Source: Methanogenium sp. S4BF (lineage in GTDB: Archaea; Halobacteriota; Methanomicrobia; Methanomicrobiales; Methanomicrobiaceae). Taken from it: 40,000 bases of DNA. The translations under genes were made by a program, and so were the position numbers. The notes under the pieces are model-generated. The model was not told the origin of the DNA and ran no database searches. It worked only from the letters and a program-made list of their open reading frames with translations. Location of the stretch: NCBI RefSeq assembly GCF_029633965.1, contig NZ_CP091277.1, positions 763,940 through 803,939 on the forward strand, written 5' to 3'. Of the stretch, positions 1 through 40,000 are shown piece by piece; position 1 is the stretch's first letter, and the number at the start of each line of letters is the position of its first letter.

Positions 1-915
1 GGATATGTCACAGGTACTACTAGATATAAATTAAACCAAGGTTCAATGAAAAAAATCCCTATTATTCTCCCCCCTCTCGCCGAACAGCACCGCATCGTCA
101 CCGCCATCGAGGCGCTCTTCGCCCGGCTGGACGCGGCGGAGGCACGGCTGGAGCGGGTGCCGGGCATTGTGCATCAGTTCCGACAGGCCATTTATTGGGG
201 GCTTCTAACAGATTTTGAAAACTCAAAAAAATATGTAATTAAAGATGTAATTGTTGGCACACCCCAAAACGGGTTATACAAACCGTCTTCAAAATATGGG
301 GCTGGGACGCCAATAATTAGGATCGATTCATTTTATGAGGGTAAAATTACGGATCAAATAATACTAAAAAGATTGGACTGTTCTGAATCAGAAATAAATA
401 AATTCCAACTATATGATGGAGATATTTTAATTAACCGAGTAAATAGTCTTGATTTTCTCGGTAAATGCGCCCTTATTGAAAATATTGAAGAAAATACTGT
501 TTTTGAATCGAATATGATGCGGATAACCCCTAATACAAACATCATCAATCAAAAATATCTAAATCATGTCCTATGCAGCCCTTTTATAAAAAATCAGATC
601 TTGAAAAAGGCAAAAAATGCTGTCAATCAATCGAGTATAAATCAAAAAGATGTAACTTCTTTAGTTATTTATTGTCGCCCTCTCCCCGAACAACATGAAA
701 TAGCCCGGCGCGTCGATGCCCTCTTTTCTCTCGCCGACCAGATTGAGGCAAATGTCGCAGCTGCGAAGGACCGTACCGCAAAACTCTGCCAGTCAATTCT
801 TGCCCAGGCATTCTCCGGGCAGCTGGTGCCAACCGAGGCGGAACTGGCCCGGCGGGAGGGGCGTGAGTATGAGGATGCAAATACTCTTTTAATGAGAATC
901 AAGGCAGAAAAATGA
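1..915 (+). CDS. hsdS: Type I restriction-modification specificity subunit HsdS, 5' end cut by the window edge
   Basis: The frame is open from nt 1 (GYVTGTTRYKLNQGS precedes the listed Met). Two HsdS conserved spacer helices flank a variable target-recognition domain: PPLAEQHRIVTAIEALFARLDAAEARLE, and RPLPEQHEIARRVDALFSLADQIEANVAAAKDRTAKLCQSILAQAFSGQL. The conserved parts look GC-rich and the TRD (about 190-665) looks AT-rich. Confidence 0.85.
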   Translation, partial: GYVTGTTRYKLNQGSMKKIPIILPPLAEQHRIVTAIEALFARLDAAEARLERVPGIVHQFRQAIYWGLLTDFENSKKYVIKDVIVGTPQNGLYKPSSKYGAGTPIIRIDSFYEGKITDQIILKRLDCSESEINKFQLYDGDILINRVNSLDFLGKCALIENIEENTVFESNMMRITPNTNIINQKYLNHVLCSPFIKNQILKKAKNAVNQSSINQKDVTSLVIYCRPLPEQHEIARRVDALFSLADQIEANVAAAKDRTAKLCQSILAQAFSGQLVPTEAELARREGREYEDANTLLMRIKAEK

Positions 916-1484
916 ACACAATATTTCTAAATTTCAGAGCAGATATTTTTTCAGTTCATCCAAACATTATGAAGTTTGAAAAGGAAATCTGTCATTTCAC
1001 TCCTTTTGATGGTGAGAAAGTCGCGGTTTTCTCTCAGGATGGAAAACTGATTAAAGAATTTGAGGCCGAGTATAACTTGAATAGGGAATTAATTACTGAA
1101 ATTCCTGTAGAATTTGATTCGGAATTAAGCGGAAACATTCTTACTCACAATCACCCATCCGGCACATCATTTGGCAAAAATGATTTAATGACGGCTTCCT
1201 CCATCCAATTGCAAGAAATTCGTGTTGTAGGAAAATGTGGTTTGTATTCGATGAAACCAAAGGGAAATATGTGGCCGATTTCAGAGGATATGGGAAATTA
1301 TTTTGATGCAATTAATACTAATTCTAAATTTCAATCAGAACTTAACGATATCCAATTTTCCGCTGATTTCTATTTAAATTCCAAAGATATTTATCTCGAC
1401 ATGTTACGAATCAAATCAGAACTTCGTTGTGAAAAAATAGCTGGTGCATTTGGACTTGACTATAAAAAATCCAGTTGGGGGTAA
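912..1484 (+). CDS. RadC-like JAB/MPN-domain protein (divergent metalloprotease motif)
   Basis: The start overlaps the hsdS stop (ATGA, 912-915). The motif ILTHNHPSGTSFGKNDL matches the RadC/JAB HNHPSG signature. An upstream GEKVAVFSQDGKLI segment could supply the conserved Glu. The spacing to the Asp is one residue shorter than the canonical HxHx7Sx2D. Confidence 0.55.
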   Translation: MNTIFLNFRADIFSVHPNIMKFEKEICHFTPFDGEKVAVFSQDGKLIKEFEAEYNLNRELITEIPVEFDSELSGNILTHNHPSGTSFGKNDLMTASSIQLQEIRVVGKCGLYSMKPKGNMWPISEDMGNYFDAINTNSKFQSELNDIQFSADFYLNSKDIYLDMLRIKSELRCEKIAGAFGLDYKKSSWG

Positions 1485-1628
1485 AGCCAATATGGTCAGA
1501 TCCTTCAAATTTGTTTGCCGGATGTTTAGTAAATAAAAATGTAAGACTCTTGGATAATCAAAACCAGAGTCATGTGTTCTTTTGAATAGAGTAATAGTCA
1601 ATATTTAATTAACCGCATGTCTTGACGG

Positions 1629-1820
1629 TTAGACGTATCTACTGACAATCCCGATAACACCAAGTCCTCCAAAGATAAGCCCAATACCAATTCCACCCCA
1701 AATTGCGAGTTGTCCTGCTGCGGCGTTAACGTTGGTGGCACATAATAAAATTCCAGCTATGATAAGGACGGTTACAATTCCCGTTCCTCCCATACCAAGT
1801 CCAAAAATACTTTGAGTCAT
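1629..1820 (-). CDS. Small glycine-zipper membrane protein (2 predicted TM helices)
   Basis: The minus-strand sequence reads gggaggtgaacATG, a strong Shine-Dalgarno-like GGAGGTG 3 nt before the ATG at 1820. The listed ORF starts 6 nt earlier at a GTG. The product is almost entirely G/I/L/A/V with repeated GxxxG (GLGMGGTGIV, GGIGIGLIFGGLGVIGIV). Confidence 0.5.
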   Translation of the reverse strand: MTQSIFGLGMGGTGIVTVLIIAGILLCATNVNAAAGQLAIWGGIGIGLIFGGLGVIGIVSRYV

Positions 1821-2058
1821 GTTCACCTCCCGTTCAATTTTTTACGTGTTTTTTCCTGGAACCTGAAACATCAATAAAAGTTTTATTATAGCATCATTAA
1901 CATCTTTAGCATTGTAAGAATATGGCTGGAATTGAAAGGACTATTCACATTATCCCACTTGGTCATGAAATTGATCGTGCGGTAATCACATTTGATGATA
2001 CGACAGTTGATCAGGTTTACATCCTTACCGGGCTCAAAGAACGAATTCCCGAATTGAT

Positions 2059-2718
2059 TTGAGCAAAAAACAACTCTATTACGCTAAAAAAGTAAGAGAA
2101 AAATTACAGGAAAAAGGCATATCTGTTACATGTATTCATGTGAACCTCTTCGATTTACGTGAAGTAATGAAAACAATTTCAAAAATAATCGTAGAAGAAA
2201 AAGCGAAAAATAACCGAATTTTTGTAAACATGTCAGCTGCAGGGAGGCTAACATCAGTGGCAGCAACACTTGTTGGGATGGCTCATGATGTTCAGGTGTA
2301 TTACGTCCATGCTGATGAATATCCTGATGATGAAAAAATCAGAGAAGTTCACGGTTTAAGCATTTGTTCTTCTCAGGAAATTACTCAATTATCAAATTTT
2401 AAAATTGTAATGCCTGACTCTGAAGGTTTAGAAATACTTCTTTTTCTCACGCAAAGAGAGACCGCCAGAATGAGCGATATTTTGGAAATGATGCATGATA
2501 AAAATATTGAAGGTTTCGAGGAGGATTTTAAAATGATTGAACAGTTTAAGAAAAAAAGAAGTGTCCAGAGCAGGCAATTAATGAAACTGGATAAAACGAT
2601 TATTGCTCGGTTAGAAAAAAATGGATTTGTTTTTCGAACCAAAAAGGGGAGAGCTACGTATGTTTCAATAACCGAATCAGGAATTTATGCAGCACATATC
2701 AGTGGGATGATGGAATAA
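2059..2718 (+). CDS. Csa3/CARF-like Rossmann domain plus C-terminal wHTH regulator, apparently missing its first beta-strand by frameshift
   Basis: NMSAAGR fits the CARF-type [DN]-x-[ST]-x3-[RK] loop. The C-terminus (LEILLFLTQRETARMSDILEMM ... IIARLEKNGFVFRTKKGRATYVSITESG) reads as a winged helix. The expected N-terminal strand (MAGIERTIHIIPLGHEIDRAVITF..VDQVYILTG) is encoded at 1922-2062 in a different frame. The listed start is a TTG. Confidence 0.5.
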   Translation: MSKKQLYYAKKVREKLQEKGISVTCIHVNLFDLREVMKTISKIIVEEKAKNNRIFVNMSAAGRLTSVAATLVGMAHDVQVYYVHADEYPDDEKIREVHGLSICSSQEITQLSNFKIVMPDSEGLEILLFLTQRETARMSDILEMMHDKNIEGFEEDFKMIEQFKKKRSVQSRQLMKLDKTIIARLEKNGFVFRTKKGRATYVSITESGIYAAHISGMME

Positions 2719-2809
2719 TTACTGTTATTAATAAACACAATATCATTTTTCAGAAGAATGCTTCGCTATGCGTTTAGTTCAACAGACACGATAAAAGTGA
2801 TTTTCAATA

Positions 2810-2838
2810 GTGGCATTTTTTGTAACTAACTATAACCC
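2810..2838. repeat. Diverged copy of the casposon right-end terminal inverted repeat (right terminus of an older, left-lying element)
   Basis: gtggcattttttgtaactaactataaccc matches 17158-17186 (gtggcgtttttcacaactaactataaccc) at 25/29 positions in direct orientation. The preceding aata is also shared. Confidence 0.75.
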
Positions 2839-2852
2839 TACCCAAAAATGCG
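2839..2852. repeat. Target-site duplication, left copy
   Basis: tacccaaaaatgcg versus gaaccaaaaatgcg at 17187-17200 (12/14 identical). It lies directly outside the left terminal inverted repeat. Confidence 0.7.
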
Positions 2853-2881
2853 GGGTTATAGTTAGTTGTGAAAAACGCCAC
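2853..2881. repeat. Casposon left terminal inverted repeat
   Basis: gggttatagttagttgtgaaaaacgccac is the exact reverse complement (29/29) of 17158-17186. Confidence 0.9.
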
Positions 2882-3069
2882 TTTTACTGAATTTGCAAAT
2901 TTATTTTTCATCTCATCTTTGTCTTGATATTTCCCATAAATAATATAATGAAATTAATTTATGGCATATAAGGACATCCAAGAAATTATACTACCCATCA
3001 TACTACTAACAATACTTATAATATTATATCATTATAAATATTTAATGTCTGAAACGATAATATATTAGT

Positions 3070-4023
3070 ATGTCAAACCACCCGAAGGTTTTCATTAGTC
3101 ATGCTAGTGAGGATAAAGAGAGATTTGTTGTAAAGTTTGCAGAAAGACTGCGTTATGATGGGATAGAAGCTTGGTTAGATAAATGGGAAATATTGCTGGG
3201 TGACAGTCTAGTCCAGAAAATATTTGATGAAGGTTTAGAGCAATCTGATATCATTGCAATAGTAATATCAAAATATAGTATAACTAAAAAATGGGTTAAA
3301 GAAGAGCTTGATTTAGCAGTATATAGAAAAATTGAGGGTAAATGCAGAATAATTCCAATCATTATTGATGATTGCATTGTACCAGAATCAATCAAGCACA
3401 CACTACATGTGAAAATTCAAAATCTCAACAACTATGATGCTGAATACAATGAAATTCGTTCCACAATATTTGGTGAAACAAAAAAGCCTCCACTAGGTGA
3501 ACTTCCACAATATCTAACTGCCGTTCAGATGCACATTGACAAGTTTACACATACTGACAACTACATCGCGGGCATTATTTGTGAAAAGGCATTAGAAGAT
3601 GATTATCCATTTTTTGTAACTCCCACTCAAATATTGCCAATTGTTAGTGGAAATGGCATAACAGAGGATGAATTTTATGATACTATTGAAATAATGGATG
3701 GACGGGGGTATATTGAAGCTGAACAATGTTATGGTGGAGAGATTCCAGCAATTAAAATATCAACATTATTACTTGAAAAGTATTGCAGACAATGCATTGA
3801 TGATTATGACAATAAAGTGGTATCTGTGATTTCAGCCATCGTCAATGAAAATAAGTTGGAAAATTCTGAAATTGCTGCTGAATCTGGAATCAAGCAATCA
3901 ATTGTATCACACATTCTAATCTATCTGGATAATATTGGAAAAATTAAAACCACAACAGCACATGAAGGAGTAGTACTAGTCCACCCCAATAATATGGCAG
4001 AACTGAAGCGATTACTGCGATAG
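3070..4023 (+). CDS. TIR-domain protein with an uncharacterised C-terminal (wHTH-like) domain
   Basis: The N-terminus KVFISHASEDKERFVVKFAERLRYDGIEAWLDKWEILLGDSLVQKIFDEGLEQSDIIAIVISKYSITKKWVKEELDLA follows the prokaryotic TIR pattern: FISH-x-x-x-D, W-D with G-D-S-L, a vvlS strand, and W-x-x-E-L with the candidate catalytic Glu. The C-terminal ~180 aa end in a helix-turn-helix-like stretch (SEIAAESGIKQSIVSHILIYLDNIGKIK). The gene is visibly AT-rich. Confidence 0.8.
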   Translation: MSNHPKVFISHASEDKERFVVKFAERLRYDGIEAWLDKWEILLGDSLVQKIFDEGLEQSDIIAIVISKYSITKKWVKEELDLAVYRKIEGKCRIIPIIIDDCIVPESIKHTLHVKIQNLNNYDAEYNEIRSTIFGETKKPPLGELPQYLTAVQMHIDKFTHTDNYIAGIICEKALEDDYPFFVTPTQILPIVSGNGITEDEFYDTIEIMDGRGYIEAEQCYGGEIPAIKISTLLLEKYCRQCIDDYDNKVVSVISAIVNENKLENSEIAAESGIKQSIVSHILIYLDNIGKIKTTTAHEGVVLVHPNNMAELKRLLR

Positions 4024-4162
4024 AATGAAAATATAATCTATTTTCTGAGGAAGATTAAAAATAATCCTCATGATTACTCTAAGTTGTACTCATCTGGAAT
4101 GACATATTAAATAATTACTTTCACACCACGCGGATAAATATTAAAATATATTATTCTGATCC

Positions 4163-4447
4163 ATGGTTATGCATAAATTATTTAACATCTTCTTTGAAGA
4201 TCTACGAGTAACAATTTGTTTACTCATTGTTCTAGCTGCTCTTGCAGCATTTTTTGGCGCAATCGAACCAATTACAGAAAAATATGTTCAGGATGAAAAT
4301 TCAAAAGAAAACATCGAAAATATTGAATCAATTTCAATAAACGGATTCTCTCTTCTTCTTACTATCAGTGGAATTGGAACTGTTTTGGCTGTGATAGCTT
4401 GGTTTGCGGGTTTATTTGATGGAATCATAAGTATGATAAAAATATAG
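4163..4447 (+). CDS. Small two-TM membrane protein, hypothetical
   Basis: This 94-aa ORF has two hydrophobic helices (VTICLLIVLAALAAFFGAI and FSLLLTISGIGTVLAVIAWFAGLF) separated by an acidic loop. It is AT-rich like the upstream TIR gene. No clear ribosome-binding site is visible. Confidence 0.35.
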   Translation: MVMHKLFNIFFEDLRVTICLLIVLAALAAFFGAIEPITEKYVQDENSKENIENIESISINGFSLLLTISGIGTVLAVIAWFAGLFDGIISMIKI

Positions 4448-4451
4448 AAAT

Positions 4452-5963
4452 TCAACTCTTTTTCAACAAATCCCGCAACTCATCAAGATTAACCAATATC
4501 TGCTTCTCAATACCCTCAATTGTCTCAATGATCACTTCAGGAGGGTCATACTCAATCTCTTCATATTCAATCTCCTTATATCGCGAGATCGAGAGGTCAT
4601 AATTATTCTCCTTCACTTCATCATACGGCACATAGAAGCACTTGCCCTTCCGGTCTTCAGGCACCTCATCCCTCCGGCTCCTAAAGCGCTCGATGATATC
4701 AGGGATGTCACCCTTCCCGTCAATGAGCGTCCGTTTGTCATCCAGTGAAAATCCGTCTGCCTCCATATCATAGAACCAGACTTTCTCCGTTGTCCCACCC
4801 TTCGCAAAGATGAGCACAGCGGTGGAGACCCCTGCATACGGCCTGAATACACCGGACGGCATGGAGACAATACCTTCGACCTGGTTCTCCTCAAGGAGCA
4901 TCTGGCGGAGTTTCTTATGCGCCCGTGAACTCCCGAACATGACACCATCCGGCACGATTACGGCACACCGCCCTCCAATCGTCAGGAGATGAATCATCCG
5001 CTCCACAAACAGAAGCTCCGTCTTTGTCGTGGAAAGGCTCAGGCTGTCGTTAATATCACTCTTGTCGATACTCCCCTTGAACGGTGGATTGGCAAGCACC
5101 ACTGAATACCGCTCCTCCTCATTGTAGAGCTTGGAGAGTGTATCCTTCTGCTCAATCTTCGGCGCCTTGATCCCGTGGAGCATCATGTTCATGAGCGAGA
5201 TGCGGGCCATCGTGGAATCAAAATCATAGCCATAGAACGTATCGCTCCAGAGCTTCTCCCAGTGCCGCTGTTCAGTGATATTGTCCCCGATGAGATTGTG
5301 GTATTCGCCCTCACTGTCCACCTCCAGCATATCGGGACTGGTGTATTTCCGGATAATGTACTCATAGGCGTTGATCAGGAACCCTGCTGTTCCACAGGCA
5401 GGGTCACAGATACGGTCATTGACATCCGGTTCGACCAGTTCCACCATCATCCGGATGATATGCCGGGGCGTCCGGAACTGTCCGTTTTTCCCTGCGGTGG
5501 AGAGTTGGGAGAGAAGATACTCGTAGATGTCACCCTGCGTATCACGATTCTGTGCAGTGATGTCCATCTCATCGATAATGGCAACAGCCTCCTGCAGGAG
5601 GGACGGCTTTGGGATGATGAAGACCGCGTCCCGCATCTGGCGTGCGAAGAGTGTTTTCTCCCCGTTGTGCAGGTTCTTGATGAACGGGAAGACAACATCA
5701 CGGACATGCACGAGCATCTGTTCAGCAGGATAGTGCTTCCAGTTTGACCACCGGCACTCATCCTGTCCCTCAAAGATCGAGGTATAGGCGATGTCCCGTG
5801 CCCGTGCACGGTTCTGCTCGACCACATCCATGTCCTCCAGCCGCTTCATGAAGATGAGATAGGACATCTGTTCAATGGACTGGAGGGGGTTGGACATACC
5901 ACCGCTCCAGAAGCGATCCCAGAGGGTGTCTATCTTTGATTTAAGTTCGGGGGCGAGTTTCAT
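4452..5963 (-). CDS. hsdM: Type I R-M N6-adenine DNA methyltransferase subunit HsdM
   Basis: SAM-binding motif ICDPACGTAGFL, catalytic motif LANPPFKGS, and a typical HsdM N-terminal domain (KIDTLWDRFWSGGMSNPLQSIEQMSYLIFMKRLED). The start overlaps the hsdS stop by 4 nt. Confidence 0.92.
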   Translation of the reverse strand: MKLAPELKSKIDTLWDRFWSGGMSNPLQSIEQMSYLIFMKRLEDMDVVEQNRARARDIAYTSIFEGQDECRWSNWKHYPAEQMLVHVRDVVFPFIKNLHNGEKTLFARQMRDAVFIIPKPSLLQEAVAIIDEMDITAQNRDTQGDIYEYLLSQLSTAGKNGQFRTPRHIIRMMVELVEPDVNDRICDPACGTAGFLINAYEYIIRKYTSPDMLEVDSEGEYHNLIGDNITEQRHWEKLWSDTFYGYDFDSTMARISLMNMMLHGIKAPKIEQKDTLSKLYNEEERYSVVLANPPFKGSIDKSDINDSLSLSTTKTELLFVERMIHLLTIGGRCAVIVPDGVMFGSSRAHKKLRQMLLEENQVEGIVSMPSGVFRPYAGVSTAVLIFAKGGTTEKVWFYDMEADGFSLDDKRTLIDGKGDIPDIIERFRSRRDEVPEDRKGKCFYVPYDEVKENNYDLSISRYKEIEYEEIEYDPPEVIIETIEGIEKQILVNLDELRDLLKKS

Positions 5964-7189
5964 GGTATTAGTTCTCCGGTGAATGCTTTTGATTGAAGTA
6001 ATGCAAATAAATCAGCAATTTCCTGATTAGCTTTAGATTGATCTGTAAAGGCAGAATCAATGTGTTTTAGAGATTGAATGAATTTTTCTTGAAATAATAC
6101 CGGTGGCAACACAACAACACATTTCCTCAAGTCTTTAGTGTTAAAGCTAGCTTGATTCACTGCAGGTTTTGTGATCCTCTTTATTTGGTTCATAAAAAAT
6201 GTGGTTTTAAATTGTGCCACCAAAAAAAATGGGTTTACAAGCTTTCTATTGACATTAATTCGAAATATATTATGACCGACAATAGCTGGAGAATATTCTC
6301 CTTGATATACGGCACTTTTGCCTATTCGGCTAAGACTATTCACGTAATTTAACAGGATATCATCTTTCTTTAAAACATATCGAGTGATGTCTTCAGGCAC
6401 ATCAATGTACTTCAATTTTGTCGCTTTAATGGACATTCCATCATGAATTTCTCCTGAAGTAATGTTGACAGGCCCTTTTCCTTCTGCATTCAATCTTCGT
6501 GATGGGCCAGCTTCAACTTTCTGAATTATACTACCCAGAGTTACTTTTTCCCATCCCTTAGGATTCGTCACCGGGTCACCGAACATCTCCAGAAACACGC
6601 TCTGCACCAGTTCCTGCGTGAGCGCATCCGCATCCGCCCGCAGGCGCTGCGTTGCCTCTGCTTTTTCAAGAATGGCGACAATCTTGCGCTGGGTTTCCAG
6701 ATTTGGAATTGATAATTGTATTTTTCCCAATTCTTTTCTGGGAATACGTTTGCGTGTCGTTCCCCTAGAACGCCGAATAATTTCTTTTCTACATTCTGGA
6801 GAATTAATTGCATATTTCAGCCAGTTCGGATCTATCAATGGATTATCCGGACGCAGAATACAAACATCAACAGCTGTAATACATTTCTTCTCATTTCCAG
6901 GGAAGATGCATGCACGTCCTATTGGATCAGGCATACGAGAAATTAAAATATCCCCCTTTTTTAGGAAAGTGCAATTCAATTCTATCGCTTTTTCTAATGT
7001 TAAAAATTTGTTTGAATTAAATTCAAAATATCCATCTTTAATATCTGCAAGCTGTATCAATCGGACTTGACCAGATGGATCCTGATCCTTACTTTCAACC
7101 CAATCCCCATCCGTGAAAATTCCTTCACTTGATGTCAAGTTAACTATAGAATATTGAATACTTTCTTTATTATTCTCAATTATATTCAA
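5960..7189 (-). CDS. hsdS: Type I R-M specificity subunit HsdS
   Basis: Two target-recognition domains are separated by a central conserved helix (ETQRKIVAILEKAEATQRLRADADALTQELVQSVFLEMFGDP). The C-terminal conserved helix ends ...LLQSKAFTGELIP. It sits between hsdR and hsdM. Confidence 0.88.
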   Translation of the reverse strand: MNIIENNKESIQYSIVNLTSSEGIFTDGDWVESKDQDPSGQVRLIQLADIKDGYFEFNSNKFLTLEKAIELNCTFLKKGDILISRMPDPIGRACIFPGNEKKCITAVDVCILRPDNPLIDPNWLKYAINSPECRKEIIRRSRGTTRKRIPRKELGKIQLSIPNLETQRKIVAILEKAEATQRLRADADALTQELVQSVFLEMFGDPVTNPKGWEKVTLGSIIQKVEAGPSRRLNAEGKGPVNITSGEIHDGMSIKATKLKYIDVPEDITRYVLKKDDILLNYVNSLSRIGKSAVYQGEYSPAIVGHNIFRINVNRKLVNPFFLVAQFKTTFFMNQIKRITKPAVNQASFNTKDLRKCVVVLPPVLFQEKFIQSLKHIDSAFTDQSKANQEIADLFALLQSKAFTGELIP

Positions 7190-7192
7190 TCA

Positions 7193-10030
7193 TCACGCCT
7201 CCGCAACAAACAGTTCCCGTTCCAGTCCCTGACATATGCCAATGAACGCCCTGAGATCGCCCTCGTCAAACATCGGCAGCGGTGCGTTGATGCCAAAATT
7301 GGTGAACGGGGCATCCCAGAGATCTCTCATTTCTATATGCTTTTTGCGCATAAATACCGTCTGAATCGTCCTGATGAAGTGGAGCTGGTCGGCGGTGTAG
7401 TGCTTGTTGTTCTCAGCAATGAAGGTCTGGAACGCCTCCTCGATCTGCTCTTTCGGGTCGGGTGCCTTGTAGAGTCCCAACACAGATTTGATGAAATCAA
7501 CAAGCGTCCCCCGTGGCTGCCGGTAGCCTTTCTGCAGGACTTCCCCGGTGATGTCCACCCCTGCCTCGGTGAGGGTCTCCTCAAGACGGGAGAGGTCGGT
7601 CTCCGTGATTGTCTCATCGTTTGCGATCTTTTGGATGACCGGGTCTTCGGTTGCCATCTCGCGGATTCGTTCTTCCACCTTCTTGACAAACGCGGTGACA
7701 TAGGGAGGGGTGTCCTCGTTCACCTCCCAGATGCTGCGTTCCTCAATCACATCGCCCATGTCGATGACAATCGTCTGGGGCGTCTCCTTGGACATATACT
7801 TCATCAGCGGTGCGATATCAGAAACAAGCATCCGGGTATCCTCGAACGAGACACCCTTCCAGAACGATCGGGAGAGCACGTCATCCAGTTGCTCTTCCTT
7901 CTGCCGGACTTTTTCGAGGTTGCGGGGGAGGAGGTCAACCATCTCAGCGATGGCCTTCTTCTGCCGCTCTATCTCCTTGTCATTCCCTTCTAAGACAGCA
8001 AGCGCAAGCCGTTCGGTCTTGATCGTAAAGGACGCCTCCTTGAGATTGACACCCGTCTGGTAGCGCATCAGGGGCATCATATGGGATGTCAGGTATTCAA
8101 CCGGGTCAACGGCAATATTGTCCCAGAGTTTGGGAGAGAGTGCTTTTGCAATCTCCTGTTCGTGTTCCCGCACACTCACGGAGTCGGAAGGCAGGGCACG
8201 GATATCGTCCTCAATTTTTGCCCGGATCACCGCAGCACGTTCCCCATCTCCCGCCTGTATCAACCGGTCAAGCTGCTTTACCCGCAGGAGAAAGATCCGA
8301 CTGGTAATAGCTTCGATGGGTTCGTTCTTCACCCCTTCCGGGTTCATGTTCCAGTAATCAAAGTTGTTCCAGAAATCGAAGACCTTGAAATACTCCTTCT
8401 TCCCGTTCGGGAGCCAGTCACGGTGTTTGCAGGCCGCATCCGCCCTTGTCCCCCTCCCTAGCATCTGCCAGAACTTGATCCTGGAGAAGACCGGTTTTGC
8501 AAAGACAAGGTTGCAGACCTCCGGTACGTCAATGCCGGTGTCCAGCATGTCGACCGATATGGCAACACGGGGGAATGACTCCTTCTCAAAGTCATGGATG
8601 AGTGCCTGTGCACGGGAATCCTCAGAGACAATAATGCGTGCGAGGTTCCCCTTGTATTCAGGATAGAGGTCATTGAACGCCTCATGAAGCCGGTTCGCAT
8701 GCTTCTTTGATATCGCAAAGAAGATCGTCTTCGCAGGAAGTGTGCCAGTCTCATCCATCTGGCAGTTATCCATGAACTCCCGGACAATTGCTTCAGACGT
8801 GCCCTTCACCGCGATCTTCTTCTCCAGAACAGAGCCATCGAAATCGATCTCGTCCGGGTCGATGCCCTGCTCGATGAGGCGGTTACGTTCGGTCTCGCTC
8901 AGGTCTGAGGGCTTCACCCCTTCAATCTGGAAGTGCGTCTGCGCACCCATGATATTCTTGCGGAAGTCACAGAGGATACCGTCTCGCACTGCCTCCTCAT
9001 ATGAGTAGAGAGCGGTTGGTGCCTGATCATCACACTGGAAGAACCGGAAGGTGTCACGGTCAACAAGGTCTGCCGGTGTTGCAGTCAGCCCGATCTGGAT
9101 GGCATCCAGATACGTGAAGACATCCCGCCATTTATTGTATATACTGCGGTGTGCCTCATCTGAGATGATGAGGTCAAACTCACCAGGCGAGATAAGATAC
9201 TGCCCGTTCTCATCTTTTTGGGTATAGATCTCCTGAAACGTCTGGATGGTGGAGACATAGAGCCGCTTCTCCTTGTTGAAGTTGCCGTGCAGGATTTTGT
9301 CCTTCGCCTCCTGCGGGAAGAACTCCTGAAACCCTTTGTTCCATGCCTGATCCCGCAGTGCCTTTCTGTCTGCGAGGAAGAGCACCCGGTGAGCACGGTT
9401 CTCCTGCATCAGGGCATCGATAATTGCCATCGCGACACGAGTCTTGCCCGTGCCCGTTGCCATCACAATCAACGCCTTCCGGTGTCCCTTCTGGATGTGC
9501 TCCACTATCCGTTTGACATTCTCGATACTCTTCGGGCGGTCAACAATATCGGTATTGACTCCTCTTGGTGTGTCCGGCTGAACCTGCTCGTTCTGGAAGC
9601 GAAGCCGCTCAAGGTCTTTGCGGGCGTAGAACCCGGTCACCAGACGGGGAGGATACCGCTGCCGATCCCAGAACCAGATCTCATAACCGTTTGTGAGAAA
9701 AATGAAGACATCCCGGCCCGTTTGCCTTTTGATGTCGTCTGCATATTTTTCTGCCTGCTTTTGACCGATATTGGGGTCTTTTGATGTCCGCTTTGCCTCG
9801 ATGATGGCAAGGGGATTATTCAGACTGTCCAGCAGGAGATAGTCAGCATATTTACTCTCACGATCATTCTTGAGTGTTTCATCAACAGTTTTGTAGGAAC
9901 AGGCATTGAAATCAGACTGCTTTGTATCAACCTCAGGGATGACATGCGAACGACTGTTCACATCCCAGCCCTGCTCCCTGAGTTGGACATCAATCTTTTG
10001 TTTCCTCGTCTGATGTTCATTGAGATCCAT
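7193..10030 (-). CDS. hsdR: Type I R-M restriction endonuclease/translocase subunit HsdR
   Basis: N-terminal PD-(D/E)xK-like nuclease motif (ADYLLLD...PLAIIEAKR), SF2 helicase Walker A (VMATGTGKTRVA) and DEAH box (LIISDEAHRS). The protein is 945 aa. Confidence 0.92.
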   Translation of the reverse strand: MDLNEHQTRKQKIDVQLREQGWDVNSRSHVIPEVDTKQSDFNACSYKTVDETLKNDRESKYADYLLLDSLNNPLAIIEAKRTSKDPNIGQKQAEKYADDIKRQTGRDVFIFLTNGYEIWFWDRQRYPPRLVTGFYARKDLERLRFQNEQVQPDTPRGVNTDIVDRPKSIENVKRIVEHIQKGHRKALIVMATGTGKTRVAMAIIDALMQENRAHRVLFLADRKALRDQAWNKGFQEFFPQEAKDKILHGNFNKEKRLYVSTIQTFQEIYTQKDENGQYLISPGEFDLIISDEAHRSIYNKWRDVFTYLDAIQIGLTATPADLVDRDTFRFFQCDDQAPTALYSYEEAVRDGILCDFRKNIMGAQTHFQIEGVKPSDLSETERNRLIEQGIDPDEIDFDGSVLEKKIAVKGTSEAIVREFMDNCQMDETGTLPAKTIFFAISKKHANRLHEAFNDLYPEYKGNLARIIVSEDSRAQALIHDFEKESFPRVAISVDMLDTGIDVPEVCNLVFAKPVFSRIKFWQMLGRGTRADAACKHRDWLPNGKKEYFKVFDFWNNFDYWNMNPEGVKNEPIEAITSRIFLLRVKQLDRLIQAGDGERAAVIRAKIEDDIRALPSDSVSVREHEQEIAKALSPKLWDNIAVDPVEYLTSHMMPLMRYQTGVNLKEASFTIKTERLALAVLEGNDKEIERQKKAIAEMVDLLPRNLEKVRQKEEQLDDVLSRSFWKGVSFEDTRMLVSDIAPLMKYMSKETPQTIVIDMGDVIEERSIWEVNEDTPPYVTAFVKKVEERIREMATEDPVIQKIANDETITETDLSRLEETLTEAGVDITGEVLQKGYRQPRGTLVDFIKSVLGLYKAPDPKEQIEEAFQTFIAENNKHYTADQLHFIRTIQTVFMRKKHIEMRDLWDAPFTNFGINAPLPMFDEGDLRAFIGICQGLERELFVAEA

Positions 10031-10123
10031 GCGTTACTCCATTGTGGATAGATATTAAATGAAAAGTTTATTCAAGTCAATAATTGACTCGTTTGGCACC
10101 ATACATCAATGTTATGGAATCTG

Positions 10124-10146
10124 TTTGATATTGCTCAATAATATCA
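10124..10146. promoter_or_regulatory. Perfect 8-bp stem / 7-nt loop inverted repeat between cas1 and hsdR
   Basis: ttgatatt-gctcaat-aatatcaa lies in the AT-rich 186-bp spacer between the cas1 stop (10217) and the hsdR start (10030). It could be a terminator or an operator, and the function is not established. Confidence 0.25.
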
Positions 10147-10216
10147 ACAATACTTCAACGTCAACACCACAAATTGGTTGAATTACCTCAACAGAAAAGA
10201 AAAATGAGAAAGAAAC

Positions 10217-11440
10217 TCAGACAGATAACGTCTCTTTTAGTTGATCCCATACCATCAACCGTTCAACAACGTGTTGATTGAGGGAAAACGGCTTCTCCGA
10301 CTCTGCGTTCTTTTTCATATAATGCAATGAACCTTTTGAGAAACCCAGTTTCTTCCAGTCAGCATACGAAATGCTGAGTATCTTCCTGCGTATCTCATCC
10401 GTATCAACCCTGTCAACCTGATACTCCGGCTTCATGAAACTCACCGACTGTTTCTTCCCGGTCAGATACTGCGCCAGCTCCCTGCCCTTCAGCACCATCA
10501 CATAACTCCACATCAGCTCTTTGCCCTGATACTCAACCGTCTTGTTGAACCATGCGTTGACCTCTTCTGTCATCTTGCGTGCACCCGTGGGCCGTAATCT
10601 CAGTGCATAGCTCTCCGTCCTGATAAAATCCTTCGCGGTCATCGCATCGCGCTCAACGAGGTTGATAACTGCCAGGTCAACAAGAAACCGAAACAACTCC
10701 TGCATATCATAAGCCAGACTGTTCTTGCCGGATTGCATCTCATGAAGGAATCCCACATGTGCATCAAGACCAACACTGTTGATGACCCTGAGACACTCTG
10801 CTTCGAGAAGGGCATACCCATAATTCAGCATGCAGTTGACCTGATCTCCCGCTCCTGAGGGCCGTGTGTGGTAACGTCCCGTCCGGCTCTCAAACTCATA
10901 CTTCTCAGGGATGACTTTGGCAAACTGTTTCCAGTAGTGCTGGGCAACGGCACCCTCAACTCCCATCACTTCCCGGATCAACTTTGCGTCTTTCAGACTC
11001 TTTGGTTCATAGGGAATCACAGGGTCAACACCGGGATACCGCTGGTGCAGATAGTCAAGGACGATCTGTGTGCGGTCAAACTTGGATTCGATGAACTTCT
11101 TCGCCAGTTTCAGTCGCAGTTTCTTATCGTCAAATGCATGGTATTGTACAAACTTCGTCTTCACCTGCACACTCTCCGGAGGGAGCATTGTGGTGAGCAT
11201 CGTTCCATCCCAATCAAGAATGGACACCTGCACATTGTGTTTGACAAGCCACCGGATGGCTTCAAGACTGAGGTTGCCGCTCCTCCCGTAGATCACAATG
11301 GAATCGATATCAATGCGCTGTGGATGGAAGACATACTTCGCAGGCTCCTCTTCGGTAGAGAACCGTCCGTCCGTGATATGAAGGTGTGCACGATCCACTT
11401 TCATGCTGATGCCATGCCCGTTGAGAAGCAGGAACTTCAT
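10217..11440 (-). CDS. cas1: Cas1-family casposase (Cas1 integrase core plus C-terminal HTH)
   Basis: Cas1 catalytic signature residues are present: Glu in REVMGVEGAVAQHYW, His in LDAHVGFLHE, and an acidic pair in SLAYDMQELFRFLVD. It also has NYGYALLE. The C-terminal extension (ILSISYADWKKLGFSKGSLHYMKK) reads as an HTH, as described for casposases. Confidence 0.9.
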   Translation of the reverse strand: MKFLLLNGHGISMKVDRAHLHITDGRFSTEEEPAKYVFHPQRIDIDSIVIYGRSGNLSLEAIRWLVKHNVQVSILDWDGTMLTTMLPPESVQVKTKFVQYHAFDDKKLRLKLAKKFIESKFDRTQIVLDYLHQRYPGVDPVIPYEPKSLKDAKLIREVMGVEGAVAQHYWKQFAKVIPEKYEFESRTGRYHTRPSGAGDQVNCMLNYGYALLEAECLRVINSVGLDAHVGFLHEMQSGKNSLAYDMQELFRFLVDLAVINLVERDAMTAKDFIRTESYALRLRPTGARKMTEEVNAWFNKTVEYQGKELMWSYVMVLKGRELAQYLTGKKQSVSFMKPEYQVDRVDTDEIRRKILSISYADWKKLGFSKGSLHYMKKNAESEKPFSLNQHVVERLMVWDQLKETLSV

Positions 11441-12351
11441 GACCTCATCCCCTTGAACAACCCGTTCAGTTCAGGTGCACCCCTGATGCCTTCCATCGGG
11501 TCGGTTGCATCAAGCGGGTCACTCTCATGCTCTGTTGCATACTTGCGTATCTCTGCGAGAGTATCAGCCTCTTTCACCCGGTCTCCCTTTCGCAGTTCAC
11601 GTTCCAGATTGAATAGTTCCGTGCGGTGTGATTCTATGATAAAGGCGGTGAATGGTGTCAGATAGTCGTTCTTCAGAGATTCAAAGTCATCTGCGTTTCG
11701 GGCATCCTCAATGAGCTGAGATACCACCCTTTCGTCCCTCAGCTTTCCGAGCATGCGGATATGGTGATTACGCATCTGTGCATTTTGCGGCACACTAATG
11801 TCAAACTGTGTAAGGCTTGCACGCAGAAGAACCCTGAACCGGTCTTTGTCAAAAGGCGTGATTTCCCGGATTATGAAATAGTCATAGAGAATTTCGGTAG
11901 CTGCTTTGGCAATATCAGCGTCTTTGGTCAGCAGGTTGACAATCGCGTCTAACTGTTTCGGTGTGAGGATGTATTTGTCACGGTAAAGCCGGATCTCATC
12001 GAGAACCATCCTGATATCCGCTGTGTCACCTTTGGAAAGCAGGTCAAATAATGTGTCAAGATGCTTTTTCCGTTCTGCAAAGGATTTCAGCGTGAGATAA
12101 ACCGCTCTATTGTTGGATTCTTTGATTCCATAGGCTATAAGGTCTGGATTTTGAATTTTTGCAATCATGCCTGCTTTGTTCAAATATTCAATTGCCCTGT
12201 ACAGGCTTGGTTCACTAAAACCTCTTTCACCTTTTTGATTCTCCACGATCTCTCTCACAAGTTTGGAGGTTCTTGTTGGGGGATGAGTGGAGAGATACTG
12301 GAGTATTGCACTATCACTTTTAACATCTGACATTTGACTACCAACATTCAC
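11437..12351 (-). CDS. wHTH DNA-binding protein with an all-helical C-terminal domain, translationally coupled to cas1
   Basis: Its stop overlaps the cas1 start (ATGA at 11437-11440). The N-terminus ILQYLSTHPPTRTSKLVREIVENQKGERGFSEPSLYRAIEYLNKAGMI has a winged-helix pattern. The rest is predicted helical with no recognisable catalytic motif. Confidence 0.6.
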   Translation of the reverse strand: MNVGSQMSDVKSDSAILQYLSTHPPTRTSKLVREIVENQKGERGFSEPSLYRAIEYLNKAGMIAKIQNPDLIAYGIKESNNRAVYLTLKSFAERKKHLDTLFDLLSKGDTADIRMVLDEIRLYRDKYILTPKQLDAIVNLLTKDADIAKAATEILYDYFIIREITPFDKDRFRVLLRASLTQFDISVPQNAQMRNHHIRMLGKLRDERVVSQLIEDARNADDFESLKNDYLTPFTAFIIESHRTELFNLERELRKGDRVKEADTLAEIRKYATEHESDPLDATDPMEGIRGAPELNGLFKGMRS

Positions 12352-12377
12352 TATTATCTTTATATGATATAATATGT

Positions 12378-12409
12378 GCTATCATATTAGCTATCATTAC
12401 TAACGATAG
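12378..12409. promoter_or_regulatory. Candidate operator in the divergent casposon control region
   Basis: gctatcat occurs twice (12378-12385 and 12390-12397). An imperfect 19-bp palindrome ctatcattactaacgatag (12391-12409, 16/19 self-complementary) lies between the divergent wHTH-cas1 and RHH-polB gene sets, in AT-rich TATA-like sequence. Confidence 0.35.
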
Positions 12410-12432
12410 TGTCTGCTCTCCTTCATGAATCT

Positions 12433-12582
12433 ATGAAACCAAAAGAAAAGACCAACAAACTGGTCATTTCTGTTTCGCCGTATCTGAAGGCGAAGATCGT
12501 TGAGACCGCAGACCGCTATGGATGCTCCCAGGCTGAAGTCCTCAGGATGGCGTTCATCCGGATGCTGGAGGCAGACAGATGA
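12433..12582 (+). CDS. Ribbon-helix-helix (CopG/MetJ-like) DNA-binding protein, 49 aa, below the ORF-track cutoff
   Basis: Manual translation gives MKPKEKTNKLVISVSPYLKAKIVETADRYGCSQAEVLRMAFIRMLEADR. It has a beta-strand (KLVISVSPYL) followed by two helices, the classic RHH layout. Its stop overlaps the next ATG (ATGA at 12579-12582). Confidence 0.6.
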   Translation: MKPKEKTNKLVISVSPYLKAKIVETADRYGCSQAEVLRMAFIRMLEADR

Positions 12583-13220
12583 GCCGCAAACGGTTCTCTC
12601 AGGAGTATCGCACCTATGGCGAGTGGCTCAACGCACAACCACGGGAATCACGGTATGCAAAACGTATCATCCGGTTCCACGAACGGTTTCCCGGCAAGAG
12701 CCTGAAAGAGCTGAAGGGTCTCCGCGTCCGGGACTATGACCTGAGTAATAACCCGTGGAATGATCTCTCCCCTGAAGAGAAGCGTGAACGTCTTCTCTCC
12801 CTTGAACTGCTCCGTGCCATGCGGAACGATGAACACTTCTCCCCAAAGCTCAGGGAGCTGGGTCTTTCACGCGACACCGCTGTCAAACACCTTGGCCTGA
12901 ATCTCCGGAAAGAACGTGGATACTGGCACATCAACAAAACAGACCGCATAGAAGTTGAGATGATGATCTATGACCGTGAGAAGGGTCATATTTCGATTCC
13001 TGTTGCAAACTCCGTAGACCGGACACGGATTGCACGATACCATGCCTATGTCCGGTTCGCAATTGAGGATAACAACCCTGCACTCCTGAAGCGGTTTGAG
13101 CAGATGGTTGTTATTGATGCAACCGGTATCCGCTATCGGTTTGAGACCGATGTGGAACGCCTGTATGAGATCAAGGATGCAGAAGAAGAACCGGAATTTT
13201 TCGAGATCTATCAGTCATAG
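12579..13220 (+). CDS. Hypothetical casposon protein (213 aa)
   Basis: A long ORF coupled to the RHH gene upstream and followed 5 nt later by the HNH gene. Its composition resembles the casposon core. I recognise no motif. Confidence 0.6.
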   Translation: MSRKRFSQEYRTYGEWLNAQPRESRYAKRIIRFHERFPGKSLKELKGLRVRDYDLSNNPWNDLSPEEKRERLLSLELLRAMRNDEHFSPKLRELGLSRDTAVKHLGLNLRKERGYWHINKTDRIEVEMMIYDREKGHISIPVANSVDRTRIARYHAYVRFAIEDNNPALLKRFEQMVVIDATGIRYRFETDVERLYEIKDAEEEPEFFEIYQS

Positions 13221-13225
13221 GAGCG

Positions 13226-13600
13226 ATGCATATGGACAAAAATACCTACCGAAAAACAACAGAGAAGATGAAACGGTCAGGGCAGACCGGACACTGCTGC
13301 GTAATGTGTGGAGAAGATAATCCAGCCCTCCTTGAGATGCACCATGTCGATGGAAGAGCGGCATCTGAGAAGACTGTTCCCCTCTGCAAGAACTGTCACG
13401 CAAAGGTCACAATGGAGCAGAACCGTTTCCCTCCGAAAGCCCGTGCTGCCAATGGCCTTCAGGCAGAACAGATTGCATTCTGGCTCCTGAGCCTTGGTGC
13501 ACTTCTGAAATATGTTGGTCAGTCACTCATCGAATTTGCCCATGAGGTTCAGCAGAATGCCGGCGTTAGCAGTGCGTGGATACACTCGAAAACTCAATAA
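13226..13600 (+). CDS. HNH endonuclease
   Basis: CCVMCGEDNPALLEMHHVDGRAASEKTVPLCKNCHAKV gives CxxC ... HH ... CxxCH, the zinc-finger-braced HNH motif. Confidence 0.85.
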   Translation: MHMDKNTYRKTTEKMKRSGQTGHCCVMCGEDNPALLEMHHVDGRAASEKTVPLCKNCHAKVTMEQNRFPPKARAANGLQAEQIAFWLLSLGALLKYVGQSLIEFAHEVQQNAGVSSAWIHSKTQ

Positions 13601-16241
13601 AAAGGGGAAGGGGAAAGGGAAAGCATCCTCATATCCCGACCACCCGCTCAGGCATTCCCGTGTCTTGGTCTTTGATACAGAGACCACTATTGACTGGTTT
13701 CAGAATCTGAAGATCGGATATTTCCAGATCTATCAGGACGACATCTTACAGCATCACGGCCTGATCAACAATAATGCACATCTTGACGAACGTGAACGAA
13801 AGACCCTGAAACGGTATGCAGAGCGTAATTCAATTTCTCTATACTCGCTGAACGAGTTCGTTGATGATGTGTTCTACCGGGAAGTCTTTGACCTGAAAAC
13901 CCTCTGTATTGGGTTCAACCTCCCGTTTGATCTCAGTCGGATTGCTCACAAGGCAGCTCATTCACGCGGACGGAACAAAGGAGGGTTCACCCTCACCCTT
14001 TCGGAAGACCGCATGCAGCCTCCCATTATCGTAAAACAGCTGGGAAGCGCTTACAGCATGAAGTTCAGCTCGACCAAGAAAAACATGAAAAAAGACTTTT
14101 TTGGCGGGTATTTTCTGGACGTGCAGACACTGGCCGAGGTAATGCTTCAGGCAAAACGTGTCTCCCTTCAGCGGGCGGGTGAGATGCTCAACATCAGCCA
14201 TGAGAAATATACCGGAATCTCTCATGGAAGGGTGACGGAGAAATATATCGAATACAACATCCGGGATGTCGAAGCGACCTATGAAGTCTATCGCAGGCTT
14301 GTGCAGGAACTGGATCTCTTCCAGATTGATATCCCTCTCACGAAGGTGTTCAGCTCAGCATCCATCGGAAAGTATGCCCTCAAACAGATGAGTGTCACAC
14401 CATTTCATCAGCAGAACCCTGACTTTCCGGATGCTATTCTCGGTAATATCATGTCAGCGTATTACGGGGGAAGAACGGAGTGCAGGATACGTAAACAGCC
14501 GACCAAGGTGTCGGTGCTTGACTTTACAAGCATGTATCCGACCATCACCATGATTCTGGGTCTCTGGCCTTATCTCATTGCAGATCGTATCGAATCAGTG
14601 GATGCGACTGAAGAGATACAAGCGCTCCTCTCTTCTCTCAATCTTGCTGATTTGCAGAACCCGGATATCTGGAAGGACTTCTGTGTTCTTGTCAAGCTGC
14701 GACCGGATGATGATATCCTTCCGGCGAGGATGGACTATAAAGGGGATGACTCTCCCTATGTGGTCGGACTCAATTACCTCTCCAGTGAAAAGGAGATGTG
14801 GTATGCTCTGCCGGATGTCATCGCCTCGGTGCTACTCACCGGGAAAGTGCCTGATATTCTTGAGGCTGTGCGGTTTGTGCCGGTCGGACAACAGACCAGC
14901 CTTCAGAAGACACAGATCCATAGTGTTGATATTGATCCTCGCAGGGACAATCTGTTTCAGGTGCTGGTTGAAAAGCGGCAGGAGATTAAACAAGACCTCA
15001 AGACCATCTCCAAAGATGATCCAGAACAGCTTCACCTCTCCAGCCAGGCACAGGCCATCAAGATTCTTGTCAATGCGATGAGTTATGGCATCTTCATTGA
15101 ACTCAATCCCGAAGATAAGAAAAGCGCTTTAGAGGTGAATGGGGTTTACTCCTTCACGACTGAAGAGAACCGGCATGAGAAAGAAGGGAAGTATTTCCAC
15201 CCTCTTATGGCGGTAATGATTACCGCAGGGTCACGTCTCTTTCTCGCAATGGCTGAGGCGAAGGTGCTGGAGCTGGGTGGGCAGCATGCCTACATGGATA
15301 CGGATAGTATCTTTGTCCCGCCCGACTTTGCACAGCCTATCCTTGACTTCTTCCAGCCACTGAACCCGTATAGCATTGATATCCCTCTGCTCAAGCCTGA
15401 AAAGGAGGATATGTGGTTCTATGGCATCTCCTCCAAGCGGTATGCTCTCTATTATCTTGACGGTCAGGAGATCCGGTTCATGGAAGGAGAGCGGTCGTAT
15501 AAGCTGCATGGTCTGGGACATCTGGCGAATCCGTTCCCGAACAACGTGAAGGACTGGCAGGCAGAAGTCTGGCAGGACATCCTGCGTATGCACTATGGGT
15601 TTGTTTCATCGATGGAGATCTATGAGAAGTATTCAAAATTTTATGCGGTTTCCCGTCTTTCGGTCTCAACCTCTCATGTATGGAAGAGGTTTGATAGTTT
15701 CAATGAAGGGAAAGCATGGGATGAACAGATTAAGCCGTTCAATTTCTATCTTGCAGGCTTTAAAACGGAGGATGAGAATGGTGTGCCTGTTAAACCGCTA
15801 TGTCCCTTCTCCAAAGACCCGCAGACAATTGTTCACAGGGAGTTCATCGATTATCAGACAGGGGAGAACAAGCAGGGTTCGCACTACTTCAGAGCACTCT
15901 GCCAGACCATTCTTGATTATGCCAATCACCCGGAAAACAAGTTCGATGGGGGTGTTGGTCTGCTTGAGAGGAGACATATTGTGGCTGATGATGTGACTCA
16001 CATCGGAAAGGAAGCTAACAATATTGATGATCAGGCACTGGAAGTTCGGAAGGCTCAGAGGTTTGTCGATAAGGCTGATGTCATGAAGACGATTCTTTCT
16101 ATGTCTCAGAAGATAGCTGAAGAATGTGGGGTGGATAGGAAGACGTTCCAAAGGATGAAGCAGAGGATTCAGGAGAAAGGCGATTTAAATTTGAAGACTC
16201 CAGCTGTTAAAAGGTTGTACTCAAAAAGGTTAATGAATTAA
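13512..16241 (+). CDS. polB: Family B DNA polymerase (casposon PolB, protein-primed-like clade)
   Basis: ExoI VLVFDTETT and ExoII-like YNIRDVEATYEVY. Motif A is VSVLDFTSMYPTI, motif B is AIKILVNAMSYGIFIE and motif C is HAYMDTDSIFV. The start is uncertain: in-frame candidates are ATG 13512, 13542 and 13557 and GTG 13572, all overlapping the HNH gene end. Confidence 0.92.
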   Translation: MLVSHSSNLPMRFSRMPALAVRGYTRKLNKKGKGKGKASSYPDHPLRHSRVLVFDTETTIDWFQNLKIGYFQIYQDDILQHHGLINNNAHLDERERKTLKRYAERNSISLYSLNEFVDDVFYREVFDLKTLCIGFNLPFDLSRIAHKAAHSRGRNKGGFTLTLSEDRMQPPIIVKQLGSAYSMKFSSTKKNMKKDFFGGYFLDVQTLAEVMLQAKRVSLQRAGEMLNISHEKYTGISHGRVTEKYIEYNIRDVEATYEVYRRLVQELDLFQIDIPLTKVFSSASIGKYALKQMSVTPFHQQNPDFPDAILGNIMSAYYGGRTECRIRKQPTKVSVLDFTSMYPTITMILGLWPYLIADRIESVDATEEIQALLSSLNLADLQNPDIWKDFCVLVKLRPDDDILPARMDYKGDDSPYVVGLNYLSSEKEMWYALPDVIASVLLTGKVPDILEAVRFVPVGQQTSLQKTQIHSVDIDPRRDNLFQVLVEKRQEIKQDLKTISKDDPEQLHLSSQAQAIKILVNAMSYGIFIELNPEDKKSALEVNGVYSFTTEENRHEKEGKYFHPLMAVMITAGSRLFLAMAEAKVLELGGQHAYMDTDSIFVPPDFAQPILDFFQPLNPYSIDIPLLKPEKEDMWFYGISSKRYALYYLDGQEIRFMEGERSYKLHGLGHLANPFPNNVKDWQAEVWQDILRMHYGFVSSMEIYEKYSKFYAVSRLSVSTSHVWKRFDSFNEGKAWDEQIKPFNFYLAGFKTEDENGVPVKPLCPFSKDPQTIVHREFIDYQTGENKQGSHYFRALCQTILDYANHPENKFDGGVGLLERRHIVADDVTHIGKEANNIDDQALEVRKAQRFVDKADVMKTILSMSQKIAEECGVDRKTFQRMKQRIQEKGDLNLKTPAVKRLYSKRLMN

Positions 16242-17017
16242 TTCCCTTCTTCTTTTGAATACGCACGTTCTCTTAGGACATTAATGATGTCTGGGTTCCA
16301 AGCTTCTTTATTTCCATGGAGAGATTTTCTTTCAATTATTGCCTGTGCACAACTCCGAAGTTCTTCAGCCCCTTGCGGCTTCCAATCATTTCTCAGTGCC
16401 CATGCTTTTAATGAATCTGGATCAAATAATTCTCCATTGTTTCTTAGAATTCTTAACAACTCAACTGTTTCTCGTTTATCTCTTGGATTTGATAGACCCG
16501 TTGACAAATTAACTCTCCTTGTAAGCGTTTTCATTGCTTCTTCGACAACAGGATTTTTAATCAAATCTTCGAGTTCACTGTGTTCTTCTCCAAGTATTAT
16601 TGGGTTCCATGTTTTCTTCCATTCACCTATTTCATCCATATACCACGGAACAACCACAGCCAGATCAAGATTTTTTACAGAATCTAAAATATCTAACATT
16701 TTCTTGTTTGGATAAACACAAAGAACGATTTCTGATGATGAATAAGAATTGAATGTTTTAATTGTTTCACATTTTAAGACTAAATTATCCGCAATTTTCA
16801 ATTTTTTACCTTTTGAGAGGTTTTTGCAAGGTTTTTCACCTAAAGCCGCGTCAATATCAGTTCCATTAAGCTGGTGTTTGGTTGGTATGAATAATGTAAC
16901 TTCTTTTAAACGTTCAGATTTTTCATTAATCTTAATAATCAGTATCAAAGCTTCGATAATTGACCCCATTTCTCCAAATTTTGGGGGGACGACATATCTT
17001 GAGATATCAGGTGTCAT
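16238..17017 (-). CDS. Hypothetical protein (259 aa), AT-rich cargo gene at the casposon right end
   Basis: An uninterrupted ORF convergent with polB, with overlapping stops. A consensus archaeal TATA box sits about 26 nt upstream of its ATG. Alternating strand/helix pattern in the N-terminal half (VTLFIPTK, IVLCVYPN, LAVVVPW) and a helical C-terminal half. No recognisable motif. Confidence 0.55.
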   Translation of the reverse strand: MTPDISRYVVPPKFGEMGSIIEALILIIKINEKSERLKEVTLFIPTKHQLNGTDIDAALGEKPCKNLSKGKKLKIADNLVLKCETIKTFNSYSSSEIVLCVYPNKKMLDILDSVKNLDLAVVVPWYMDEIGEWKKTWNPIILGEEHSELEDLIKNPVVEEAMKTLTRRVNLSTGLSNPRDKRETVELLRILRNNGELFDPDSLKAWALRNDWKPQGAEELRSCAQAIIERKSLHGNKEAWNPDIINVLRERAYSKEEGN

Positions 17018-17039
17018 AACAATGAATTATTCACTTAGC

Positions 17040-17047
17040 TATTTAAA
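17040..17047 (-). promoter_or_regulatory. TATA box for the 259-aa cargo gene
   Basis: The minus strand reads TTTAAATA, centred about 26 nt upstream of the ATG at 17017. This implies a leaderless or near-leaderless transcript. Confidence 0.4.
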
Positions 17048-17157
17048 TGAAAGTCAGATTATAATGCAGTCATGTTTTCAAAAAAAAGATTGTTTAGGTA
17101 AATTTAGATTGTCACATCCTAAATGGATGACTTTGAGTAAAAGGGTTGAACAAAATA

Positions 17158-17186
17158 GTGGCGTTTTTCACAACTAACTATAACCC
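17158..17186. repeat. Casposon right terminal inverted repeat
   Basis: gtggcgtttttcacaactaactataaccc is the exact reverse complement of 2853-2881. Confidence 0.9.
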
Positions 17187-17200
17187 GAACCAAAAATGCG
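17187..17200. repeat. Target-site duplication, right copy (overlaps the tRNA-Leu 3' end)
   Basis: gaaccaaaaatgcg matches 2839-2852 at 12/14. It covers the oligo-T tract downstream of the tRNA, the discriminator base and the last 3 acceptor-stem nucleotides. Confidence 0.7.
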
Positions 17201-17280
17201 AGGGGAGGGATTCGAACCCGCGAACTCCTACGAGACTGGGCCCTAAACCCAGCGCCTTTGACCGACTCGGCAACCCTCGC
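17197..17280 (-). tRNA. tRNA-Leu (anticodon UAG), class II with long variable arm
   Basis: The reverse complement reads GCGAGGGTTGCCGAGTCGGTCAAAGGCGCTGGGTTTAGGGCCCAGTCTCGTAGGAGTTCGCGGGTTCGAATCCCTCCCCTCGC plus discriminator A. It has a 7-bp acceptor stem and an anticodon stem CTGGG/CCCAG with loop TTTAGGG, giving anticodon TAG. It also has a long variable arm and a GTTCGAATC T-loop. CCA is not encoded, and a TTTTT tract follows. Confidence 0.9.
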
Positions 17281-17392
17281 TCACGCAATACAGAAATTGC
17301 AGTCCAGTATTAGCGCTAAAAAGGTATAATTCCTTGTATCTTCTGGAAATAATCAGGGGAAAGAACCGGAAATGAAACGGGAAAGAACCGTG

Positions 17393-17400
17393 AAAAAAAA
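17393..17400 (-). terminator. Oligo-T tract downstream of the methyltransferase gene
   Basis: A run of 8 T on the minus strand starts 26 nt after the stop at 17426. Archaeal terminators are typically oligo-T tracts. Confidence 0.35.
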
Positions 17401-17425
17401 GAGAAATACCGTAATCCAATATCCT

Positions 17426-18178
17426 TCACAACGGTTTTCTCATTACCAGATAGGTATTCCCAAACTCATCCGGGTATTTCTCAAAGATTTCGGCCTGCCT
17501 TTTCAATCCCCCGATTACCATCAGGGCGCCCTCATCATCTGCATATTCCTCTTCGAGTTCTCCAAGCTTCCCCCTCATTTTACCGTAGAAGGTCTCTTCC
17601 CATACCCGTGAAGGAAGCCGGAAGGATCCAGCCAGCTCAAGCCCGGCATTCCGGATGATCTCAAATCCTTTATCTTCTAACATCATTGCGGGATGGAATT
17701 CGGCGAAAAATTCCCGTGCCTCATCAGAGGGGGTATCCGTGAACCAGAACACATCCGAGATCATCATGTATCCGCCCGGTTTCAGGAGTTTTTTCCAGTA
17801 CCTGACGGCATTTTCGATGCCGATAATGGATGCACATCCTGCAGCCCATATAATGTCGAAAGACTCCTCTCCAAAGGGAAGATCGTCCATGGATGCACAG
17901 ACTGTTTTGATTCTCCCGGAAAAACCTTCGGCTGCAGCTTTTTCATCCACCACATCGAGGAAAGGCTGGTGGATATCTGTCGCTATTATCCTGCAGGACG
18001 GGAACAGGCGGGCAAGGGCCATCGTCTGTACACCCCTCCCGCACCCAACATCAAGGATCTCACCACCTCCTTCAGGCGGTTCTGCAATGATTGAGAATGC
18101 CTTTTCCGTGTGCTCATCATCCCCCGGCCCCAGACTGGGTAAGGATTCAAAAATTGTAATAACAGGATTGTTTTCCAT
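17426..18178 (-). CDS. Class I SAM-dependent methyltransferase
   Basis: Motif I EILDVGCGRGVQTMALA, followed by IIATD and an acidic loop. The post-motif pattern DIIWAAGC ... LKPGGYMMISD is typical of the Methyltransf_11/25 type. Confidence 0.8.
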   Translation of the reverse strand: MENNPVITIFESLPSLGPGDDEHTEKAFSIIAEPPEGGGEILDVGCGRGVQTMALARLFPSCRIIATDIHQPFLDVVDEKAAAEGFSGRIKTVCASMDDLPFGEESFDIIWAAGCASIIGIENAVRYWKKLLKPGGYMMISDVFWFTDTPSDEAREFFAEFHPAMMLEDKGFEIIRNAGLELAGSFRLPSRVWEETFYGKMRGKLGELEEEYADDEGALMVIGGLKRQAEIFEKYPDEFGNTYLVMRKPL

Positions 18179-18325
18179 ACATCATTTTATTTTGAGGTTT
18201 GTATGTAGTTTGTGGTCGTCCCGGCACCGCTGACGCCTGTTCTCCCTGTACCGATCTGTTCTGAGACATTCGGATCTGAGTGAGGACGAGCTAAAAATGA
18301 GAGAATTACTGAATTTCAGATATGC

Positions 18326-19381
18326 TCAAACGGGGGGCTTCTCCAGCCACCCGTTCGCCTTTGCCCGCTTCAGTATTGCAATCAGCTCCCTTCCGCCTGC
18401 AACCAGCAGTGCCAGGACAAGGGGCCCGATGACAAACCCGACAATCCCGAGGATCCAGAGCCCGCCGAAAAAGCCGATCCACATGATGGCCGGATGAATG
18501 GACGTCCGCTTGCCCATCATTATCGGCCGGAAAAAGAGGTCCGGGACCGCACAGACGACCGGATAGCCGATGATCGCAATCAGGGCGGCCGCCCGGTAAT
18601 CCCCGGTGGCAAGGGCGAAAATTCCCAGAAAGATCATAATGAGGGTCGGGCCGACGATAGGGATCAGCTGGAACAGGGCCACAATCAGGGACCAGAATAC
18701 GATATGCCCGTATCCCAGCACATAGAAAAACGGTATCGCCAGAAGAAACGTGATGACCGATGTGGAGATATGGACGATATAAATGGAATACAACGTATTT
18801 GAACTGATCTCCGTCATGTGGCCGACAAATGACTTCAGGGCATCAGGAACACCGGAGAGCAGATCCCGCCAGATGTTCTCCCCAAAATAGATGAAGACAA
18901 ACAGTGCGAGGAAGAAGATAATGGTGTTAAATATGGCTGCGGTAAATCCGGTCAATACCGAGAAGAACCCTGACTGAATGGTATCCATCTGGGAATTCAG
19001 TATCCCTGCCACATCAACAGGGGGAGTCGTTGCCGTCCCCTGCGGAATCAGCTGCATCCCGATAAGAGCGAGGTATATCTGGGTGATGATCTCGGTCAGG
19101 TAATCTGCATTATCATATATGATGGCAACACTGAACGCCAGCGCACCAATAGCGATGCATCCGACGATAAACGTCACCAGAAATGATGCCACCTGCGCAT
19201 TGATAAACCGGGTAAACCACGTCTTCAGCGGCATCACCACGACGGCAAGAGAGACGGCAAGGATGACAACATCGAGAATCGGACCAAACGCAATAAGTGT
19301 GAGAATCAGCACAATCCCTATAATCAGGAGTGCGAGTTTGTCATGATCCGCAAATGCGCTTTTCATTACGTATAAAATCAC
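18326..19381 (-). CDS. AI-2E family (PerM/UPF0118-like) membrane transporter
   Basis: A 351-aa polytopic membrane protein. Its length and C-terminal pattern (HPAIMWIGFFGGLWILGIVGFVIGPLVLALL) are characteristic of this family. Called by resemblance only. Confidence 0.55.
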   Translation of the reverse strand: MILYVMKSAFADHDKLALLIIGIVLILTLIAFGPILDVVILAVSLAVVVMPLKTWFTRFINAQVASFLVTFIVGCIAIGALAFSVAIIYDNADYLTEIITQIYLALIGMQLIPQGTATTPPVDVAGILNSQMDTIQSGFFSVLTGFTAAIFNTIIFFLALFVFIYFGENIWRDLLSGVPDALKSFVGHMTEISSNTLYSIYIVHISTSVITFLLAIPFFYVLGYGHIVFWSLIVALFQLIPIVGPTLIMIFLGIFALATGDYRAAALIAIIGYPVVCAVPDLFFRPIMMGKRTSIHPAIMWIGFFGGLWILGIVGFVIGPLVLALLVAGGRELIAILKRAKANGWLEKPPV

Positions 19382-19573
19382 CCTGCCCGGCTATATACAT
19401 ACTGGCAGAATCCAAAACAGAACCCATTACCTTATCAAATCAGCCGTATTCTTCTATTATCAGAGATATAATTCGTGCAATTCACCAATTTGTCATGGAA
19501 ACGGTGATTTTACTGTGACAATGGGAAATGTTAAACATATGAAAGGGTATCTGTTATTATTCGGAGTTAATAA

Positions 19574-20059
19574 ATGCCGGGTGTGGTTGTAAACATCATC
19601 ATTGCCGTCCTTGTCTGCTGGATTCTTTTTATTGCAATTGATATTATATTCAAACTCCCGGAAAAAGGCGGGGTGAGCGGTGCTGCTGCTATTGGCACTG
19701 CAATTGCAGAGGAACGGGGTTCACTCAATGGCGGATATATGATGGGAAATATCGTATGTTCGCCGGACGCTTCGGCAGGGACCCTCCTTGCCGCCTGCGG
19801 GGTGTTCGTTGCCGGCATCCCCGGCGGGCTCGTTGCGGCACTATTGGTATATATCGGAAACAGAATCTGCCATGACCCCGGGTATGCAGGCACAACCGGT
19901 GCACTCTGTGCAACGTTTGTCATCACCGGATTTGGCCTCATCGGCGTAACTCCTGACGCCTTTATCGCGGGCATGGTCATCGCCATCCTCACCATCCAGG
20001 GCATGTCCCATCCGTATGCCAGCCATCTTCTCACGAAACTCTGGGGGATGCGGGCATGA
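19574..20059 (+). CDS. Energy-converting hydrogenase Eha, first membrane subunit (EhaA position)
   Basis: A hydrophobic 161-aa protein and the first gene of the overlapping-gene run. A GGAG sits 9 nt upstream of the ATG. Its stop overlaps the next start (ATGA). Confidence 0.5.
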   Translation: MPGVVVNIIIAVLVCWILFIAIDIIFKLPEKGGVSGAAAIGTAIAEERGSLNGGYMMGNIVCSPDASAGTLLAACGVFVAGIPGGLVAALLVYIGNRICHDPGYAGTTGALCATFVITGFGLIGVTPDAFIAGMVIAILTIQGMSHPYASHLLTKLWGMRA

Positions 20060-20298
20060 TCCCGGTATACATCTGCGGCATTGTTGCAGTCTATGCGGTC
20101 ATCCGGGTGGTCACCGAAAAAAAGACCCTCAGAAAACTGGTTTATTTAAATGTCATGAACTTCGCCATCACCGGGCTGATAGTGCTTGCCATTCCGGACA
20201 TCATGGCGCTTTTTGCAGGCATCGCCTATTTTGTCGGGTCAACCCTGGAAGCCAATGCGATCGCCAGCACCTTTGCAGGAGGGGTAGCCAATGAATGA
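20056..20298 (+). CDS. Eha small membrane subunit (EhaB position)
   Basis: An 80-aa two-TM protein whose start and stop overlap the neighbouring genes. Confidence 0.5.
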   Translation: MIPVYICGIVAVYAVIRVVTEKKTLRKLVYLNVMNFAITGLIVLAIPDIMALFAGIAYFVGSTLEANAIASTFAGGVANE

Positions 20299-20527
20299 AT
20301 TTTATATCCTCATCCTGAGCGTGATTGCACTCATCGGCGTCGTATCCATCTACATCAAACAAAGCCCCTTTGACAAACTGATCGGGCTTGCCATCATGAT
20401 GGGCGGGGTGATACCCCTGATTGTCCTCAAGGGATACCTGGATGTGGCCATCCTTGTTGCAATCATCATGCCCCTGACGACGATCTTTATTCTTCAGGCC
20501 ACCGGGAGGAACACCGATGAATCCTGA
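20291..20527 (+). CDS. Eha small membrane subunit (EhaC position)
   Basis: A 78-aa hydrophobic protein overlapping both neighbours. Confidence 0.5.
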   Translation: MNEFYILILSVIALIGVVSIYIKQSPFDKLIGLAIMMGGVIPLIVLKGYLDVAILVAIIMPLTTIFILQATGRNTDES

Positions 20528-20756
20528 ACTCATCCTCGGCTGTATCATTCTGCTGGCAGGCGTTGCTGCCGCCGCATTCCCCCGCGAACGAGACTATATA
20601 TCCCGCCTGATCCATGTGGAGATTGCAGGAACGGGCCTGATGCTTATTATGCTGGCATACAATGAGACCATTGCGCTGCTGACATTTGTTGCGGTGACAG
20701 CGATAGCCACCATTGTCCTGGTGCGGGTGATTGAACGGGGTGAGCCCAGTGATTAA
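20517..20756 (+). CDS. Eha small membrane subunit (EhaD position)
   Basis: A 79-aa hydrophobic protein overlapping both neighbours. Confidence 0.5.
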   Translation: MNPELILGCIILLAGVAAAAFPRERDYISRLIHVEIAGTGLMLIMLAYNETIALLTFVAVTAIATIVLVRVIERGEPSD

Positions 20757-21204
20757 GCAACTTTCCCGGTATATGGCGGATGTCGACAATCTGATCGCCA
20801 TCTACGCATTCATTGTGGCGGCCATCGTCTGCATCTCTCTGGTTTTCGTCATCGTGATGCCCATCGGATATGAGAATACCCAGCTGTATCCCAAAGAGAT
20901 CAACACCTCCTCATCCCTGAACCCCTACGACCGGGGCGGAGAGCCATTCGGCACCACCGAAGTGCATGCACAATACCCGGATAACTCCCCGTACCTGGGA
21001 TATGTCACCGCATACCTGACCCCCCTCTCGGCGTTTCTGGCTGCCAGCAATCTCTATCTCGGCACCACCATTGTCTCCCACCCGGGCGGCATCATCGATG
21101 AAATTCTCTACAACACCCGTGGACTGGATACCATCGTGGAGACAAGCATCCTCTTTGCCGCCTTTGCCATCGCCTCGTTTTTGTACCGGAGGGATGAAGA
21201 ATGA
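20731..21204 (+). CDS. Eha membrane-anchored subunit (EhaE position)
   Basis: 157 aa, with one N-terminal and one C-terminal TM helix. The start is ambiguous (TTG 20731, GTG 20740 or 20749, ATG 20773). The stop overlaps the next start (ATGA). Confidence 0.5.
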   Translation: MNGVSPVIKQLSRYMADVDNLIAIYAFIVAAIVCISLVFVIVMPIGYENTQLYPKEINTSSSLNPYDRGGEPFGTTEVHAQYPDNSPYLGYVTAYLTPLSAFLAASNLYLGTTIVSHPGGIIDEILYNTRGLDTIVETSILFAAFAIASFLYRRDEE

Positions 21205-21800
21205 TGGAGGAATACGCAATCGGCCTTGCCGTCGCATTCATTGCCGTCATCATCACCTTTGTCGCGGCAATCCGGGAGAAAAATGACATCCACCGGCTCA
21301 TCATTGCAGACCTCGCAGAGGTCTCGGTTCTGGTCGTCATCGCACTCATCGCGACGGACCTTGCCGAAGCCCTCATCATTCCGGGCCTTGTCGTCGGCAT
21401 CTCGGAACTGATGGCGCTCTCCGAGATCTATCTGACACGGGAAGGGCTGAACAATCCGGTGCATAAGCCGTTCAGGATTGAAGTGCTTGACACCGCCCCC
21501 ACCATCATCGCGGTCATCCTCGTTCTCTACGGCATTGTGCTCTCCGGATTTACCGGAGGTGCGGTCGCAGGAACGGGTGTGATCTTTTACTTCATGGGGA
21601 AGAGGCATGCCGAACGCTTTGCCCTCATTGAAGCCGTATCCGGCTATGCATGGGCACTCTGGATTGTCGCTTTCTTCATCTTTATGGTGATGCCCGAGTA
21701 CTGGTTCTTTGCAGTTATGTTAGCAGGCGGAGCAATCCTTGCCAAAGTGACCGCAAAGATGTCACTGATAGGCACCATGCGGGGTGAGAAAGATGTTTGA
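21201..21800 (+). CDS. Eha integral membrane subunit (EhaF position)
   Basis: A 199-aa polytopic membrane protein in the overlapping operon. Confidence 0.5.
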   Translation: MMEEYAIGLAVAFIAVIITFVAAIREKNDIHRLIIADLAEVSVLVVIALIATDLAEALIIPGLVVGISELMALSEIYLTREGLNNPVHKPFRIEVLDTAPTIIAVILVLYGIVLSGFTGGAVAGTGVIFYFMGKRHAERFALIEAVSGYAWALWIVAFFIFMVMPEYWFFAVMLAGGAILAKVTAKMSLIGTMRGEKDV

Positions 21801-22461
21801 GCTCTCATCATCCGGCGTCGGTGGACAGGAGCTCTTTGTTTTGCCGTTCGGGGATATTGTCGATTACTTCACCCCGTACACCGGAGCGCTCTTCCTGTTT
21901 GCGCTGGTCTTCACCCTCATCTGCATCTTTTCAAAACCGGAGAAGCAGCTGGACGTGGTCTTCGGGACCGACGCGATATACGCCAAGGAAGTCACCGGGA
22001 AAGAACTGCATTTCAGGCGGTTCATGGCAATCGCCTGTGGCCTTGCCACGATGGGCGCCGTCACCAGCGGAGACGTGTTTAACTTCACCCTCTTTGTCAG
22101 TCTGGTGGGTGTCTGCATCATCGGCATTGTCGCTGCGGTGAAAAGCAAACATGTGCTGAATGCAGCCTTTAACTATGGCATCATCTCGATGCTTGCAACC
22201 GTCCCCCTCTTTGGCGGGGCGGCCATCACGCTGGCGGCGACCGGCACCCTTTCCATCTGGGAGCTCGCCGCAATCGCACCCGCCATGCCGTGGATCGCCA
22301 AGGCCCTGATCCTCGTGGGAGTCATGGGAGAGGGGATCGCCCCCTTCTATGCGGCAAAGGCGGAACTGTTCCGTGCACCGGGTGCACCGTATGTAATCAT
22401 GATCCATGTCAGCTCCCTGCTGATGTTCCTGAGAGTTGTGGAGATAATGCTCACCGTGTGA
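21784..22461 (+). CDS. ehaH: Eha integral membrane subunit with a truncated NuoL/M/N-like (antiporter-like) motif
   Basis: GIAPFYAAKAELFRAPGAPYVIMIHVSS resembles the conserved K-x-x-x-x-P-f-H-x-W-x-P-x-x-x-x-x-A-P-x-P-v-S segment of complex I antiporter-like subunits. The start is GTG 21784 or ATG 21793. Confidence 0.5.
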   Translation: MRKMFELSSSGVGGQELFVLPFGDIVDYFTPYTGALFLFALVFTLICIFSKPEKQLDVVFGTDAIYAKEVTGKELHFRRFMAIACGLATMGAVTSGDVFNFTLFVSLVGVCIIGIVAAVKSKHVLNAAFNYGIISMLATVPLFGGAAITLAATGTLSIWELAAIAPAMPWIAKALILVGVMGEGIAPFYAAKAELFRAPGAPYVIMIHVSSLLMFLRVVEIMLTV

Positions 22462-22467
22462 TAGACC

Positions 22468-22671
22468 ATGAAAGGAAAAAGTATTCAGATAATGACCGTT
22501 GTCGCGCTCATTGCCCTCGTTATAGGAGGAATCGGACCGTATTTCGGTTTTCTTTCTGACATCGGGCAGGCGGTCATCTGCATCATCGCAGTGCCGGCCT
22601 TTGTCGTGGGAATCATGCTCTCCTGGAAATACCGGGATGGGGAAGAAGACTATCCGTTTATGGGGTACTGA
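22468..22671 (+). CDS. Eha small membrane subunit (EhaI position)
   Basis: 67 aa with two TM helices. It begins 6 nt after the previous gene and ends 3 nt before the next. Confidence 0.45.
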   Translation: MKGKSIQIMTVVALIALVIGGIGPYFGFLSDIGQAVICIIAVPAFVVGIMLSWKYRDGEEDYPFMGY

Positions 22672-22674
22672 AAA

Positions 22675-23517
22675 ATGATAGGCTATCTGATTGCAGCACC
22701 ATTCATCGGCCTTCTCTTCATGGGAATACACCGGAAGGCAATTGCACGGATACAGGGACGGCCCGGCCCTCCCGTCTGGCAGGAGGTTCTTCACACTCTG
22801 AAGTTCTCTTTCAAGGAGACCTGGGTTCCCCGCACCGCGAGTAAACCGCTCTACATCGGCATCGTTATTATTGCCATTGCCATCTGGGTCGGGGCGCTCT
22901 ACATCGTCATGCTCGGCGGCAGCCTCCTGCTCCTGTTTGGCATCTATATGGTGCATAAAATGGTGGAGCACGGGGTAGGGCTCTCACCCGGGTCCCCCTA
23001 TGCGAAATTCGGCGGTGTCCGTTCGGTCATCTCCGCGTCGTCCGAGATACCGCTCTTTGCAGTGGTGGCAGGCATCTACTTTACCACCGGATCCCTGATG
23101 ATATCAGATATCATCCAGTACCAGGCAGAACACGGACCGCTGCTCTTCAGTCTTCTCCCGGCGGCAATTGCGATGTATATCGTCATCCTCTCAAAGATGC
23201 ACTACGGCCCGTTCTCCATCGTCGAGGCAAAAGAGATCGTCAGCGGGTATAAGACCGAGCATTTTGGCGCCTGGCGTGCAGGGCTTGAAGTATCAGATGC
23301 GATCAAAACCTTCGTGCTGTTGATGGCGTTTGTACTGGTATTCTGGGGGGCATTGTCCCCGGTACTGCTCTTTGTCGCGATGCTCATCCTGCTTATTTCG
23401 CTCTCCTTTGTCTGTGCGGTAACCCCGATGCTGGGCCCGTATGACAGTGTGACGGTGCAGCTCGTTACCATCGTCATTCTTGTAGCATGGATGGCGCTTT
23501 TAGGGGTGATCGCATGA
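22675..23517 (+). CDS. ehaJ: Eha NuoH/HycD/CooK-like integral membrane subunit
   Basis: HRKAIARIQGRPGPPVWQEVLHTLKF matches the conserved R-x-G-P / Q-x-x-x-D-x-x-K region of NuoH-type subunits. The protein is 280 aa and polytopic. Confidence 0.75.
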   Translation: MIGYLIAAPFIGLLFMGIHRKAIARIQGRPGPPVWQEVLHTLKFSFKETWVPRTASKPLYIGIVIIAIAIWVGALYIVMLGGSLLLLFGIYMVHKMVEHGVGLSPGSPYAKFGGVRSVISASSEIPLFAVVAGIYFTTGSLMISDIIQYQAEHGPLLFSLLPAAIAMYIVILSKMHYGPFSIVEAKEIVSGYKTEHFGAWRAGLEVSDAIKTFVLLMAFVLVFWGALSPVLLFVAMLILLISLSFVCAVTPMLGPYDSVTVQLVTIVILVAWMALLGVIA

Positions 23518-23762
23518 CACAAATCAAGACAATTCTTACCGGAGGTCTGGCCGCATACCTGCTCATCGCCGTGTGGCAGGTGACGTCCCATCCGGAGATT
23601 GCTGTTCAGGCGGTCGCCCTTGGGCTGATCTTTATCCTGCTCACCGTCATTGCCTGGATCTCAGACGAAGAGACACTCAAAAAAGCAGAGATGGTGATCC
23701 TGTGGGTGGCTGTCGGGCTCTTTGCCCTGTATGCAGTCCTTGTGGCCGGAGGGATCGTCTGA
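23514..23762 (+). CDS. Eha small membrane subunit (EhaK position)
   Basis: The internal ATG at 23514 overlaps the ehaJ stop (ATGA), so MTQIKTILTGG... is the more likely start than the listed 23487. The product is hydrophobic. Confidence 0.45.
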   Translation: MTQIKTILTGGLAAYLLIAVWQVTSHPEIAVQAVALGLIFILLTVIAWISDEETLKKAEMVILWVAVGLFALYAVLVAGGIV

Positions 23763-24154
23763 TGGTTACCTATCTCTATGAAAAGGACCTGCGGGAGATG
23801 AAGCTCATCATCCTGTCCAGCCCGCTGCATGAAGCAATAATGGCCGCCCTGTGTGACAAATACGGGGTTCGCCGCCAGATTCTCCGGCGCAAGATGATCG
23901 ATCTCTTTGACATGTCCCTGCTGGAAAATCTCCCTGCACGATACGAAGTCTGGGAAAAAGCGCCTCCGGAACCGGAGAACAGTGTGGCATCGGCATTCGG
24001 TGCATCCCTGATCTCACGGCAGATACCCCTCCTCACCGACGATGAGATGGACAAAATCATTCAACAGACAAACGACAAACTTCACGCCGGTCTTGAAAGA
24101 GAACAGGCGCTTAATGAAGGATTCACAATGATACGGGAGGTACTCTCTTCATGA
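23762..24154 (+). CDS. Eha hydrophilic subunit (EhaM-like position)
   Basis: The ATG at 23762 overlaps the previous stop. [30 protein letters not shown]... is a soluble 130-aa protein. The listed 193-aa ORF start at 23573 would run through the upstream gene. Confidence 0.45.
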
Positions 24155-24606
24155 AACCATTACAGGACCTGAAAAACGCGGTCCGATCACGCTCCATTCA
24201 TGTCTGCTATGTCAATGTAGGATCATGCAATGGGTGTGATATTGAAATTCTTGCATGTCTCGCCCCACGATATGATATTGAACAATATGGGATTTACGTG
24301 CACAATAACCCCCGGGAAGCGGATATTCTGTTAGTTACCGGTGGTTTTTCCCCCCAGTGGGAGGATAAGCTGATAGGCCTCTGGGAAAAGATTCCGGAAC
24401 CAAAGGCGGCAATTGCCATCGGGAACTGTCCGATATCCGGCTGTGTCTTTAACCGTGAAGGGACATACCTCGACCCGCCGGTACGAAAGCACATCCCGAT
24501 TGCGGCAGAAGTGCCCGGCTGTCCGCCCCGGCCGACAGAGATTCTTGCAGCTGTGCTGTCACTGGCACCTGTGGTATTCAAAGACTATGAGAGGAGAGAG
24601 GAATGA
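24151..24606 (+). CDS. ehaN: Group 4 [NiFe]-hydrogenase small subunit (NuoB-like)
   Basis: Cys ligands for the proximal cluster are [19 protein letters not shown] and GCPPRP. The protein is 151 aa. Confidence 0.85.
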
Positions 24607-25688
24607 AGAAGACTGTTGATGTATCCCTTCCTATAGGGCCGGTGCATCCGGTCTTTAAGGAACCCTGCCGGATTAAATGTGAAACACGTGGTGAATACGT
24701 AATCAAGGCAGAACTTGAGCTTGGCTATGTCAAAAAAGGCATTGAACGCATCATGGTCGGACGGCCCTGGCAGGAAGTGATGTTTCTGGCAGAACGGGTC
24801 TGCGGCATCTGTTCTGTCATCCACAATTATGTCTGCATCGAAGGGATGGAGCGCATCAGTGATGTCCCGGTACCGGACCGGGCGGCCTATCTCCGGGCGG
24901 TGGTGAACGAACTGGACCGGATCCAAAGTCACCTGCTGGCCAATTACTCCTACTGCTACACCATCGAGCATGAAACCCTTGCGATGTATCTTCTGAATCT
25001 GCGGGAGACTGCGATGGACGCCCTGGAGCTGATCACCGGAGCACGCGTCACCTGTTCATTCATCATCCCCGGCGGTGTGCGGTTTGACCTGACCCCGGAG
25101 AAAGAGCGCAGCCTTCGCACCATGCTTGATCACATCGATGCCGAACTCACCCGGTTTGTACGGATGTTTGAGGGGGGCTCACTGATCGCCCTCCGGAGCA
25201 AAGATGTCGGCACCTTCACCCGTGAAGAGGCCATCGAATCCCATGCCGTGGGCCCGACTGCCCGTGCCAGCAACCTGGACAATGACTGCAGAGGATTCCA
25301 CCCGACCTACCGGAAACTGGGGTTCGAGCCGATTCTTCTCGATGACGGCGACAATTATGCACGCATCATGATCCGGTTTCTGGAGGTGTTCCAGAGCACT
25401 CAGCTCATCCGCACCTGTCTGGCGCAGATGGAGGCAGGCAGCATCCGGGGCGGCGGCACCATCGGCGGAGGCGCATTCAAATGGGCAGGGGAGGCCCCCC
25501 GCGGTGAACTCTCGTATTCTATCAGCACCGATGAACACGGACGGGTGAAGGAGATTGGCATACGGACCCCGTCCATCATGAATATCGAGGCCTGTGTGCA
25601 TTACATGCTGAAGGGAGTGAGTTCTTCTGCGGATGTGACATCCACGTACATCAGCTCGGATCCATGCATCGCATGCAATGAGAGGTGA
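24603..25688 (+). CDS. ehaO: Group 4 [NiFe]-hydrogenase large subunit (NuoD-like)
   Basis: The N-terminal Ni-Fe ligand motif is [10 protein letters not shown] and the C-terminal motif is DPCIACNER. The protein ends exactly at the Arg, so it has no C-terminal maturation peptide. Confidence 0.88.
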
Positions 25689-26299
25689 ATGAAATGGCAT
25701 CTTCAATAATCTGGTATCTGAGAGAATTTGTCCGGGGAGAGTGGCTCACGAAGTTCTTCACCGTCAAAACCGCTCCTCTGGACACTCCGCCTTATTTCCG
25801 GGGATTTCCCACACTCACAGAGAAGGAATGCACCCATTGCCTCGCCTGTATGATGATCTGCCCGGCGCCCAACGCCATCGAGGTGCTGGAGACAGACGGC
25901 GTATGGAATCCGGTCATCTATCCCGGCCACTGCATCCGGTGCGGACTCTGTGTTGAAGCGTGCCCGGAGGATGTCCTGACAACAGGCGTTATTCTCGCGG
26001 TGCAAAAAACCGACAGGACGTCATTTCAGGCAACCTTTCACCTCTCCATCGACCCCGTTCTGTGCAGACGGTGTGGAAACTGTGCGGTTGCATGCCCGGT
26101 CAATAAAGAGATCGATCCCTATCTGGGCGGGACAGGGACCGCATTCAGCGAAGAGGTCATCATGCGCATCTTCAACGGTGAGATGCGTGTCATTCACCCC
26201 GAGAAATGCACCGGGTGCAAAACCTGTGAAAAAACCTGCCCGAACCATGCAATCAGGGTTGCACGTGTAGTGGAAGGCGTACAGGAGGCAGGCGTATGA
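25685..26299 (+). CDS. Four-cluster [4Fe-4S] ferredoxin with NuoI/HycF-like N-terminus
   Basis: It has four CxxCxxCxxxCP motifs: CTHCLACMMICP, CIRCGLCVEACP, CRRCGNCAVACP and CTGCKTCEKTCP. The likely start is ATG 25694, preceded by GAGAGGTGA. The stop overlaps the fwdD start (ATGA). Confidence 0.8.
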   Translation: MNEMASSIIWYLREFVRGEWLTKFFTVKTAPLDTPPYFRGFPTLTEKECTHCLACMMICPAPNAIEVLETDGVWNPVIYPGHCIRCGLCVEACPEDVLTTGVILAVQKTDRTSFQATFHLSIDPVLCRRCGNCAVACPVNKEIDPYLGGTGTAFSEEVIMRIFNGEMRVIHPEKCTGCKTCEKTCPNHAIRVARVVEGVQEAGV

Positions 26300-26688
26300 A
26301 ATTTATCCTGAATACCGGACGGACCATCCGGCAGGGGAAATATATTGAGAGTAAACTGGGGAAGGGATATGCCGAAGAGACCTCCCGGTGCCAGATCCAT
26401 CCACTTGACCTCCTTGAACTGGGCGTAGAAGAAGGGGAAAATGTGCTGGTGAAAAGTGAGGCGGGTGAGGTTGTGCTGGTCGCCGTTGCCGATGAGGGAC
26501 TACCGAAAGGGATGGTCTTTGTCTCCTACGGCATTCACTGTAATTCAATCATCTCAGCCAGCACCCATGGCACAGGGATGCCTGACTATAAGATCCATGA
26601 GGTGGAAATTGTCCCGACTTCAGAAGACCGGAAAACGCCGGTTGAGCTGCTGGAGCAATTAGGAGGTCTCAGGTATGCAGGAAATTAA
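26296..26688 (+). CDS. fwdD: Formylmethanofuran dehydrogenase subunit D
   Basis: 130 aa. MKFILNTGRTIRQG ... CQIHPLDLLELGVEEGENVLVKSEAGEVVLVAV is the molybdopterin-dinucleotide-binding barrel typical of FwdD/FmdD. W versus Mo cannot be decided from sequence. Confidence 0.8.
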   Translation: MKFILNTGRTIRQGKYIESKLGKGYAEETSRCQIHPLDLLELGVEEGENVLVKSEAGEVVLVAVADEGLPKGMVFVSYGIHCNSIISASTHGTGMPDYKIHEVEIVPTSEDRKTPVELLEQLGGLRYAGN

Positions 26689-27967
26689 GGATATGGTCTG
26701 CCCCTTCTGCGGGTGCCTCTGCGATGATGTCACCCTGGAAATAGACGGTGACAGAATCGTATCGACCGACAACTGCTGCACCATCGGAAACGCAAAGTTC
26801 CTGGGCAAACACCGGCTGAAGAACCCGATAAAAAAGGTCAACGGTAAATGGGTGGACATCACCTATGACGAAGCCGTTGACACCGCAGTCGACATTCTCC
26901 TGGATGCAGACAGGCCCCTTCTCTTTGGCTGGTCCGGCACCCACGGAGAGGCGCAGTGTGTCGGTGTCCATATGAACGAAATTCTGGGCGGCGTGATTGA
27001 CAGCACGACATCGGTCTGCCACGGCCCGTCCATTCTTGCCATCCAGGAAGTAGGCCATCCCGGCTGCACGTTAGGTCAGGTCAAAAACCGTGCAGACCTG
27101 ATCATCTACTGGGGATGCAATCCCATCGAGGCCCATCCCCGTCATATGAGCCGCTACACCACCTATGCAGACGGATATTTCCTGGACAACGCATTCCGGA
27201 ACCGCAAAGTCATCGTCGTCGATGTCCGGGAGACGGAGACCGCAAATGTCGCCGATGAATTCATCCGGATTAAACCGGGCGGCGATTATGCGGTGCTCTC
27301 CTCCCTGCGGGCAATCATCCGCGGCAAAGGCGATATGATTCCCGATTCAGTGGCAGGCGTCAGCAGGACACAGCTGATGCAGGTCGCCGAGATGTGCAGG
27401 ACCTGCTCCTTTGGTGCATTGTTCTTTGGCGTCGGCCTGACCATGGCGAAAGGGAAGTACAAAAACATCAGAAATGCGATTGAACTCGTCGATGACCTGA
27501 ACCGCCACACGAAATTTACGCTCACCCCCATGCGGGGGCACTGGAACGTCTACGGGGCAAATGAAGTCTTCTCGTGGATGACCGGCTACCCGTTTGCGGT
27601 TGACTTCTGCCGGGGTGTTGCATTCTATAATCCCGGAGAGACCTCAGCTGTCGATGTGCTTGCACGAAAAGAGTGTGATGCCTGTATGGTCATTGCAAGC
27701 GATCCGGGCGCACATTTTCCCCGTGCCTGTGTGGAGCAGATGCGTGACATCCCCCTGATTGTGATTGACCCGTTCCAGTCACTGACCACCCCCCTTGCAG
27801 ACCTCCAGATACCGGCCGCAGTGACAGGCATCGACGCGGAAGGGACGGCATACCGGATGGACGGGATCCCCATCAAGGTCAAAAAGGCGATGGACTCCGA
27901 CTACCCCTCCGACACAGAGATTCTCACCAGGATTTATGACAGGATGCTTGAGGTGAAAGGGCTATGA
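26675..27967 (+). CDS. fwdB: Formylmethanofuran dehydrogenase subunit B (Cys-type)
   Basis: N-terminal cluster motif CPFCGCLCDD and metal-ligand region TSVCHGPS with a Cys codon rather than an in-frame TGA. The 430-aa protein has a molybdopterin oxidoreductase layout. Confidence 0.85.
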   Translation: MQEIKDMVCPFCGCLCDDVTLEIDGDRIVSTDNCCTIGNAKFLGKHRLKNPIKKVNGKWVDITYDEAVDTAVDILLDADRPLLFGWSGTHGEAQCVGVHMNEILGGVIDSTTSVCHGPSILAIQEVGHPGCTLGQVKNRADLIIYWGCNPIEAHPRHMSRYTTYADGYFLDNAFRNRKVIVVDVRETETANVADEFIRIKPGGDYAVLSSLRAIIRGKGDMIPDSVAGVSRTQLMQVAEMCRTCSFGALFFGVGLTMAKGKYKNIRNAIELVDDLNRHTKFTLTPMRGHWNVYGANEVFSWMTGYPFAVDFCRGVAFYNPGETSAVDVLARKECDACMVIASDPGAHFPRACVEQMRDIPLIVIDPFQSLTTPLADLQIPAAVTGIDAEGTAYRMDGIPIKVKKAMDSDYPSDTEILTRIYDRMLEVKGL

Positions 27968-29664
27968 AGACGCTTCTGATAAAAAATGCCTTCGTCATCG
28001 ATCCGGTTCAGAAGATATCCGGCGAGATGATGGATATTGCCGTTCGCGACGGGAAAATCGTCGATGATGTGAAAAACCCGGATCAGGTGATTGACGCAGA
28101 GGGCATGCTGACACTCCCCGGCGGCATCGATTCCCACACCCATATCTGCGGAACCAAGGTGAATTTCGGGAGATACATGAGCCCGGAGGACATGCGTGCC
28201 GGACGGACATCCCGCAAAGGGGATATGCATGCCACATCGGGGTACAGTGTCCCGACCACCTACGGGAACAGTTACCGGTATTCCCGGATGGGATACACAA
28301 CCCTCCTTGAAGGGGCGATGGCGCCCATGGAGGCACGCCACACCCATGAGGAGTTCCGGTATACGCCGATGCAGGACTGCCTCGCAAATACCCTCTTTGA
28401 CGGCAACTGGTTTGCTCTGGAGGCAATTCAGGACAAGGATATAAAACGGCTTGCAGGAATTCTGGCATGGTACCTGTCCGCGGCAAAGGGATTCGGCGTC
28501 AAACTGACCAATCCGGGCGGGACAGAAGCATGGGGGTTCGGACAGGACATCTCCTGCATTCACAAGCCGATTCCACGGTTCGGCATCACGCCCCGCGAGA
28601 TCATCGTGCGGATGATTGAGGCAAACGAGATGCTTAATCTCCCCCATTCCGTACATCTGCACTGCAACAACCTGGGAAAACCGGGCAATTATATGTGCAC
28701 GCTGGACACCTACAATGCCATCCCTGACCTCAATGACAAGCGCCAGTCCCTCTATTCAACCCATGTGCAGTTCCATTCCTACGGCGGCACTTCATGGAAT
28801 GACTTCTGTTCAAAAGCGGACGATATTGCCCGATCGGTGAATGACAAACCACAGATCGTCATCGACACCGGCCAGGTGATGTTCGGGAAGACGACCACCA
28901 TGACGGCCGACGGCCCGATGGAGTTTAACCTCTATCGTTTGTACCACAACAAGTGGAGCAATCATGATGTGGAAATGGAGACCGGCTCAGGGGTCATTCC
29001 TGTTCATTACCGGAAGAAAAACCTGGTAAATGCCATCATGTGGTCAATCGGCCTTGAACTTGCACTGCTGGTGGATAACCCATGGCAGTGCATTCTGGCG
29101 ACCGACAACCCCAACGGTGCACCGTTTGTCAAATATCCCGAAGTGATGGCGCTTCTCATGAGCAAAGAGTACCGGGAGAAGGAGTTTGCAACCCTCCACA
29201 AATCAACCGGCAGACGGGTGGCCCTGCCTGCAATTGACCGTGAGCTGACCTGGGATGAGATTGCGGTCATGACCCGTTCGGCACAGGCCCGTGCACTGGG
29301 CATCATCGATTACGGGAAAGGGCACCTGGCGGAAGGAGCGGAGGCAGATATTGCCATCTATCCTATCCATGTCGACACAACCGACCCGGCACACGATTAT
29401 GAACGTATCATCAATGGCTTTTCCACCACGGAATACACCATTAAGCGGGGTGAAGTCGTCTGCCGGAGAGGCACGTGCACGCTGGAAGGAAACCATTCGA
29501 CATACTGGGTGAAACCCCACGTATCCCCGGCATACGATATGAGTACGGATACGGCATTTATTGACGGCTTTAACAAGTATTACTCCATGAGAATCGGAAA
29601 CTATCCGGTCGGAGACGAGTATATCGGTCGGAATGTCTGCATTGAGACGGAGGCATCCATATGA
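27964..29664 (+). CDS. fwdA: Formylmethanofuran dehydrogenase subunit A (amidohydrolase fold)
   Basis: The metal-binding motif LPGGIDSHTHI, the 566-aa size and the position in the fwd cluster all fit FwdA. Confidence 0.85.
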   Translation: MKTLLIKNAFVIDPVQKISGEMMDIAVRDGKIVDDVKNPDQVIDAEGMLTLPGGIDSHTHICGTKVNFGRYMSPEDMRAGRTSRKGDMHATSGYSVPTTYGNSYRYSRMGYTTLLEGAMAPMEARHTHEEFRYTPMQDCLANTLFDGNWFALEAIQDKDIKRLAGILAWYLSAAKGFGVKLTNPGGTEAWGFGQDISCIHKPIPRFGITPREIIVRMIEANEMLNLPHSVHLHCNNLGKPGNYMCTLDTYNAIPDLNDKRQSLYSTHVQFHSYGGTSWNDFCSKADDIARSVNDKPQIVIDTGQVMFGKTTTMTADGPMEFNLYRLYHNKWSNHDVEMETGSGVIPVHYRKKNLVNAIMWSIGLELALLVDNPWQCILATDNPNGAPFVKYPEVMALLMSKEYREKEFATLHKSTGRRVALPAIDRELTWDEIAVMTRSAQARALGIIDYGKGHLAEGAEADIAIYPIHVDTTDPAHDYERIINGFSTTEYTIKRGEVVCRRGTCTLEGNHSTYWVKPHVSPAYDMSTDTAFIDGFNKYYSMRIGNYPVGDEYIGRNVCIETEASI

Positions 29665-30434
29665 TGCGTGTCATCCTTGAAGTAAAAGAACGCCACAAAC
29701 CGAATCTCCCGATTGAGGCGGAATGCATCACCCCGAAAAATTTTCTGGATGCGGAACGTGAATTTCACGTCTGGAAAGGCAATAAAGAGCTGGATTTGAC
29801 CGATGTCTTTCACGTCCGCAAAGACGGCACTGCCAAATCCGCCGAGCAGGTGGAGATAACCATCCGCGGTGACAGCTCCCATATCAAGCGCGTGGGAGAA
29901 TACATGGACGGAGGAAAGATCCTGATTGAACGGGATATCGGGATGCACTGCGGGAATTTCATGAGTGCCGGACGTATTGAGATTCTGGGCAATGCAGACT
30001 CCTGGCTGGGCCGTGAGATGCAGGGCGGAAAAATCGTCTGCCACGGCGATGCAATGGACTATGCCGGTTCCGGATATCGGGGCGAAAAACAGGGCATGCG
30101 GGGCGGAATCATTGAGATAATGGGAAATGCCGGGGATTTTGCCGGAGAAACCATGGCCGGTGGAGAAATAATTATCCACGGAAACGCAGGGGACATGCCC
30201 GGCGTTGACATCAGGGACGGGTGCCTGACGATTATGGGCGACTGTTCACGACCCTGCGGCAATATGTCCGGGGGCGAGTGCCGCGTATTCGGCACGGCAT
30301 ATGATATGCTTCCGACATTCAGAAACGAGGGCGCGACAACAATAGACGCAATGCCGGTCACCCGGTTTTCCGGGGATTATACCTCACGTGGATTGGGAAC
30401 ACTTTATGTGGGAACCTGCAAATATATGGATTAA
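29661..30434 (+). CDS. fwdC: Formylmethanofuran dehydrogenase subunit C
   Basis: Repeated G-x-x-G-x-x-x-G beta-helix units (GNAGDFAGETMAGGEIIIHGNAGDMPG, GNADSWLGREMQGGKIVCHGDA), as in FwdC and the GltB C-terminal domain. Confidence 0.85.
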   Translation: MMRVILEVKERHKPNLPIEAECITPKNFLDAEREFHVWKGNKELDLTDVFHVRKDGTAKSAEQVEITIRGDSSHIKRVGEYMDGGKILIERDIGMHCGNFMSAGRIEILGNADSWLGREMQGGKIVCHGDAMDYAGSGYRGEKQGMRGGIIEIMGNAGDFAGETMAGGEIIIHGNAGDMPGVDIRDGCLTIMGDCSRPCGNMSGGECRVFGTAYDMLPTFRNEGATTIDAMPVTRFSGDYTSRGLGTLYVGTCKYMD

Positions 30435-30583
30435 TGCTGAAACATAGTTGCGGATATACTGCTCCCATTCATTGCAAAAACTGTGGCAGGCCACTCATAC
30501 AGCGGGAGAAAAACGGCCTGTACTGCCCCTATTGTGGTCGTCAGGTCACCATGATCTGCCCCGGATGCGGAAAACCCTGGTGA
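30434..30583 (+). CDS. 49-aa zinc-ribbon protein, below the ORF-track cutoff
   Basis: Manual translation gives MLKHSCGYTAPIHCKNCGRPLIQREKNGLYCPYCGRQVTMICPGCGKPW, with three CxxC pairs. The ATG overlaps the fwdC stop (TAATG). The stop abuts the convergent gene exactly (30583/30584). Confidence 0.45.
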   Translation: MLKHSCGYTAPIHCKNCGRPLIQREKNGLYCPYCGRQVTMICPGCGKPW

Positions 30584-30859
30584 TCAGCGGTTCAGTATAC
30601 TGCTGCCGACCCGGCGTGCATACGCCGCACGCAGTTTTTCGGTCTCTTCAACGGTCAGATCCGTTCTTTTATTCTGCTGCAGATAGCGCTCCAGTTCAGC
30701 AATCACGGCATCGGCTTCGTGATGGTCCGTCACTTCAAGATATTCCGGAACACTGTTTCGCTGCATGGTTTCACCACAGACCGGGCAGAGTTTCCACTTC
30801 TGGAACGGGTCAATATAGGTGAATGTACTGCAGTTCTGACAGCGGATAATAAGGTACAT
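30584..30859 (-). CDS. DUF1922-type zinc-ribbon protein
   Basis: MYLIIRCQNCSTFTYIDPFQKWKLCPVCGE has two CxxC pairs in a short N-terminal ribbon followed by a helical tail. Small proteins of this pattern are common in methanogens. Confidence 0.65.
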   Translation of the reverse strand: MYLIIRCQNCSTFTYIDPFQKWKLCPVCGETMQRNSVPEYLEVTDHHEADAVIAELERYLQQNKRTDLTVEETEKLRAAYARRVGSSILNR

Positions 30860-30973
30860 CTTATATATCGCTAATGTATGCGCCAGACTATTAATCTTTG
30901 TGACAGATGACCGTTGATGCCGGAGAGAGAACGTTTGCGGATGGTTTTTATTTCTGGCGAATATTATTGAGTA

Positions 30974-31711
30974 ATGACAATTGAAATCATTCCGGTCGAA
31001 GGAATACCCATCATTCAGGCAGGAGATAATTTCCCTGCATTCATCGCAGACTGCCTCGCTATTGAAGACGGCGACATCCTCTGTGTGGCATCTTCCGCAT
31101 ATTCCAAATCAAAGGGATATATGCGGAGTCTCGCAGACATTCAGCCGACGGAGCGTGCAGAGGAGATCGCTGGAAAATGCGGTGAAGACCCCCGTTTCAT
31201 TCAGGCCGTGCTGGATGAAGCCGATGACATCATCATCGATTATCCATTCATTCTCTGCTCTCTGCCGCACGGGCATGTGGGTGTGCGGGCAGGCATCGAC
31301 CACTCGAATGTGGAAGACGGTCTCATCATTGTGCTCCCCCCCAATCCCATGGAGGCCGCAGATGAAATCCGGCAGGAGATACTGCGAATAACCGGCAAAA
31401 ATATCCGTGTCATTCTCACCGATACCTGCGGCCGTTCATTTCGGAGAGGGCAGACCGGAGCGGCTATTGGATGGAGCGGCATGCCCGCCATACAGGATTA
31501 CCGCGGGGATACGGATCTCTTCGGCCATGTGCTTGAAATCACCGAAGAAGCCGTTGTTGACGAGATCGCAGGCATTGCGAACTTTGTCATGGGTGAGAGC
31601 AATCGCGGCGTCCCTGCGGTCGTCTGCAGAAATGCTCCCTACTGGGAGGGGCATGACAACCTGTATTTCAGGGCGGAAGAAGATATCACCCGAAAAGCAA
31701 TGAAAAAATAA
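30974..31711 (+). CDS. cofE: Coenzyme F420-0:L-glutamate ligase
   Basis: 245 aa. Segments such as GVRAGIDHSNV, VILTDTCGRSFRRGQTGAAIGWSG, DYRGDTDLFGHVLEIT and EIAGIANFVMGESNRGVPAVV match the CofE family pattern. Confidence 0.82.
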   Translation: MTIEIIPVEGIPIIQAGDNFPAFIADCLAIEDGDILCVASSAYSKSKGYMRSLADIQPTERAEEIAGKCGEDPRFIQAVLDEADDIIIDYPFILCSLPHGHVGVRAGIDHSNVEDGLIIVLPPNPMEAADEIRQEILRITGKNIRVILTDTCGRSFRRGQTGAAIGWSGMPAIQDYRGDTDLFGHVLEITEEAVVDEIAGIANFVMGESNRGVPAVVCRNAPYWEGHDNLYFRAEEDITRKAMKK

Positions 31712-31713
31712 TA

Positions 31714-31872
31714 TTAGTATAATGCATTCAGAACGATTGTAATAACAGCTATTACTCCGGCAACAATCATTACCGTTGTCGGGGCAATATGCACGGCCCT
31801 GCGATCTTCACTATCATAATACGTAACCAGACCGGCTGAGGATACAAGCCTTCCACCACTCTTTTTTGCCAT
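31714..31872 (-). CDS. Preprotein translocase subunit Sec61-beta (archaeal SecG)
   Basis: From the internal Met the product is MAKKSGGRLVSSAGLVTYYDSEDRRAVHIAPTTVMIVAGVIAVITIVLNALY. It has the conserved SSAGL-x-x-Y-x-D box plus a C-terminal tail-anchor TM. The listed 68-aa ORF start is probably too far upstream. Confidence 0.75.
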   Translation of the reverse strand: MAKKSGGRLVSSAGLVTYYDSEDRRAVHIAPTTVMIVAGVIAVITIVLNALY

Positions 31873-31955
31873 GCAGTACAATTGAATTTTGGCATATTTA
31901 AATTGGAAGGTGACCAACACTGAACGCTGAACAGATATATGAGGGAAAGGCTCTT

Positions 31956-32966
31956 TTGGGCGGGGATTTTGAGGAGCAGAATGTCCGGATTGTGGTCACC
32001 GACGGTAAAATCTCCGCAATCGAAGAGATTTCCCGCGCCCCCGACATCTGGATCTTTCCGGGTTTTTTTAACGCTCACACGCACCTGGGCGACACCATTG
32101 CAATGGACGTCGATGCCCCCGGCACTCTCGGCGAGCTCGTCGCACCCCCTGACGGCCTGAAACACCGTCTGCTTCGTGCCGCACCCCCCCGGACCTGTGT
32201 GGAAGCGATGCAGGCCAGTATACAAACGATGGCACGGACCGGCGTTTTTGGATTTGCTGATTTCCGGGAGGGCGGCATACCGGGCGTTCAGTATCTTCAG
32301 GAGGCCAACGCTGGTTGCTCCCTTGATTCAGCCATCTTTGGACGGGACGGCGGTGAGGTGATCAGTGACGGCCTGGGCATCTCCAGCACCCGCCATTACG
32401 GAGAGGAGTTAACCGGAATCATCGAGGCGGCCCGGGCAAACGGGAAAAAGATCGCCTTTCATGCAGGAGAAAAGGACAGCAGGGATGTGGATACGGCCCT
32501 CTCCTTTGAACCGGACATGCTGATTCACTGCACCCACATAACGTCTGGCCAGATAAGAGCGATTGCGGATGCAGGAATACCGGTTGTCATCTGCCCCCGC
32601 TCCAACTGGCGGCTGGGAGTAACCTCATCCAGTCAGTATCCGCCGGTTCATACGATGCTTGAGGCAGGAATTGAGCTTTGGCTGGGGACCGACAACGTCA
32701 TGTTTGTCCAGCCGGACATCGCAGCAGAGATGGCATTCTGCCACTATGTATATGGCGTGGAGGCAGGAGAACTGCTCCGGATGGCAACCGGAGGAAGCCG
32801 GATAACAGGCAAAAAGTATGCCCTTGCCAAAGGAAATGATGCACGGTTTATCCGGTGCAATATAGCGCGTTCAAATGCAAAATACTCGAAAAACATGTTA
32901 AATACTATAATAAACCGACTAAACCCACTTGACCTGGAAGGAAGTCTTTTAAATTGCCATTTGTAA
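31956..32966 (+). CDS. Amidohydrolase-family protein (chlorohydrolase/deaminase-like)
   Basis: PGFFNAHTHLGD metal-binding motif, later HAGE and LIHCTH. The start is uncertain: the frame is open back to 31914 and the upstream residues (LNAEQIYEGKALL) look like a genuine N-terminus, but no ATG or GTG is available there. Confidence 0.7.
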   Translation: MGGDFEEQNVRIVVTDGKISAIEEISRAPDIWIFPGFFNAHTHLGDTIAMDVDAPGTLGELVAPPDGLKHRLLRAAPPRTCVEAMQASIQTMARTGVFGFADFREGGIPGVQYLQEANAGCSLDSAIFGRDGGEVISDGLGISSTRHYGEELTGIIEAARANGKKIAFHAGEKDSRDVDTALSFEPDMLIHCTHITSGQIRAIADAGIPVVICPRSNWRLGVTSSSQYPPVHTMLEAGIELWLGTDNVMFVQPDIAAEMAFCHYVYGVEAGELLRMATGGSRITGKKYALAKGNDARFIRCNIARSNAKYSKNMLNTIINRLNPLDLEGSLLNCHL

Positions 32967-32998
32967 TAGTTAATAAGGCAATTCTAAGAGGTGTACCT

Positions 32999-33427
32999 GT
33001 GTTTACAAATATTCTCGTCGCCGTAGACGGATCAGAAATCAGTATTAAAACTCTGGAAACGGCATTGTCCGAAGCCAAAGTGTGGAATGCACAGCTCAAT
33101 GTAGTTTATGTTCTTGAGACCGGTCTTTTTGACGATATTCCTGCAGATGAAACAACGGAATATATCAGAAACCTGCTGGAACAGCAGGGGCTGAATGTCT
33201 TTTCCTATGCAGAGAAACGGTGCGAAGAAGAAGGCGTGACCCTGAATACGCATTTTAGAAAAGGCCATGCAGGTATCGAAATCATCGCTGCAGCAGCAGA
33301 TATGAATGCTGATCTCATAGTTCTCGGCTCCCACGCAAAAAGTGATATCGAAAAGATTCTGCTCGGCAGTGTGACAACACACGTCGTACGGCACAGTCCG
33401 GTCAGCACACTGGTGGTGAGAGCATAA
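32999..33427 (+). CDS. Universal stress protein (UspA family)
   Basis: ILVAVDGSEIS ... DLIVLGSHAKSDIEKILLGSVTTHVVRHSPVSTLVV is the canonical Usp ATP-binding pattern. GTG at 32999, preceded by AGGTG, is preferred over the listed upstream start at 32954. Confidence 0.8.
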   Translation: MFTNILVAVDGSEISIKTLETALSEAKVWNAQLNVVYVLETGLFDDIPADETTEYIRNLLEQQGLNVFSYAEKRCEEEGVTLNTHFRKGHAGIEIIAAAADMNADLIVLGSHAKSDIEKILLGSVTTHVVRHSPVSTLVVRA

Positions 33428-33447
33428 TACAGGAAACTGTTCGTGAC

Positions 33448-34275
33448 GTGATGACAACGGATGTCGTCTGTGTGGAAATCCCCGGAAACAGAGACGATGT
33501 CCTCAGGATTCTGAAACGAACAGGGATCAGTGGCGTGCCTGTACTGAAAGAGGGAGTGCTGGTAGGGATCATCACCCGAAAAGATTTGCTCAGAAAGGCT
33601 GACGAAATGCAGCTTGGGCTTCTGATGACACCCGACCCGGTCACGATCACGCCGGATGTAACGATTCAGGCTGCAGCGAAAATTTTGATTGATAATCATT
33701 TCCGCCGTCTGCCGGTCGTGGAAGGAGGCGAACTCGTCGGCCTTATCAGTATATCAGATATTGTGGGAACGATTGCCCGGATGAAGATCACAGAAGAGAT
33801 CCGCAATAAATTCAGCTCCCATACATTTGCCATCTGGGAGGAGTCACCCCTGCCGCTTGTCGGCAGAATCATGGAGATGTCCGGATATGATGCCGTGCCT
33901 ATTCTGAATGAAAGCGGTCAGCTGACCGGCATCATATCAGAACGGGACTTAATCCGCCATTCAAGCATTGAAGACAGTGTTGAAGTGAGTGACTTCTCAA
34001 ACGGCACGGACGACGATGAATGGACCTGGGAATCCCTCCGCGACAACTACACCATATCCTATGGCATCTCCAAGGTGCAGCTCCCGAATAAACCGGTCAA
34101 AGAGGCAATGGTCAAGGAAGTCGTGGCCGTCCCCCTGAATGCAGAGGTAAGTGAATGCGCTCTTAAGATGAAGCGGGCACGGGTCGATCAGCTTCCGGTC
34201 ATTAACGGGGACCGAAAAATGGTTTCTATGCTGTATGACCGCGAGTTAATCCGCATAATTCTTGAAGAAGCGTAA
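33448..34275 (+). CDS. CBS-domain protein (four CBS repeats)
   Basis: Repeated CBS signatures: VMTTDVVCV..GISGVPVLKEGVLVGIITRKDLL, LMTPDPVTI..HFRRLPVVEGGELVGLISISDIV, YDAVPILNESGQLTGIISERDLI and VDQLPVINGDRKMVSMLYDRELI. Confidence 0.85.
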   Translation: MMTTDVVCVEIPGNRDDVLRILKRTGISGVPVLKEGVLVGIITRKDLLRKADEMQLGLLMTPDPVTITPDVTIQAAAKILIDNHFRRLPVVEGGELVGLISISDIVGTIARMKITEEIRNKFSSHTFAIWEESPLPLVGRIMEMSGYDAVPILNESGQLTGIISERDLIRHSSIEDSVEVSDFSNGTDDDEWTWESLRDNYTISYGISKVQLPNKPVKEAMVKEVVAVPLNAEVSECALKMKRARVDQLPVINGDRKMVSMLYDRELIRIILEEA

Positions 34276-34410
34276 CACCTTCTTCATTTCACAAATACTT
34301 TCAGATCCGTTTCTGAAAATATATCCAATACCTTTATGAAAGAATGGCGCCTTGTATATCTAAGCGCTTTTACTCCCTTATATAGCGTACTTTTGATTGG
34401 AGGATTATAA

Positions 34411-35025
34411 ATGTCAGAACTACCAGAAGGGGTAACAAAAGGTACTACAACTGTAGGTCTTGTGTTTCATGATGGTGTAGTGCTTGCAACCGAACGGCGT
34501 GCCACGATGGGTACAATGATTGCAAGCAAGCGAGCAAAAAAGGTGTACCAGATTGCAGACAGAATCGGTATGACAACCGCCGGAGGAGTGGGCGATGCAC
34601 AGACACTTGCGCGGTTGATGCAGGTTGAATGCAACCTCTATCAGATTCGGCGCGGTCGTGATATGACGGTGGGTGCAGCATCGTCGCTTCTGTCAAATGT
34701 TCTGAACCAGAACCGGTATTATCCCTACTATGTCCAGCTGCTTGTCGGCGGATTTGATATCGACGGCCCCAGCGTCTACTCGGTGGATGCGATGGGTGGT
34801 GCGTCAAAGGAAGATGATATCGTTGCTACCGGTTCCGGATCACCATTTGCATATGGTGTACTGGAAGACCGCTTTGAAGCGGATATGGATGAAGCAGCAG
34901 CAGTCAACCTTGCAAAACGAGCACTCAGGGCGGCCATCCGGCGTGATTCAGCGTCCGGCGAGTCCATGAGTATTGTAGTAATTACCAAAGATAAATACGA
35001 GGAGATGAGTGAGGAGGTTCTTTAA
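34411..35025 (+). CDS. psmB: Proteasome beta subunit
   Basis: A short propeptide is followed by the catalytic Thr in GTTTVGLVFHDGVVLATERRAT. GGAGG lies 8 nt upstream of the ATG. Confidence 0.9.
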   Translation: MSELPEGVTKGTTTVGLVFHDGVVLATERRATMGTMIASKRAKKVYQIADRIGMTTAGGVGDAQTLARLMQVECNLYQIRRGRDMTVGAASSLLSNVLNQNRYYPYYVQLLVGGFDIDGPSVYSVDAMGGASKEDDIVATGSGSPFAYGVLEDRFEADMDEAAAVNLAKRALRAAIRRDSASGESMSIVVITKDKYEEMSEEVL

Positions 35026-35069
35026 ACTCTTTTATCATCCCGCTATTTTTCTTTTTTAGGACGATTTTA

Positions 35070-36962
35070 ATGTTAATTGAAGAGCGTTTAGAAGATCTCA
35101 GGAAGAAGATCAATTCCAAAGTACCTGCGGGTATTTCAATATCAGAAGTTGAATTTGAAGGGCCGGAACTGGTCATCTACACCGATGATACCAAGTTGTT
35201 TGCCGAACAGGCGGATTTAATTAAGATCCTTGCCCGTGAACTGCGCAAACGGATTGTGGTCCGCCCCAATATTCTGGAGGACCCGGAGAAAGCCGCCACA
35301 AAAGTACGGGCGGTGGTCCCGGAGAGTGCCGGCATAACGGACCTGTTCTTTGACCCGGACACGGGAGAAGTGCTGGTTGAAGCAGAAAAACCGGGGGTTG
35401 TCATCGGAAAGAACGGAGCAACACTCCGGGACATCACCAAAGAGATCGGATGGACGGCAAAAGTGGTCAGGACACCACCCATTGAGAGCAAGACGGTAAA
35501 AGACATCCGCCAGTATCTCAGATCCGTCAAGGATGAACGCAAGGAGTTTCTCCGGCGGATCGGAAAGAGAATCCATCGTGATGTCAGAAGCAAGGACAAA
35601 TGGGTCCGTGTCACCACTCTCGGCTGCTGCCGTGAGGTCGGAAGAGCAGCATTCCTCCTCTCCACGCCGGAGAGCAGGATTCTGATTGACTGCGGGGAAA
35701 AACCCGGCAGTTCATCCGAAGGATTCCCCTATCTTGGCGTTCCGGAAATATCCCCCCTCAGTTCACTGGATGCCGTGGTGCTGACCCACGCACATCTTGA
35801 TCACTGTGCGATGATCCCCCTGCTGTACAAATATGGCTTTGACGGCCCGGTATACAGCACACCGGCAACACGCGACCTCGCTGCCATGCTCCAGCTCGAC
35901 TACATCGATGTCGTGAATAAAGACGGCGGTGTTGCCCCCTATTCATCCAGAGAAGTGCAGGAATACCTGAAGCATTCCATCACCCTGAATTACGGCTCGG
36001 TCACGGATATCGCCCCGGATGTAAAACTGACTTACCACAACGCAGGCCATATTCTGGGGTCTGCCATCAGCCATTTCCATGTGGGAGACGGTCTCTATAA
36101 TGTCGCGTTCACGGGCGATTTCAACTACGACAAGACCCGTCTCTTCGGCCCTGCCACCGTGCAGTTCCCCCGTCTGGAGACGCTCTTCATGGAGAGCACC
36201 TACGGCGGCTCCCATGACAATCAGCCATCCAAAAAGGATGCGGAAGAGAAACTCTACGAGATTGTCAATACCGTCATTAACCGGGGAGGAAAGATTGTCA
36301 TTCCGGCATTTGCCGTAGGACGTTCGCAGGAAGTGATGCTGACCCTCGAAGAAGGCATACGGCTGGAGAAGATCCCCAAAGTCAAGGTCTATCTGGACGG
36401 CATGATCAAAGAGGCAACGGCCATTCATACGACCTATCCGGAATACCTGAACCCGGACCTCAGAACACAGATATTCAAGGAAGGGATGAATCCGTTCCTT
36501 GCTGAATGCTTTGAGCAGGTTGATTCACCGGACCTCCGCCAGAAGGTCATCGACGGTGAGCCCTGTATTGTCATCACCACGAGCGGAATGCTCTCCGGCG
36601 GACCGGTCATGGAGTATCTGCGCACCCTTGCACCGGAAGAGAAGAACTGCCTGGTCTTTGTCGGCTACCAGGCGGACGGCACCCTCGGACGCAGAATCCA
36701 GAAGGGATGGAAGGAGATACCCATCGGACGCCGCGAGACTATTATGATGAACTGTGAGATTCAGACCGTCGACGGATTCTCCGGCCATTCTGACAGGAGC
36801 CAGCTGATGCGGTACGTGAAGCACCTCCAGCCCCGGCCGGAACGGATCTTTACCATCCACGGCGATGAAAAGAGCACTATCGACCTTGCATCCTCCATTT
36901 ACAAAAATTACCATATCCAGACCGTTTCACCCATGAATCTTGAAACATACCGTCTGGTATAA
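35070..36962 (+). CDS. Archaeal CPSF1-type beta-CASP ribonuclease (two KH domains plus metallo-beta-lactamase/beta-CASP)
   Basis: N-terminal KH GxxG (VVIGKNGATLRDI), MBL motif VLTHAHLDHCAMIP and beta-CASP region. The 630-aa size is typical of aCPSF1. Confidence 0.88.
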   Translation: MLIEERLEDLRKKINSKVPAGISISEVEFEGPELVIYTDDTKLFAEQADLIKILARELRKRIVVRPNILEDPEKAATKVRAVVPESAGITDLFFDPDTGEVLVEAEKPGVVIGKNGATLRDITKEIGWTAKVVRTPPIESKTVKDIRQYLRSVKDERKEFLRRIGKRIHRDVRSKDKWVRVTTLGCCREVGRAAFLLSTPESRILIDCGEKPGSSSEGFPYLGVPEISPLSSLDAVVLTHAHLDHCAMIPLLYKYGFDGPVYSTPATRDLAAMLQLDYIDVVNKDGGVAPYSSREVQEYLKHSITLNYGSVTDIAPDVKLTYHNAGHILGSAISHFHVGDGLYNVAFTGDFNYDKTRLFGPATVQFPRLETLFMESTYGGSHDNQPSKKDAEEKLYEIVNTVINRGGKIVIPAFAVGRSQEVMLTLEEGIRLEKIPKVKVYLDGMIKEATAIHTTYPEYLNPDLRTQIFKEGMNPFLAECFEQVDSPDLRQKVIDGEPCIVITTSGMLSGGPVMEYLRTLAPEEKNCLVFVGYQADGTLGRRIQKGWKEIPIGRRETIMMNCEIQTVDGFSGHSDRSQLMRYVKHLQPRPERIFTIHGDEKSTIDLASSIYKNYHIQTVSPMNLETYRLV

Positions 36963-37001
36963 CAGGAATCTCTTTTATTTTCGCTCACTATTACTACTTC
37001 A

Positions 37002-38099
37002 ATGAAACAACGCCTGTCACTGATCATCGGGATTTTTATCGTCATGGCACTCTCCAATGCGATTGTGCCGGTGCTCCCGGAGTATGCCAGTGAGATGCCC
37101 GCACTTCAGGGGATTATTTTTTCGGCATATTTCTTTGGCGCCTTTGTGATGGTCATTCCGGCAGGCGTGCTCGGCGACCGGTATGGGCGTGCACCCTTCA
37201 TCACGGCAGGGCTTCTTCTCACCCTCCTGTCGGGGGGGATCATACTGCTTGCCGCAAATCCGTATGCAATAACCTTCGCACGGATTGTCGAAGGCATCGG
37301 TGCAGGGCTCTTTGTGTCCTGTGCACTCTCATGGGTGAATATGCAGCCGGACCATACCCGCCTCTCCGGGCTGTATTTTGCAGGCCTGAACGCGGGGCTT
37401 ATCGCCGGACTGATGGGCACCGGCATCCTGAACTCCCATTTTGGCCAGAACAGCGGGGTGATGCTCTTTACCGGATTAGCCGTAATACCCCTGCTTCTCT
37501 CCTTTTTTATCAGAGATACGACGGGTGTGCTCACCAATGTTCTCCCCCCGGTGCATGCCATCGGCTGGAGAAACAAGTGGCTGTATTTTTCCTCTTTTAT
37601 CCTCGTCGGAATTTCCGGTGTCCTTGTTTCGTTATACCCGGAATTCACCGATGAGAGCCCGTTCATCCTGGGGTTGCTGTTTGCCGCCATGAATGGCGCA
37701 ACCATCTGTGCATCCCTGATTGCGCCGAATATATCACTGCAGCCGATTCAGACGATACGTCTGGCATCCGCTCTGGTGGGCATTGCTGTACTTCTTTCTT
37801 TCATTGCACCCGCCTATGGGGGAATAGGGGGGGTGTTTGTTCTGTTCATGGTAATCGGAGGCTCAATCGGATTTGTCTTTGTCTCCCAGATGAACTATCT
37901 TGCCGTCAGCGAAAAACTGCAGGGCACCGCGATCGGCCTGCTGACCGCCGCATCCTACGGGGGGATGGCGATGCTGCCGTTTTTCTCCGGACTCCTCACC
38001 GAGGTATTCAGTTATGGTGCGGCATTTCTGGTAAACGGCATATTATGCCTCCTCGTGACCGTGACCATTGCCCGCTGCAGATGCGCCCTCCCCGAATAG
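37002..38099 (+). CDS. MFS transporter
   Basis: About 12 TM segments. The MFS loop 2-3 signature is GVLGDRYGRAP. Confidence 0.8.
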   Translation: MKQRLSLIIGIFIVMALSNAIVPVLPEYASEMPALQGIIFSAYFFGAFVMVIPAGVLGDRYGRAPFITAGLLLTLLSGGIILLAANPYAITFARIVEGIGAGLFVSCALSWVNMQPDHTRLSGLYFAGLNAGLIAGLMGTGILNSHFGQNSGVMLFTGLAVIPLLLSFFIRDTTGVLTNVLPPVHAIGWRNKWLYFSSFILVGISGVLVSLYPEFTDESPFILGLLFAAMNGATICASLIAPNISLQPIQTIRLASALVGIAVLLSFIAPAYGGIGGVFVLFMVIGGSIGFVFVSQMNYLAVSEKLQGTAIGLLTAASYGGMAMLPFFSGLLTEVFSYGAAFLVNGILCLLVTVTIARCRCALPE

Positions 38100-38122
38100 G
38101 ATGCATCCATATACCCCGGTGA

Positions 38123-40000
38123 TCAGGTGGCCTGAACCGGGGCATCGCACTCAAATCTGCTGATCAGTTTCAGCACGGCAGGCATGACAAGAATCGCACC
38201 AATGAGAGAGAAACCGACCGTAATCACCGTCGTCGTCCCGAAATTGCTGATGATCTCAAAGGCCGACATCATGAGCGCGGAGAAACCAAAGACGGTCGTT
38301 AATCCTGACACGGTGATTGCGGTGCCGATTTTTCTGACCGCACGCTCGATGGAGGCATCCACATCATTCCCGGCCTTCCGCTCTTCGTGATACCGCTCCA
38401 TAATAAGAATCGTATATTCACAGGCAATGCCGATGGTCATGGAGCCAAGAACGGCGGTCATCGGCGTATAGTCTATCTTCAGGGCGTACATAATGAGGCT
38501 GTTCCACCCGACGATCATGACGATCGGTATGATGGGGGATATCGCAGAGAATTTCCGGTAGAGGAGGAGCAAAAATCCTGTTATCAGGCCAAAACCCAGC
38601 ATGGTCATGGTGACTTTCGTGTTCTGGATATCGGTTATAAGCTGGGCAAACATATCCGTGCTCCCGGTCAGCTCAGCGGTCACCCCGGCCGGGGGATGAT
38701 GAAACGCAAGGTCGGATTTGACGGTATTTACCATGGCAAGGGCTTGATCGGGCGACATTTCAACCAGGGAGAACTCAATTATTGTGATCATGTTCCCGGA
38801 CGTCAGGCGGCTGAGTTCGGATGGAGGGATCTCTTCAACGACTGCGGCGATGTCCGCATCAGATGAGGGGAGGTGCCCGTCATTATACCGCTCGATGAGT
38901 GTCGCAATACTGCTTGCGCCGATGATCTTCTGATTCTCCTGCAGTTCATATTCCTGGAAATCCCGGATCCAGCGCAGGGTGTCGGTGTGGTAGATGTCAT
39001 CAGACCGGATGTATACCGGCAGAGTCTCGGTTGCACCGATGACACGGGTGATCTTCTTCATGTCGATAACGGCCGGCATATCCTTCGGCACAAAGGTGTC
39101 TTCATCGGTATTGATGGGTATCTCGCTGTCAATCTGGTAGCCGATACCGGCAATCATGCCAAAGATAAGAATAACCGGCACCGGGTTTCCTGCAATCTTT
39201 CGTGCAATGCTCCCGAGCTGATTGTTATAGTGCTGCATATACGCCTGGTTTCGGGCATGATTGTTCTTTTTCGCTTTCGGGGTGTAGCGGACCAGTTTTG
39301 CATATGTCGGTACGATAAGCAGGGCCGAGATATAGCAGAACAGCACCCCGATGGCACAGACCTTCCCAAAATTCTGCACCATGGGGATGGTGGAGGTGAA
39401 CATGGCAATGAACCCGAGCGCAGTGGCAGTCATTGCGTATAATACGGACGGCCCGGTCTTTTCGACGGTTATCCGCACGGATTCGGAAAGGGCGCGCCGC
39501 TGTGACTCATCATCCAGGCGGGAATGAAACTGGATGGCATAATCAATACCGACACCGATGAGGACCGGGAATGCACCGATGACCACCATGCTGATGGAGA
39601 TGCCGAAGAGGCCCATGATGCCGAAGGTGTTGAGCATCCCGATGAAGACGACCGCCACCGGCAGCAGACTGTATCTGACATGAGAGAACAGGAGGCCGAC
39701 GGCAATGACCATGAGGGCAAGTGCAGTCATGATCAGCACCCCCATTGACTGGCTCATCTCGGAGAGCATCTGCTGTTCGTAGGCAGGCGACCCGGATACG
39801 GTAAGGGATACGCCTGTGGGAGGCGGATAGGACGCGATGACCCGTTCAATGTTTTCGATGGCCACCCGCTGGGAATCACTGGAGAGGCCGGCGTCCAGCG
39901 GGACAAAAATAAGGGTCAGCTGCTGGGAGGAGAGGTACTGACTGACGGCTTCTGCCGGGATTCGGGAGAGGACAGCAGATATCTCCGCCTTGCCTGACGG
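38123..40000 (-). CDS. RND-superfamily exporter (MMPL/HAE3-like), 5' end beyond the window
   Basis: Two blocks of clustered TM helices are separated by a large soluble loop. The frame stays open upstream of the listed GTG start through nt 40000 (…LTLIFVPLDAGLSSDSQRVAIENIERV), so the gene is truncated by the window edge. Confidence 0.7.
   Translation of the reverse strand, partial: PSGKAEISAVLSRIPAEAVSQYLSSQQLTLIFVPLDAGLSSDSQRVAIENIERVIASYPPPTGVSLTVSGSPAYEQQMLSEMSQSMGVLIMTALALMVIAVGLLFSHVRYSLLPVAVVFIGMLNTFGIMGLFGISISMVVIGAFPVLIGVGIDYAIQFHSRLDDESQRRALSESVRITVEKTGPSVLYAMTATALGFIAMFTSTIPMVQNFGKVCAIGVLFCYISALLIVPTYAKLVRYTPKAKKNNHARNQAYMQHYNNQLGSIARKIAGNPVPVILIFGMIAGIGYQIDSEIPINTDEDTFVPKDMPAVIDMKKITRVIGATETLPVYIRSDDIYHTDTLRWIRDFQEYELQENQKIIGASSIATLIERYNDGHLPSSDADIAAVVEEIPPSELSRLTSGNMITIIEFSLVEMSPDQALAMVNTVKSDLAFHHPPAGVTAELTGSTDMFAQLITDIQNTKVTMTMLGFGLITGFLLLLYRKFSAISPIIPIVMIVGWNSLIMYALKIDYTPMTAVLGSMTIGIACEYTILIMERYHEERKAGNDVDASIERAVRKIGTAITVSGLTTVFGFSALMMSAFEIISNFGTTTVITVGFSLIGAILVMPAVLKLISRFECDAPVQAT

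Follow-up and report, generated by a model that had tools for sequence, protein, structure and literature searches.

Tandem arrays of family-2 casposons at tRNA-Leu have been described in Methanosarcina sp. 2.H.T.1A.3, 2.H.T.1A.6, 2.H.T.1A.8, 2.H.T.1A.15 and 2.H.A.1B.4 (Krupovic et al., 2016; PMC4779613). In these arrays, two units abut at the 3' end of the tRNA gene with only a common 14-bp target copy between them, one of the units is inactivated, and the target, which starts with CGCA, is present in copies that carry substitutions. The CGCA motif and a 14-bp TSD are known for Methanosarcina family-2 casposons in general, and Methanosarcina mazei contains solo-TIRs, leftover termini beside a CGCA-type target that are read as degradation products of full elements (PMC4779613). 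Tandem structures have also formed in vivo, by integration of a mini-casposon at an occupied target in M. mazei Go1 (PMC10359463). In work on the casposases of M. mazei Go1 (PMC10359463) and A. boonei (PMC5137440; PMC6614799), the new element enters on the tRNA or 'leader' side and gives rise to TIR-target-TIR junctions. A parallel outside the casposons is provided by serial Tn7-like insertions at attTn7, where one safe site is reused and older copies decay, leaving layered ends and cargo.

The tRNA-Leu(UAG) locus of Methanogenium sp. S4BF, analysed here within a window of 40,000 nucleotides (the whole stretch of DNA under study), resembles the Methanosarcina arrays in each of the properties listed above. 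It differs from them in its Methanomicrobiales host, in the opposite orientations of its two units and in its cargo; its older unit, moreover, is known from one end. As at the solo-TIRs of M. mazei, a leftover terminus lies by a CGCA-type target, but here it keeps at least 1.2 kb of casposon-derived sequence and so is not a bare solo-TIR. Compared with the M. mazei and A. boonei enzymes, the Methanogenium casposase is known here from sequence alone. Relative to Tn7, a Cas1-family casposase takes the place of TnsABCD and a tRNA 3' end that of the glmS terminator, and the end architecture is unrelated. The best explanation of the locus, to which we assign a probability of roughly 0.78, is that an older family-2 casposon (element A) was joined by a second (casposon B) beside the tRNA, A now decaying and B intact; it is from within this explanation that we infer the order of events. 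The features concerned are listed below in window coordinates.

1..1484, plus strand: hsdS, running off the left edge of the window and ending at 915, and a 190-aa ORF at 912-1484; putative A cargo
1615..2805, plus strand: A end module, recognised by blastn to the M. cariaci casposon end and by Pfam PF19810 and PF22665
1629-1826, minus strand: 65-aa membrane ORF of the A module
1922-2718, plus strand: DUF6293/HFX_2341-like gene of the A module, frameshifted
2806..2838, plus strand: element A terminus, made up of the 29-nt TIR copy at 2810-2838 and four shared inner bases, AATA
2839..2852, no strand: middle 14-bp target copy, common to A and B (TACCCAAAAATGCG; in tRNA orientation CGCATTTTTGGGTA)
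2853..17186, no strand: casposon B, 14.3 kb, apparently intact
2853..2881, minus strand: B left (tRNA-distal) TIR, a perfect inverted copy of 17158-17186
3070-4023, plus strand: TIR-domain protein (B)
4452-5963, minus strand: type I R-M hsdM (B)
5960-7189, minus strand: type I R-M hsdS (B)
7193-10030, minus strand: type I R-M hsdR (B)
10217-11440, minus strand: casposase Cas1 (B; PF01867, E 2e-65)
13226-13600, plus strand: HNH (B)
13512-16241, plus strand: PolB (B; PF03175 and PF00136)
17158..17186, plus strand: B right (tRNA-proximal) TIR
17187..17200, no strand: tRNA-proximal 14-bp target copy (GAACCAAAAATGCG), its final 4 nt being the tRNA 3' end
17197..17280, minus strand: tRNA-Leu(UAG), the integration target

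Casposon B is a family-2-type casposon of 14.3 kb: it encodes a casposase and a PolB, is bounded by TIRs with a TSD of ~14 bp, and sits at a CGCA-type target at the 3' end of a tRNA gene. Its TIRs form a perfect pair (29/29, 0 mismatches), and a search that tolerated up to three mismatches returned these two perfect copies only, with no match in shuffled windows. The repeat search of the window extends their pairing to 33 nt at 97% (inverted repeat I1, 2853-2885/17154-17186). The casposase is 60-69% identical to those of Methanolobus, Methanococcoides and Methanosarcina. PolB is of the protein-primed-type family B, and its homologues are casposon PolBs, including that of Methanosarcina sp. 2.H.A.1B.4. 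The accessory genes give weak matches (HNH, E 0.006-0.02; HEAT_2, E 0.024).

Beyond the left end of B, across the middle target copy, stands a third terminus. The original prediction had matched 2810-2838 (GTGGCATTTTTTGTAACTAACTATAACCC) to the right terminus of B at 17158-17186 (GTGGCGTTTTTCACAACTAACTATAACCC) at 25 of 29 positions, and direct reading and the repeat search both bear this out. The mismatches fall at positions 6 and 12-14, the outermost 15 nt being identical, and a composition-aware estimate puts the number of matches of 25/29 or better that would arise by chance, over the whole window and both strands, at ~6e-7. The same relationship appears in the repeat search as a direct repeat (D2, 2806-2855 vs 17154-17203, 86%) and, against the left end of B, as an inverted repeat (I2, 2806-2838/2853-2885, 33 nt, 85%, 14-nt spacer). 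No A-type variant of the TIR occurs in the metagenome or viral collections. The parallel had originally been drawn over 2806-2855 and 17154-17206, through the repeat, the target copy and a following gggg; the repeat and target copy hold, but the gggg is coincidental, being the start of the B terminus (GGGTTATAG) after the left copy and part of the tRNA acceptor stem (AGGGG) on the right.

Because the A terminus, the target copy and the left terminus of B abut, 2810-2881 forms a 72-bp quasi-palindrome (29+14+29), which agrees with the imperfect palindrome of 29-bp arms around a 14-nt spacer that had been described. Folding of 2800-2890 as ssDNA, proposed as a check, gives the expected hairpin (predicted dG -20.8 kcal/mol, z -6.3). 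Wherever two elements with TIRs abut, geometry makes such a structure inevitable. The further suggestion that it could serve as a hairpin, a cruciform or a substrate for recombination found no supporting evidence, and geometry alone accounts for the palindrome. No curated RNA family matches at this position; the only hits, to miRNA-precursor models, score 30-32 bits where the gathering scores are 86-100. They reflect a generic hairpin, and a known RNA family was rejected as a candidate.

The comparison that gives the third terminus its context comes from the 90%-identity cluster of the B casposase, which includes two assemblies of Methanogenium cariaci (loci L086 and L091). M. cariaci carries one complete casposon at the orthologous tRNA-Leu(UAG) (L086 3127-17989), both of whose TIRs are identical to those of B at 29/29 positions. 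Read outwards from the tRNA, its proximal TIR is followed by two small genes, by PolB and HNH, and then by three more small genes and Cas1. Beyond Cas1 come a 1,529-aa cargo gene, ORFs of 134 and 63 aa, an intact HFX_2341/DUF6293 gene of 265 aa, ~90 nt and the distal TIR. By blastn, window 10134-16217 matches the core of this element at 92.9%, with conserved synteny, and the element has the same orientation at the tRNA as B. Its other end matches A: window 1603-2838 aligns with L086 16751-17989 on the same strand at 90.1% over 1,241 nt, the A terminus aligns to the distal TIR (L086 17961-17989), and the alignment stops exactly at the last TIR base. Gene order is likewise common to both, with a TM ORF on the minus strand, DUF6293 on the plus strand, ~90 nt and the TIR.

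On this homology, ~1615-2838, comprising the membrane ORF, the DUF6293 gene, the subterminal DNA and the terminus, is a casposon end module. A has both a casposon-type terminus abutting a 14-bp CGCA-type target copy and, next to it, internal sequence with homology to a genuine casposon, and the proposal that 2810-2838 is a real casposon end is upheld by 90% module homology that ends exactly at the terminus. The module is turned toward the tRNA in S4BF but away from it in M. cariaci. The casposon modules are closer between the two genomes (90-93%) than are the host flanks (78-82%), which indicates that the A module and B were acquired after the hosts split.

Homology that runs up to the exact terminus makes serial integration the best reading. 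A would have been the first to insert at the tRNA-Leu(UAG) 3' end, oriented the other way round from the M. cariaci element. The related casposon B would have inserted later, between the tRNA and A, a position that follows because the casposase reads the tRNA-side 'leader' together with the 14-bp target. The outcome would be the A terminus, one target copy and the B terminus abutting one another, after which A would have decayed by frameshift and terminus drift, to a state in which no intact cas1 or polB is detected among the listed homologues. An older A, a common target copy and a younger B beside the tRNA had been put forward from the outset, and both the end-module homology and the published data support that scheme. 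The A and B ends show no subterminal similarity beyond ~33 nt, so A is not a copy of B, an origin that was considered and rejected.

The state of A is seen in its coding sequence and at its terminus. A 1-nt deletion at ~2039/2040, in an A-rich run, splits the DUF6293 gene into ORFs at 1922-2062 and 2059-2718, and the numbering of S4BF protein accessions is consistent with the absence of a protein record for this gene. Substitutions relative to M. cariaci are distributed 10/10/44 over the three codon positions; this strong third-position bias indicates that the gene evolved under purifying selection and that the frameshift is a late lesion. The A terminus matches at 25/29 and its subterminal DNA at 83%, and the four TIRs that bound B and the M. 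cariaci element are all identical. Identity of these four live TIRs despite ~7% divergence of the cores points to constraint on live termini. A frameshifted DUF6293 gene, a drifted terminus and relaxed constraint together indicate that A is decaying.

Whether A retains core genes bears on how complete it is. The second cas1/polB pair that had been predicted is not seen: neither the best 120 listed homologues nor the 90%-identity clusters contain a second S4BF Cas1 or PolB. The sole S4BF casposase (WFN35245.1) and PolB (WFN35250.1, L1S32_03775) among the listed homologues both lie within B, a placement made from accession numbering relative to WFN35238.1 (L1S32_03710). The best 120 homologues reach down to ~59% identity, below which divergent copies escape, as do pseudogenes. 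A single Cas1 and a single PolB among the listed S4BF homologues mean that A is at best defective; it is not an intact autonomous casposon, and it is presumably truncated or pseudogenised further left.

To the left of the end module, window 1-1602 has no homologue in M. cariaci or in any other casposon locus retrieved. The 190-aa ORF at 912-1484 is 100% identical to the hypothetical protein L1S32_03710, has one distant homologue (52%) among 5.8 billion proteins, and has no relative on the contigs of the genome collection that were scanned. Its original label as a JAB gene lacks Pfam support (no match at E <= 0.1) and goes back to an HNHPSG motif, which is reminiscent of RadC/JAB proteins. The hsdS gene at 1-915 has only an unrelated 41% match in viral contigs; it is 27% identical to the HsdS of B, and on this low identity the idea that the two hsdS genes are duplicates was rejected. 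Of the genes first attributed to A, the CARF-like (DUF6293) gene is confirmed by the 90% module homology, whereas hsdS and the 'JAB' gene have no counterpart in any of the casposons compared. By position, by low G+C (0.36-0.41 in 1-1602 and 0.33-0.41 across window 1-4000, against ~0.53 in the host) and by analogy with the casposon cargo slot, hsdS and the 190-aa ORF are putative cargo of A. Alternatively, A might be no more than a short end fragment, to which unrelated DNA (window 1-1602) has become joined.

These observations bear on how much of a second element is present. A could be a structurally complete casposon whose cas1 and polB are pseudogenised or very divergent, which would make the locus a true tandem array. 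Its layout, with hsdS (+), the 190-aa ORF (+), the TM ORF (-), DUF6293 (+) and the TIR, mirrors the cargo (+), 63-aa ORF (-), DUF6293 (+) and TIR of M. cariaci, where the cargo is flanked by cas1 on one side and the end module on the other. Multiple stops interrupt the polB of one copy in the published arrays (PMC4779613), and protein searches are blind to such pseudogenes. A complete A would imply a left inverted terminus (GGGTTATAGTTAG..., plus strand) and a further CGCATTTTT-type target copy. The listed homologues and 90%-identity clusters, with their single Cas1 and PolB for S4BF, speak against it, as does the sister species, where the older element at this site is a truncated relic and not a full copy; a complete A is possible but doubtful. 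The 'tandem casposon array' originally proposed stands as far as serial insertion goes and was overstated as to a complete second unit. At the opposite extreme, 2810-2838 would be a solo remnant, and 1-2809 unrelated chromosome or another kind of integrated element, for example a tyrosine-integrase island that uses this tRNA-Leu, as in M. mazei. The literature has examples at tRNA-Leu of both solo-TIRs and co-resident integrase elements (PMC4779613), and window 1-1602 is without a casposon homologue, but the adjoining 1.2 kb matches a casposon end module at 90%, and this homology stops exactly at the terminus. This casposon-derived sequence excludes a bare solo remnant on core chromosome for 1615-2838. 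The G+C of window 1-4000 is not that of the host chromosome, and an att-like direct repeat of the tRNA-Leu 3' end, which would accompany an integrase island, does not occur in the window. A solo remnant is therefore highly improbable.

The three termini could also go back to a single M. cariaci-like casposon that was rearranged by inversion or by intramolecular transposition, and not to two acquisitions. The core of B (93%) and the A module (90%) are about equally diverged from their counterparts within the one M. cariaci element, and with respect to the core the end module has the opposite orientation, as this origin would have it. B, however, ends distally in a complete and perfect terminus of its own, carries distal cargo that is unrelated, and has a target copy; inversion alone creates neither a third terminus nor an additional target copy. 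Both orientations at tRNA-Leu are, moreover, known from independent insertions (PMC4779613), and we consider a rearrangement very unlikely. Serial insertion of A and then B remains the preferred reading.

Layering of this kind is not confined to S4BF. The sequence GGGTAATAGTTATCTTGTAATTTTGCAAC comes after the distal target copy in M. cariaci and directly after the tRNA-Leu trailer in a Methanomicrobiaceae MAG (L004). The relic TIR that it contains, R (GGGTAATAGTTATCTTGTAATTTT(T)GCAAC), matches the live TIRs of the metagenome casposons L092 and L093, which are of a different subtype. Within the relic regions (L086 17990-19650; L091 18001-19670; L004 11495-16290), only C-terminal fragments of polB are found behind R (L086 ~19466-19643, E 2.5e-15; L004 ~16128-16289), and DUF3375/DUF4194 (Wadjet-like) genes follow them. 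In L004, copies of the IS630 and IS21 families separate R from the polB fragments. The M. cariaci site is thus an intact young casposon, a target copy and a truncated old casposon, and R in M. cariaci and L004 is nearer to the solo-TIR state. A metagenome contig (L101) provides another head-to-head junction of TIR, 14 nt and TIR, and two further loci (L102 and L103) have an R-like relic past the distal target copy. Sites occupied in layers, with termini left behind, recur within this casposon group. For S4BF, the predicted outer junction of A would read, on the plus strand, ...GATAACTATTACCCAAAAATGCG and then the terminus, with an outer target copy CGCATTTTTGGGTA that would run into relic sequence ATAGTTATCTTG.

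The contig with the second head-to-head junction comes from a sediment metagenome and has further peculiarities (L101 1-1420 and 6480-6620; also L099). The 3' end of polB is fused there to the 3' end of cas1, an internal deletion that removes most of both genes, so that the element is probably non-autonomous. The deleted element is followed by the TIR/14 nt/TIR junction and then by a second element, which starts with an hsdM 3' end related to the hsdM of B. In three other loci (L098 6720-6875, L100 1-155 and L097 170-275), a B-type terminus stands beside a fragment resembling a tRNA 3' end (…GGTTCGAATCATAACCCTCG…). The fragment lies ~70 nt inside an R-type terminus, and both termini point in one direction, toward a real tRNA; the R-type subterminal region may carry a target-like tRNA fragment.

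The target copies themselves are unequal. With tRNA-Leu(UAG) at 17197-17280 on the minus strand, the target overlaps the last four nucleotides of the tRNA. The middle copy at 2839-2852 (TACCCAAAAATGCG) and the copy at 17187-17200 (GAACCAAAAATGCG) agree at 12 of 14 positions; in tRNA orientation the tRNA-side copy reads CGCATTTTTGGTTC and the middle copy CGCATTTTTGGGTA, both beginning with CGCA. The copies flanking B thus differ at 2/14 positions although its two 29-nt termini are perfect, and since simple duplication of a 14-bp target predicts identical copies, plain staggered-cut duplication leaves the difference unexplained. Other casposons give 11/14 (M. cariaci, L086 3113-3126 vs 17990-18003), 12/14 (L093) and 13/14 (L081), L092 alone having identical copies (14/14). 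The differences between paired copies fall in the tRNA-distal part.

The in vivo study in M. mazei reported PCR products that had the donor target copy of the casposon in place of the tRNA-side target. The authors propose a circular intermediate with one target copy and caution that the donor-target PCR products could be an artefact, so that donor-target transfer is tentative there (PMC10359463). A transfer of this kind would fit S4BF, in which case the middle copy would be resident and the tRNA-side copy (...GGTTC) imported. The middle copy (...TTTTTGGGTA) resembles the trailer-plus-relic sequence of L004 and M. cariaci (TTTTTGGGTAATAG). Alternatively, non-identical target copies may stem from recombination between neighbouring or incoming casposons.

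The junction of A terminus, 14-bp target and B terminus is built like the TIR-target-TIR joint in the circular intermediate hypothesised in the M. mazei work, and the outer 15 nt of the defective A are intact. It is conceivable, if improbable, that casposases act on such joints and that this junction is a casposase-reactive hot spot, at which A and B would be mobilised as a composite defence island of ~30 kb, A would be trans-mobilised, or end and cargo modules would be exchanged between neighbouring casposons. Were this so, it would explain the mosaic in which a single M. cariaci element has its counterpart partly in the core of B and partly in the end module of A. It could also explain the frequency of non-identical target copies.

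Between cas1 and the distal terminus, close casposons (Cas1 86-100% identical) carry differing cargo. In S4BF this slot (3070-10030) holds the type I R-M system and a TIR-domain/wHTH protein, and in M. cariaci (L086 11591-16180) a 1,529-aa protein. The metagenome casposon L092 has a 1,224-aa SIR2_2 protein at 13085-16759, L081 a 1,800-aa nSTAND-like NTPase and a Fic-like protein at 11326-18131, and L096 a TBP-like gene at 8614-9144. The cargo mostly looks like defence-type genes, and since it differs among close casposons, the slot appears to be exchangeable.

On the other side of the integration site, the SAM-methyltransferase gene by tRNA-Leu (window 17426-18178; L001-L025) has a G+C of 0.45, below that of the host. 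Its relatives are 75-87% identical in scattered Methanoculleus, Methanoregula, Methanospirillum and Methanolinea, and 42% identical in Methanogenium marinum. In the genome collection, the methyltransferase adjoining the tRNA is at best 87% identical, and the tRNA is kept in 4 of 80 loci. At one locus (L017), the methyltransferase lies near a type I R-M system that is 68-72% identical at the DNA level to hsdM and hsdR of B. The SAM-methyltransferase may itself be horizontally mobile.

Tandem casposons, solo-TIRs and the in vivo formation of tandem structures are already published, and what is new here is the host lineage. The interest of the locus is accordingly modest: it introduces no new principle, and its value lies mainly in the comparative series and in the non-identical target copies. 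Layered casposon insertion at the tRNA-Leu 'leader', an arrangement that has been invoked as a model for the origin of CRISPR arrays, is extended from Methanosarcina to Methanogenium and thus to the Methanomicrobiales. Three genomes now form a series at one orthologous site, with a relic only (L004), a relic and an intact casposon (M. cariaci), and a decaying and an intact casposon (S4BF), and the frequent mismatch between the two target copies of one element bears on the still unsettled mechanism of casposon excision and integration.

Follow-up and report, generated by a model that had tools for sequence, protein, structure and literature searches.

The element read here as a casposon occupied positions 2853–17186 (14.3 kb) of the window, a 40-kb stretch of the Methanogenium sp. 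S4BF genome that was analysed as a whole. It was bounded by two terminal inverted repeats, a left copy on the plus strand (2853–2881; GGGTTATAGTTAGTTGTGAAAAACGCCAC) and a right copy on the minus strand (17158–17186), which were exact reverse complements of each other over all 29 positions (29/29). When extended past this core, the inverted repeat covered 33 nt at 97% identity. The runner-up inverted repeats in a self-comparison of the window were at most 30 nt long and 73–89% identical, and the chance expectation of a perfect 29-mer inverted pair was ~3e-9. Both ends of a casposon in M. cariaci had the identical 29-bp sequence.

The element was flanked by two copies of a 14-bp target-site duplication, at 2839–2852 (tacccaaaaatgcg) and 17187–17200 (gaaccaaaaatgcg), which matched at 12 of 14 positions. 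The probability of such a match at a fixed position was ~3e-6 to 3e-5. An intact tRNA-Leu(UAG) was called at 17197–17280 on the minus strand by ARAGORN and was matched by Rfam RF00005 with 48.9 bits. The right copy of the duplication therefore overlapped the 3′ end of the tRNA by 4 nt, and this CGCA, the final bases of the tRNA, began the duplication on the tRNA strand. Whereas the S4BF duplication was imperfect, a 14/14 duplication was found in seven of the 18 other bounded elements compared, and perfect 14/14 duplications overlapping tRNA ends were present in seven metagenomic relatives. Since only 12 of 14 positions matched, the insertion was either not very recent or its junction was remodelled. 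The inverted termini, the flanking direct repeats and the overlap of the right copy with the 3′ end of an intact tRNA-Leu had all been described in the first-pass annotation, and each was reproduced.

The region between the 29-bp ends contained a five-gene family-2 core, the order of which was unchanged in 17 other casposon loci. The casposase gene (10217–11440, minus strand) encoded a 407-residue Cas1 protein with a C-terminal HTH (Pfam Cas_Cas1, E = 2e-65). The protein was aligned over residues 1–401 with the M. mazei casposase (PDB code 6OPM) at ~70% identity, with a score of 598 bits (E = 7e-179); among CRISPR Cas1 proteins, the highest score was 145 bits. The catalytic residues Glu162, His233, and Glu248 were conserved. 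The Pfam Cas1 domain stopped at residue 295, and residues 296–401 were aligned with the M. mazei casposase including its HTH; fusion of a C-terminal HTH to Cas1 is a trait of family-2 casposons (PMC4046053). Arg191 of the M. mazei casposase was replaced by histidine at the matching position, and an R191A/R192A double mutation of the M. mazei protein nearly abolished integration. The best 120 database homologues were 321–425 residues long, nearly all of them ~400 residues, and the named organisms among these 120 were all methanogens, including Methanococcoides burtonii, in which casposons have been reported (PMC4779613). The nearest homologues came from genera or species with reported casposons.

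The published family-2 core also consists of five genes and is completed by two conserved HTH proteins (PMC4046053). The core gene upstream of cas1 in S4BF was orf304 (304 aa; 11437–12351, minus strand). A homologue occupied the corresponding place in 51 fetched loci, and orf304 was assigned by its position to the published HTH/HEAT core protein. Likewise by position, orf213 (213 aa; 12579–13220, plus strand; homologues in 62 fetched loci) was assigned to the second HTH protein. Pfam and NCBIfam searches of orf304 and orf213 showed neither an HTH nor a HEAT domain. The adjacent gene (13226–13600, plus strand) encoded a 124-residue HNH endonuclease with a CxxC...HH...CxxCH motif, which had weak HNH-type Pfam matches below the cut-off and a homologue at the same position in 48 loci. 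The last core gene encoded a family-B DNA polymerase, PolB, with a C-terminal HTH (13512–16241, plus strand; Pfam DNA_pol_B_2, DNA_pol_B, and HTH_23). Its reading frame opened at 13512, with a likely start near 13575 that gives a protein of 888 residues, matching that of M. cariaci. The Exo I motif and motifs A, B, and C of the polymerase were intact (DTE, DFTSMYP, KILVNAMSYG, and DTDS), and its C-terminus resembled the HTH of Cas1. The earlier report of a Cas1 with catalytic signature and HTH, a family-B polymerase and an HNH nuclease thus agreed with the Pfam searches and motif inspection. All five core genes were full length and under purifying selection, with dN/dS values of 0.05–0.21; values against M. 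cariaci were 0.08 for Cas1, 0.15 for orf304, 0.16 for PolB, and 0.05 for orf213, which was 97.7% identical to its counterpart at the amino acid level.

A variable slot was located between the core and each end of the element. The slot downstream of cas1 carried 7.3 kb of cargo, with a complete set of Type I restriction-modification (R-M) genes and a gene for a TIR-domain protein. The TIR-domain protein (317 aa; 3070–4023, plus strand) was matched by Pfam TIR_2 (E = 9e-26), while its C-terminal half was uncharacterised. Its best PADLOC match was the candidate family PDC-S66 (7e-26), followed by bSEFIR (5e-21). An assignment to Thoeris was rejected, as the score with Pfam ThsB_TIR (19.5) was below the cut-off of 21.2; no ThsA partner, SIR2 or Macro gene was detected in the element by Pfam or PADLOC. 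The TIR gene was followed by a small hydrophobic reading frame, orf94 (94 aa; 4163–4447, plus strand), without a significant family. The genes for HsdM (4452–5963; Pfam N6_Mtase, 4.5e-64, and HsdM_N; PADLOC MTase_I, 1.8e-176), HsdS with two target-recognition domains (5960–7189; two Pfam Methylase_S matches; PADLOC Specificity_I, 6e-78), and HsdR (7193–10030; Pfam HSDR_N, ResIII, Helicase_C, and EcoEI_R_C; PADLOC REase_I, 1.2e-137) were all full length and adjacent on the minus strand, and the region 4452–10030 is predicted to form a complete Type I R-M system. The second variable slot, on the PolB side, held orf259 (259 aa; 16238–17017, minus strand), which had no homologue in the related casposons compared. 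Neither orf259 nor orf304, orf213, orf94, and orf190 of the neighbouring element had a match in Pfam, NCBIfam or PADLOC. The G+C content of the cargo was patchy (33–54%). Of the HsdM and HsdR relatives fetched, the closest (76% and 59% amino acid identity) came from a Methanospirillum locus that had no casposon genes. Within the cargo, Pfam detected neither a transposase nor an integrase. The R-M and TIR cargo probably guards the host against viruses and stabilises the element.

The end of a second casposon, element A, lay on the other side of the left duplication (1–2838, plus strand) and was cut by the edge of the window. Over positions 1603–2838, it shared 90% identity with the M. cariaci casposon, at the end of the latter that lies away from cas1 (L082, 16751–17989). 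The visible part contained a second HsdS gene, the frame of which was open to base 1 and ran off the window start (1–915), orf190 (912–1484), a CARF/HFX_2341 gene frameshifted by 1 nt (1922–2718), and a terminal inverted repeat (2810–2838) that matched the end repeat of the 2853–17186 element at 25 of 29 positions. Element A was inverted relative to the 2853–17186 element, and the cargo ends abutted with 14 bp between them. It is decaying or partly decayed, the defect seen being the CARF frameshift. The 2853–17186 element was the one nearest to the tRNA, of which ~30 bp are required by the casposase of M. mazei; this element was therefore probably inserted after element A.

When the element was compared with the M. 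cariaci casposon (L082, GCA_054654835.1), the two were found at the same tRNA-Leu(UAG) site with identical 29-bp ends. The cores were 92.9% identical and the five core proteins 91–98% identical. In contrast, the M. cariaci casposon carried Avs2 (1529 aa) and a CARF protein downstream of cas1 instead of the Type I R-M and TIR genes of S4BF, and the content of the PolB-side slot also differed. No description of the M. cariaci casposon was found in the literature searched. In a related uncultured genome (L004), the tRNA-Leu(UAG) site was empty, and the sequences that flank the L082 casposon were adjacent; the empty site sought in relatives was thus seen for the M. cariaci element. A tRNA scan of the 24 closest loci placed a tRNA-Leu(UAG) downstream of the host methyltransferase gene in L004 alone. 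Casposon genes were present at none of 80 host methyltransferase loci, where synteny was weak. An inverted partner was searched for the sequence GGGTAATAGTT..., which follows the tRNA in L004 and L082, and none was found, so that this sequence was treated as a solo end. The dS of the core was 0.19–0.29, which was 3–5 times lower than the 0.74–1.12 of three adjacent host genes, and this difference suggests that the element arrived after the hosts split. The first-pass annotation had taken the perfect termini as a sign of recent activity. This argument did not hold, because the M. cariaci element retained the same ends despite 7% core divergence.

Taken together, these features indicate that 2853–17186 of Methanogenium sp. 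S4BF is very probably a family-2 casposon with an intact structure. The earlier reading as a family-2 element targeting a tRNA 3′ end was supported by the Cas1 with its HTH, the PolB and HNH genes, and the inverted ends flanked by a duplication at tRNA-Leu. The public annotation of the Cas1 protein is "CRISPR-associated endonuclease Cas1", and the generic model TIGR00287 passed its own cut-off, which would fit an orphan gene of CRISPR adaptation, the inverted repeats being part of a different integrative element (a provirus or plasmid that targets tRNA genes, for example). We regard this origin as barely credible, given the 598 against 145 bits, the CRISPR subtype-specific Cas1 models, all of which were far below their cut-offs, and the linkage of PolB and HNH genes to Cas1 in 48–56 loci. 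In addition, no CRISPR-like array was found in the 40-kb window, and no cas2 or other cas gene was found among the 27 reading frames scanned there, a scan that covered small frames non-exhaustively; within this scope, the noted lack of cas2 and CRISPR repeats was confirmed. On the same scan, a CRISPR-Cas adaptation module was rejected for a Cas1 without Cas2 or a repeat array, and an integrase-driven island was considered and rejected as no integrase was found.

Two other explanations accept the casposon ancestry. The element could be a casposon by descent that is now immobile, a fixed defence island kept for its R-M and TIR genes. The divergence of the duplication to 12/14, against 14/14 in several relatives, the decay of the adjacent element A, the substitution of Arg191 by histidine, and the very low rate of casposition in M. 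mazei (1e-5 to 1e-9 excisions per genome; PMC10359463) are consistent with immobility. The full-length core genes under purifying selection, the perfect ends, which recur unchanged in M. cariaci, and the low core dS, which implies movement after host divergence, argue against it, and we consider a fixed island unlikely. Still less probable is that the mobile unit was a composite of both casposons acting through their outermost ends, or that the R-M and TIR block was gained after integration and never travelled. The casposons are 14 bp apart and the outer ends would make a valid pair; the patchy G+C content and the Methanospirillum relatives of HsdM and HsdR would fit a later gain of the cargo. 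However, the cargo was wholly enclosed by perfect ends and held no transposase or integrase gene of its own, and this slot was also where cargo lay in every relative with both ends, several of which had 14/14 duplications, which argues that cargo-bearing elements transpose as units.

For the intact casposon favoured here, a mechanism can be proposed from its homology with the casposon of M. mazei. The Cas1-HTH casposase would, as a tetramer, bind the GGGTTATAG... ends and the 3′ region of tRNA-Leu. The two 3′-OH ends would be joined 14 bp apart, starting from the CGCA that closes the tRNA, and gap repair would duplicate the 14 bp and leave the tRNA intact. The element would be copied by its own PolB, presumably with the HNH protein and the two small conserved proteins. 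The M. mazei homologue has been demonstrated to catalyse integration and excision (PMC6977970, PMC10359463), and by this analogy we infer that the S4BF casposase may be catalytically active.

Among elements with 86–96% identical casposases, the cargo consisted of Type I R-M and TIR genes (S4BF), Avs2 and CARF, Dsr1, PD-Lambda-4 or a STAND NTPase. More distant members carried Type IIG, Type III or Type II R-M genes. Near-identical cores with different complete defence systems in one slot suggest that Cas1-driven transposons move immunity genes between methanogens. The broader generalization, that the region from cas1 to the near end is an exchangeable antiviral defence slot in this Methanomicrobiales branch of family-2 casposons, that casposons are vehicles of innate defence among methanogens, and that tandem or inverted insertions at a single tRNA, like those in S4BF, are a place of cargo reshuffling, seems to us about evenly balanced. 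If true, the ancestor of the CRISPR adaptation enzyme was habitually located beside defence genes, which bears on how a casposon could have ended up near such genes before the recruitment of Cas1 into CRISPR. Sir2-like, methyltransferase, restriction endonuclease, OLD, and HEPN genes have been mentioned earlier in casposons (PMC4046053, PMC6563490), and a literature search without subscription journals found no paper that described Avs, Dsr or Type I R-M genes as casposon cargo and none that joined casposons with Methanogenium. Of the two novelties proposed in the first-pass annotation, the cargo thus stood, and the slot downstream of cas1 is the new point, albeit a modest one; the tandem context was already published for Methanosarcina sp. 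2.H.T.1A.3, in which casposons are inserted in tandem at tRNA-Leu (PMC4779613).

The tRNA-Leu 3′ end target, the 14-bp duplication, and the CGCA motif are likewise published for the M. mazei group (PMC4779613, PMC6977970), and elements of this kind were therefore already known from Methanosarcina. When compared with the tandems of Methanosarcina sp. 2.H.T.1A.3 and 2.H.A.1B.4 (PMC4779613), the S4BF neighbour lay in inverted orientation, its cargo end towards that of the other element. Its visible defect was the CARF frameshift; its core lay beyond the window. Pipolins, described as reservoirs of defence systems, are also self-replicating PolB elements that combine a conserved core with interchangeable defence genes, but they have a tyrosine recombinase, a primer-independent PolB and bacterial hosts (PMC11551731). 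The share of defence genes was reported to be lower in 48 published casposons than in pipolins (PMC11551731). The S4BF element closely resembled the M. mazei casposons at tRNA-Leu (e.g. MetMaz1FA1A3-C2; casposase structure, PDB code 6OPM), with a ~70% identical Cas1-HTH protein and the same catalytic triad, a CGCA-first 14-bp duplication over the last 4 nt of tRNA-Leu, ends that finish in ...CCC-3′, and a core of PolB, HNH and two small proteins. However, its host belongs to the order Methanomicrobiales (with ~53% G+C in the flank) rather than Methanosarcinales, the end sequence differs, Arg191 is replaced by histidine, and the 7.3 kb of cargo downstream of cas1 gives the element a larger size of 14.3 kb. 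As a well-preserved casposon in a cultured Methanogenium that shares its target logic with the only casposon studied in vivo, the S4BF element could serve as a second experimental system.

The main element, a family-2 casposon, was bounded by perfect inverted termini, with GGGTTATAGTTAGTTGTGAAAAACGCCAC at 2853–2881 being the exact reverse complement of 17158–17186. The repeat reached 33 nt with one mismatch when extended, the runner-up inverted repeats of the window were at most 30 nt with 73–89% identity, and the chance expectation for such 29-mers in 40 kb was ~3e-9. The direct repeats directly outside the ends, tacccaaaaatgcg (2839–2852) and gaaccaaaaatgcg (17187–17200), were identical at 12 of 14 positions (P ~3e-6 to 3e-5 at a fixed position). 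The right copy overlapped an intact tRNA-Leu(UAG) gene (17197–17280, minus strand; ARAGORN and Rfam). On the tRNA strand the duplication was CGCATTTTTGGTTC, which starts with the four bases that close the tRNA. The 40-kb window contained no CRISPR-like array.

In order from the left terminus towards the tRNA, the element encoded a TIR-domain protein (3070–4023, plus), a small hydrophobic ORF (4163–4447, plus), HsdM (4452–5963, minus), HsdS (5960–7189, minus), HsdR (7193–10030, minus), and Cas1 (10217–11440, minus), whose gene overlapped that of a 304-aa protein (11437–12351, minus). A divergently transcribed 213-aa gene (12579–13220, plus) was followed by an HNH protein (13226–13600, plus) containing CxxC..HH..CxxCH, PolB (13512–16241, plus), and a 259-aa gene without product assignment (16238–17017, minus). 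PolB contained Exo I (DTE) and motifs A (DFTSMYP), B (KILVNAMSYG), and C (DTDS), and carried at its C-terminus an HTH related to that of Cas1.

When all PDB chains were searched with Cas1, the best match was the Methanosarcina mazei casposase (6OPM; residues 1–401, 598 bits, E=7e-179), whereas the second best, a CRISPR Cas1, scored 145 bits. The NCBIfam Cas1 models specific to CRISPR subtypes were all far under cut-off, and a CRISPR-type Cas1 was rejected on both counts. Residues E162, H233, and E248 corresponded to the M. mazei active site residues E162, H232, and E247 (PMC6977970). R193 corresponded to M. mazei R192, and the R191 position was occupied by a histidine. C-terminal to the Pfam Cas1 domain, a stretch of approximately 100 residues aligned with the casposase HTH domain, which is restricted to family-2 casposases (PMC4046053) and on which integration depends (PMC6977970). 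The closest database proteins came from methanogen genera and species with reported casposons, such as Methanococcoides burtonii (PMC4779613). Judged by these alignments, the S4BF Cas1 is a casposase.

A casposon in Methanogenium cariaci (L082) occupied the same tRNA-Leu(UAG), and both of its 29-bp ends were identical to those of the main element. The two elements shared 6.1 kb of core with 92.9% identity, with unrelated sequence from cas1 to the far end and from PolB to the near end. The host genes flanking the M. cariaci element on either side were collinear in L004, an uncultured Methanomicrobiaceae genome, where the tRNA ran directly into the sequence found beyond that casposon; L004 shows the unoccupied target of an element with exactly these ends. 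In the S4BF–M. cariaci comparison, dN/dS of the five core genes was 0.05–0.21 and their dS was 0.19–0.29, lower than the dS of 0.74–1.12 for three adjacent host genes, which argues that the core is functional and that both elements postdate the host split. The five-gene order was identical in 17 further metagenomic casposon loci (15 with both ends, two unbounded), and a perfect 14/14 duplication overlapping a tRNA 3′ end was present in 7 of the 18 other bounded copies with comparable junctions.

The ends, direct repeats, tRNA overlap, and absent CRISPR repeat of the first-pass annotation were all reproduced from the sequence, and its casposon interpretation was supported by the ends, the casposase-type Cas1, the core genes, and the relatives' loci. 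Its reading of the perfect termini as a sign of recent activity did not hold, because the same ends occurred on the 7% diverged M. cariaci element. Such conservation points to selection on a putative casposase binding site, and the duplication, with 12 of 14 positions shared, speaks against a very recent insertion.

The right-hand 23 kb of the window was ordinary methanogen chromosome (methyltransferase, AI-2E transporter, Eha hydrogenase, formylmethanofuran dehydrogenase-like genes, FttA, and transporters). S4BF (17426–18178) and L004 (10001–10750) both carried the methyltransferase gene that separates the AI-2E transporter gene from tRNA-Leu, and M. cariaci lacked it (L082 2908–3033). The dS of this gene between S4BF and L004 was 0.25, low beside the values for host genes compared between S4BF and M. 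cariaci. About 2.5 copies of a 22–23-nt unit (GGGAAAGAACCGGAAATGAAAC) lay between tRNA-Leu and this gene (17345–17406). A solo end-like GGGTAATAGTTATCTTGTAATTTT(T)GCAAC followed the tRNA-Leu target in L004 (11495–11530) and L082 (18004–18033), and no inverted partner was found for it. Together with a nearby PolB fragment of 73% identity in L082 (19527–19645), it looks like old casposon debris at this tRNA.

A complete-looking casposon (L117 63–14309) lay between two inverted tRNA 3′ ends with unrelated flanking 14-mers (4/14), a pattern suggestive of an inversion, or a recombination event, involving casposons at two tRNA genes. The Cas1 of L093–L096 (e.g. L093 10001–11008) had only 335 aa and lacked the C-terminal HTH required by the M. 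mazei casposase (PMC6977970); despite this, the element had 28/30 ends, a 13/14 duplication, and an 1800-aa STAND NTPase. In the L092 casposon (86–5040), whose Cas1 clustered with that of S4BF at 90% protein identity, an IS21-type IstA/IstB pair adjoined a shortened PolB (550 aa). L105 had a perfect 79-bp terminal inverted repeat (2805–2883 and 17641–17719), ~40 nt of which occurred two more times within the element.

Window 1–2838 was the end of a second casposon, element A, adjoining the main element. Positions 1603–2838 aligned at 90% identity with the M. cariaci element at its cas1-distal end, and the aligned stretch contained a CARF/HFX_2341 gene (1922–2718) with a 1-nt frameshift near 2031. 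The end repeat of element A (2810–2838) matched that of the main element at 25 of 29 positions, and a second HsdS, cut by the window start, was only 27% identical to the main-element HsdS. Element A was inverted relative to the main element, which placed the two cargo ends face to face on either side of the shared 14 bp. By homology with M. mazei, a casposase tetramer would attach the two CCC-3′ ends with a 14-bp offset at the tRNA-closing CGCA, and repair would duplicate the 14 bp and restore the tRNA (PMC6977970). Since the M. mazei enzyme requires ~30 bp of tRNA beside the duplication (PMC6977970), the tRNA-proximal main element was probably inserted after element A. Excision in M. mazei occurs rarely, and a single clean copy of the target remains afterwards (PMC10359463).

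The Type I R-M system of the main element was complete (HsdM, HsdS, and HsdR). The TIR protein best matched the candidate family PDC-S66, outside every defined system; Thoeris was rejected, as ThsA was missing. The closest fetched relatives of HsdM (76% aa) and HsdR (59% aa) came from a Methanospirillum locus (L017 1389–8342) that lacked casposon genes; this hints at such loci as the pool behind the cargo. The cas1-downstream slot of related casposons contained Avs2 (L082, 1662 bits), Dsr1 (L087 and L097; 1386 bits for L087), PD-Lambda-4 (L081), a STAND NTPase (L093–96), Type IIG R-M (L105 and L114), Type III R-M (L117), a C5 methyltransferase (L147), or another Type I HsdR (L168). In eight other elements PADLOC matched none of the scanned cargo ORFs; the scan included cargo ORFs from all of these eight except L134, L146, and L149.

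The literature searched contained no paper linking casposons with Methanogenium and none describing a fixed position at which closely related casposons exchange defence systems. The tRNA-Leu target, 14-bp CGCA duplication, five-gene core, and 6–16 kb sizes were already published, as was tandem insertion (PMC4046053, PMC4779613), and the tandem context proposed earlier as a novelty is not one. Sir2-like, methyltransferase, restriction endonuclease, OLD, and HEPN genes were mentioned previously for casposons (PMC4046053, PMC6563490), and a 2024 survey of 48 casposons reported fewer defence genes than in pipolins (PMC11551731). The element is a casposon of known type and of modest interest; as far as could be found, the new point would be the putative swappable defence slot, seen in a small sample of closely related casposons, and this cargo-slot pattern deserves further attention.

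Follow-up and report, generated by a model that had tools for sequence, protein, structure and literature searches.

A solitary TIR gene encoding a tandem winged-helix sensor candidate is casposon cargo in Methanogenium sp. S4BF

The first gene inside the left end of a casposon of Methanogenium sp. S4BF encodes a 317-aa protein, in which an N-terminal TIR domain with an intact and conserved active site is followed by a C-terminal module of two winged-helix units. We consider it rather probable that this protein is a solitary, single-polypeptide TIR enzyme with a winged-helix sensor, carried as casposon cargo and acting in abortive-infection defence. The novelty lies in the sensor candidate, an unnamed double winged helix on a known kind of TIR effector. 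TIR NADases coupled to a sensor are central to innate immunity in both prokaryotes and eukaryotes, and each new sensor module represents another way of detecting infection. To our knowledge, the in vitro activity of TcpO is almost all that is known of TIR biology in archaea. The window analyzed is a stretch of 40,000 nucleotides of contig NZ_CP091277.1, and the features discussed below are listed in Table 1.

Table 1. Features of the casposon, its target site and the neighbouring tandem element (positions in the window)
Feature	Position	Strand	Basis or remark
Frameshifted CARF3-type CARF-wHTH pseudogene	1922..2718	+	Outside the casposon, in the neighbouring tandem element
Right-end-type arm of a second (tandem) element to the left	2806..2838	.	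85% complementary to 2853-2885
Left target site duplication (TSD) copy, 14 nt, TACCCAAAAATGCG	2839..2852	.	Shared with the neighbouring tandem element
Left terminal inverted repeat	2853..2885	.	33 nt, 97% complementary to 17154-17186
Upstream region of the TIR gene	2886..3069	+	AT-rich TATA-like stretch at ~3032-3046, putative promoter
TIR + tandem winged-helix protein, 317 aa	3070..4023	+	ORF call, family matches, AlphaFold2 pLDDT 89
TIR domain, residues 1-135	3070..3474	+	TIR_2 match, conserved residues, Foldseek
Codon of catalytic E79	3304-3306	+	Second E of KKWVKEEL, W75+4
Winged-helix unit 1, residues 159-231, acidic	3544..3762	+	Secondary structure from models
Winged-helix unit 2 (residues 246-305) and conserved C-terminal helix ELKRLL	3805..4020	+	Models, weak HTH matches
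Small 2-TM membrane protein, 94 codons	4163..4447	+	Probable start 4169; two hydrophobic segments
hsdM (type I R-M)	4452-5963	-	Pfam N6_Mtase, HsdM_N
hsdS (type I R-M)	5960-7189	-	Pfam Methylase_S
hsdR (type I R-M)	7193-10030	-	85% identical to HSDR_N/ResIII/EcoEI_R_C protein of related element L083
Casposase (Cas1)	10217..11440	-	Cas_Cas1 E=2e-65, 221 bits; PADLOC Cas1
Small HNH-like ORF (ORF124)	13226-13600		Before PolB; weak HNH match
Family B DNA polymerase of the casposon (PolB)	13512..16241	+	DNA_pol_B_2, DNA_pol_B
Right terminal inverted repeat	17154..17186	.	Pairs with 2853-2885
Right TSD copy, GAACCAAAAATGCG	17187-17200	.	Overlaps the 3' end of tRNA-Leu
Target tRNA-Leu gene	17197-17280	-	With the TSD, 17187..17280

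Ends, target site and cargo of the casposon

The original prediction had described two open reading frames, one for a TIR protein and one for a 94-aa two-TM protein, at the left end of a casposon. Both exist as described, co-oriented on the + strand with 139 nt between them, and the left end is now defined more sharply by the 33-nt terminal inverted repeats, the 14-nt TSD and the tRNA-Leu target. The two TSD copies are identical at 12 of 14 positions. The element carries Cas1 and a family B polymerase, and its repeats and TSD lie at the 3' end of a tRNA gene; on this gene content and target site rests its assignment as a family-2-type casposon, of which the TIR gene is AT-rich accessory cargo. 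Tandem casposons sharing one TSD, and repeats flanked by a TSD at the 3' end of a tRNA gene, have been described (PMC4779613). The family 2 casposons of Methanosarcina and relatives likewise have a core of Cas1, PolB and HNH, and terminal inverted repeats of 31-59 bp are reported for them, compared with 33 nt here. The 3' part of tRNA-Leu as target, the TSD and tandem arrays with one separating TSD are also common to family 2 casposons and the present element. The cargo is unlike theirs, comprising a complete type I R-M system, a small membrane protein and the TIR gene. No paper that mentions casposons together with a TIR domain came up in a full-text literature search. With its TIR gene beside a type I R-M system, the present element is a further case in support of casposons as vehicles for defence cargo.

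The GC content was 34.4% (GC3 26%) in the TIR gene and 31.6% (GC3 22%) in the 94-aa ORF, compared with 48-53% in hsdM, hsdR, Cas1 and PolB and 52.8% in the flanking chromosome. Both ORFs are thus much more AT-rich than the casposon core and the host, as had been noticed from the sequence at the outset. The left arm sequence also occurs in the related elements L082, L083, L087 and L088. The 1.2-kb TIR cassette is missing in the sister casposons L083, L087 and L088; L083 and L087, both TIR-less, also lack the region upstream of the TIR gene. Within that region, the segment 2947-2992 shares 83% identity with sequence upstream of the TIR relative at L082. This relative is the closest one (62% identity), and its gene, too, is situated in a decayed island that resembles a casposon, at a tRNA-Leu.

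The arm at 2806-2838 has the same orientation as the right arm of the casposon, and the element to which it belongs contains the CARF3-type pseudogene. PADLOC CARF3 matched this gene at E=2.6e-83 from profile position 46 onward, and a 46-codon N-terminal fragment was found in another frame. The repaired protein matched HFX_2341_N over positions 2-120 of 120 (E=2e-34). The 94-aa ORF is consequently not the sole co-oriented neighbour of the TIR gene, as had been claimed, since the CARF3 gene upstream is also on the + strand, though outside the casposon. Two terminal repeats and a TSD separate the TIR gene from the frameshifted CARF3 gene beyond the casposon end, and the adjacency of the two genes is accordingly attributed to tandem insertion. 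The frameshift, the position beyond the repeat and the lack of CARF3 relatives beside TIR homologues (0/82 loci) rule it out as a partner. Pfam detected no CARF domain in the 317-aa TIR protein itself.

TIR domain and winged-helix module

Pfam TIR_2 (PF13676) matched residues 7-128 of the 317-aa protein with 91.2 bits (cut-off 28; E=8.9e-26) and was covered from position 1 to 120 of 122, which bears out the TIR pattern first recognized in the initial ~140 residues. The Glu in KKWVKEELDLA that had been proposed as catalytic is E79. It was identical in all 40 sequences of the family alignment and aligned with AbTir E208 and BtTir E230. W75, G44 and D45 were invariant in the same alignment, K73, S46 and L47 were at least 90% conserved, and G44-D45-S46-L47 (GDSL) constitutes the BB-loop. 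Residues E79, W75, G44, S46, L47 and K73 correspond to AbTir E208, W204, G174, S176, L177 and K202, for which mutation abolishes or lowers NADase activity or contact with a substrate mimic is known. The N-terminal part is a genuine TIR domain whose active site is intact and conserved.

Foldseek comparison of the full-length model gave a probability of 1.00 to 7uxu, 7uxr, 8g83 and 3h16, with a target-normalised TM of 0.64-0.76 for the TIR matches, and revealed the flavodoxin-like TIR fold. The family profile matched the TIR domains of BtTir, AbTir, PdTIR and TcpB with E values between 2e-23 and 7e-17 and Cat1 with E=9e-13, and a relationship to the TIR domain of TIR-APAZ was detected at about 1e-6. 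Judged by sequence and modelled structure, the domain falls into the 'cyclase-type' NADase clade of AbTir, BtTir and TcpB; among solved proteins, the AbTir, BtTir, PdTIR and TcpB NADases are nearest to it. The clade of AbTir, BtTir, PdTIR, TcpB (BtpA) and TcpO consists of 2'cADPR producers and shares with the present protein the catalytic Glu, a W four residues before it, a K two before the W and the GDSL BB-loop. AbTIR and the archaeal TcpO-TIR show Glu-dependent NAD+ depletion, and NADase activity is likewise predicted for the 317-aa protein. The architectures differ: in members of the AbTir clade a coiled-coil comes first and the TIR domain is C-terminal (AbTIR 157-292, TcpO-TIR 204-341), whereas here the TIR domain is N-terminal and precedes the tandem winged-helix module.

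A short conserved linker, KPPLG, connects the TIR domain to the module. The C-terminal ~170 residues were modelled as two winged helices with a pLDDT of 94 and a pTM of 0.88. The protein does end in the HTH-like segment that the original prediction saw, but the models reveal two winged-helix units (~159-231 and 246-305) followed by a conserved PELKRxL tail, and weak Pfam matches of HTH_9, TrmB, MarR and ArsR type were located at residues 237-296. The full-length AlphaFold2 model had a pLDDT of 89 and a pTM of 0.58; at this pTM, the placement of the domains relative to each other is tentative, as is any autoinhibition. The full-length Foldseek search was dominated by the TIR domain and was uninformative about the C-terminal tail. 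The C-terminal ~180 residues had been described as matching nothing recognizable, and they indeed have no specific solved relative: a sequence profile against the PDB gave weak MarR/PadR/RPC matches alone (E of at least 0.07), and Foldseek of the module gave generic tandem-wH proteins alone (best E=4.8e-3).

Winged-helix unit 1 has a net charge of -11 in the 317-aa protein (family mean -4.8). The whole C-terminal module is acidic across the family, with a mean charge of -5.7 and few conserved basic residues. Conserved positions are D163, E172, D204 and E207 in unit 1, and N259, L312 and R314 in the C-terminal part formed by unit 2 and the tail. The family has the conserved termini PKVFISHASEDK ... 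PELKRxL, the latter being the tail motif with its conserved basic C-terminal helix. Because the module is acidic, it would more likely bind a protein or ligand derived from an invader or from stress than DNA; the ArsR/MarR-like helix pattern of unit 2 makes DNA binding conceivable.

The profile of the C-terminal module matched 1098 representatives at E<=1e-3, of which 802 also reached E<=1e-10. Twenty longer or atypical matches were scanned for fusions. A Ser/Thr kinase was fused to the module in six of them, one of which also carried AbiJ_NTD3; a caspase and a cytidine deaminase were each found once, and the remaining matches carry TIR, including N-terminally extended and reversed-order forms. 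These fusions suggest that the module is a portable sensor or regulatory part of conflict systems.

Distribution and genomic neighbourhood

The family of the 317-aa protein contains >900 clusters of ~315 aa with full-length matches, mostly bacterial, and is patchily distributed over many bacterial phyla and a few archaea at ~40% identity. Carriage outside chromosomes was seen in one plasmid record, generically annotated, and the search for phage carriage found no full-length phage copy. Most TIR homologues lie outside casposons, and neither Cas1, PolB nor a casposon arm was present in the other 80 homologue loci. Clustering of flanking ORFs at two stringencies revealed no conserved neighbour in 82 homologue loci, and the immediate neighbours were singletons in 134/150. 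The neighbours include other TIR/ThsB proteins, type IIG R-M systems, mad genes, AbiEii-like ATPases, integrases and transposases, an association with defence islands given as counts without a background control. The TIR gene is solitary, and the surroundings in which it occurs vary and are rich in genes of mobile elements and of defence.

The statement that no ThsA-like, STING, Argonaute or CBASS gene is nearby was upheld by Pfam and PADLOC, which identified no STING, Argonaute or CBASS protein among the casposon ORFs. The 82 loci have no conserved partner of the ThsA, SLOG, Macro or SIR2 type, the casposon contains none, and the same applies to a synthase of nucleotide second messengers and to an Argonaute partner. 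The cut-offs of two Thoeris profiles were not reached: Pfam ThsB_TIR scored 19.5 bits against a cut-off of 21.2, and NCBIfam Thoeris type III ThcB4 scored 25 bits against 220. PADLOC gave a weak match to ThsB1 (E=1.7e-12). The best PADLOC matches were PDC-S66 (E=7e-26) and bSEFIR (E=5e-21), which are single-gene TIR/SEFIR candidates. Both differ in architecture, as PDC-S66, whose TIR is C-terminal, was matched at positions 151-240 of 282 alone and bSEFIR at positions 35-213 of 412 alone. Since the PADLOC models match the TIR part only, the 317-aa protein is not a recognized system. No paper describing the family was found among the literature on TIR + winged-helix or TIR-wHTH architectures.

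Pseudomonas aeruginosa PumA also has ~300 aa, with an N-terminal TIR domain (1-136) and a C-terminal domain without detectable homology; it likewise lies on a low-GC genomic island and has been studied as a virulence factor. Its termini, deduced from published primers, are MAVFISYS... and ...ATPWPRA, with IEDVDG from residue 137 onward. These differ from the family consensus, and PumA was rejected as a family member on this comparison of termini alone; we regard it as an architectural analogue.

The database copy of the 94-aa ORF starts at the third codon and thus has 92 aa. Four relatives with 61-69% identity were found, and a dN/dS of 0.12-0.24 indicates a genuine gene under purifying selection. 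In all five contexts, the ORF stands tail-to-tail with the casposon hsdM, 3-4 nt apart, and three of the relatives directly follow the casposon arm without a TIR gene. The ORF matched no family in Pfam (E<=0.1, including SLATT), PADLOC, NCBIfam or PHROG; an identity as SLATT was discarded on this basis. Its upstream region and that of the TIR gene are separate, and each is conserved. The original prediction had joined the two ORFs into a compact defence module and made this depend on conservation of the 94-aa ORF next to TIR homologues. By homology, a relative was present in 0/82 loci, so the module fails; the closest TIR relative, at L082, lacks the ORF as well, and any small co-oriented 2-TM ORF was found downstream of a TIR homologue in 2/75 loci. 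The 94-aa ORF encodes a small membrane protein that belongs to the casposon lineage, always adjoins hsdM and is independent of the TIR protein rather than its partner.

Proposed function and alternative explanations

The gene is a plausible single-protein TIR defence gene with a new sensor variant. From sequence and models, we infer NADase activity, a trigger, activation driven by oligomerisation and a defence phenotype. The tandem winged-helix module would be the sensor or an autoinhibitory part and, being acidic, would more probably bind a protein or ligand of invader or stress origin than DNA. The trigger would permit TIR-TIR assembly, giving an active site composed from two TIR domains; this site would cleave NAD+ and probably release a 2'/3'-cADPR-type product as well. 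Depletion of NAD+ may arrest the growth of the infected cell (abortive infection). Such a logic, with a sensor coupled to a TIR NADase activated by assembly, is known from Cat1 (CARF-TIR), TIR-SAVED, TIR-STING, SPARTA TIR-APAZ and TIR-NLR proteins; the sensor here is not CARF, SAVED, STING, APAZ/Ago or a STAND NTPase. Thoeris ThsB is likewise a TIR protein proposed to sense infection directly, but it lacks the winged-helix module, and the TIR gene here has no ThsA partner. The single-protein sensor-effector reading, already proposed in the original prediction, receives comparative support from the solitary gene and from the fusion of the module to kinase, caspase and deaminase.

A module of two genes, with sensing or signalling by the TIR protein and the 94-aa 2-TM protein as membrane effector, as in pairs of TIR and SLATT-like pores, would agree with the co-orientation, the 139-nt spacing and the AT-richness of both genes, with the purifying selection on the small ORF, and with the occasional pairing of TIR-type effectors with 2-TM SLATT proteins in conflict systems. 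The co-occurrence counts, the L082 relative without the ORF, its constant position against hsdM, the separate conserved upstream regions and the lack of a family match in the databases searched make this extremely improbable. It is also very unlikely that the TIR domain acts mainly on NAD-capped RNA (deNAMing/decapping) and modulates RNA stability rather than cleaving free NAD+. Bacterial TIR proteins, and one from an archaeon, are reported to remove nicotinamide from NAD-RNA (PMC10937652). Against this stand the absence of RNA-binding features in the 317-aa protein and its acidic module; sequence does not distinguish the two activities. Somewhat less remote, although still unlikely, is a signal synthase making a cADPR isomer or similar for a receptor elsewhere, either Thoeris-like in trans or, at one time, together with the CARF3-wHTH protein. 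The TIR clade includes 2'cADPR and 3'cADPR producers, ThsB-like genes occur in a few homologue loci, and the sensor-type CARF3 gene is immediately upstream and co-oriented, with a wHTH that weakly matches residues 245-296 of the TIR protein (PDLC01852, E=0.006). Yet the CARF3 gene is frameshifted, outside the casposon and without relatives in the 82 loci; a ThsA, SLOG, Macro or SIR2 partner is neither conserved nor encoded in the casposon, and the ThsB_TIR match stays below its cut-off.

A non-immune role is about as improbable as signal synthesis. The protein would then be a DNA-binding regulator or a maintenance factor of the casposon or island, with unit 2 binding DNA and the TIR domain serving as an oligomerisation module, an NAD-sensing module or an addiction toxin that stabilises the element. 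Unit 2 resembles HTH units of ArsR/MarR/TrmB type, the gene adjoins a transposon end, and TIR domains can serve as scaffolds. However, the module carries a net negative charge and few of its conserved residues are basic, and the catalytic residues, needless for a pure scaffold, are strictly conserved. Most homologues live outside casposons, no Cas1, PolB or arm having been found in the other 80 loci, and the sister casposons manage without the TIR gene. The kinase, caspase and deaminase joined to the module are, moreover, a typical effector repertoire.

Beyond the single-polypeptide TIR enzyme favoured here, we tentatively put forward the possibility that the winged-helix module is a portable sensor, and that the bacterial and archaeal proteins carrying it make up a superfamily of immune receptors, each a single polypeptide. 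The sensor would be wired to four chemistries of killing or signalling, namely a TIR NADase, a Ser/Thr kinase, a caspase-like protease and a cytidine deaminase. Casposons, which as transposons are related to the machinery of CRISPR adaptation, would be among the vehicles that move such innate-immunity genes between archaea. As the sensor candidate is common to kinase, caspase and deaminase effectors, the trigger of one could explain the whole set. The family has members in cultured bacteria, namely Vibrio cincinnatiensis DSM 19608, Pseudomonas fluorescens PS655, Marinomonas and Azospirillum, which makes the hypothesis directly testable.

The TIR protein and its winged-helix tail

The TIR gene and the small two-transmembrane ORF, which the original prediction had proposed as a two-gene defence module, were both found on the + strand with the coordinates and lengths claimed, 139 nt apart. 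Their AT-richness was also borne out. GC and GC3 were 34.4% and 26% for the TIR gene and 31.6% and 22% for the small ORF, against 48–53% and 57–67% for hsdM, hsdR, Cas1, and PolB; the chromosome right of the casposon has a GC content of 52.8%.

Residues 7–128 of the TIR protein scored 91.2 bits with Pfam TIR_2 (cut-off 28; E = 8.9e-26), and Foldseek backed the TIR fold (probability 1.00, target-normalised TM 0.64–0.76). The closest solved TIR domains were those of BtTir, AbTir, PdTIR, and TcpB/BtpA (sequence-match E between 2e-23 and 7e-17), and the domain groups with those of AbTir, BtTir, TcpB, and TcpO. Among 5.8 billion protein clusters searched, 911 relatives were found at E ≤ 1e-3; the best 120 of the 911 were all of about 315 aa and aligned over the full length at about 40% identity. 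In a 40-sequence family alignment, H11, D15, G44, D45, W75, and E79 were invariant, and S46, L47, K73, and E78 were conserved in at least 90%. E79, the second Glu of KKWVKEEL and four residues after W75, aligned with the catalytic Glu of BtTir (7uxr), AbTir (7uwg and 8g83), PdTIR (3h16), and TcpB/BtpA. Placement in the TIR superfamily and conservation of the catalytic Glu among homologues, on which the original prediction had staked itself, thus both held.

The active site of AbTir is built across two TIR domains; its E208A mutant is inactive, and with a substrate mimic K202 touches the diphosphate and L177 the base. All AbTir active-site residues considered, these three among them, have conserved counterparts in the TIR protein. 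NAD+ depletion by AbTIR and by archaeal TcpO-TIR depends on the Glu. Judged by its residues, the NADase-type active site of the TIR protein is intact.

The HTH-like end predicted for the C-terminal half stood, but two winged-helix units were modelled. AlphaFold2 models of the full-length protein (mean pLDDT 89) and of residues 145–317 alone (pLDDT 94, pTM 0.88) both placed these units at about 159–231 and 246–305, with a linking helix between them and a short conserved helix, ELKRxL, after the second. Sequence-profile matches in the PDB were weak (MarR, PadR, and RPC-type winged helices, E ≥ 0.07), and Foldseek returned generic tandem winged-helix proteins alone (ESCRT-II subunits, Pol III RPC34, Stn1, SelB, and ScpB; best E 4.8e-3). 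No model in Pfam, NCBIfam, PADLOC, or PHROG covered the module.

When 1.84 billion representatives were searched with a profile of the module, 1098 proteins matched at E ≤ 1e-3, 802 of them at E ≤ 1e-10. Among the matches listed, most were of the TIR-family size of about 315 aa, and longer ones carried other N-terminal domains: six Ser/Thr protein kinase fusions (P0138, P0163, P0181, P0189, P0196, and P0271; P0138 additionally with AbiJ_NTD3 and zinc-ribbon domains), a caspase-domain fusion (P0150), and a cytidine deaminase fusion (P0195). In these eight proteins, the module was on the C-terminal side of the effector domain. It also occurred in N-terminally extended TIR forms and in a reversed-order form (P0169). 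By analogy, one non-catalytic module combined with alternative effector domains follows the pattern of single-chain immune sensors.

Position in the casposon and linkage of the small ORF

The two 33-nt casposon arms are 97% complementary. Directly beyond the right arm lies GAACCAAAAATGCG, continuing into the tRNA-Leu 3' end, and TACCCAAAAATGCG, directly before the left arm, matches it at 12 of 14 positions. Because the arms, the 14-mer match, and the tRNA-Leu fix the element ends, the TIR gene is the first gene inside the 14.3-kb casposon, which also carries a complete type I R-M system as cargo. With the third arm copy, two arms face each other over a single 14-nt TSD (2806–2885), indicating tandem integration of two elements at one tRNA-Leu site.

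Features of the window and of other TIR-family loci
Feature	Position	Strand	Remarks
Casposon	2853-17186		
Left arm	2853-2885		33-nt inverted repeat
Right arm	17154-17186		33-nt inverted repeat
Third arm copy	2806-2838		right-end orientation; immediately left of the 14-mer
tRNA-Leu	17197-17280	-	
TIR gene	3070..4023	+	317 aa
Small ORF	4163..4447	+	94 aa
hsdS	5960-7189	-	
Cas1	10217-11440	-	casposon core
HNH-like ORF	13226-13600		casposon core
PolB	13512-16241	+	casposon core
259-aa ORF	16238-17017	-	right casposon end
Type I specificity subunit	46-915	+	289 aa, Methylase_S; AT-rich central part
ORF190	912-1484	+	190 aa; start overlaps stop of upstream half-size hsdS (ATGA)
64-aa ORF	1629-1826	-	glycine-rich, hydrophobic (GIGLIFGGLGVIGIV)
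CARF3-type gene	1922-2718	+	HFX_2341_N + DUF6293_C, CARF + winged helix; PADLOC CARF3 E=2.6e-83
Shared-cluster neighbour	L007 4629-5861		upstream of TIR gene
Shared-cluster neighbour	L023 5130-5990		upstream of TIR gene
Shared-cluster neighbour	L016 7010-7840		downstream of TIR gene
Shared-cluster neighbour	L035 3969-4856		downstream of TIR gene
Shared-cluster neighbour	L074 6948-7505		downstream of TIR gene

AT-rich patches within the 48–53% GC casposon core were also seen in hsdS (37.5%) and the 259-aa ORF (34.7%, without family). This suggests that several cargo segments, the TIR cassette not being the sole one, were acquired independently or are fast-evolving.

The small ORF had four metagenomic relatives of 61–69% identity over the full length, with gapless alignments and dN/dS of 0.12–0.24, and is a real gene. 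Two of its segments are hydrophobic and its loop KENIENIESISING is strongly conserved; it matched neither SLATT nor any other Pfam family. On all relatives' contigs it lies tail-to-tail with hsdM, 3–4 nt apart, this hsdM being 87–91% identical to that of the window. The order was arm, small ORF, hsdM, hsdS, hsdR, Cas1 (85% identical), and ORF300 on one sister casposon contig (L083), and tRNA 3' end, arm, small ORF, and hsdM on two others (L087 and L088). None of the three carried a TIR gene; compared with them, the window has about 1.2 kb extra (~2886–4123), the TIR cassette, between the arm and the conserved upstream region of the small ORF. At the locus of the closest TIR relative (L081/L082), the TIR gene lies directly against an hsdM remnant without the small ORF; window 4413–5072 aligns to L082 2602–3262, and window 4024–4412 is without counterpart.

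A small-ORF relative was present at 0 of 82 TIR loci, and a small co-oriented two-transmembrane ORF of any kind followed the TIR gene at only 2 of 75 homologue loci. In the genomes, the small ORF is linked with the casposon rather than with the TIR gene. Its conservation beside TIR homologues, the third point on which the original prediction had staked itself, thus fails, and the two-gene module is therefore rejected.

The closest TIR relative has comparable surroundings. L082 reads tRNA-Leu, degenerate arm, ORF169, TIR gene, and split hsdM remnant, then a 1542-aa protein whose AAA ATPase matches are all weak; further on, another element begins with a partial tRNA repeat and a well-preserved arm. 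The stretch 730–8662 resembles a decayed casposon in which the TIR gene was retained.

Genomic context of the family and proposed mode of action

A one-genome-per-species scan gave 216 relatives, and 80 loci were fetched, almost all of them from bacteria of many phyla, plus three from archaea; with that of the closest relative (62% identity) there were 82, among which no relative of the CARF3 protein or ORF190 was found. Since 134 of 150 immediate neighbours were singletons (E < 1e-3) and the largest family of flanking ORFs shared within 3.5 kb reached 5 loci (R-M methylases), the TIR-family gene is solitary; by raw counts, its variable contexts are rich in mobile-element and defence genes. 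The next shared flanking families were ABC-type ATPases, integrases, and other TIR proteins. Immediate neighbours spanned 128 Pfam families, most commonly other TIR/ThsB proteins (4–5), type IIG R-M and mad genes (3–4), AbiEii-like ATPases (3), and integrases/transposases. The family is abundant and generically annotated ("TIR domain-containing protein"); 1 of 72,556 plasmid records held a copy, and no full-length gene was found in sequenced phages. Cas1, PolB, or arm sequence was not found at the other 80 TIR-family loci.

One protein cluster adjoins the TIR/winged-helix gene in five bacterial loci (table); the member inspected, from L007, is itself a TIR protein, the second at that locus, and carries a winged-helix-like region at its N-terminus. 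Three loci (L061, L066, and L069) have a common ThsB-like TIR protein and a common uncharacterised protein near the TIR gene.

By analogy, the TIR protein would work most nearly like the sensor-fused TIR effectors Cat1, TIR-SAVED, TIR-STING, TIR-APAZ, and TIR-NLR. Its acidic tail may sense a trigger or hold the TIR domains apart, and the trigger would lead to TIR–TIR assembly, which catalysis requires in AbTir, SARM1, Cat1, SPARTA, and TIR-SAVED. The assembled domains would cleave NAD+, with a cADPR isomer as a possible product, and arrest of the cell would follow. The anatomy (intact TIR active site, acidic and portable tandem winged-helix tail, no partner gene, and cargo beside the R-M system) is very probably correct; the whole statement, from anatomy through sensing, assembly, and NAD+ cleavage to arrest, we consider moderately likely.

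The idea of a single-protein sensor-effector draws its main positive support from the fusions of the module to kinase, caspase, and deaminase domains. Less support was found for a signal synthase with its receptor encoded elsewhere, or for an NAD-RNA decapping enzyme. The same holds for a DNA-binding or element-maintenance protein: protein or ligand binding by the module is favoured over classical DNA binding because it is net acidic family-wide (mean charge -5.7; first winged helix, wH1, -4.8), with few basic residues conserved beside the acidic D163, E172, D204, E207, and E236. The defining features of Thoeris, bSEFIR, PDC-S66, and CARF-TIR systems were checked, and the TIR protein fell outside each; PumA is alike in general outline, and is likened by outline alone. 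The sensor-effector would join a known effector type to an undescribed portable sensor-like module, as unreported casposon cargo; a full-text literature search found no paper mentioning both casposons and a TIR domain.

The neighbouring element on the left

The small ORF is co-oriented with the TIR gene, but it is not the only such neighbour, as the original prediction had omitted the CARF3-type gene just upstream. This gene, ORF190, and the 64-aa ORF are parts of a neighbouring element outside the casposon, of which only the right end is within the window (cargo roughly 916–2805, GC 35%). The first 46 codons of the CARF3 gene are in another frame, with a single frameshift near 2055–2062 beside an A-run; HFX_2341_N matched the conceptually repaired protein over positions 2 to 120 of 120 (E = 2e-34; truncated ORF 5e-23). 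The CARF3 gene is a pseudogene. ORF190 had no match in Pfam, NCBIfam, PADLOC, or PHROGs; it contains THNHPSG, which we take to resemble the JAB/RadC metalloprotease motif. The 289-aa specificity subunit, on the strand opposite to the hsdMSR genes of the casposon, probably belongs to the left-hand element and might take part in specificity shuffling. The 64-aa ORF, which had no family match, possibly encodes a small membrane protein belonging to this element.

Follow-up and report, generated by a model that had tools for sequence, protein, structure and literature searches.

We found that positions 2853-17186 of the window (the whole 40,000-nucleotide stretch of Methanogenium DNA analysed here) correspond to an apparently intact family-2 casposon of 14.3 kb, seated at the 3' end of a tRNA-Leu(UAG) gene and enclosing the three genes of a type I restriction-modification (R-M) system. 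In the reading that we favor, to which we give a probability of about 0.8, the hsd operon was captured as cargo in the slot following cas1, which also holds a TIR-domain gene, and would move with the element. Beyond this cargo, comparison with related casposons suggested that the slot itself may be a site where defence systems are swapped, which is the more notable result of the two.

Boundaries and core of the casposon

The features of the casposon and of its immediate surroundings are as follows.

1-2838: end portion of a neighbouring element (element A), which extends beyond the window
2839-2852: left copy of the 14-bp target-site duplication, TACCCAAAAATGCG, which also serves element A
2853-2885: left terminal inverted repeat, 33 nt, on the cas1/cargo side, 97% complementary to 17154-17186
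3070-4023, plus strand: TIR-domain protein gene, 317 aa, the second cargo gene (Pfam TIR_2, 9e-26)
4163-4447, plus strand: 94-aa ORF, convergent with hsdM, with a weak Yip1 match only
4452-5963, minus strand: hsdM, type I N6-adenine methyltransferase subunit, 503 aa
5960-7189, minus strand: hsdS, specificity subunit, 409 aa, listed with a TTG start, two target-recognition domains
7193-10030, minus strand: hsdR, restriction/translocase subunit, 945 aa, identical to WFN35244.1 of Methanogenium sp. S4BF
10031-10216, minus strand: intergenic spacer between cas1 and hsdR, 186 bp, 31.7% G+C
10217-11440, minus strand: cas1, casposase, 407 aa (Cas_Cas1 2e-65; NCBIfam cas1 4e-62), identical to WFN35245.1 of strain S4BF
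11437-12351, minus strand: 304-aa casposon gene upstream of cas1, with a 4-bp overlap
12579-13220, plus strand: 213-aa casposon core gene, found in nearly all related loci
13226-13600, plus strand: HNH-like nuclease gene, 124 aa, with weak HNH and RecA_dep_nuc matches, kept in relatives
13512-16241, plus strand: polB, intact family B DNA polymerase, 909 aa (DNA_pol_B_2, DNA_pol_B), kept in relatives
16238-17017, minus strand: 259-aa ORF of the PolB-side arm
17154-17186: right terminal inverted repeat, 33 nt
17187-17200: right copy of the 14-bp target-site duplication, GAACCAAAAATGCG, overlapping the final 4 nt of tRNA-Leu
17197-17280, minus strand: tRNA-Leu, anticodon UAG (ARAGORN), the integration target

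This element brings together a Cas1-family integrase, a family B DNA polymerase, terminal inverted repeats and a duplication of ~14-15 bp at the 3' end of a tRNA gene, as casposons do. Direct sequence comparison showed that the 30 leading nucleotides of the two terminal repeats are identical, and 2853-2885 is the sole inverted partner of 17154-17186 within the window (33 nt, 97%), while the repeat search within the window found no terminal repeat in the interval between cas1 and hsdR. The hsd genes, which follow cas1 directly on the same strand, therefore lie inside the casposon, between its only repeat pair, as the original prediction had proposed. The two copies of the 14-bp duplication agree at 12 of 14 positions, an imperfection meaning that the insertion is either not recent or not exact. 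The same tRNA-Leu(UAG) gene is also occupied in M. cariaci (L001) and in Methanoplanus (L011).

The core consists of the 304-aa gene, cas1, the 213-aa gene, the HNH gene and polB. The Cas1 protein is 60 to 69% identical to those of Methanolobus, Methanoregula formicica and Methanococcoides, its best named relatives, and PolB shares 91% identity with the M. cariaci copy. The 304-aa gene, formerly labeled a wHTH gene, gave no match in Pfam, NCBIfam or PADLOC and is kept beside cas1 in most of the related casposons searched. The 259-aa ORF matched no family in these three collections either, and the PolB-side arm that carries it differs from the arm of the M. cariaci casposon. None of the annotated ORFs of the casposon is a cas2 gene. 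The casposon is predicted to be mobile at present.

A third copy of the terminal repeat, at 2806-2838 and oriented like the right repeat, belongs to element A and sits 14 bp from the left end of the casposon, thus forming a tandem array; such arrays of casposon-derived elements occupy the locus in both Methanogenium genomes. Element A carries a gene for a CARF-wHTH protein (2059-2718), an ORF of 190 aa and an hsdS-like gene truncated at its N terminus (46-915); its 1603-2838 portion shares 90% identity with the end of the M. cariaci casposon that lies on the cas1 side. An hsdS-shuffling system was considered and found to have no basis, the truncated hsdS-like gene being only 27% identical to hsdS.

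Altogether, the element resembles the family-2 casposons described in methanogens, e.g., MetMaz-C1, MetFor-C1, MetPsy-C1, MetTin-C1, and MetBur-C1 (Krupovic et al. 2014, PMC4046053; 2016, PMC4779613), by its Cas1 (60 to 69% to the named host genera), its PolB and HNH proteins, the conserved gene upstream of cas1, its terminal inverted repeats, its 14-bp duplication at the 3' end of tRNA-Leu and its tandem array sharing a duplication copy. It differs from them by its host, Methanogenium (Methanomicrobiales), which is absent from the main text of both papers, and by its cargo of a three-gene type I R-M operon with a TIR-domain gene, whereas the cargo reported in both is limited to single methyltransferases, one putative restriction nuclease, a Sir2-like gene and other single genes. 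The original prediction had regarded type I cargo of a casposon as possibly new. This is fair for type I specifically, since we found neither a published type I system in a casposon nor a published casposon defence slot in the literature searched, but not for R-M cargo in general: a 2014 study (PMC4046053) had already described single methyltransferases and a nuclease, and the relatives described below carry types IIG, III, and IV.

The restriction-modification operon and its neighbours

The three subunits had been predicted to possess intact motifs, and their coordinates, minus-strand orientation, domains and catalytic motifs were all confirmed. HsdR displays the Pfam domains HSDR_N, ResIII (8e-40), Helicase_C and EcoEI_R_C (3e-23), matches PADLOC REase_I (1e-137) and PDB 3H1T (5e-47), and shows in its translation the nuclease motif D...EAK (YLLLD...IIEAK), Walker A GTGKT, DEAH, TATP and QMLGRGTR. 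HsdM comprises HsdM_N and N6_Mtase (4.5e-64), matches PADLOC MTase_I over its full length (2e-176) and reads DPACGTAGFL and NPPF. HsdS contains two Methylase_S stretches and matches PADLOC Specificity_I (6e-78), with profiles matched through to the C-terminal end. The genes thus encode the subunit features expected of a type I system: the nuclease and SF2 ATPase motifs of HsdR, the AdoMet motif, NPPF and HsdM_N of HsdM, and the two recognition domains with conserved spacer regions of HsdS. Moreover, a 4-bp overlap (ATGA) joins hsdS to hsdM, and only 3 bp separate hsdR from hsdS, a layout indicative of a translationally coupled operon.

The closest described systems are those of the EcoAI/EcoEI type (type IB-like), with which the operon shares its three subunits, the PD-ExK nuclease, SF2 motor and EcoEI_R_C domain of HsdR, the NPPF motif of HsdM, and an HsdS with two recognition domains and rapid divergence. 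It departs from this lineage by its R-S-M gene order and by its membership in an archaeal clade common to Methanomicrobiales and Methanosarcinales. The NCBIfam equivalog for EcoAI/FtnUII (type IB) HsdR scored 263.7 bits against a cut-off of 550, and HsdR, on this score, should be taken as a relative of that family and not as a member; indeed, none of the three subunits reached an NCBIfam equivalog cut-off.

Comparison with the related cassettes described below (L008 and L011) yielded dN/dS values of 0.05 to 0.07 for hsdR and 0.05 to 0.08 for hsdM, values indicative of purifying selection on both genes; that of cas1 is 0.08. HsdS is only 33 to 35% identical in amino acids to the HsdS of the L008- and L011-type cassettes, otherwise 91 to 96% identical, with HsdR and HsdM at 92 to 96%, and the central stretch of hsdS (6541-6700) remains 90 to 93% identical in nucleotides across cassettes. 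A diverging HsdS alongside conserved HsdR and HsdM is the pattern that functional type I systems usually leave as their specificity turns over. The R-M system is complete and apparently working, and both restriction and methylation activity are predicted from its genes. That the operon could instead be a decaying or silent passenger, devoid of current function, is suggested by the missed equivalog cut-offs but runs against the full-length ORFs with all their catalytic motifs, the end-to-end PADLOC matches, the dN/dS of 0.05 to 0.08 and the translationally coupled layout, and we consider it highly improbable.

The spacer between cas1 and hsdR is, as previously noted, 186 bp long and AT-rich with an exact 8-bp inverted repeat (10125-10132 and 10140-10147). 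The attention drawn to this hairpin did not survive, since the whole spacer folded no better than shuffled sequence (z = 0.01) and the hairpin therefore carries no weight. Its 10134-10216 portion is casposon backbone, common to casposons without hsd genes; for the distal 103 bp, homology to the hsd-free casposons is not claimed, identity being only 52 to 58%. Reading by eye, which is not evidence of function, we noted T-runs directly past the cas1 stop codon and a TATA-like TTTAATAT located 21 nt ahead of the hsdR ATG. Expression of the hsd genes is presumed to start from a promoter within the spacer.

The placement of the hsd genes between the left terminus and cas1 held, except that hsdM does not adjoin the terminus: the TIR-domain gene and the 94-aa ORF intervene. 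The TIR-domain protein is a candidate defence effector (PADLOC PDC-S66 7e-26, bSEFIR 5e-21, ThsB 2e-12), and no homologue of it was found among the 91 loci searched (L001-L091). The 94-aa ORF possibly encodes a membrane protein, and its final 86 bp fall inside the stretch common to the L008 cassette, which begins at 4362.

Copies of the cassette and the slot after cas1

The cassette (4362-10246) recurs in L008-L010 and in L011, with 87.5 to 91.6% nucleotide identity over hsdM and over hsdR plus its upstream region. The L008-type cassette lies on a metagenome contig, and L011 is Methanoplanus sp. FWC-SCC4, where hsdM is followed by a 57-aa ORF, a casposon terminal repeat (identical core, 20/20) and tRNA-Leu(UAG), in an orientation opposite to that of the window; no cas1, polB or second repeat was found at this locus. 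Upstream of hsdR, L008 and L011 both retain the post-cas1 segment, which the M. cariaci and L012 casposons also possess although they lack hsd genes, and L008 additionally retains ~30 bp resembling the cas1 3' end. Since both copies keep casposon DNA from downstream of cas1, they would be remnants of hsd-bearing casposons. They show that the cassette was once joined to casposon DNA, which falls short of proof that a complete casposon delivered it. The suggestion that the casposon spreads the R-M system gains support from this comparison, as the cassette stands with post-cas1 casposon DNA beside a repeat at the tRNA-Leu gene of another genus. More distant hsd operons (HsdR 78 to 82%) occupy noncasposon contexts, with unrelated upstream DNA and no repeat.

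The sister casposon of M. cariaci, inserted at the same tRNA, has a core 92.5% identical in nucleotides to that of the window casposon, compared to 78.9% for the adjacent host DNA, which points indirectly to recent mobility of the backbone. The high identity stops 83 bp past the cas1 stop codon (window position 10134), and the M. cariaci slot beyond this breakpoint holds Avs2 (PADLOC E values of 1e-136 and 0), which is a single 1529-aa ORF in a cleaner assembly. Further relatives carry other systems after cas1: Dsr1 (E 0) in L012 (Cas1 95%), where the element ends are not mapped; PD-Lambda-4_A (2e-75) in L003 (Cas1 86%) and an 1800-aa Avs4-like STAND NTPase in L004-L007 (Cas1 86%), in both cases inside terminal repeats homologous to those of the window casposon. 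Five related elements with at least 85% Cas1 identity hold type I R-M, Avs2, Dsr1 (L012 ends unmapped), PD-Lambda-4 or an Avs4-like protein at the same slot. Restriction genes of types IIG, III, and IV, as well as a NACHT protein, occur in more distant relatives, each one within a mapped repeat pair, and several large slot proteins belong to no known family. In L004, L003, L021, L030, L033, L053, and L016, all with mapped ends, the post-cas1 region is cargo inside the element; the concern that the R-M genes might lie outside the true boundaries in homologous casposons is answered by this internal position.

With the window's subunits as tblastn queries, no HsdR relative was found in 56 related loci having at least 1.5 kb after cas1, and HsdR and HsdM revealed no other type I system across the 91 loci, a weak negative given that it missed the divergent system of L079. 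The latter, detected among selected cargo ORFs with PADLOC and Pfam, is one further complete type I system, located near a casposon core, where the sole inverted match found is 13 nt long (E 0.05). A scan of viral contigs returned a fragment only.

We propose, at even odds, that the casposons of this lineage possess a dedicated slot right after cas1, preceded by a conserved noncoding segment, in which whole innate-immunity systems (type I, IIG, III, and IV restriction, Avs2, Avs4-like STAND NTPase, Dsr1, PD-Lambda-4) replace each other on short timescales; these elements would be regular defence vehicles among methanogens, would repeatedly set Cas1 beside innate effectors, and could decay into fixed defence loci.

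Origin, role and significance of the cargo

In the favored explanation, the cargo slot extends from the cas1 stop codon to the cas1-side terminal repeat and here holds hsdR-hsdS-hsdM and the TIR-domain gene. The operon would have been captured from a pool of related hsd operons in Methanomicrobiales defence islands, an event that would have set hsdR right after the casposon's own noncoding region downstream of cas1. With the cargo enclosed by the two terminal repeats, transposition by the casposase and copying by PolB would carry it along with the rest of the element. The host would gain methylation-based restriction of incoming DNA, and the element would profit from this advantage to its host and be shielded from rival mobile DNA; a fitness benefit of the R-M cargo is presumed. 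Upon decay of the casposon, the cargo could persist as an ordinary chromosomal defence locus.

The hsd genes could also have inserted into a resident, immobile casposon that never moved them, as a by-product of a recombination-prone tRNA-Leu island. The tandem arrays in both Methanogenium genomes and the frequency of related hsd operons in ordinary defence islands would fit such acquisition in situ, but the cassette with the same post-cas1 DNA beside a repeat at tRNA-Leu of another genus, in opposite orientation, and its occurrence in a third context retaining a cas1 3' remnant are difficult to reconcile with it. Considering in addition that the casposon cores separated far more recently than their hosts and that cas1, polB and both repeats are intact, we judge this scenario improbable. 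Less remote, though still unlikely, is the assembly of the unit from two casposons, a cargo arm (left repeat, TIR-domain gene and hsdMSR) and a core arm (cas1 to polB and right repeat) being joined by homologous recombination in the cas1 3'/post-cas1 region. The present unit could be such a recombinant of two older elements, given the third repeat copy in the tandem array; mosaic cores exist (L012, Cas1 95% identical but PolB only 56%), and the breakpoint with the sister element falls in the conserved noncoding segment. This scenario nevertheless describes how cargo may be swapped and is not an alternative to cargo carriage: its product is still flanked by two repeats, which makes it compatible with capture and movement in the post-cas1 slot.

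As for its role, the R-M system might mainly stabilize the casposon through postsegregational killing, and the association of a methyltransferase with an endonuclease on a mobile element fits that pattern. Type II R-M systems can indeed act as addiction modules, the role raised in the original prediction. Loss or gain of type I systems, however, is generally tolerated (restriction alleviation of the EcoKI type), and they are not classical addiction modules, making such a role less likely for a type I system. Moreover, the slots of the relatives contain antiviral sensors and effectors (Avs2, Dsr1, PD-Lambda-4, STAND NTPases) and not addiction modules, and the cassette outlived the loss of the casposon core in L011; we therefore give addiction as the main role little chance.

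Casposons have been studied mainly as ancestors of the CRISPR adaptation machinery, with little attention to their cargo. Defence-gene hotspots are also known in Tn7-like transposons, P2/P4 phage hotspots and ICEs. As in the pipolin defence hotspots (PMC11551731), a mobility and replication core here adjoins a fixed site where unrelated complete defence systems interchange among close relatives. The carrier differs, being an archaeal transposon that depends on Cas1 and encodes PolB; in the pipolin study, 48 published casposons scored fewer defence genes than pipolins, and no slot was described. One proposal (reviewed in PMC9939771) derives CRISPR-Cas adaptation from a casposon beside a locus of innate effectors, the casposon later losing a terminal repeat as well as polB. 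The present loci offer a parallel by analogy only: cas1 adjoins innate immunity genes, and L011 lost one repeat and the core and kept its defence genes, but it lost cas1 while keeping the cargo, and no annotated ORF of the window casposon is a cas2 gene.

Our analysis shows that a complete multisubunit restriction system can reside within a Cas1/PolB transposon and indicates, by comparison with its relatives, that the position right after cas1 acts as an exchange point for antiviral systems. Such casposons appear to ferry immunity genes between hosts and would thus join the mobile elements that distribute immunity, in this case in methanogenic archaea, where the mobility of defence is poorly known. 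They would also provide natural examples of cas1 beside innate effectors, and of casposons whose decay leaves a defence locus in the host. If the slot reading is true, this adjacency of cas1 and effectors is an arrangement of the sort from which CRISPR-Cas is proposed to have arisen. The casposon ends and the conserved post-cas1 segment also offer a practical way to look for new archaeal defence genes.

A type I operon between casposon ends

The right terminal repeat of the casposon (17154-17186) finds a single inverted counterpart within the window: 2853-2885 (33 nt, 97% identity, with the first 30 nt identical). Immediately outside the repeats lie TACCCAAAAATGCG and GAACCAAAAATGCG, an imperfect target duplication matching at 12/14 positions, whose right copy reaches into the 3' end of tRNA-Leu(UAG). 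The paired repeats and the duplication at tRNA-Leu therefore give the 14.3-kb unit 2853-17186 the anatomy of a family-2 casposon. Besides cas1 and the conserved 304-aa gene upstream of it, the unit contains a 213-aa gene, an HNH gene, a PolB of 909 aa without interruptions and a short polB-side arm; its G+C content is 45.6% versus 52.8% in the host flank. In this flank (17426-40000, annotated in part) lie genes for a SAM methyltransferase and an AI-2E transporter as well as an ORF matching the NADH-dehydrogenase (NADHdh) family. The hsd operon, a TIR-domain gene and a 94-aa ORF lie between cas1 and the left repeat of the pair, confirming the original prediction that the restriction-modification (R-M) genes are inside the casposon.

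Main features of the casposon
3070-4023: TIR-domain gene, 317 aa (PADLOC PDC-S66, 7e-26; bSEFIR, ThsB-like; possible C-terminal winged helix)
4452-5963, minus strand: hsdM, 503 aa (HsdM_N and N6_Mtase; type I methyltransferase profile, full length, 2e-176)
5960-7189, minus strand: hsdS, 409 aa (two Methylase_S stretches)
7193-10030, minus strand: hsdR, 945 aa (HSDR_N, ResIII, Helicase_C, EcoEI_R_C; PADLOC type I restriction-enzyme profile, 1e-137)
10134-10216: post-cas1 conserved non-coding segment
10217-11440, minus strand: cas1, 186 bp upstream of hsdR on the same strand
17197-17280, minus strand: tRNA-Leu(UAG)

The three hsd genes are present on the strand of cas1 as had been claimed, and their translations contain all the motifs named then as well as further ones: D..EAK, GTGKT, DEAH, TATP and QMLGRGTR in HsdR, and DPACGTAGFL and NPPF in HsdM. 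Given the ATGA overlap of hsdS and hsdM and the 3 bp between hsdR and hsdS, hsdR-hsdS-hsdM form one operon. By sequence, HsdR is nearest to the EcoAI/EcoEI lineage, yet below the curated cut-off, and its nearest solved structure is 3H1T. Cas1 (WFN35245.1) and HsdR (WFN35244.1) of Methanogenium sp. S4BF are identical to the window's proteins and bear consecutive accession numbers. The AT-rich cas1-hsdR spacer has the expected length (186 bp), composition (31.7% G+C) and 8-bp inverted repeat, but the spacer as a whole folded no better than shuffled sequence, which lends the proposed hairpin no weight. The TIR-domain gene is solitary, a second cargo gene of the same casposon, and its product has no homologue in the 91 loci searched (L001-L091).

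A third repeat copy, in right-end orientation, lies at 2806-2838, 14 bp from the left repeat; the casposon is thus the tRNA-proximal member of a tandem array, an arrangement already known for Methanosarcina casposons at tRNA-Leu (PMC4779613). Window 1-2838 holds the end of its neighbour (element A), likewise casposon-like, which meets the casposon head to head and extends past the edge of the window. Over 1603-2838, element A shares 90% identity with the cas1-side end of the M. cariaci casposon; a 190-aa ORF of element A had no family match. Two of its genes could be assigned:
46-915: hsdS-like gene lacking the first recognition domain
2059-2718: CARF-wHTH gene (PADLOC CARF3, 3e-83), with an N-terminus shorter than in the 249-265-aa M. 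cariaci copy

Cargo behind cas1 in related casposons

A related casposon occupies the corresponding tRNA-Leu in M. cariaci (L001, L002, L092). Between the two, the polB-to-cas1 core is 92.5% identical in nucleotides, but the host DNA on the far side of the tRNA only 78.9%. The hosts thus diverged before their casposons did, which speaks for recent mobility. Screens for the empty target junction and for new insertions have been carried out on another casposon, MetMaz-C1 (PMC10359463). The stretch of high identity with the M. cariaci casposon ends at window position 10134, 83 bp past the cas1 stop. Past this breakpoint the M. cariaci casposon has no hsd genes: it carries Avs2 instead, then a CARF-wHTH gene and the terminal repeat. 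Avs2 is a single 1529-aa ORF in the cleaner assembly, and the draft's two pieces gave PADLOC E values of 1e-136 and 0. In locus L092, the right repeat and a duplication-like sequence are followed by a degenerate terminal repeat (18004-18023), with a possible degenerate partner near 19524-19543 and then a DUF3375 gene (19840 onward); these further repeats suggest a tandem array in M. cariaci too.

Other relatives hold other systems in the same slot. In a wider survey, we scanned about 30 large ORFs after cas1 from 80 metagenome loci with Cas1 of 54-96% identity, a sample rather than a census.

Contents of the cargo slot in casposon relatives
Close relatives:
L012 (Cas1 95%): Dsr1 after cas1, E 0, full length; element ends not on contig
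L003 (Cas1 86%): PD-Lambda-4_A, 2e-75, full length, inside mapped repeats
L004-L007 (Cas1 86%): 1800-aa Avs4-like STAND NTPase, inside mapped repeats; inserted at tRNA-Leu(UAA)
Survey, inside mapped terminal repeats:
L021, L030: type IIG enzymes
L033: type III mod-res pair
L053: type IV enzyme
L016: Mrr-NACHT-WD40 protein
Survey, placed by position after cas1 rather than by repeat mapping:
L066, L078: two further type III pairs
L037: C5-methyltransferase with a nuclease-like neighbour
L051: NB-ARC protein
L089: long type I-like methyltransferase
L079, 11154-19270: complete type I system of another family (hsdR 1049 aa, hsdS 430 aa, hsdM C-terminus at contig end)

The check for R-M cargo in homologous casposons thus returned types IIG, III and IV inside mapped repeats, and the several R-M types found after cas1 among the relatives scanned make such cargo common in the clade surveyed. 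Only in the window is a type I system verified inside element ends. The one in L079, unrelated to the window's, lies 4 kb past cas1 of a distant casposon relative, with a RadC gene and a 761-aa ORF in between, and a search for the ends of that element found none. Taken together, these comparisons indicate that defence systems are exchanged for one another in the slot after cas1. About 10 of the roughly 30 ORFs scanned had no match, and neither Pfam nor PADLOC returned any for large ORFs (628-1502 aa) in the slots of L024 (3390-5948), L044 (12165-15767), L062 (3309-7817), L079 (11154-13439) and L045 (14257-16143), which are candidate defence genes of new kinds.

The core of L012 (2462-8432) is itself a mosaic, with Cas1 at 95% and the 304-aa gene at 83% but PolB at 56% and HNH at 42% identity to the window, which implies recombination between casposon cores. 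In each of four independent assemblies (L004-L007), a frameshift around residue 330 breaks cas1 in two (e.g., L004 10001-11210), and this casposon may be immobile.

Origin and likely role of the hsd cassette

None of the nearest HsdR relatives (95-96% amino acid identity) adjoins cas1. Window 4362-10246 aligns with the hsd-cassette loci L008-L010 and with L011 (Methanoplanus sp. FWC-SCC4, CP043875.1) at 87.5-91.6% nucleotide identity over hsdM and over hsdR with its upstream region, with no match in the hsdS recognition domains. Past hsdM, L011 has in succession a 57-aa ORF, a casposon terminal repeat that shares an identical 20-nt core with the window's repeat, and tRNA-Leu(UAG); relative to the tRNA, the cassette points the opposite way from that of the window. 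No cas1, polB or second repeat occurs in the 22.8 kb of L011. Upstream of hsdR, L008 and L011 keep the post-cas1 segment of the hsd-free casposons (M. cariaci and L012), and in L008 about 30 further bp resemble the 3' end of cas1. Over the 83 bp of this segment the window is 76-88% identical to the hsd-free casposons and 68-77% to L008 and L011; in L012 the blastn match extends to about 130 bp.

Loci sharing the post-cas1 segment (window 10134-10216; also in L008)
L092: about 11225-11307
L012: about 8433-8565
L011, 9815-16076: decayed casposon with the post-cas1 segment, hsdRSM, the 57-aa ORF and one perfect terminal repeat

The segment is conserved among casposons with different cargo; terminator, cargo promoter and recombination site are candidate roles. 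More distant hsd operons (HsdR 78-82%) have an IF-2 gene as neighbour or belong to an island that includes GmrSD, HicB and Fic genes; their upstream DNA is unrelated and no terminal repeat accompanies them. These alignments indicate that the hsd cassette has travelled joined to casposon DNA. The simplest reading is that a casposon took up, behind its cas1, an hsd operon from the defence pool of the Methanomicrobiales, and that L008 and L011 are what remains of hsd-bearing casposons whose cores were lost afterwards. In L008/L009 (9785-15577), the cassette is flanked by genes for a 910-aa Prim-Pol and a Cdc6-like ATPase, close to a tRNA-Phe, and probably sits in another integrated element into which a casposon fragment was taken up; L009 and L012 come from the same metagenome. 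Recombination in the conserved cas1 3'/post-cas1 segment within tandem arrays would be a plausible route of cargo exchange.

The dN/dS values are 0.05-0.07 for hsdR, 0.05-0.08 for hsdM and 0.08 for cas1. HsdS has diverged to 33-35% identity while its partner subunits remain at 92-96%, as expected for functional type I systems undergoing a change of specificity. T-runs directly follow the cas1 stop, and 21 nt ahead of the hsdR ATG there is a TATA-like TTTAATAT. The operon is probably independent of read-through from cas1, because hsdR has the same DNA ahead of it in L008 and L011, both of which lack cas1.

The casposase would act on both terminal repeats and the element's PolB would copy everything that they enclose, carrying along the 5.6-kb operon and the TIR-domain gene as passengers. 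The host would gain restriction of unmethylated incoming DNA, and the element a host that profits from keeping it and perhaps shielding from rival mobile DNA. That the hsd system instead stabilises the casposon as an addiction module is unlikely, since the slot in relatives holds antiviral sensors rather than addiction modules, in L011 the cassette has survived the loss of the casposon core, and gain and loss of type I systems are generally tolerated.

Casposons as possible defence carriers

The casposon and the R-M system described here are each an ordinary member of a known family, and their combination appears unreported. This partly upholds the suggestion that type I cargo might be new; single R-M genes were already known as cargo, namely single N6 and C5 methyltransferases and one putative restriction nuclease in the 2014 description (PMC4046053). 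Neither a type I system nor a defence slot is mentioned in the 2016 Methanosarcina study (PMC4779613), the 2019 thaumarchaeal survey, the 2023 review or the 2023 in vivo study. When a 2024 pipolin study scored 48 published casposons by PADLOC, these had fewer defence genes than the pipolins. The swappable slot after cas1, which appears not to have been described before, parallels the defence hotspots of many other mobile elements. On a broader reading, casposons would regularly carry defence systems and so bring cas1 next to innate effectors.
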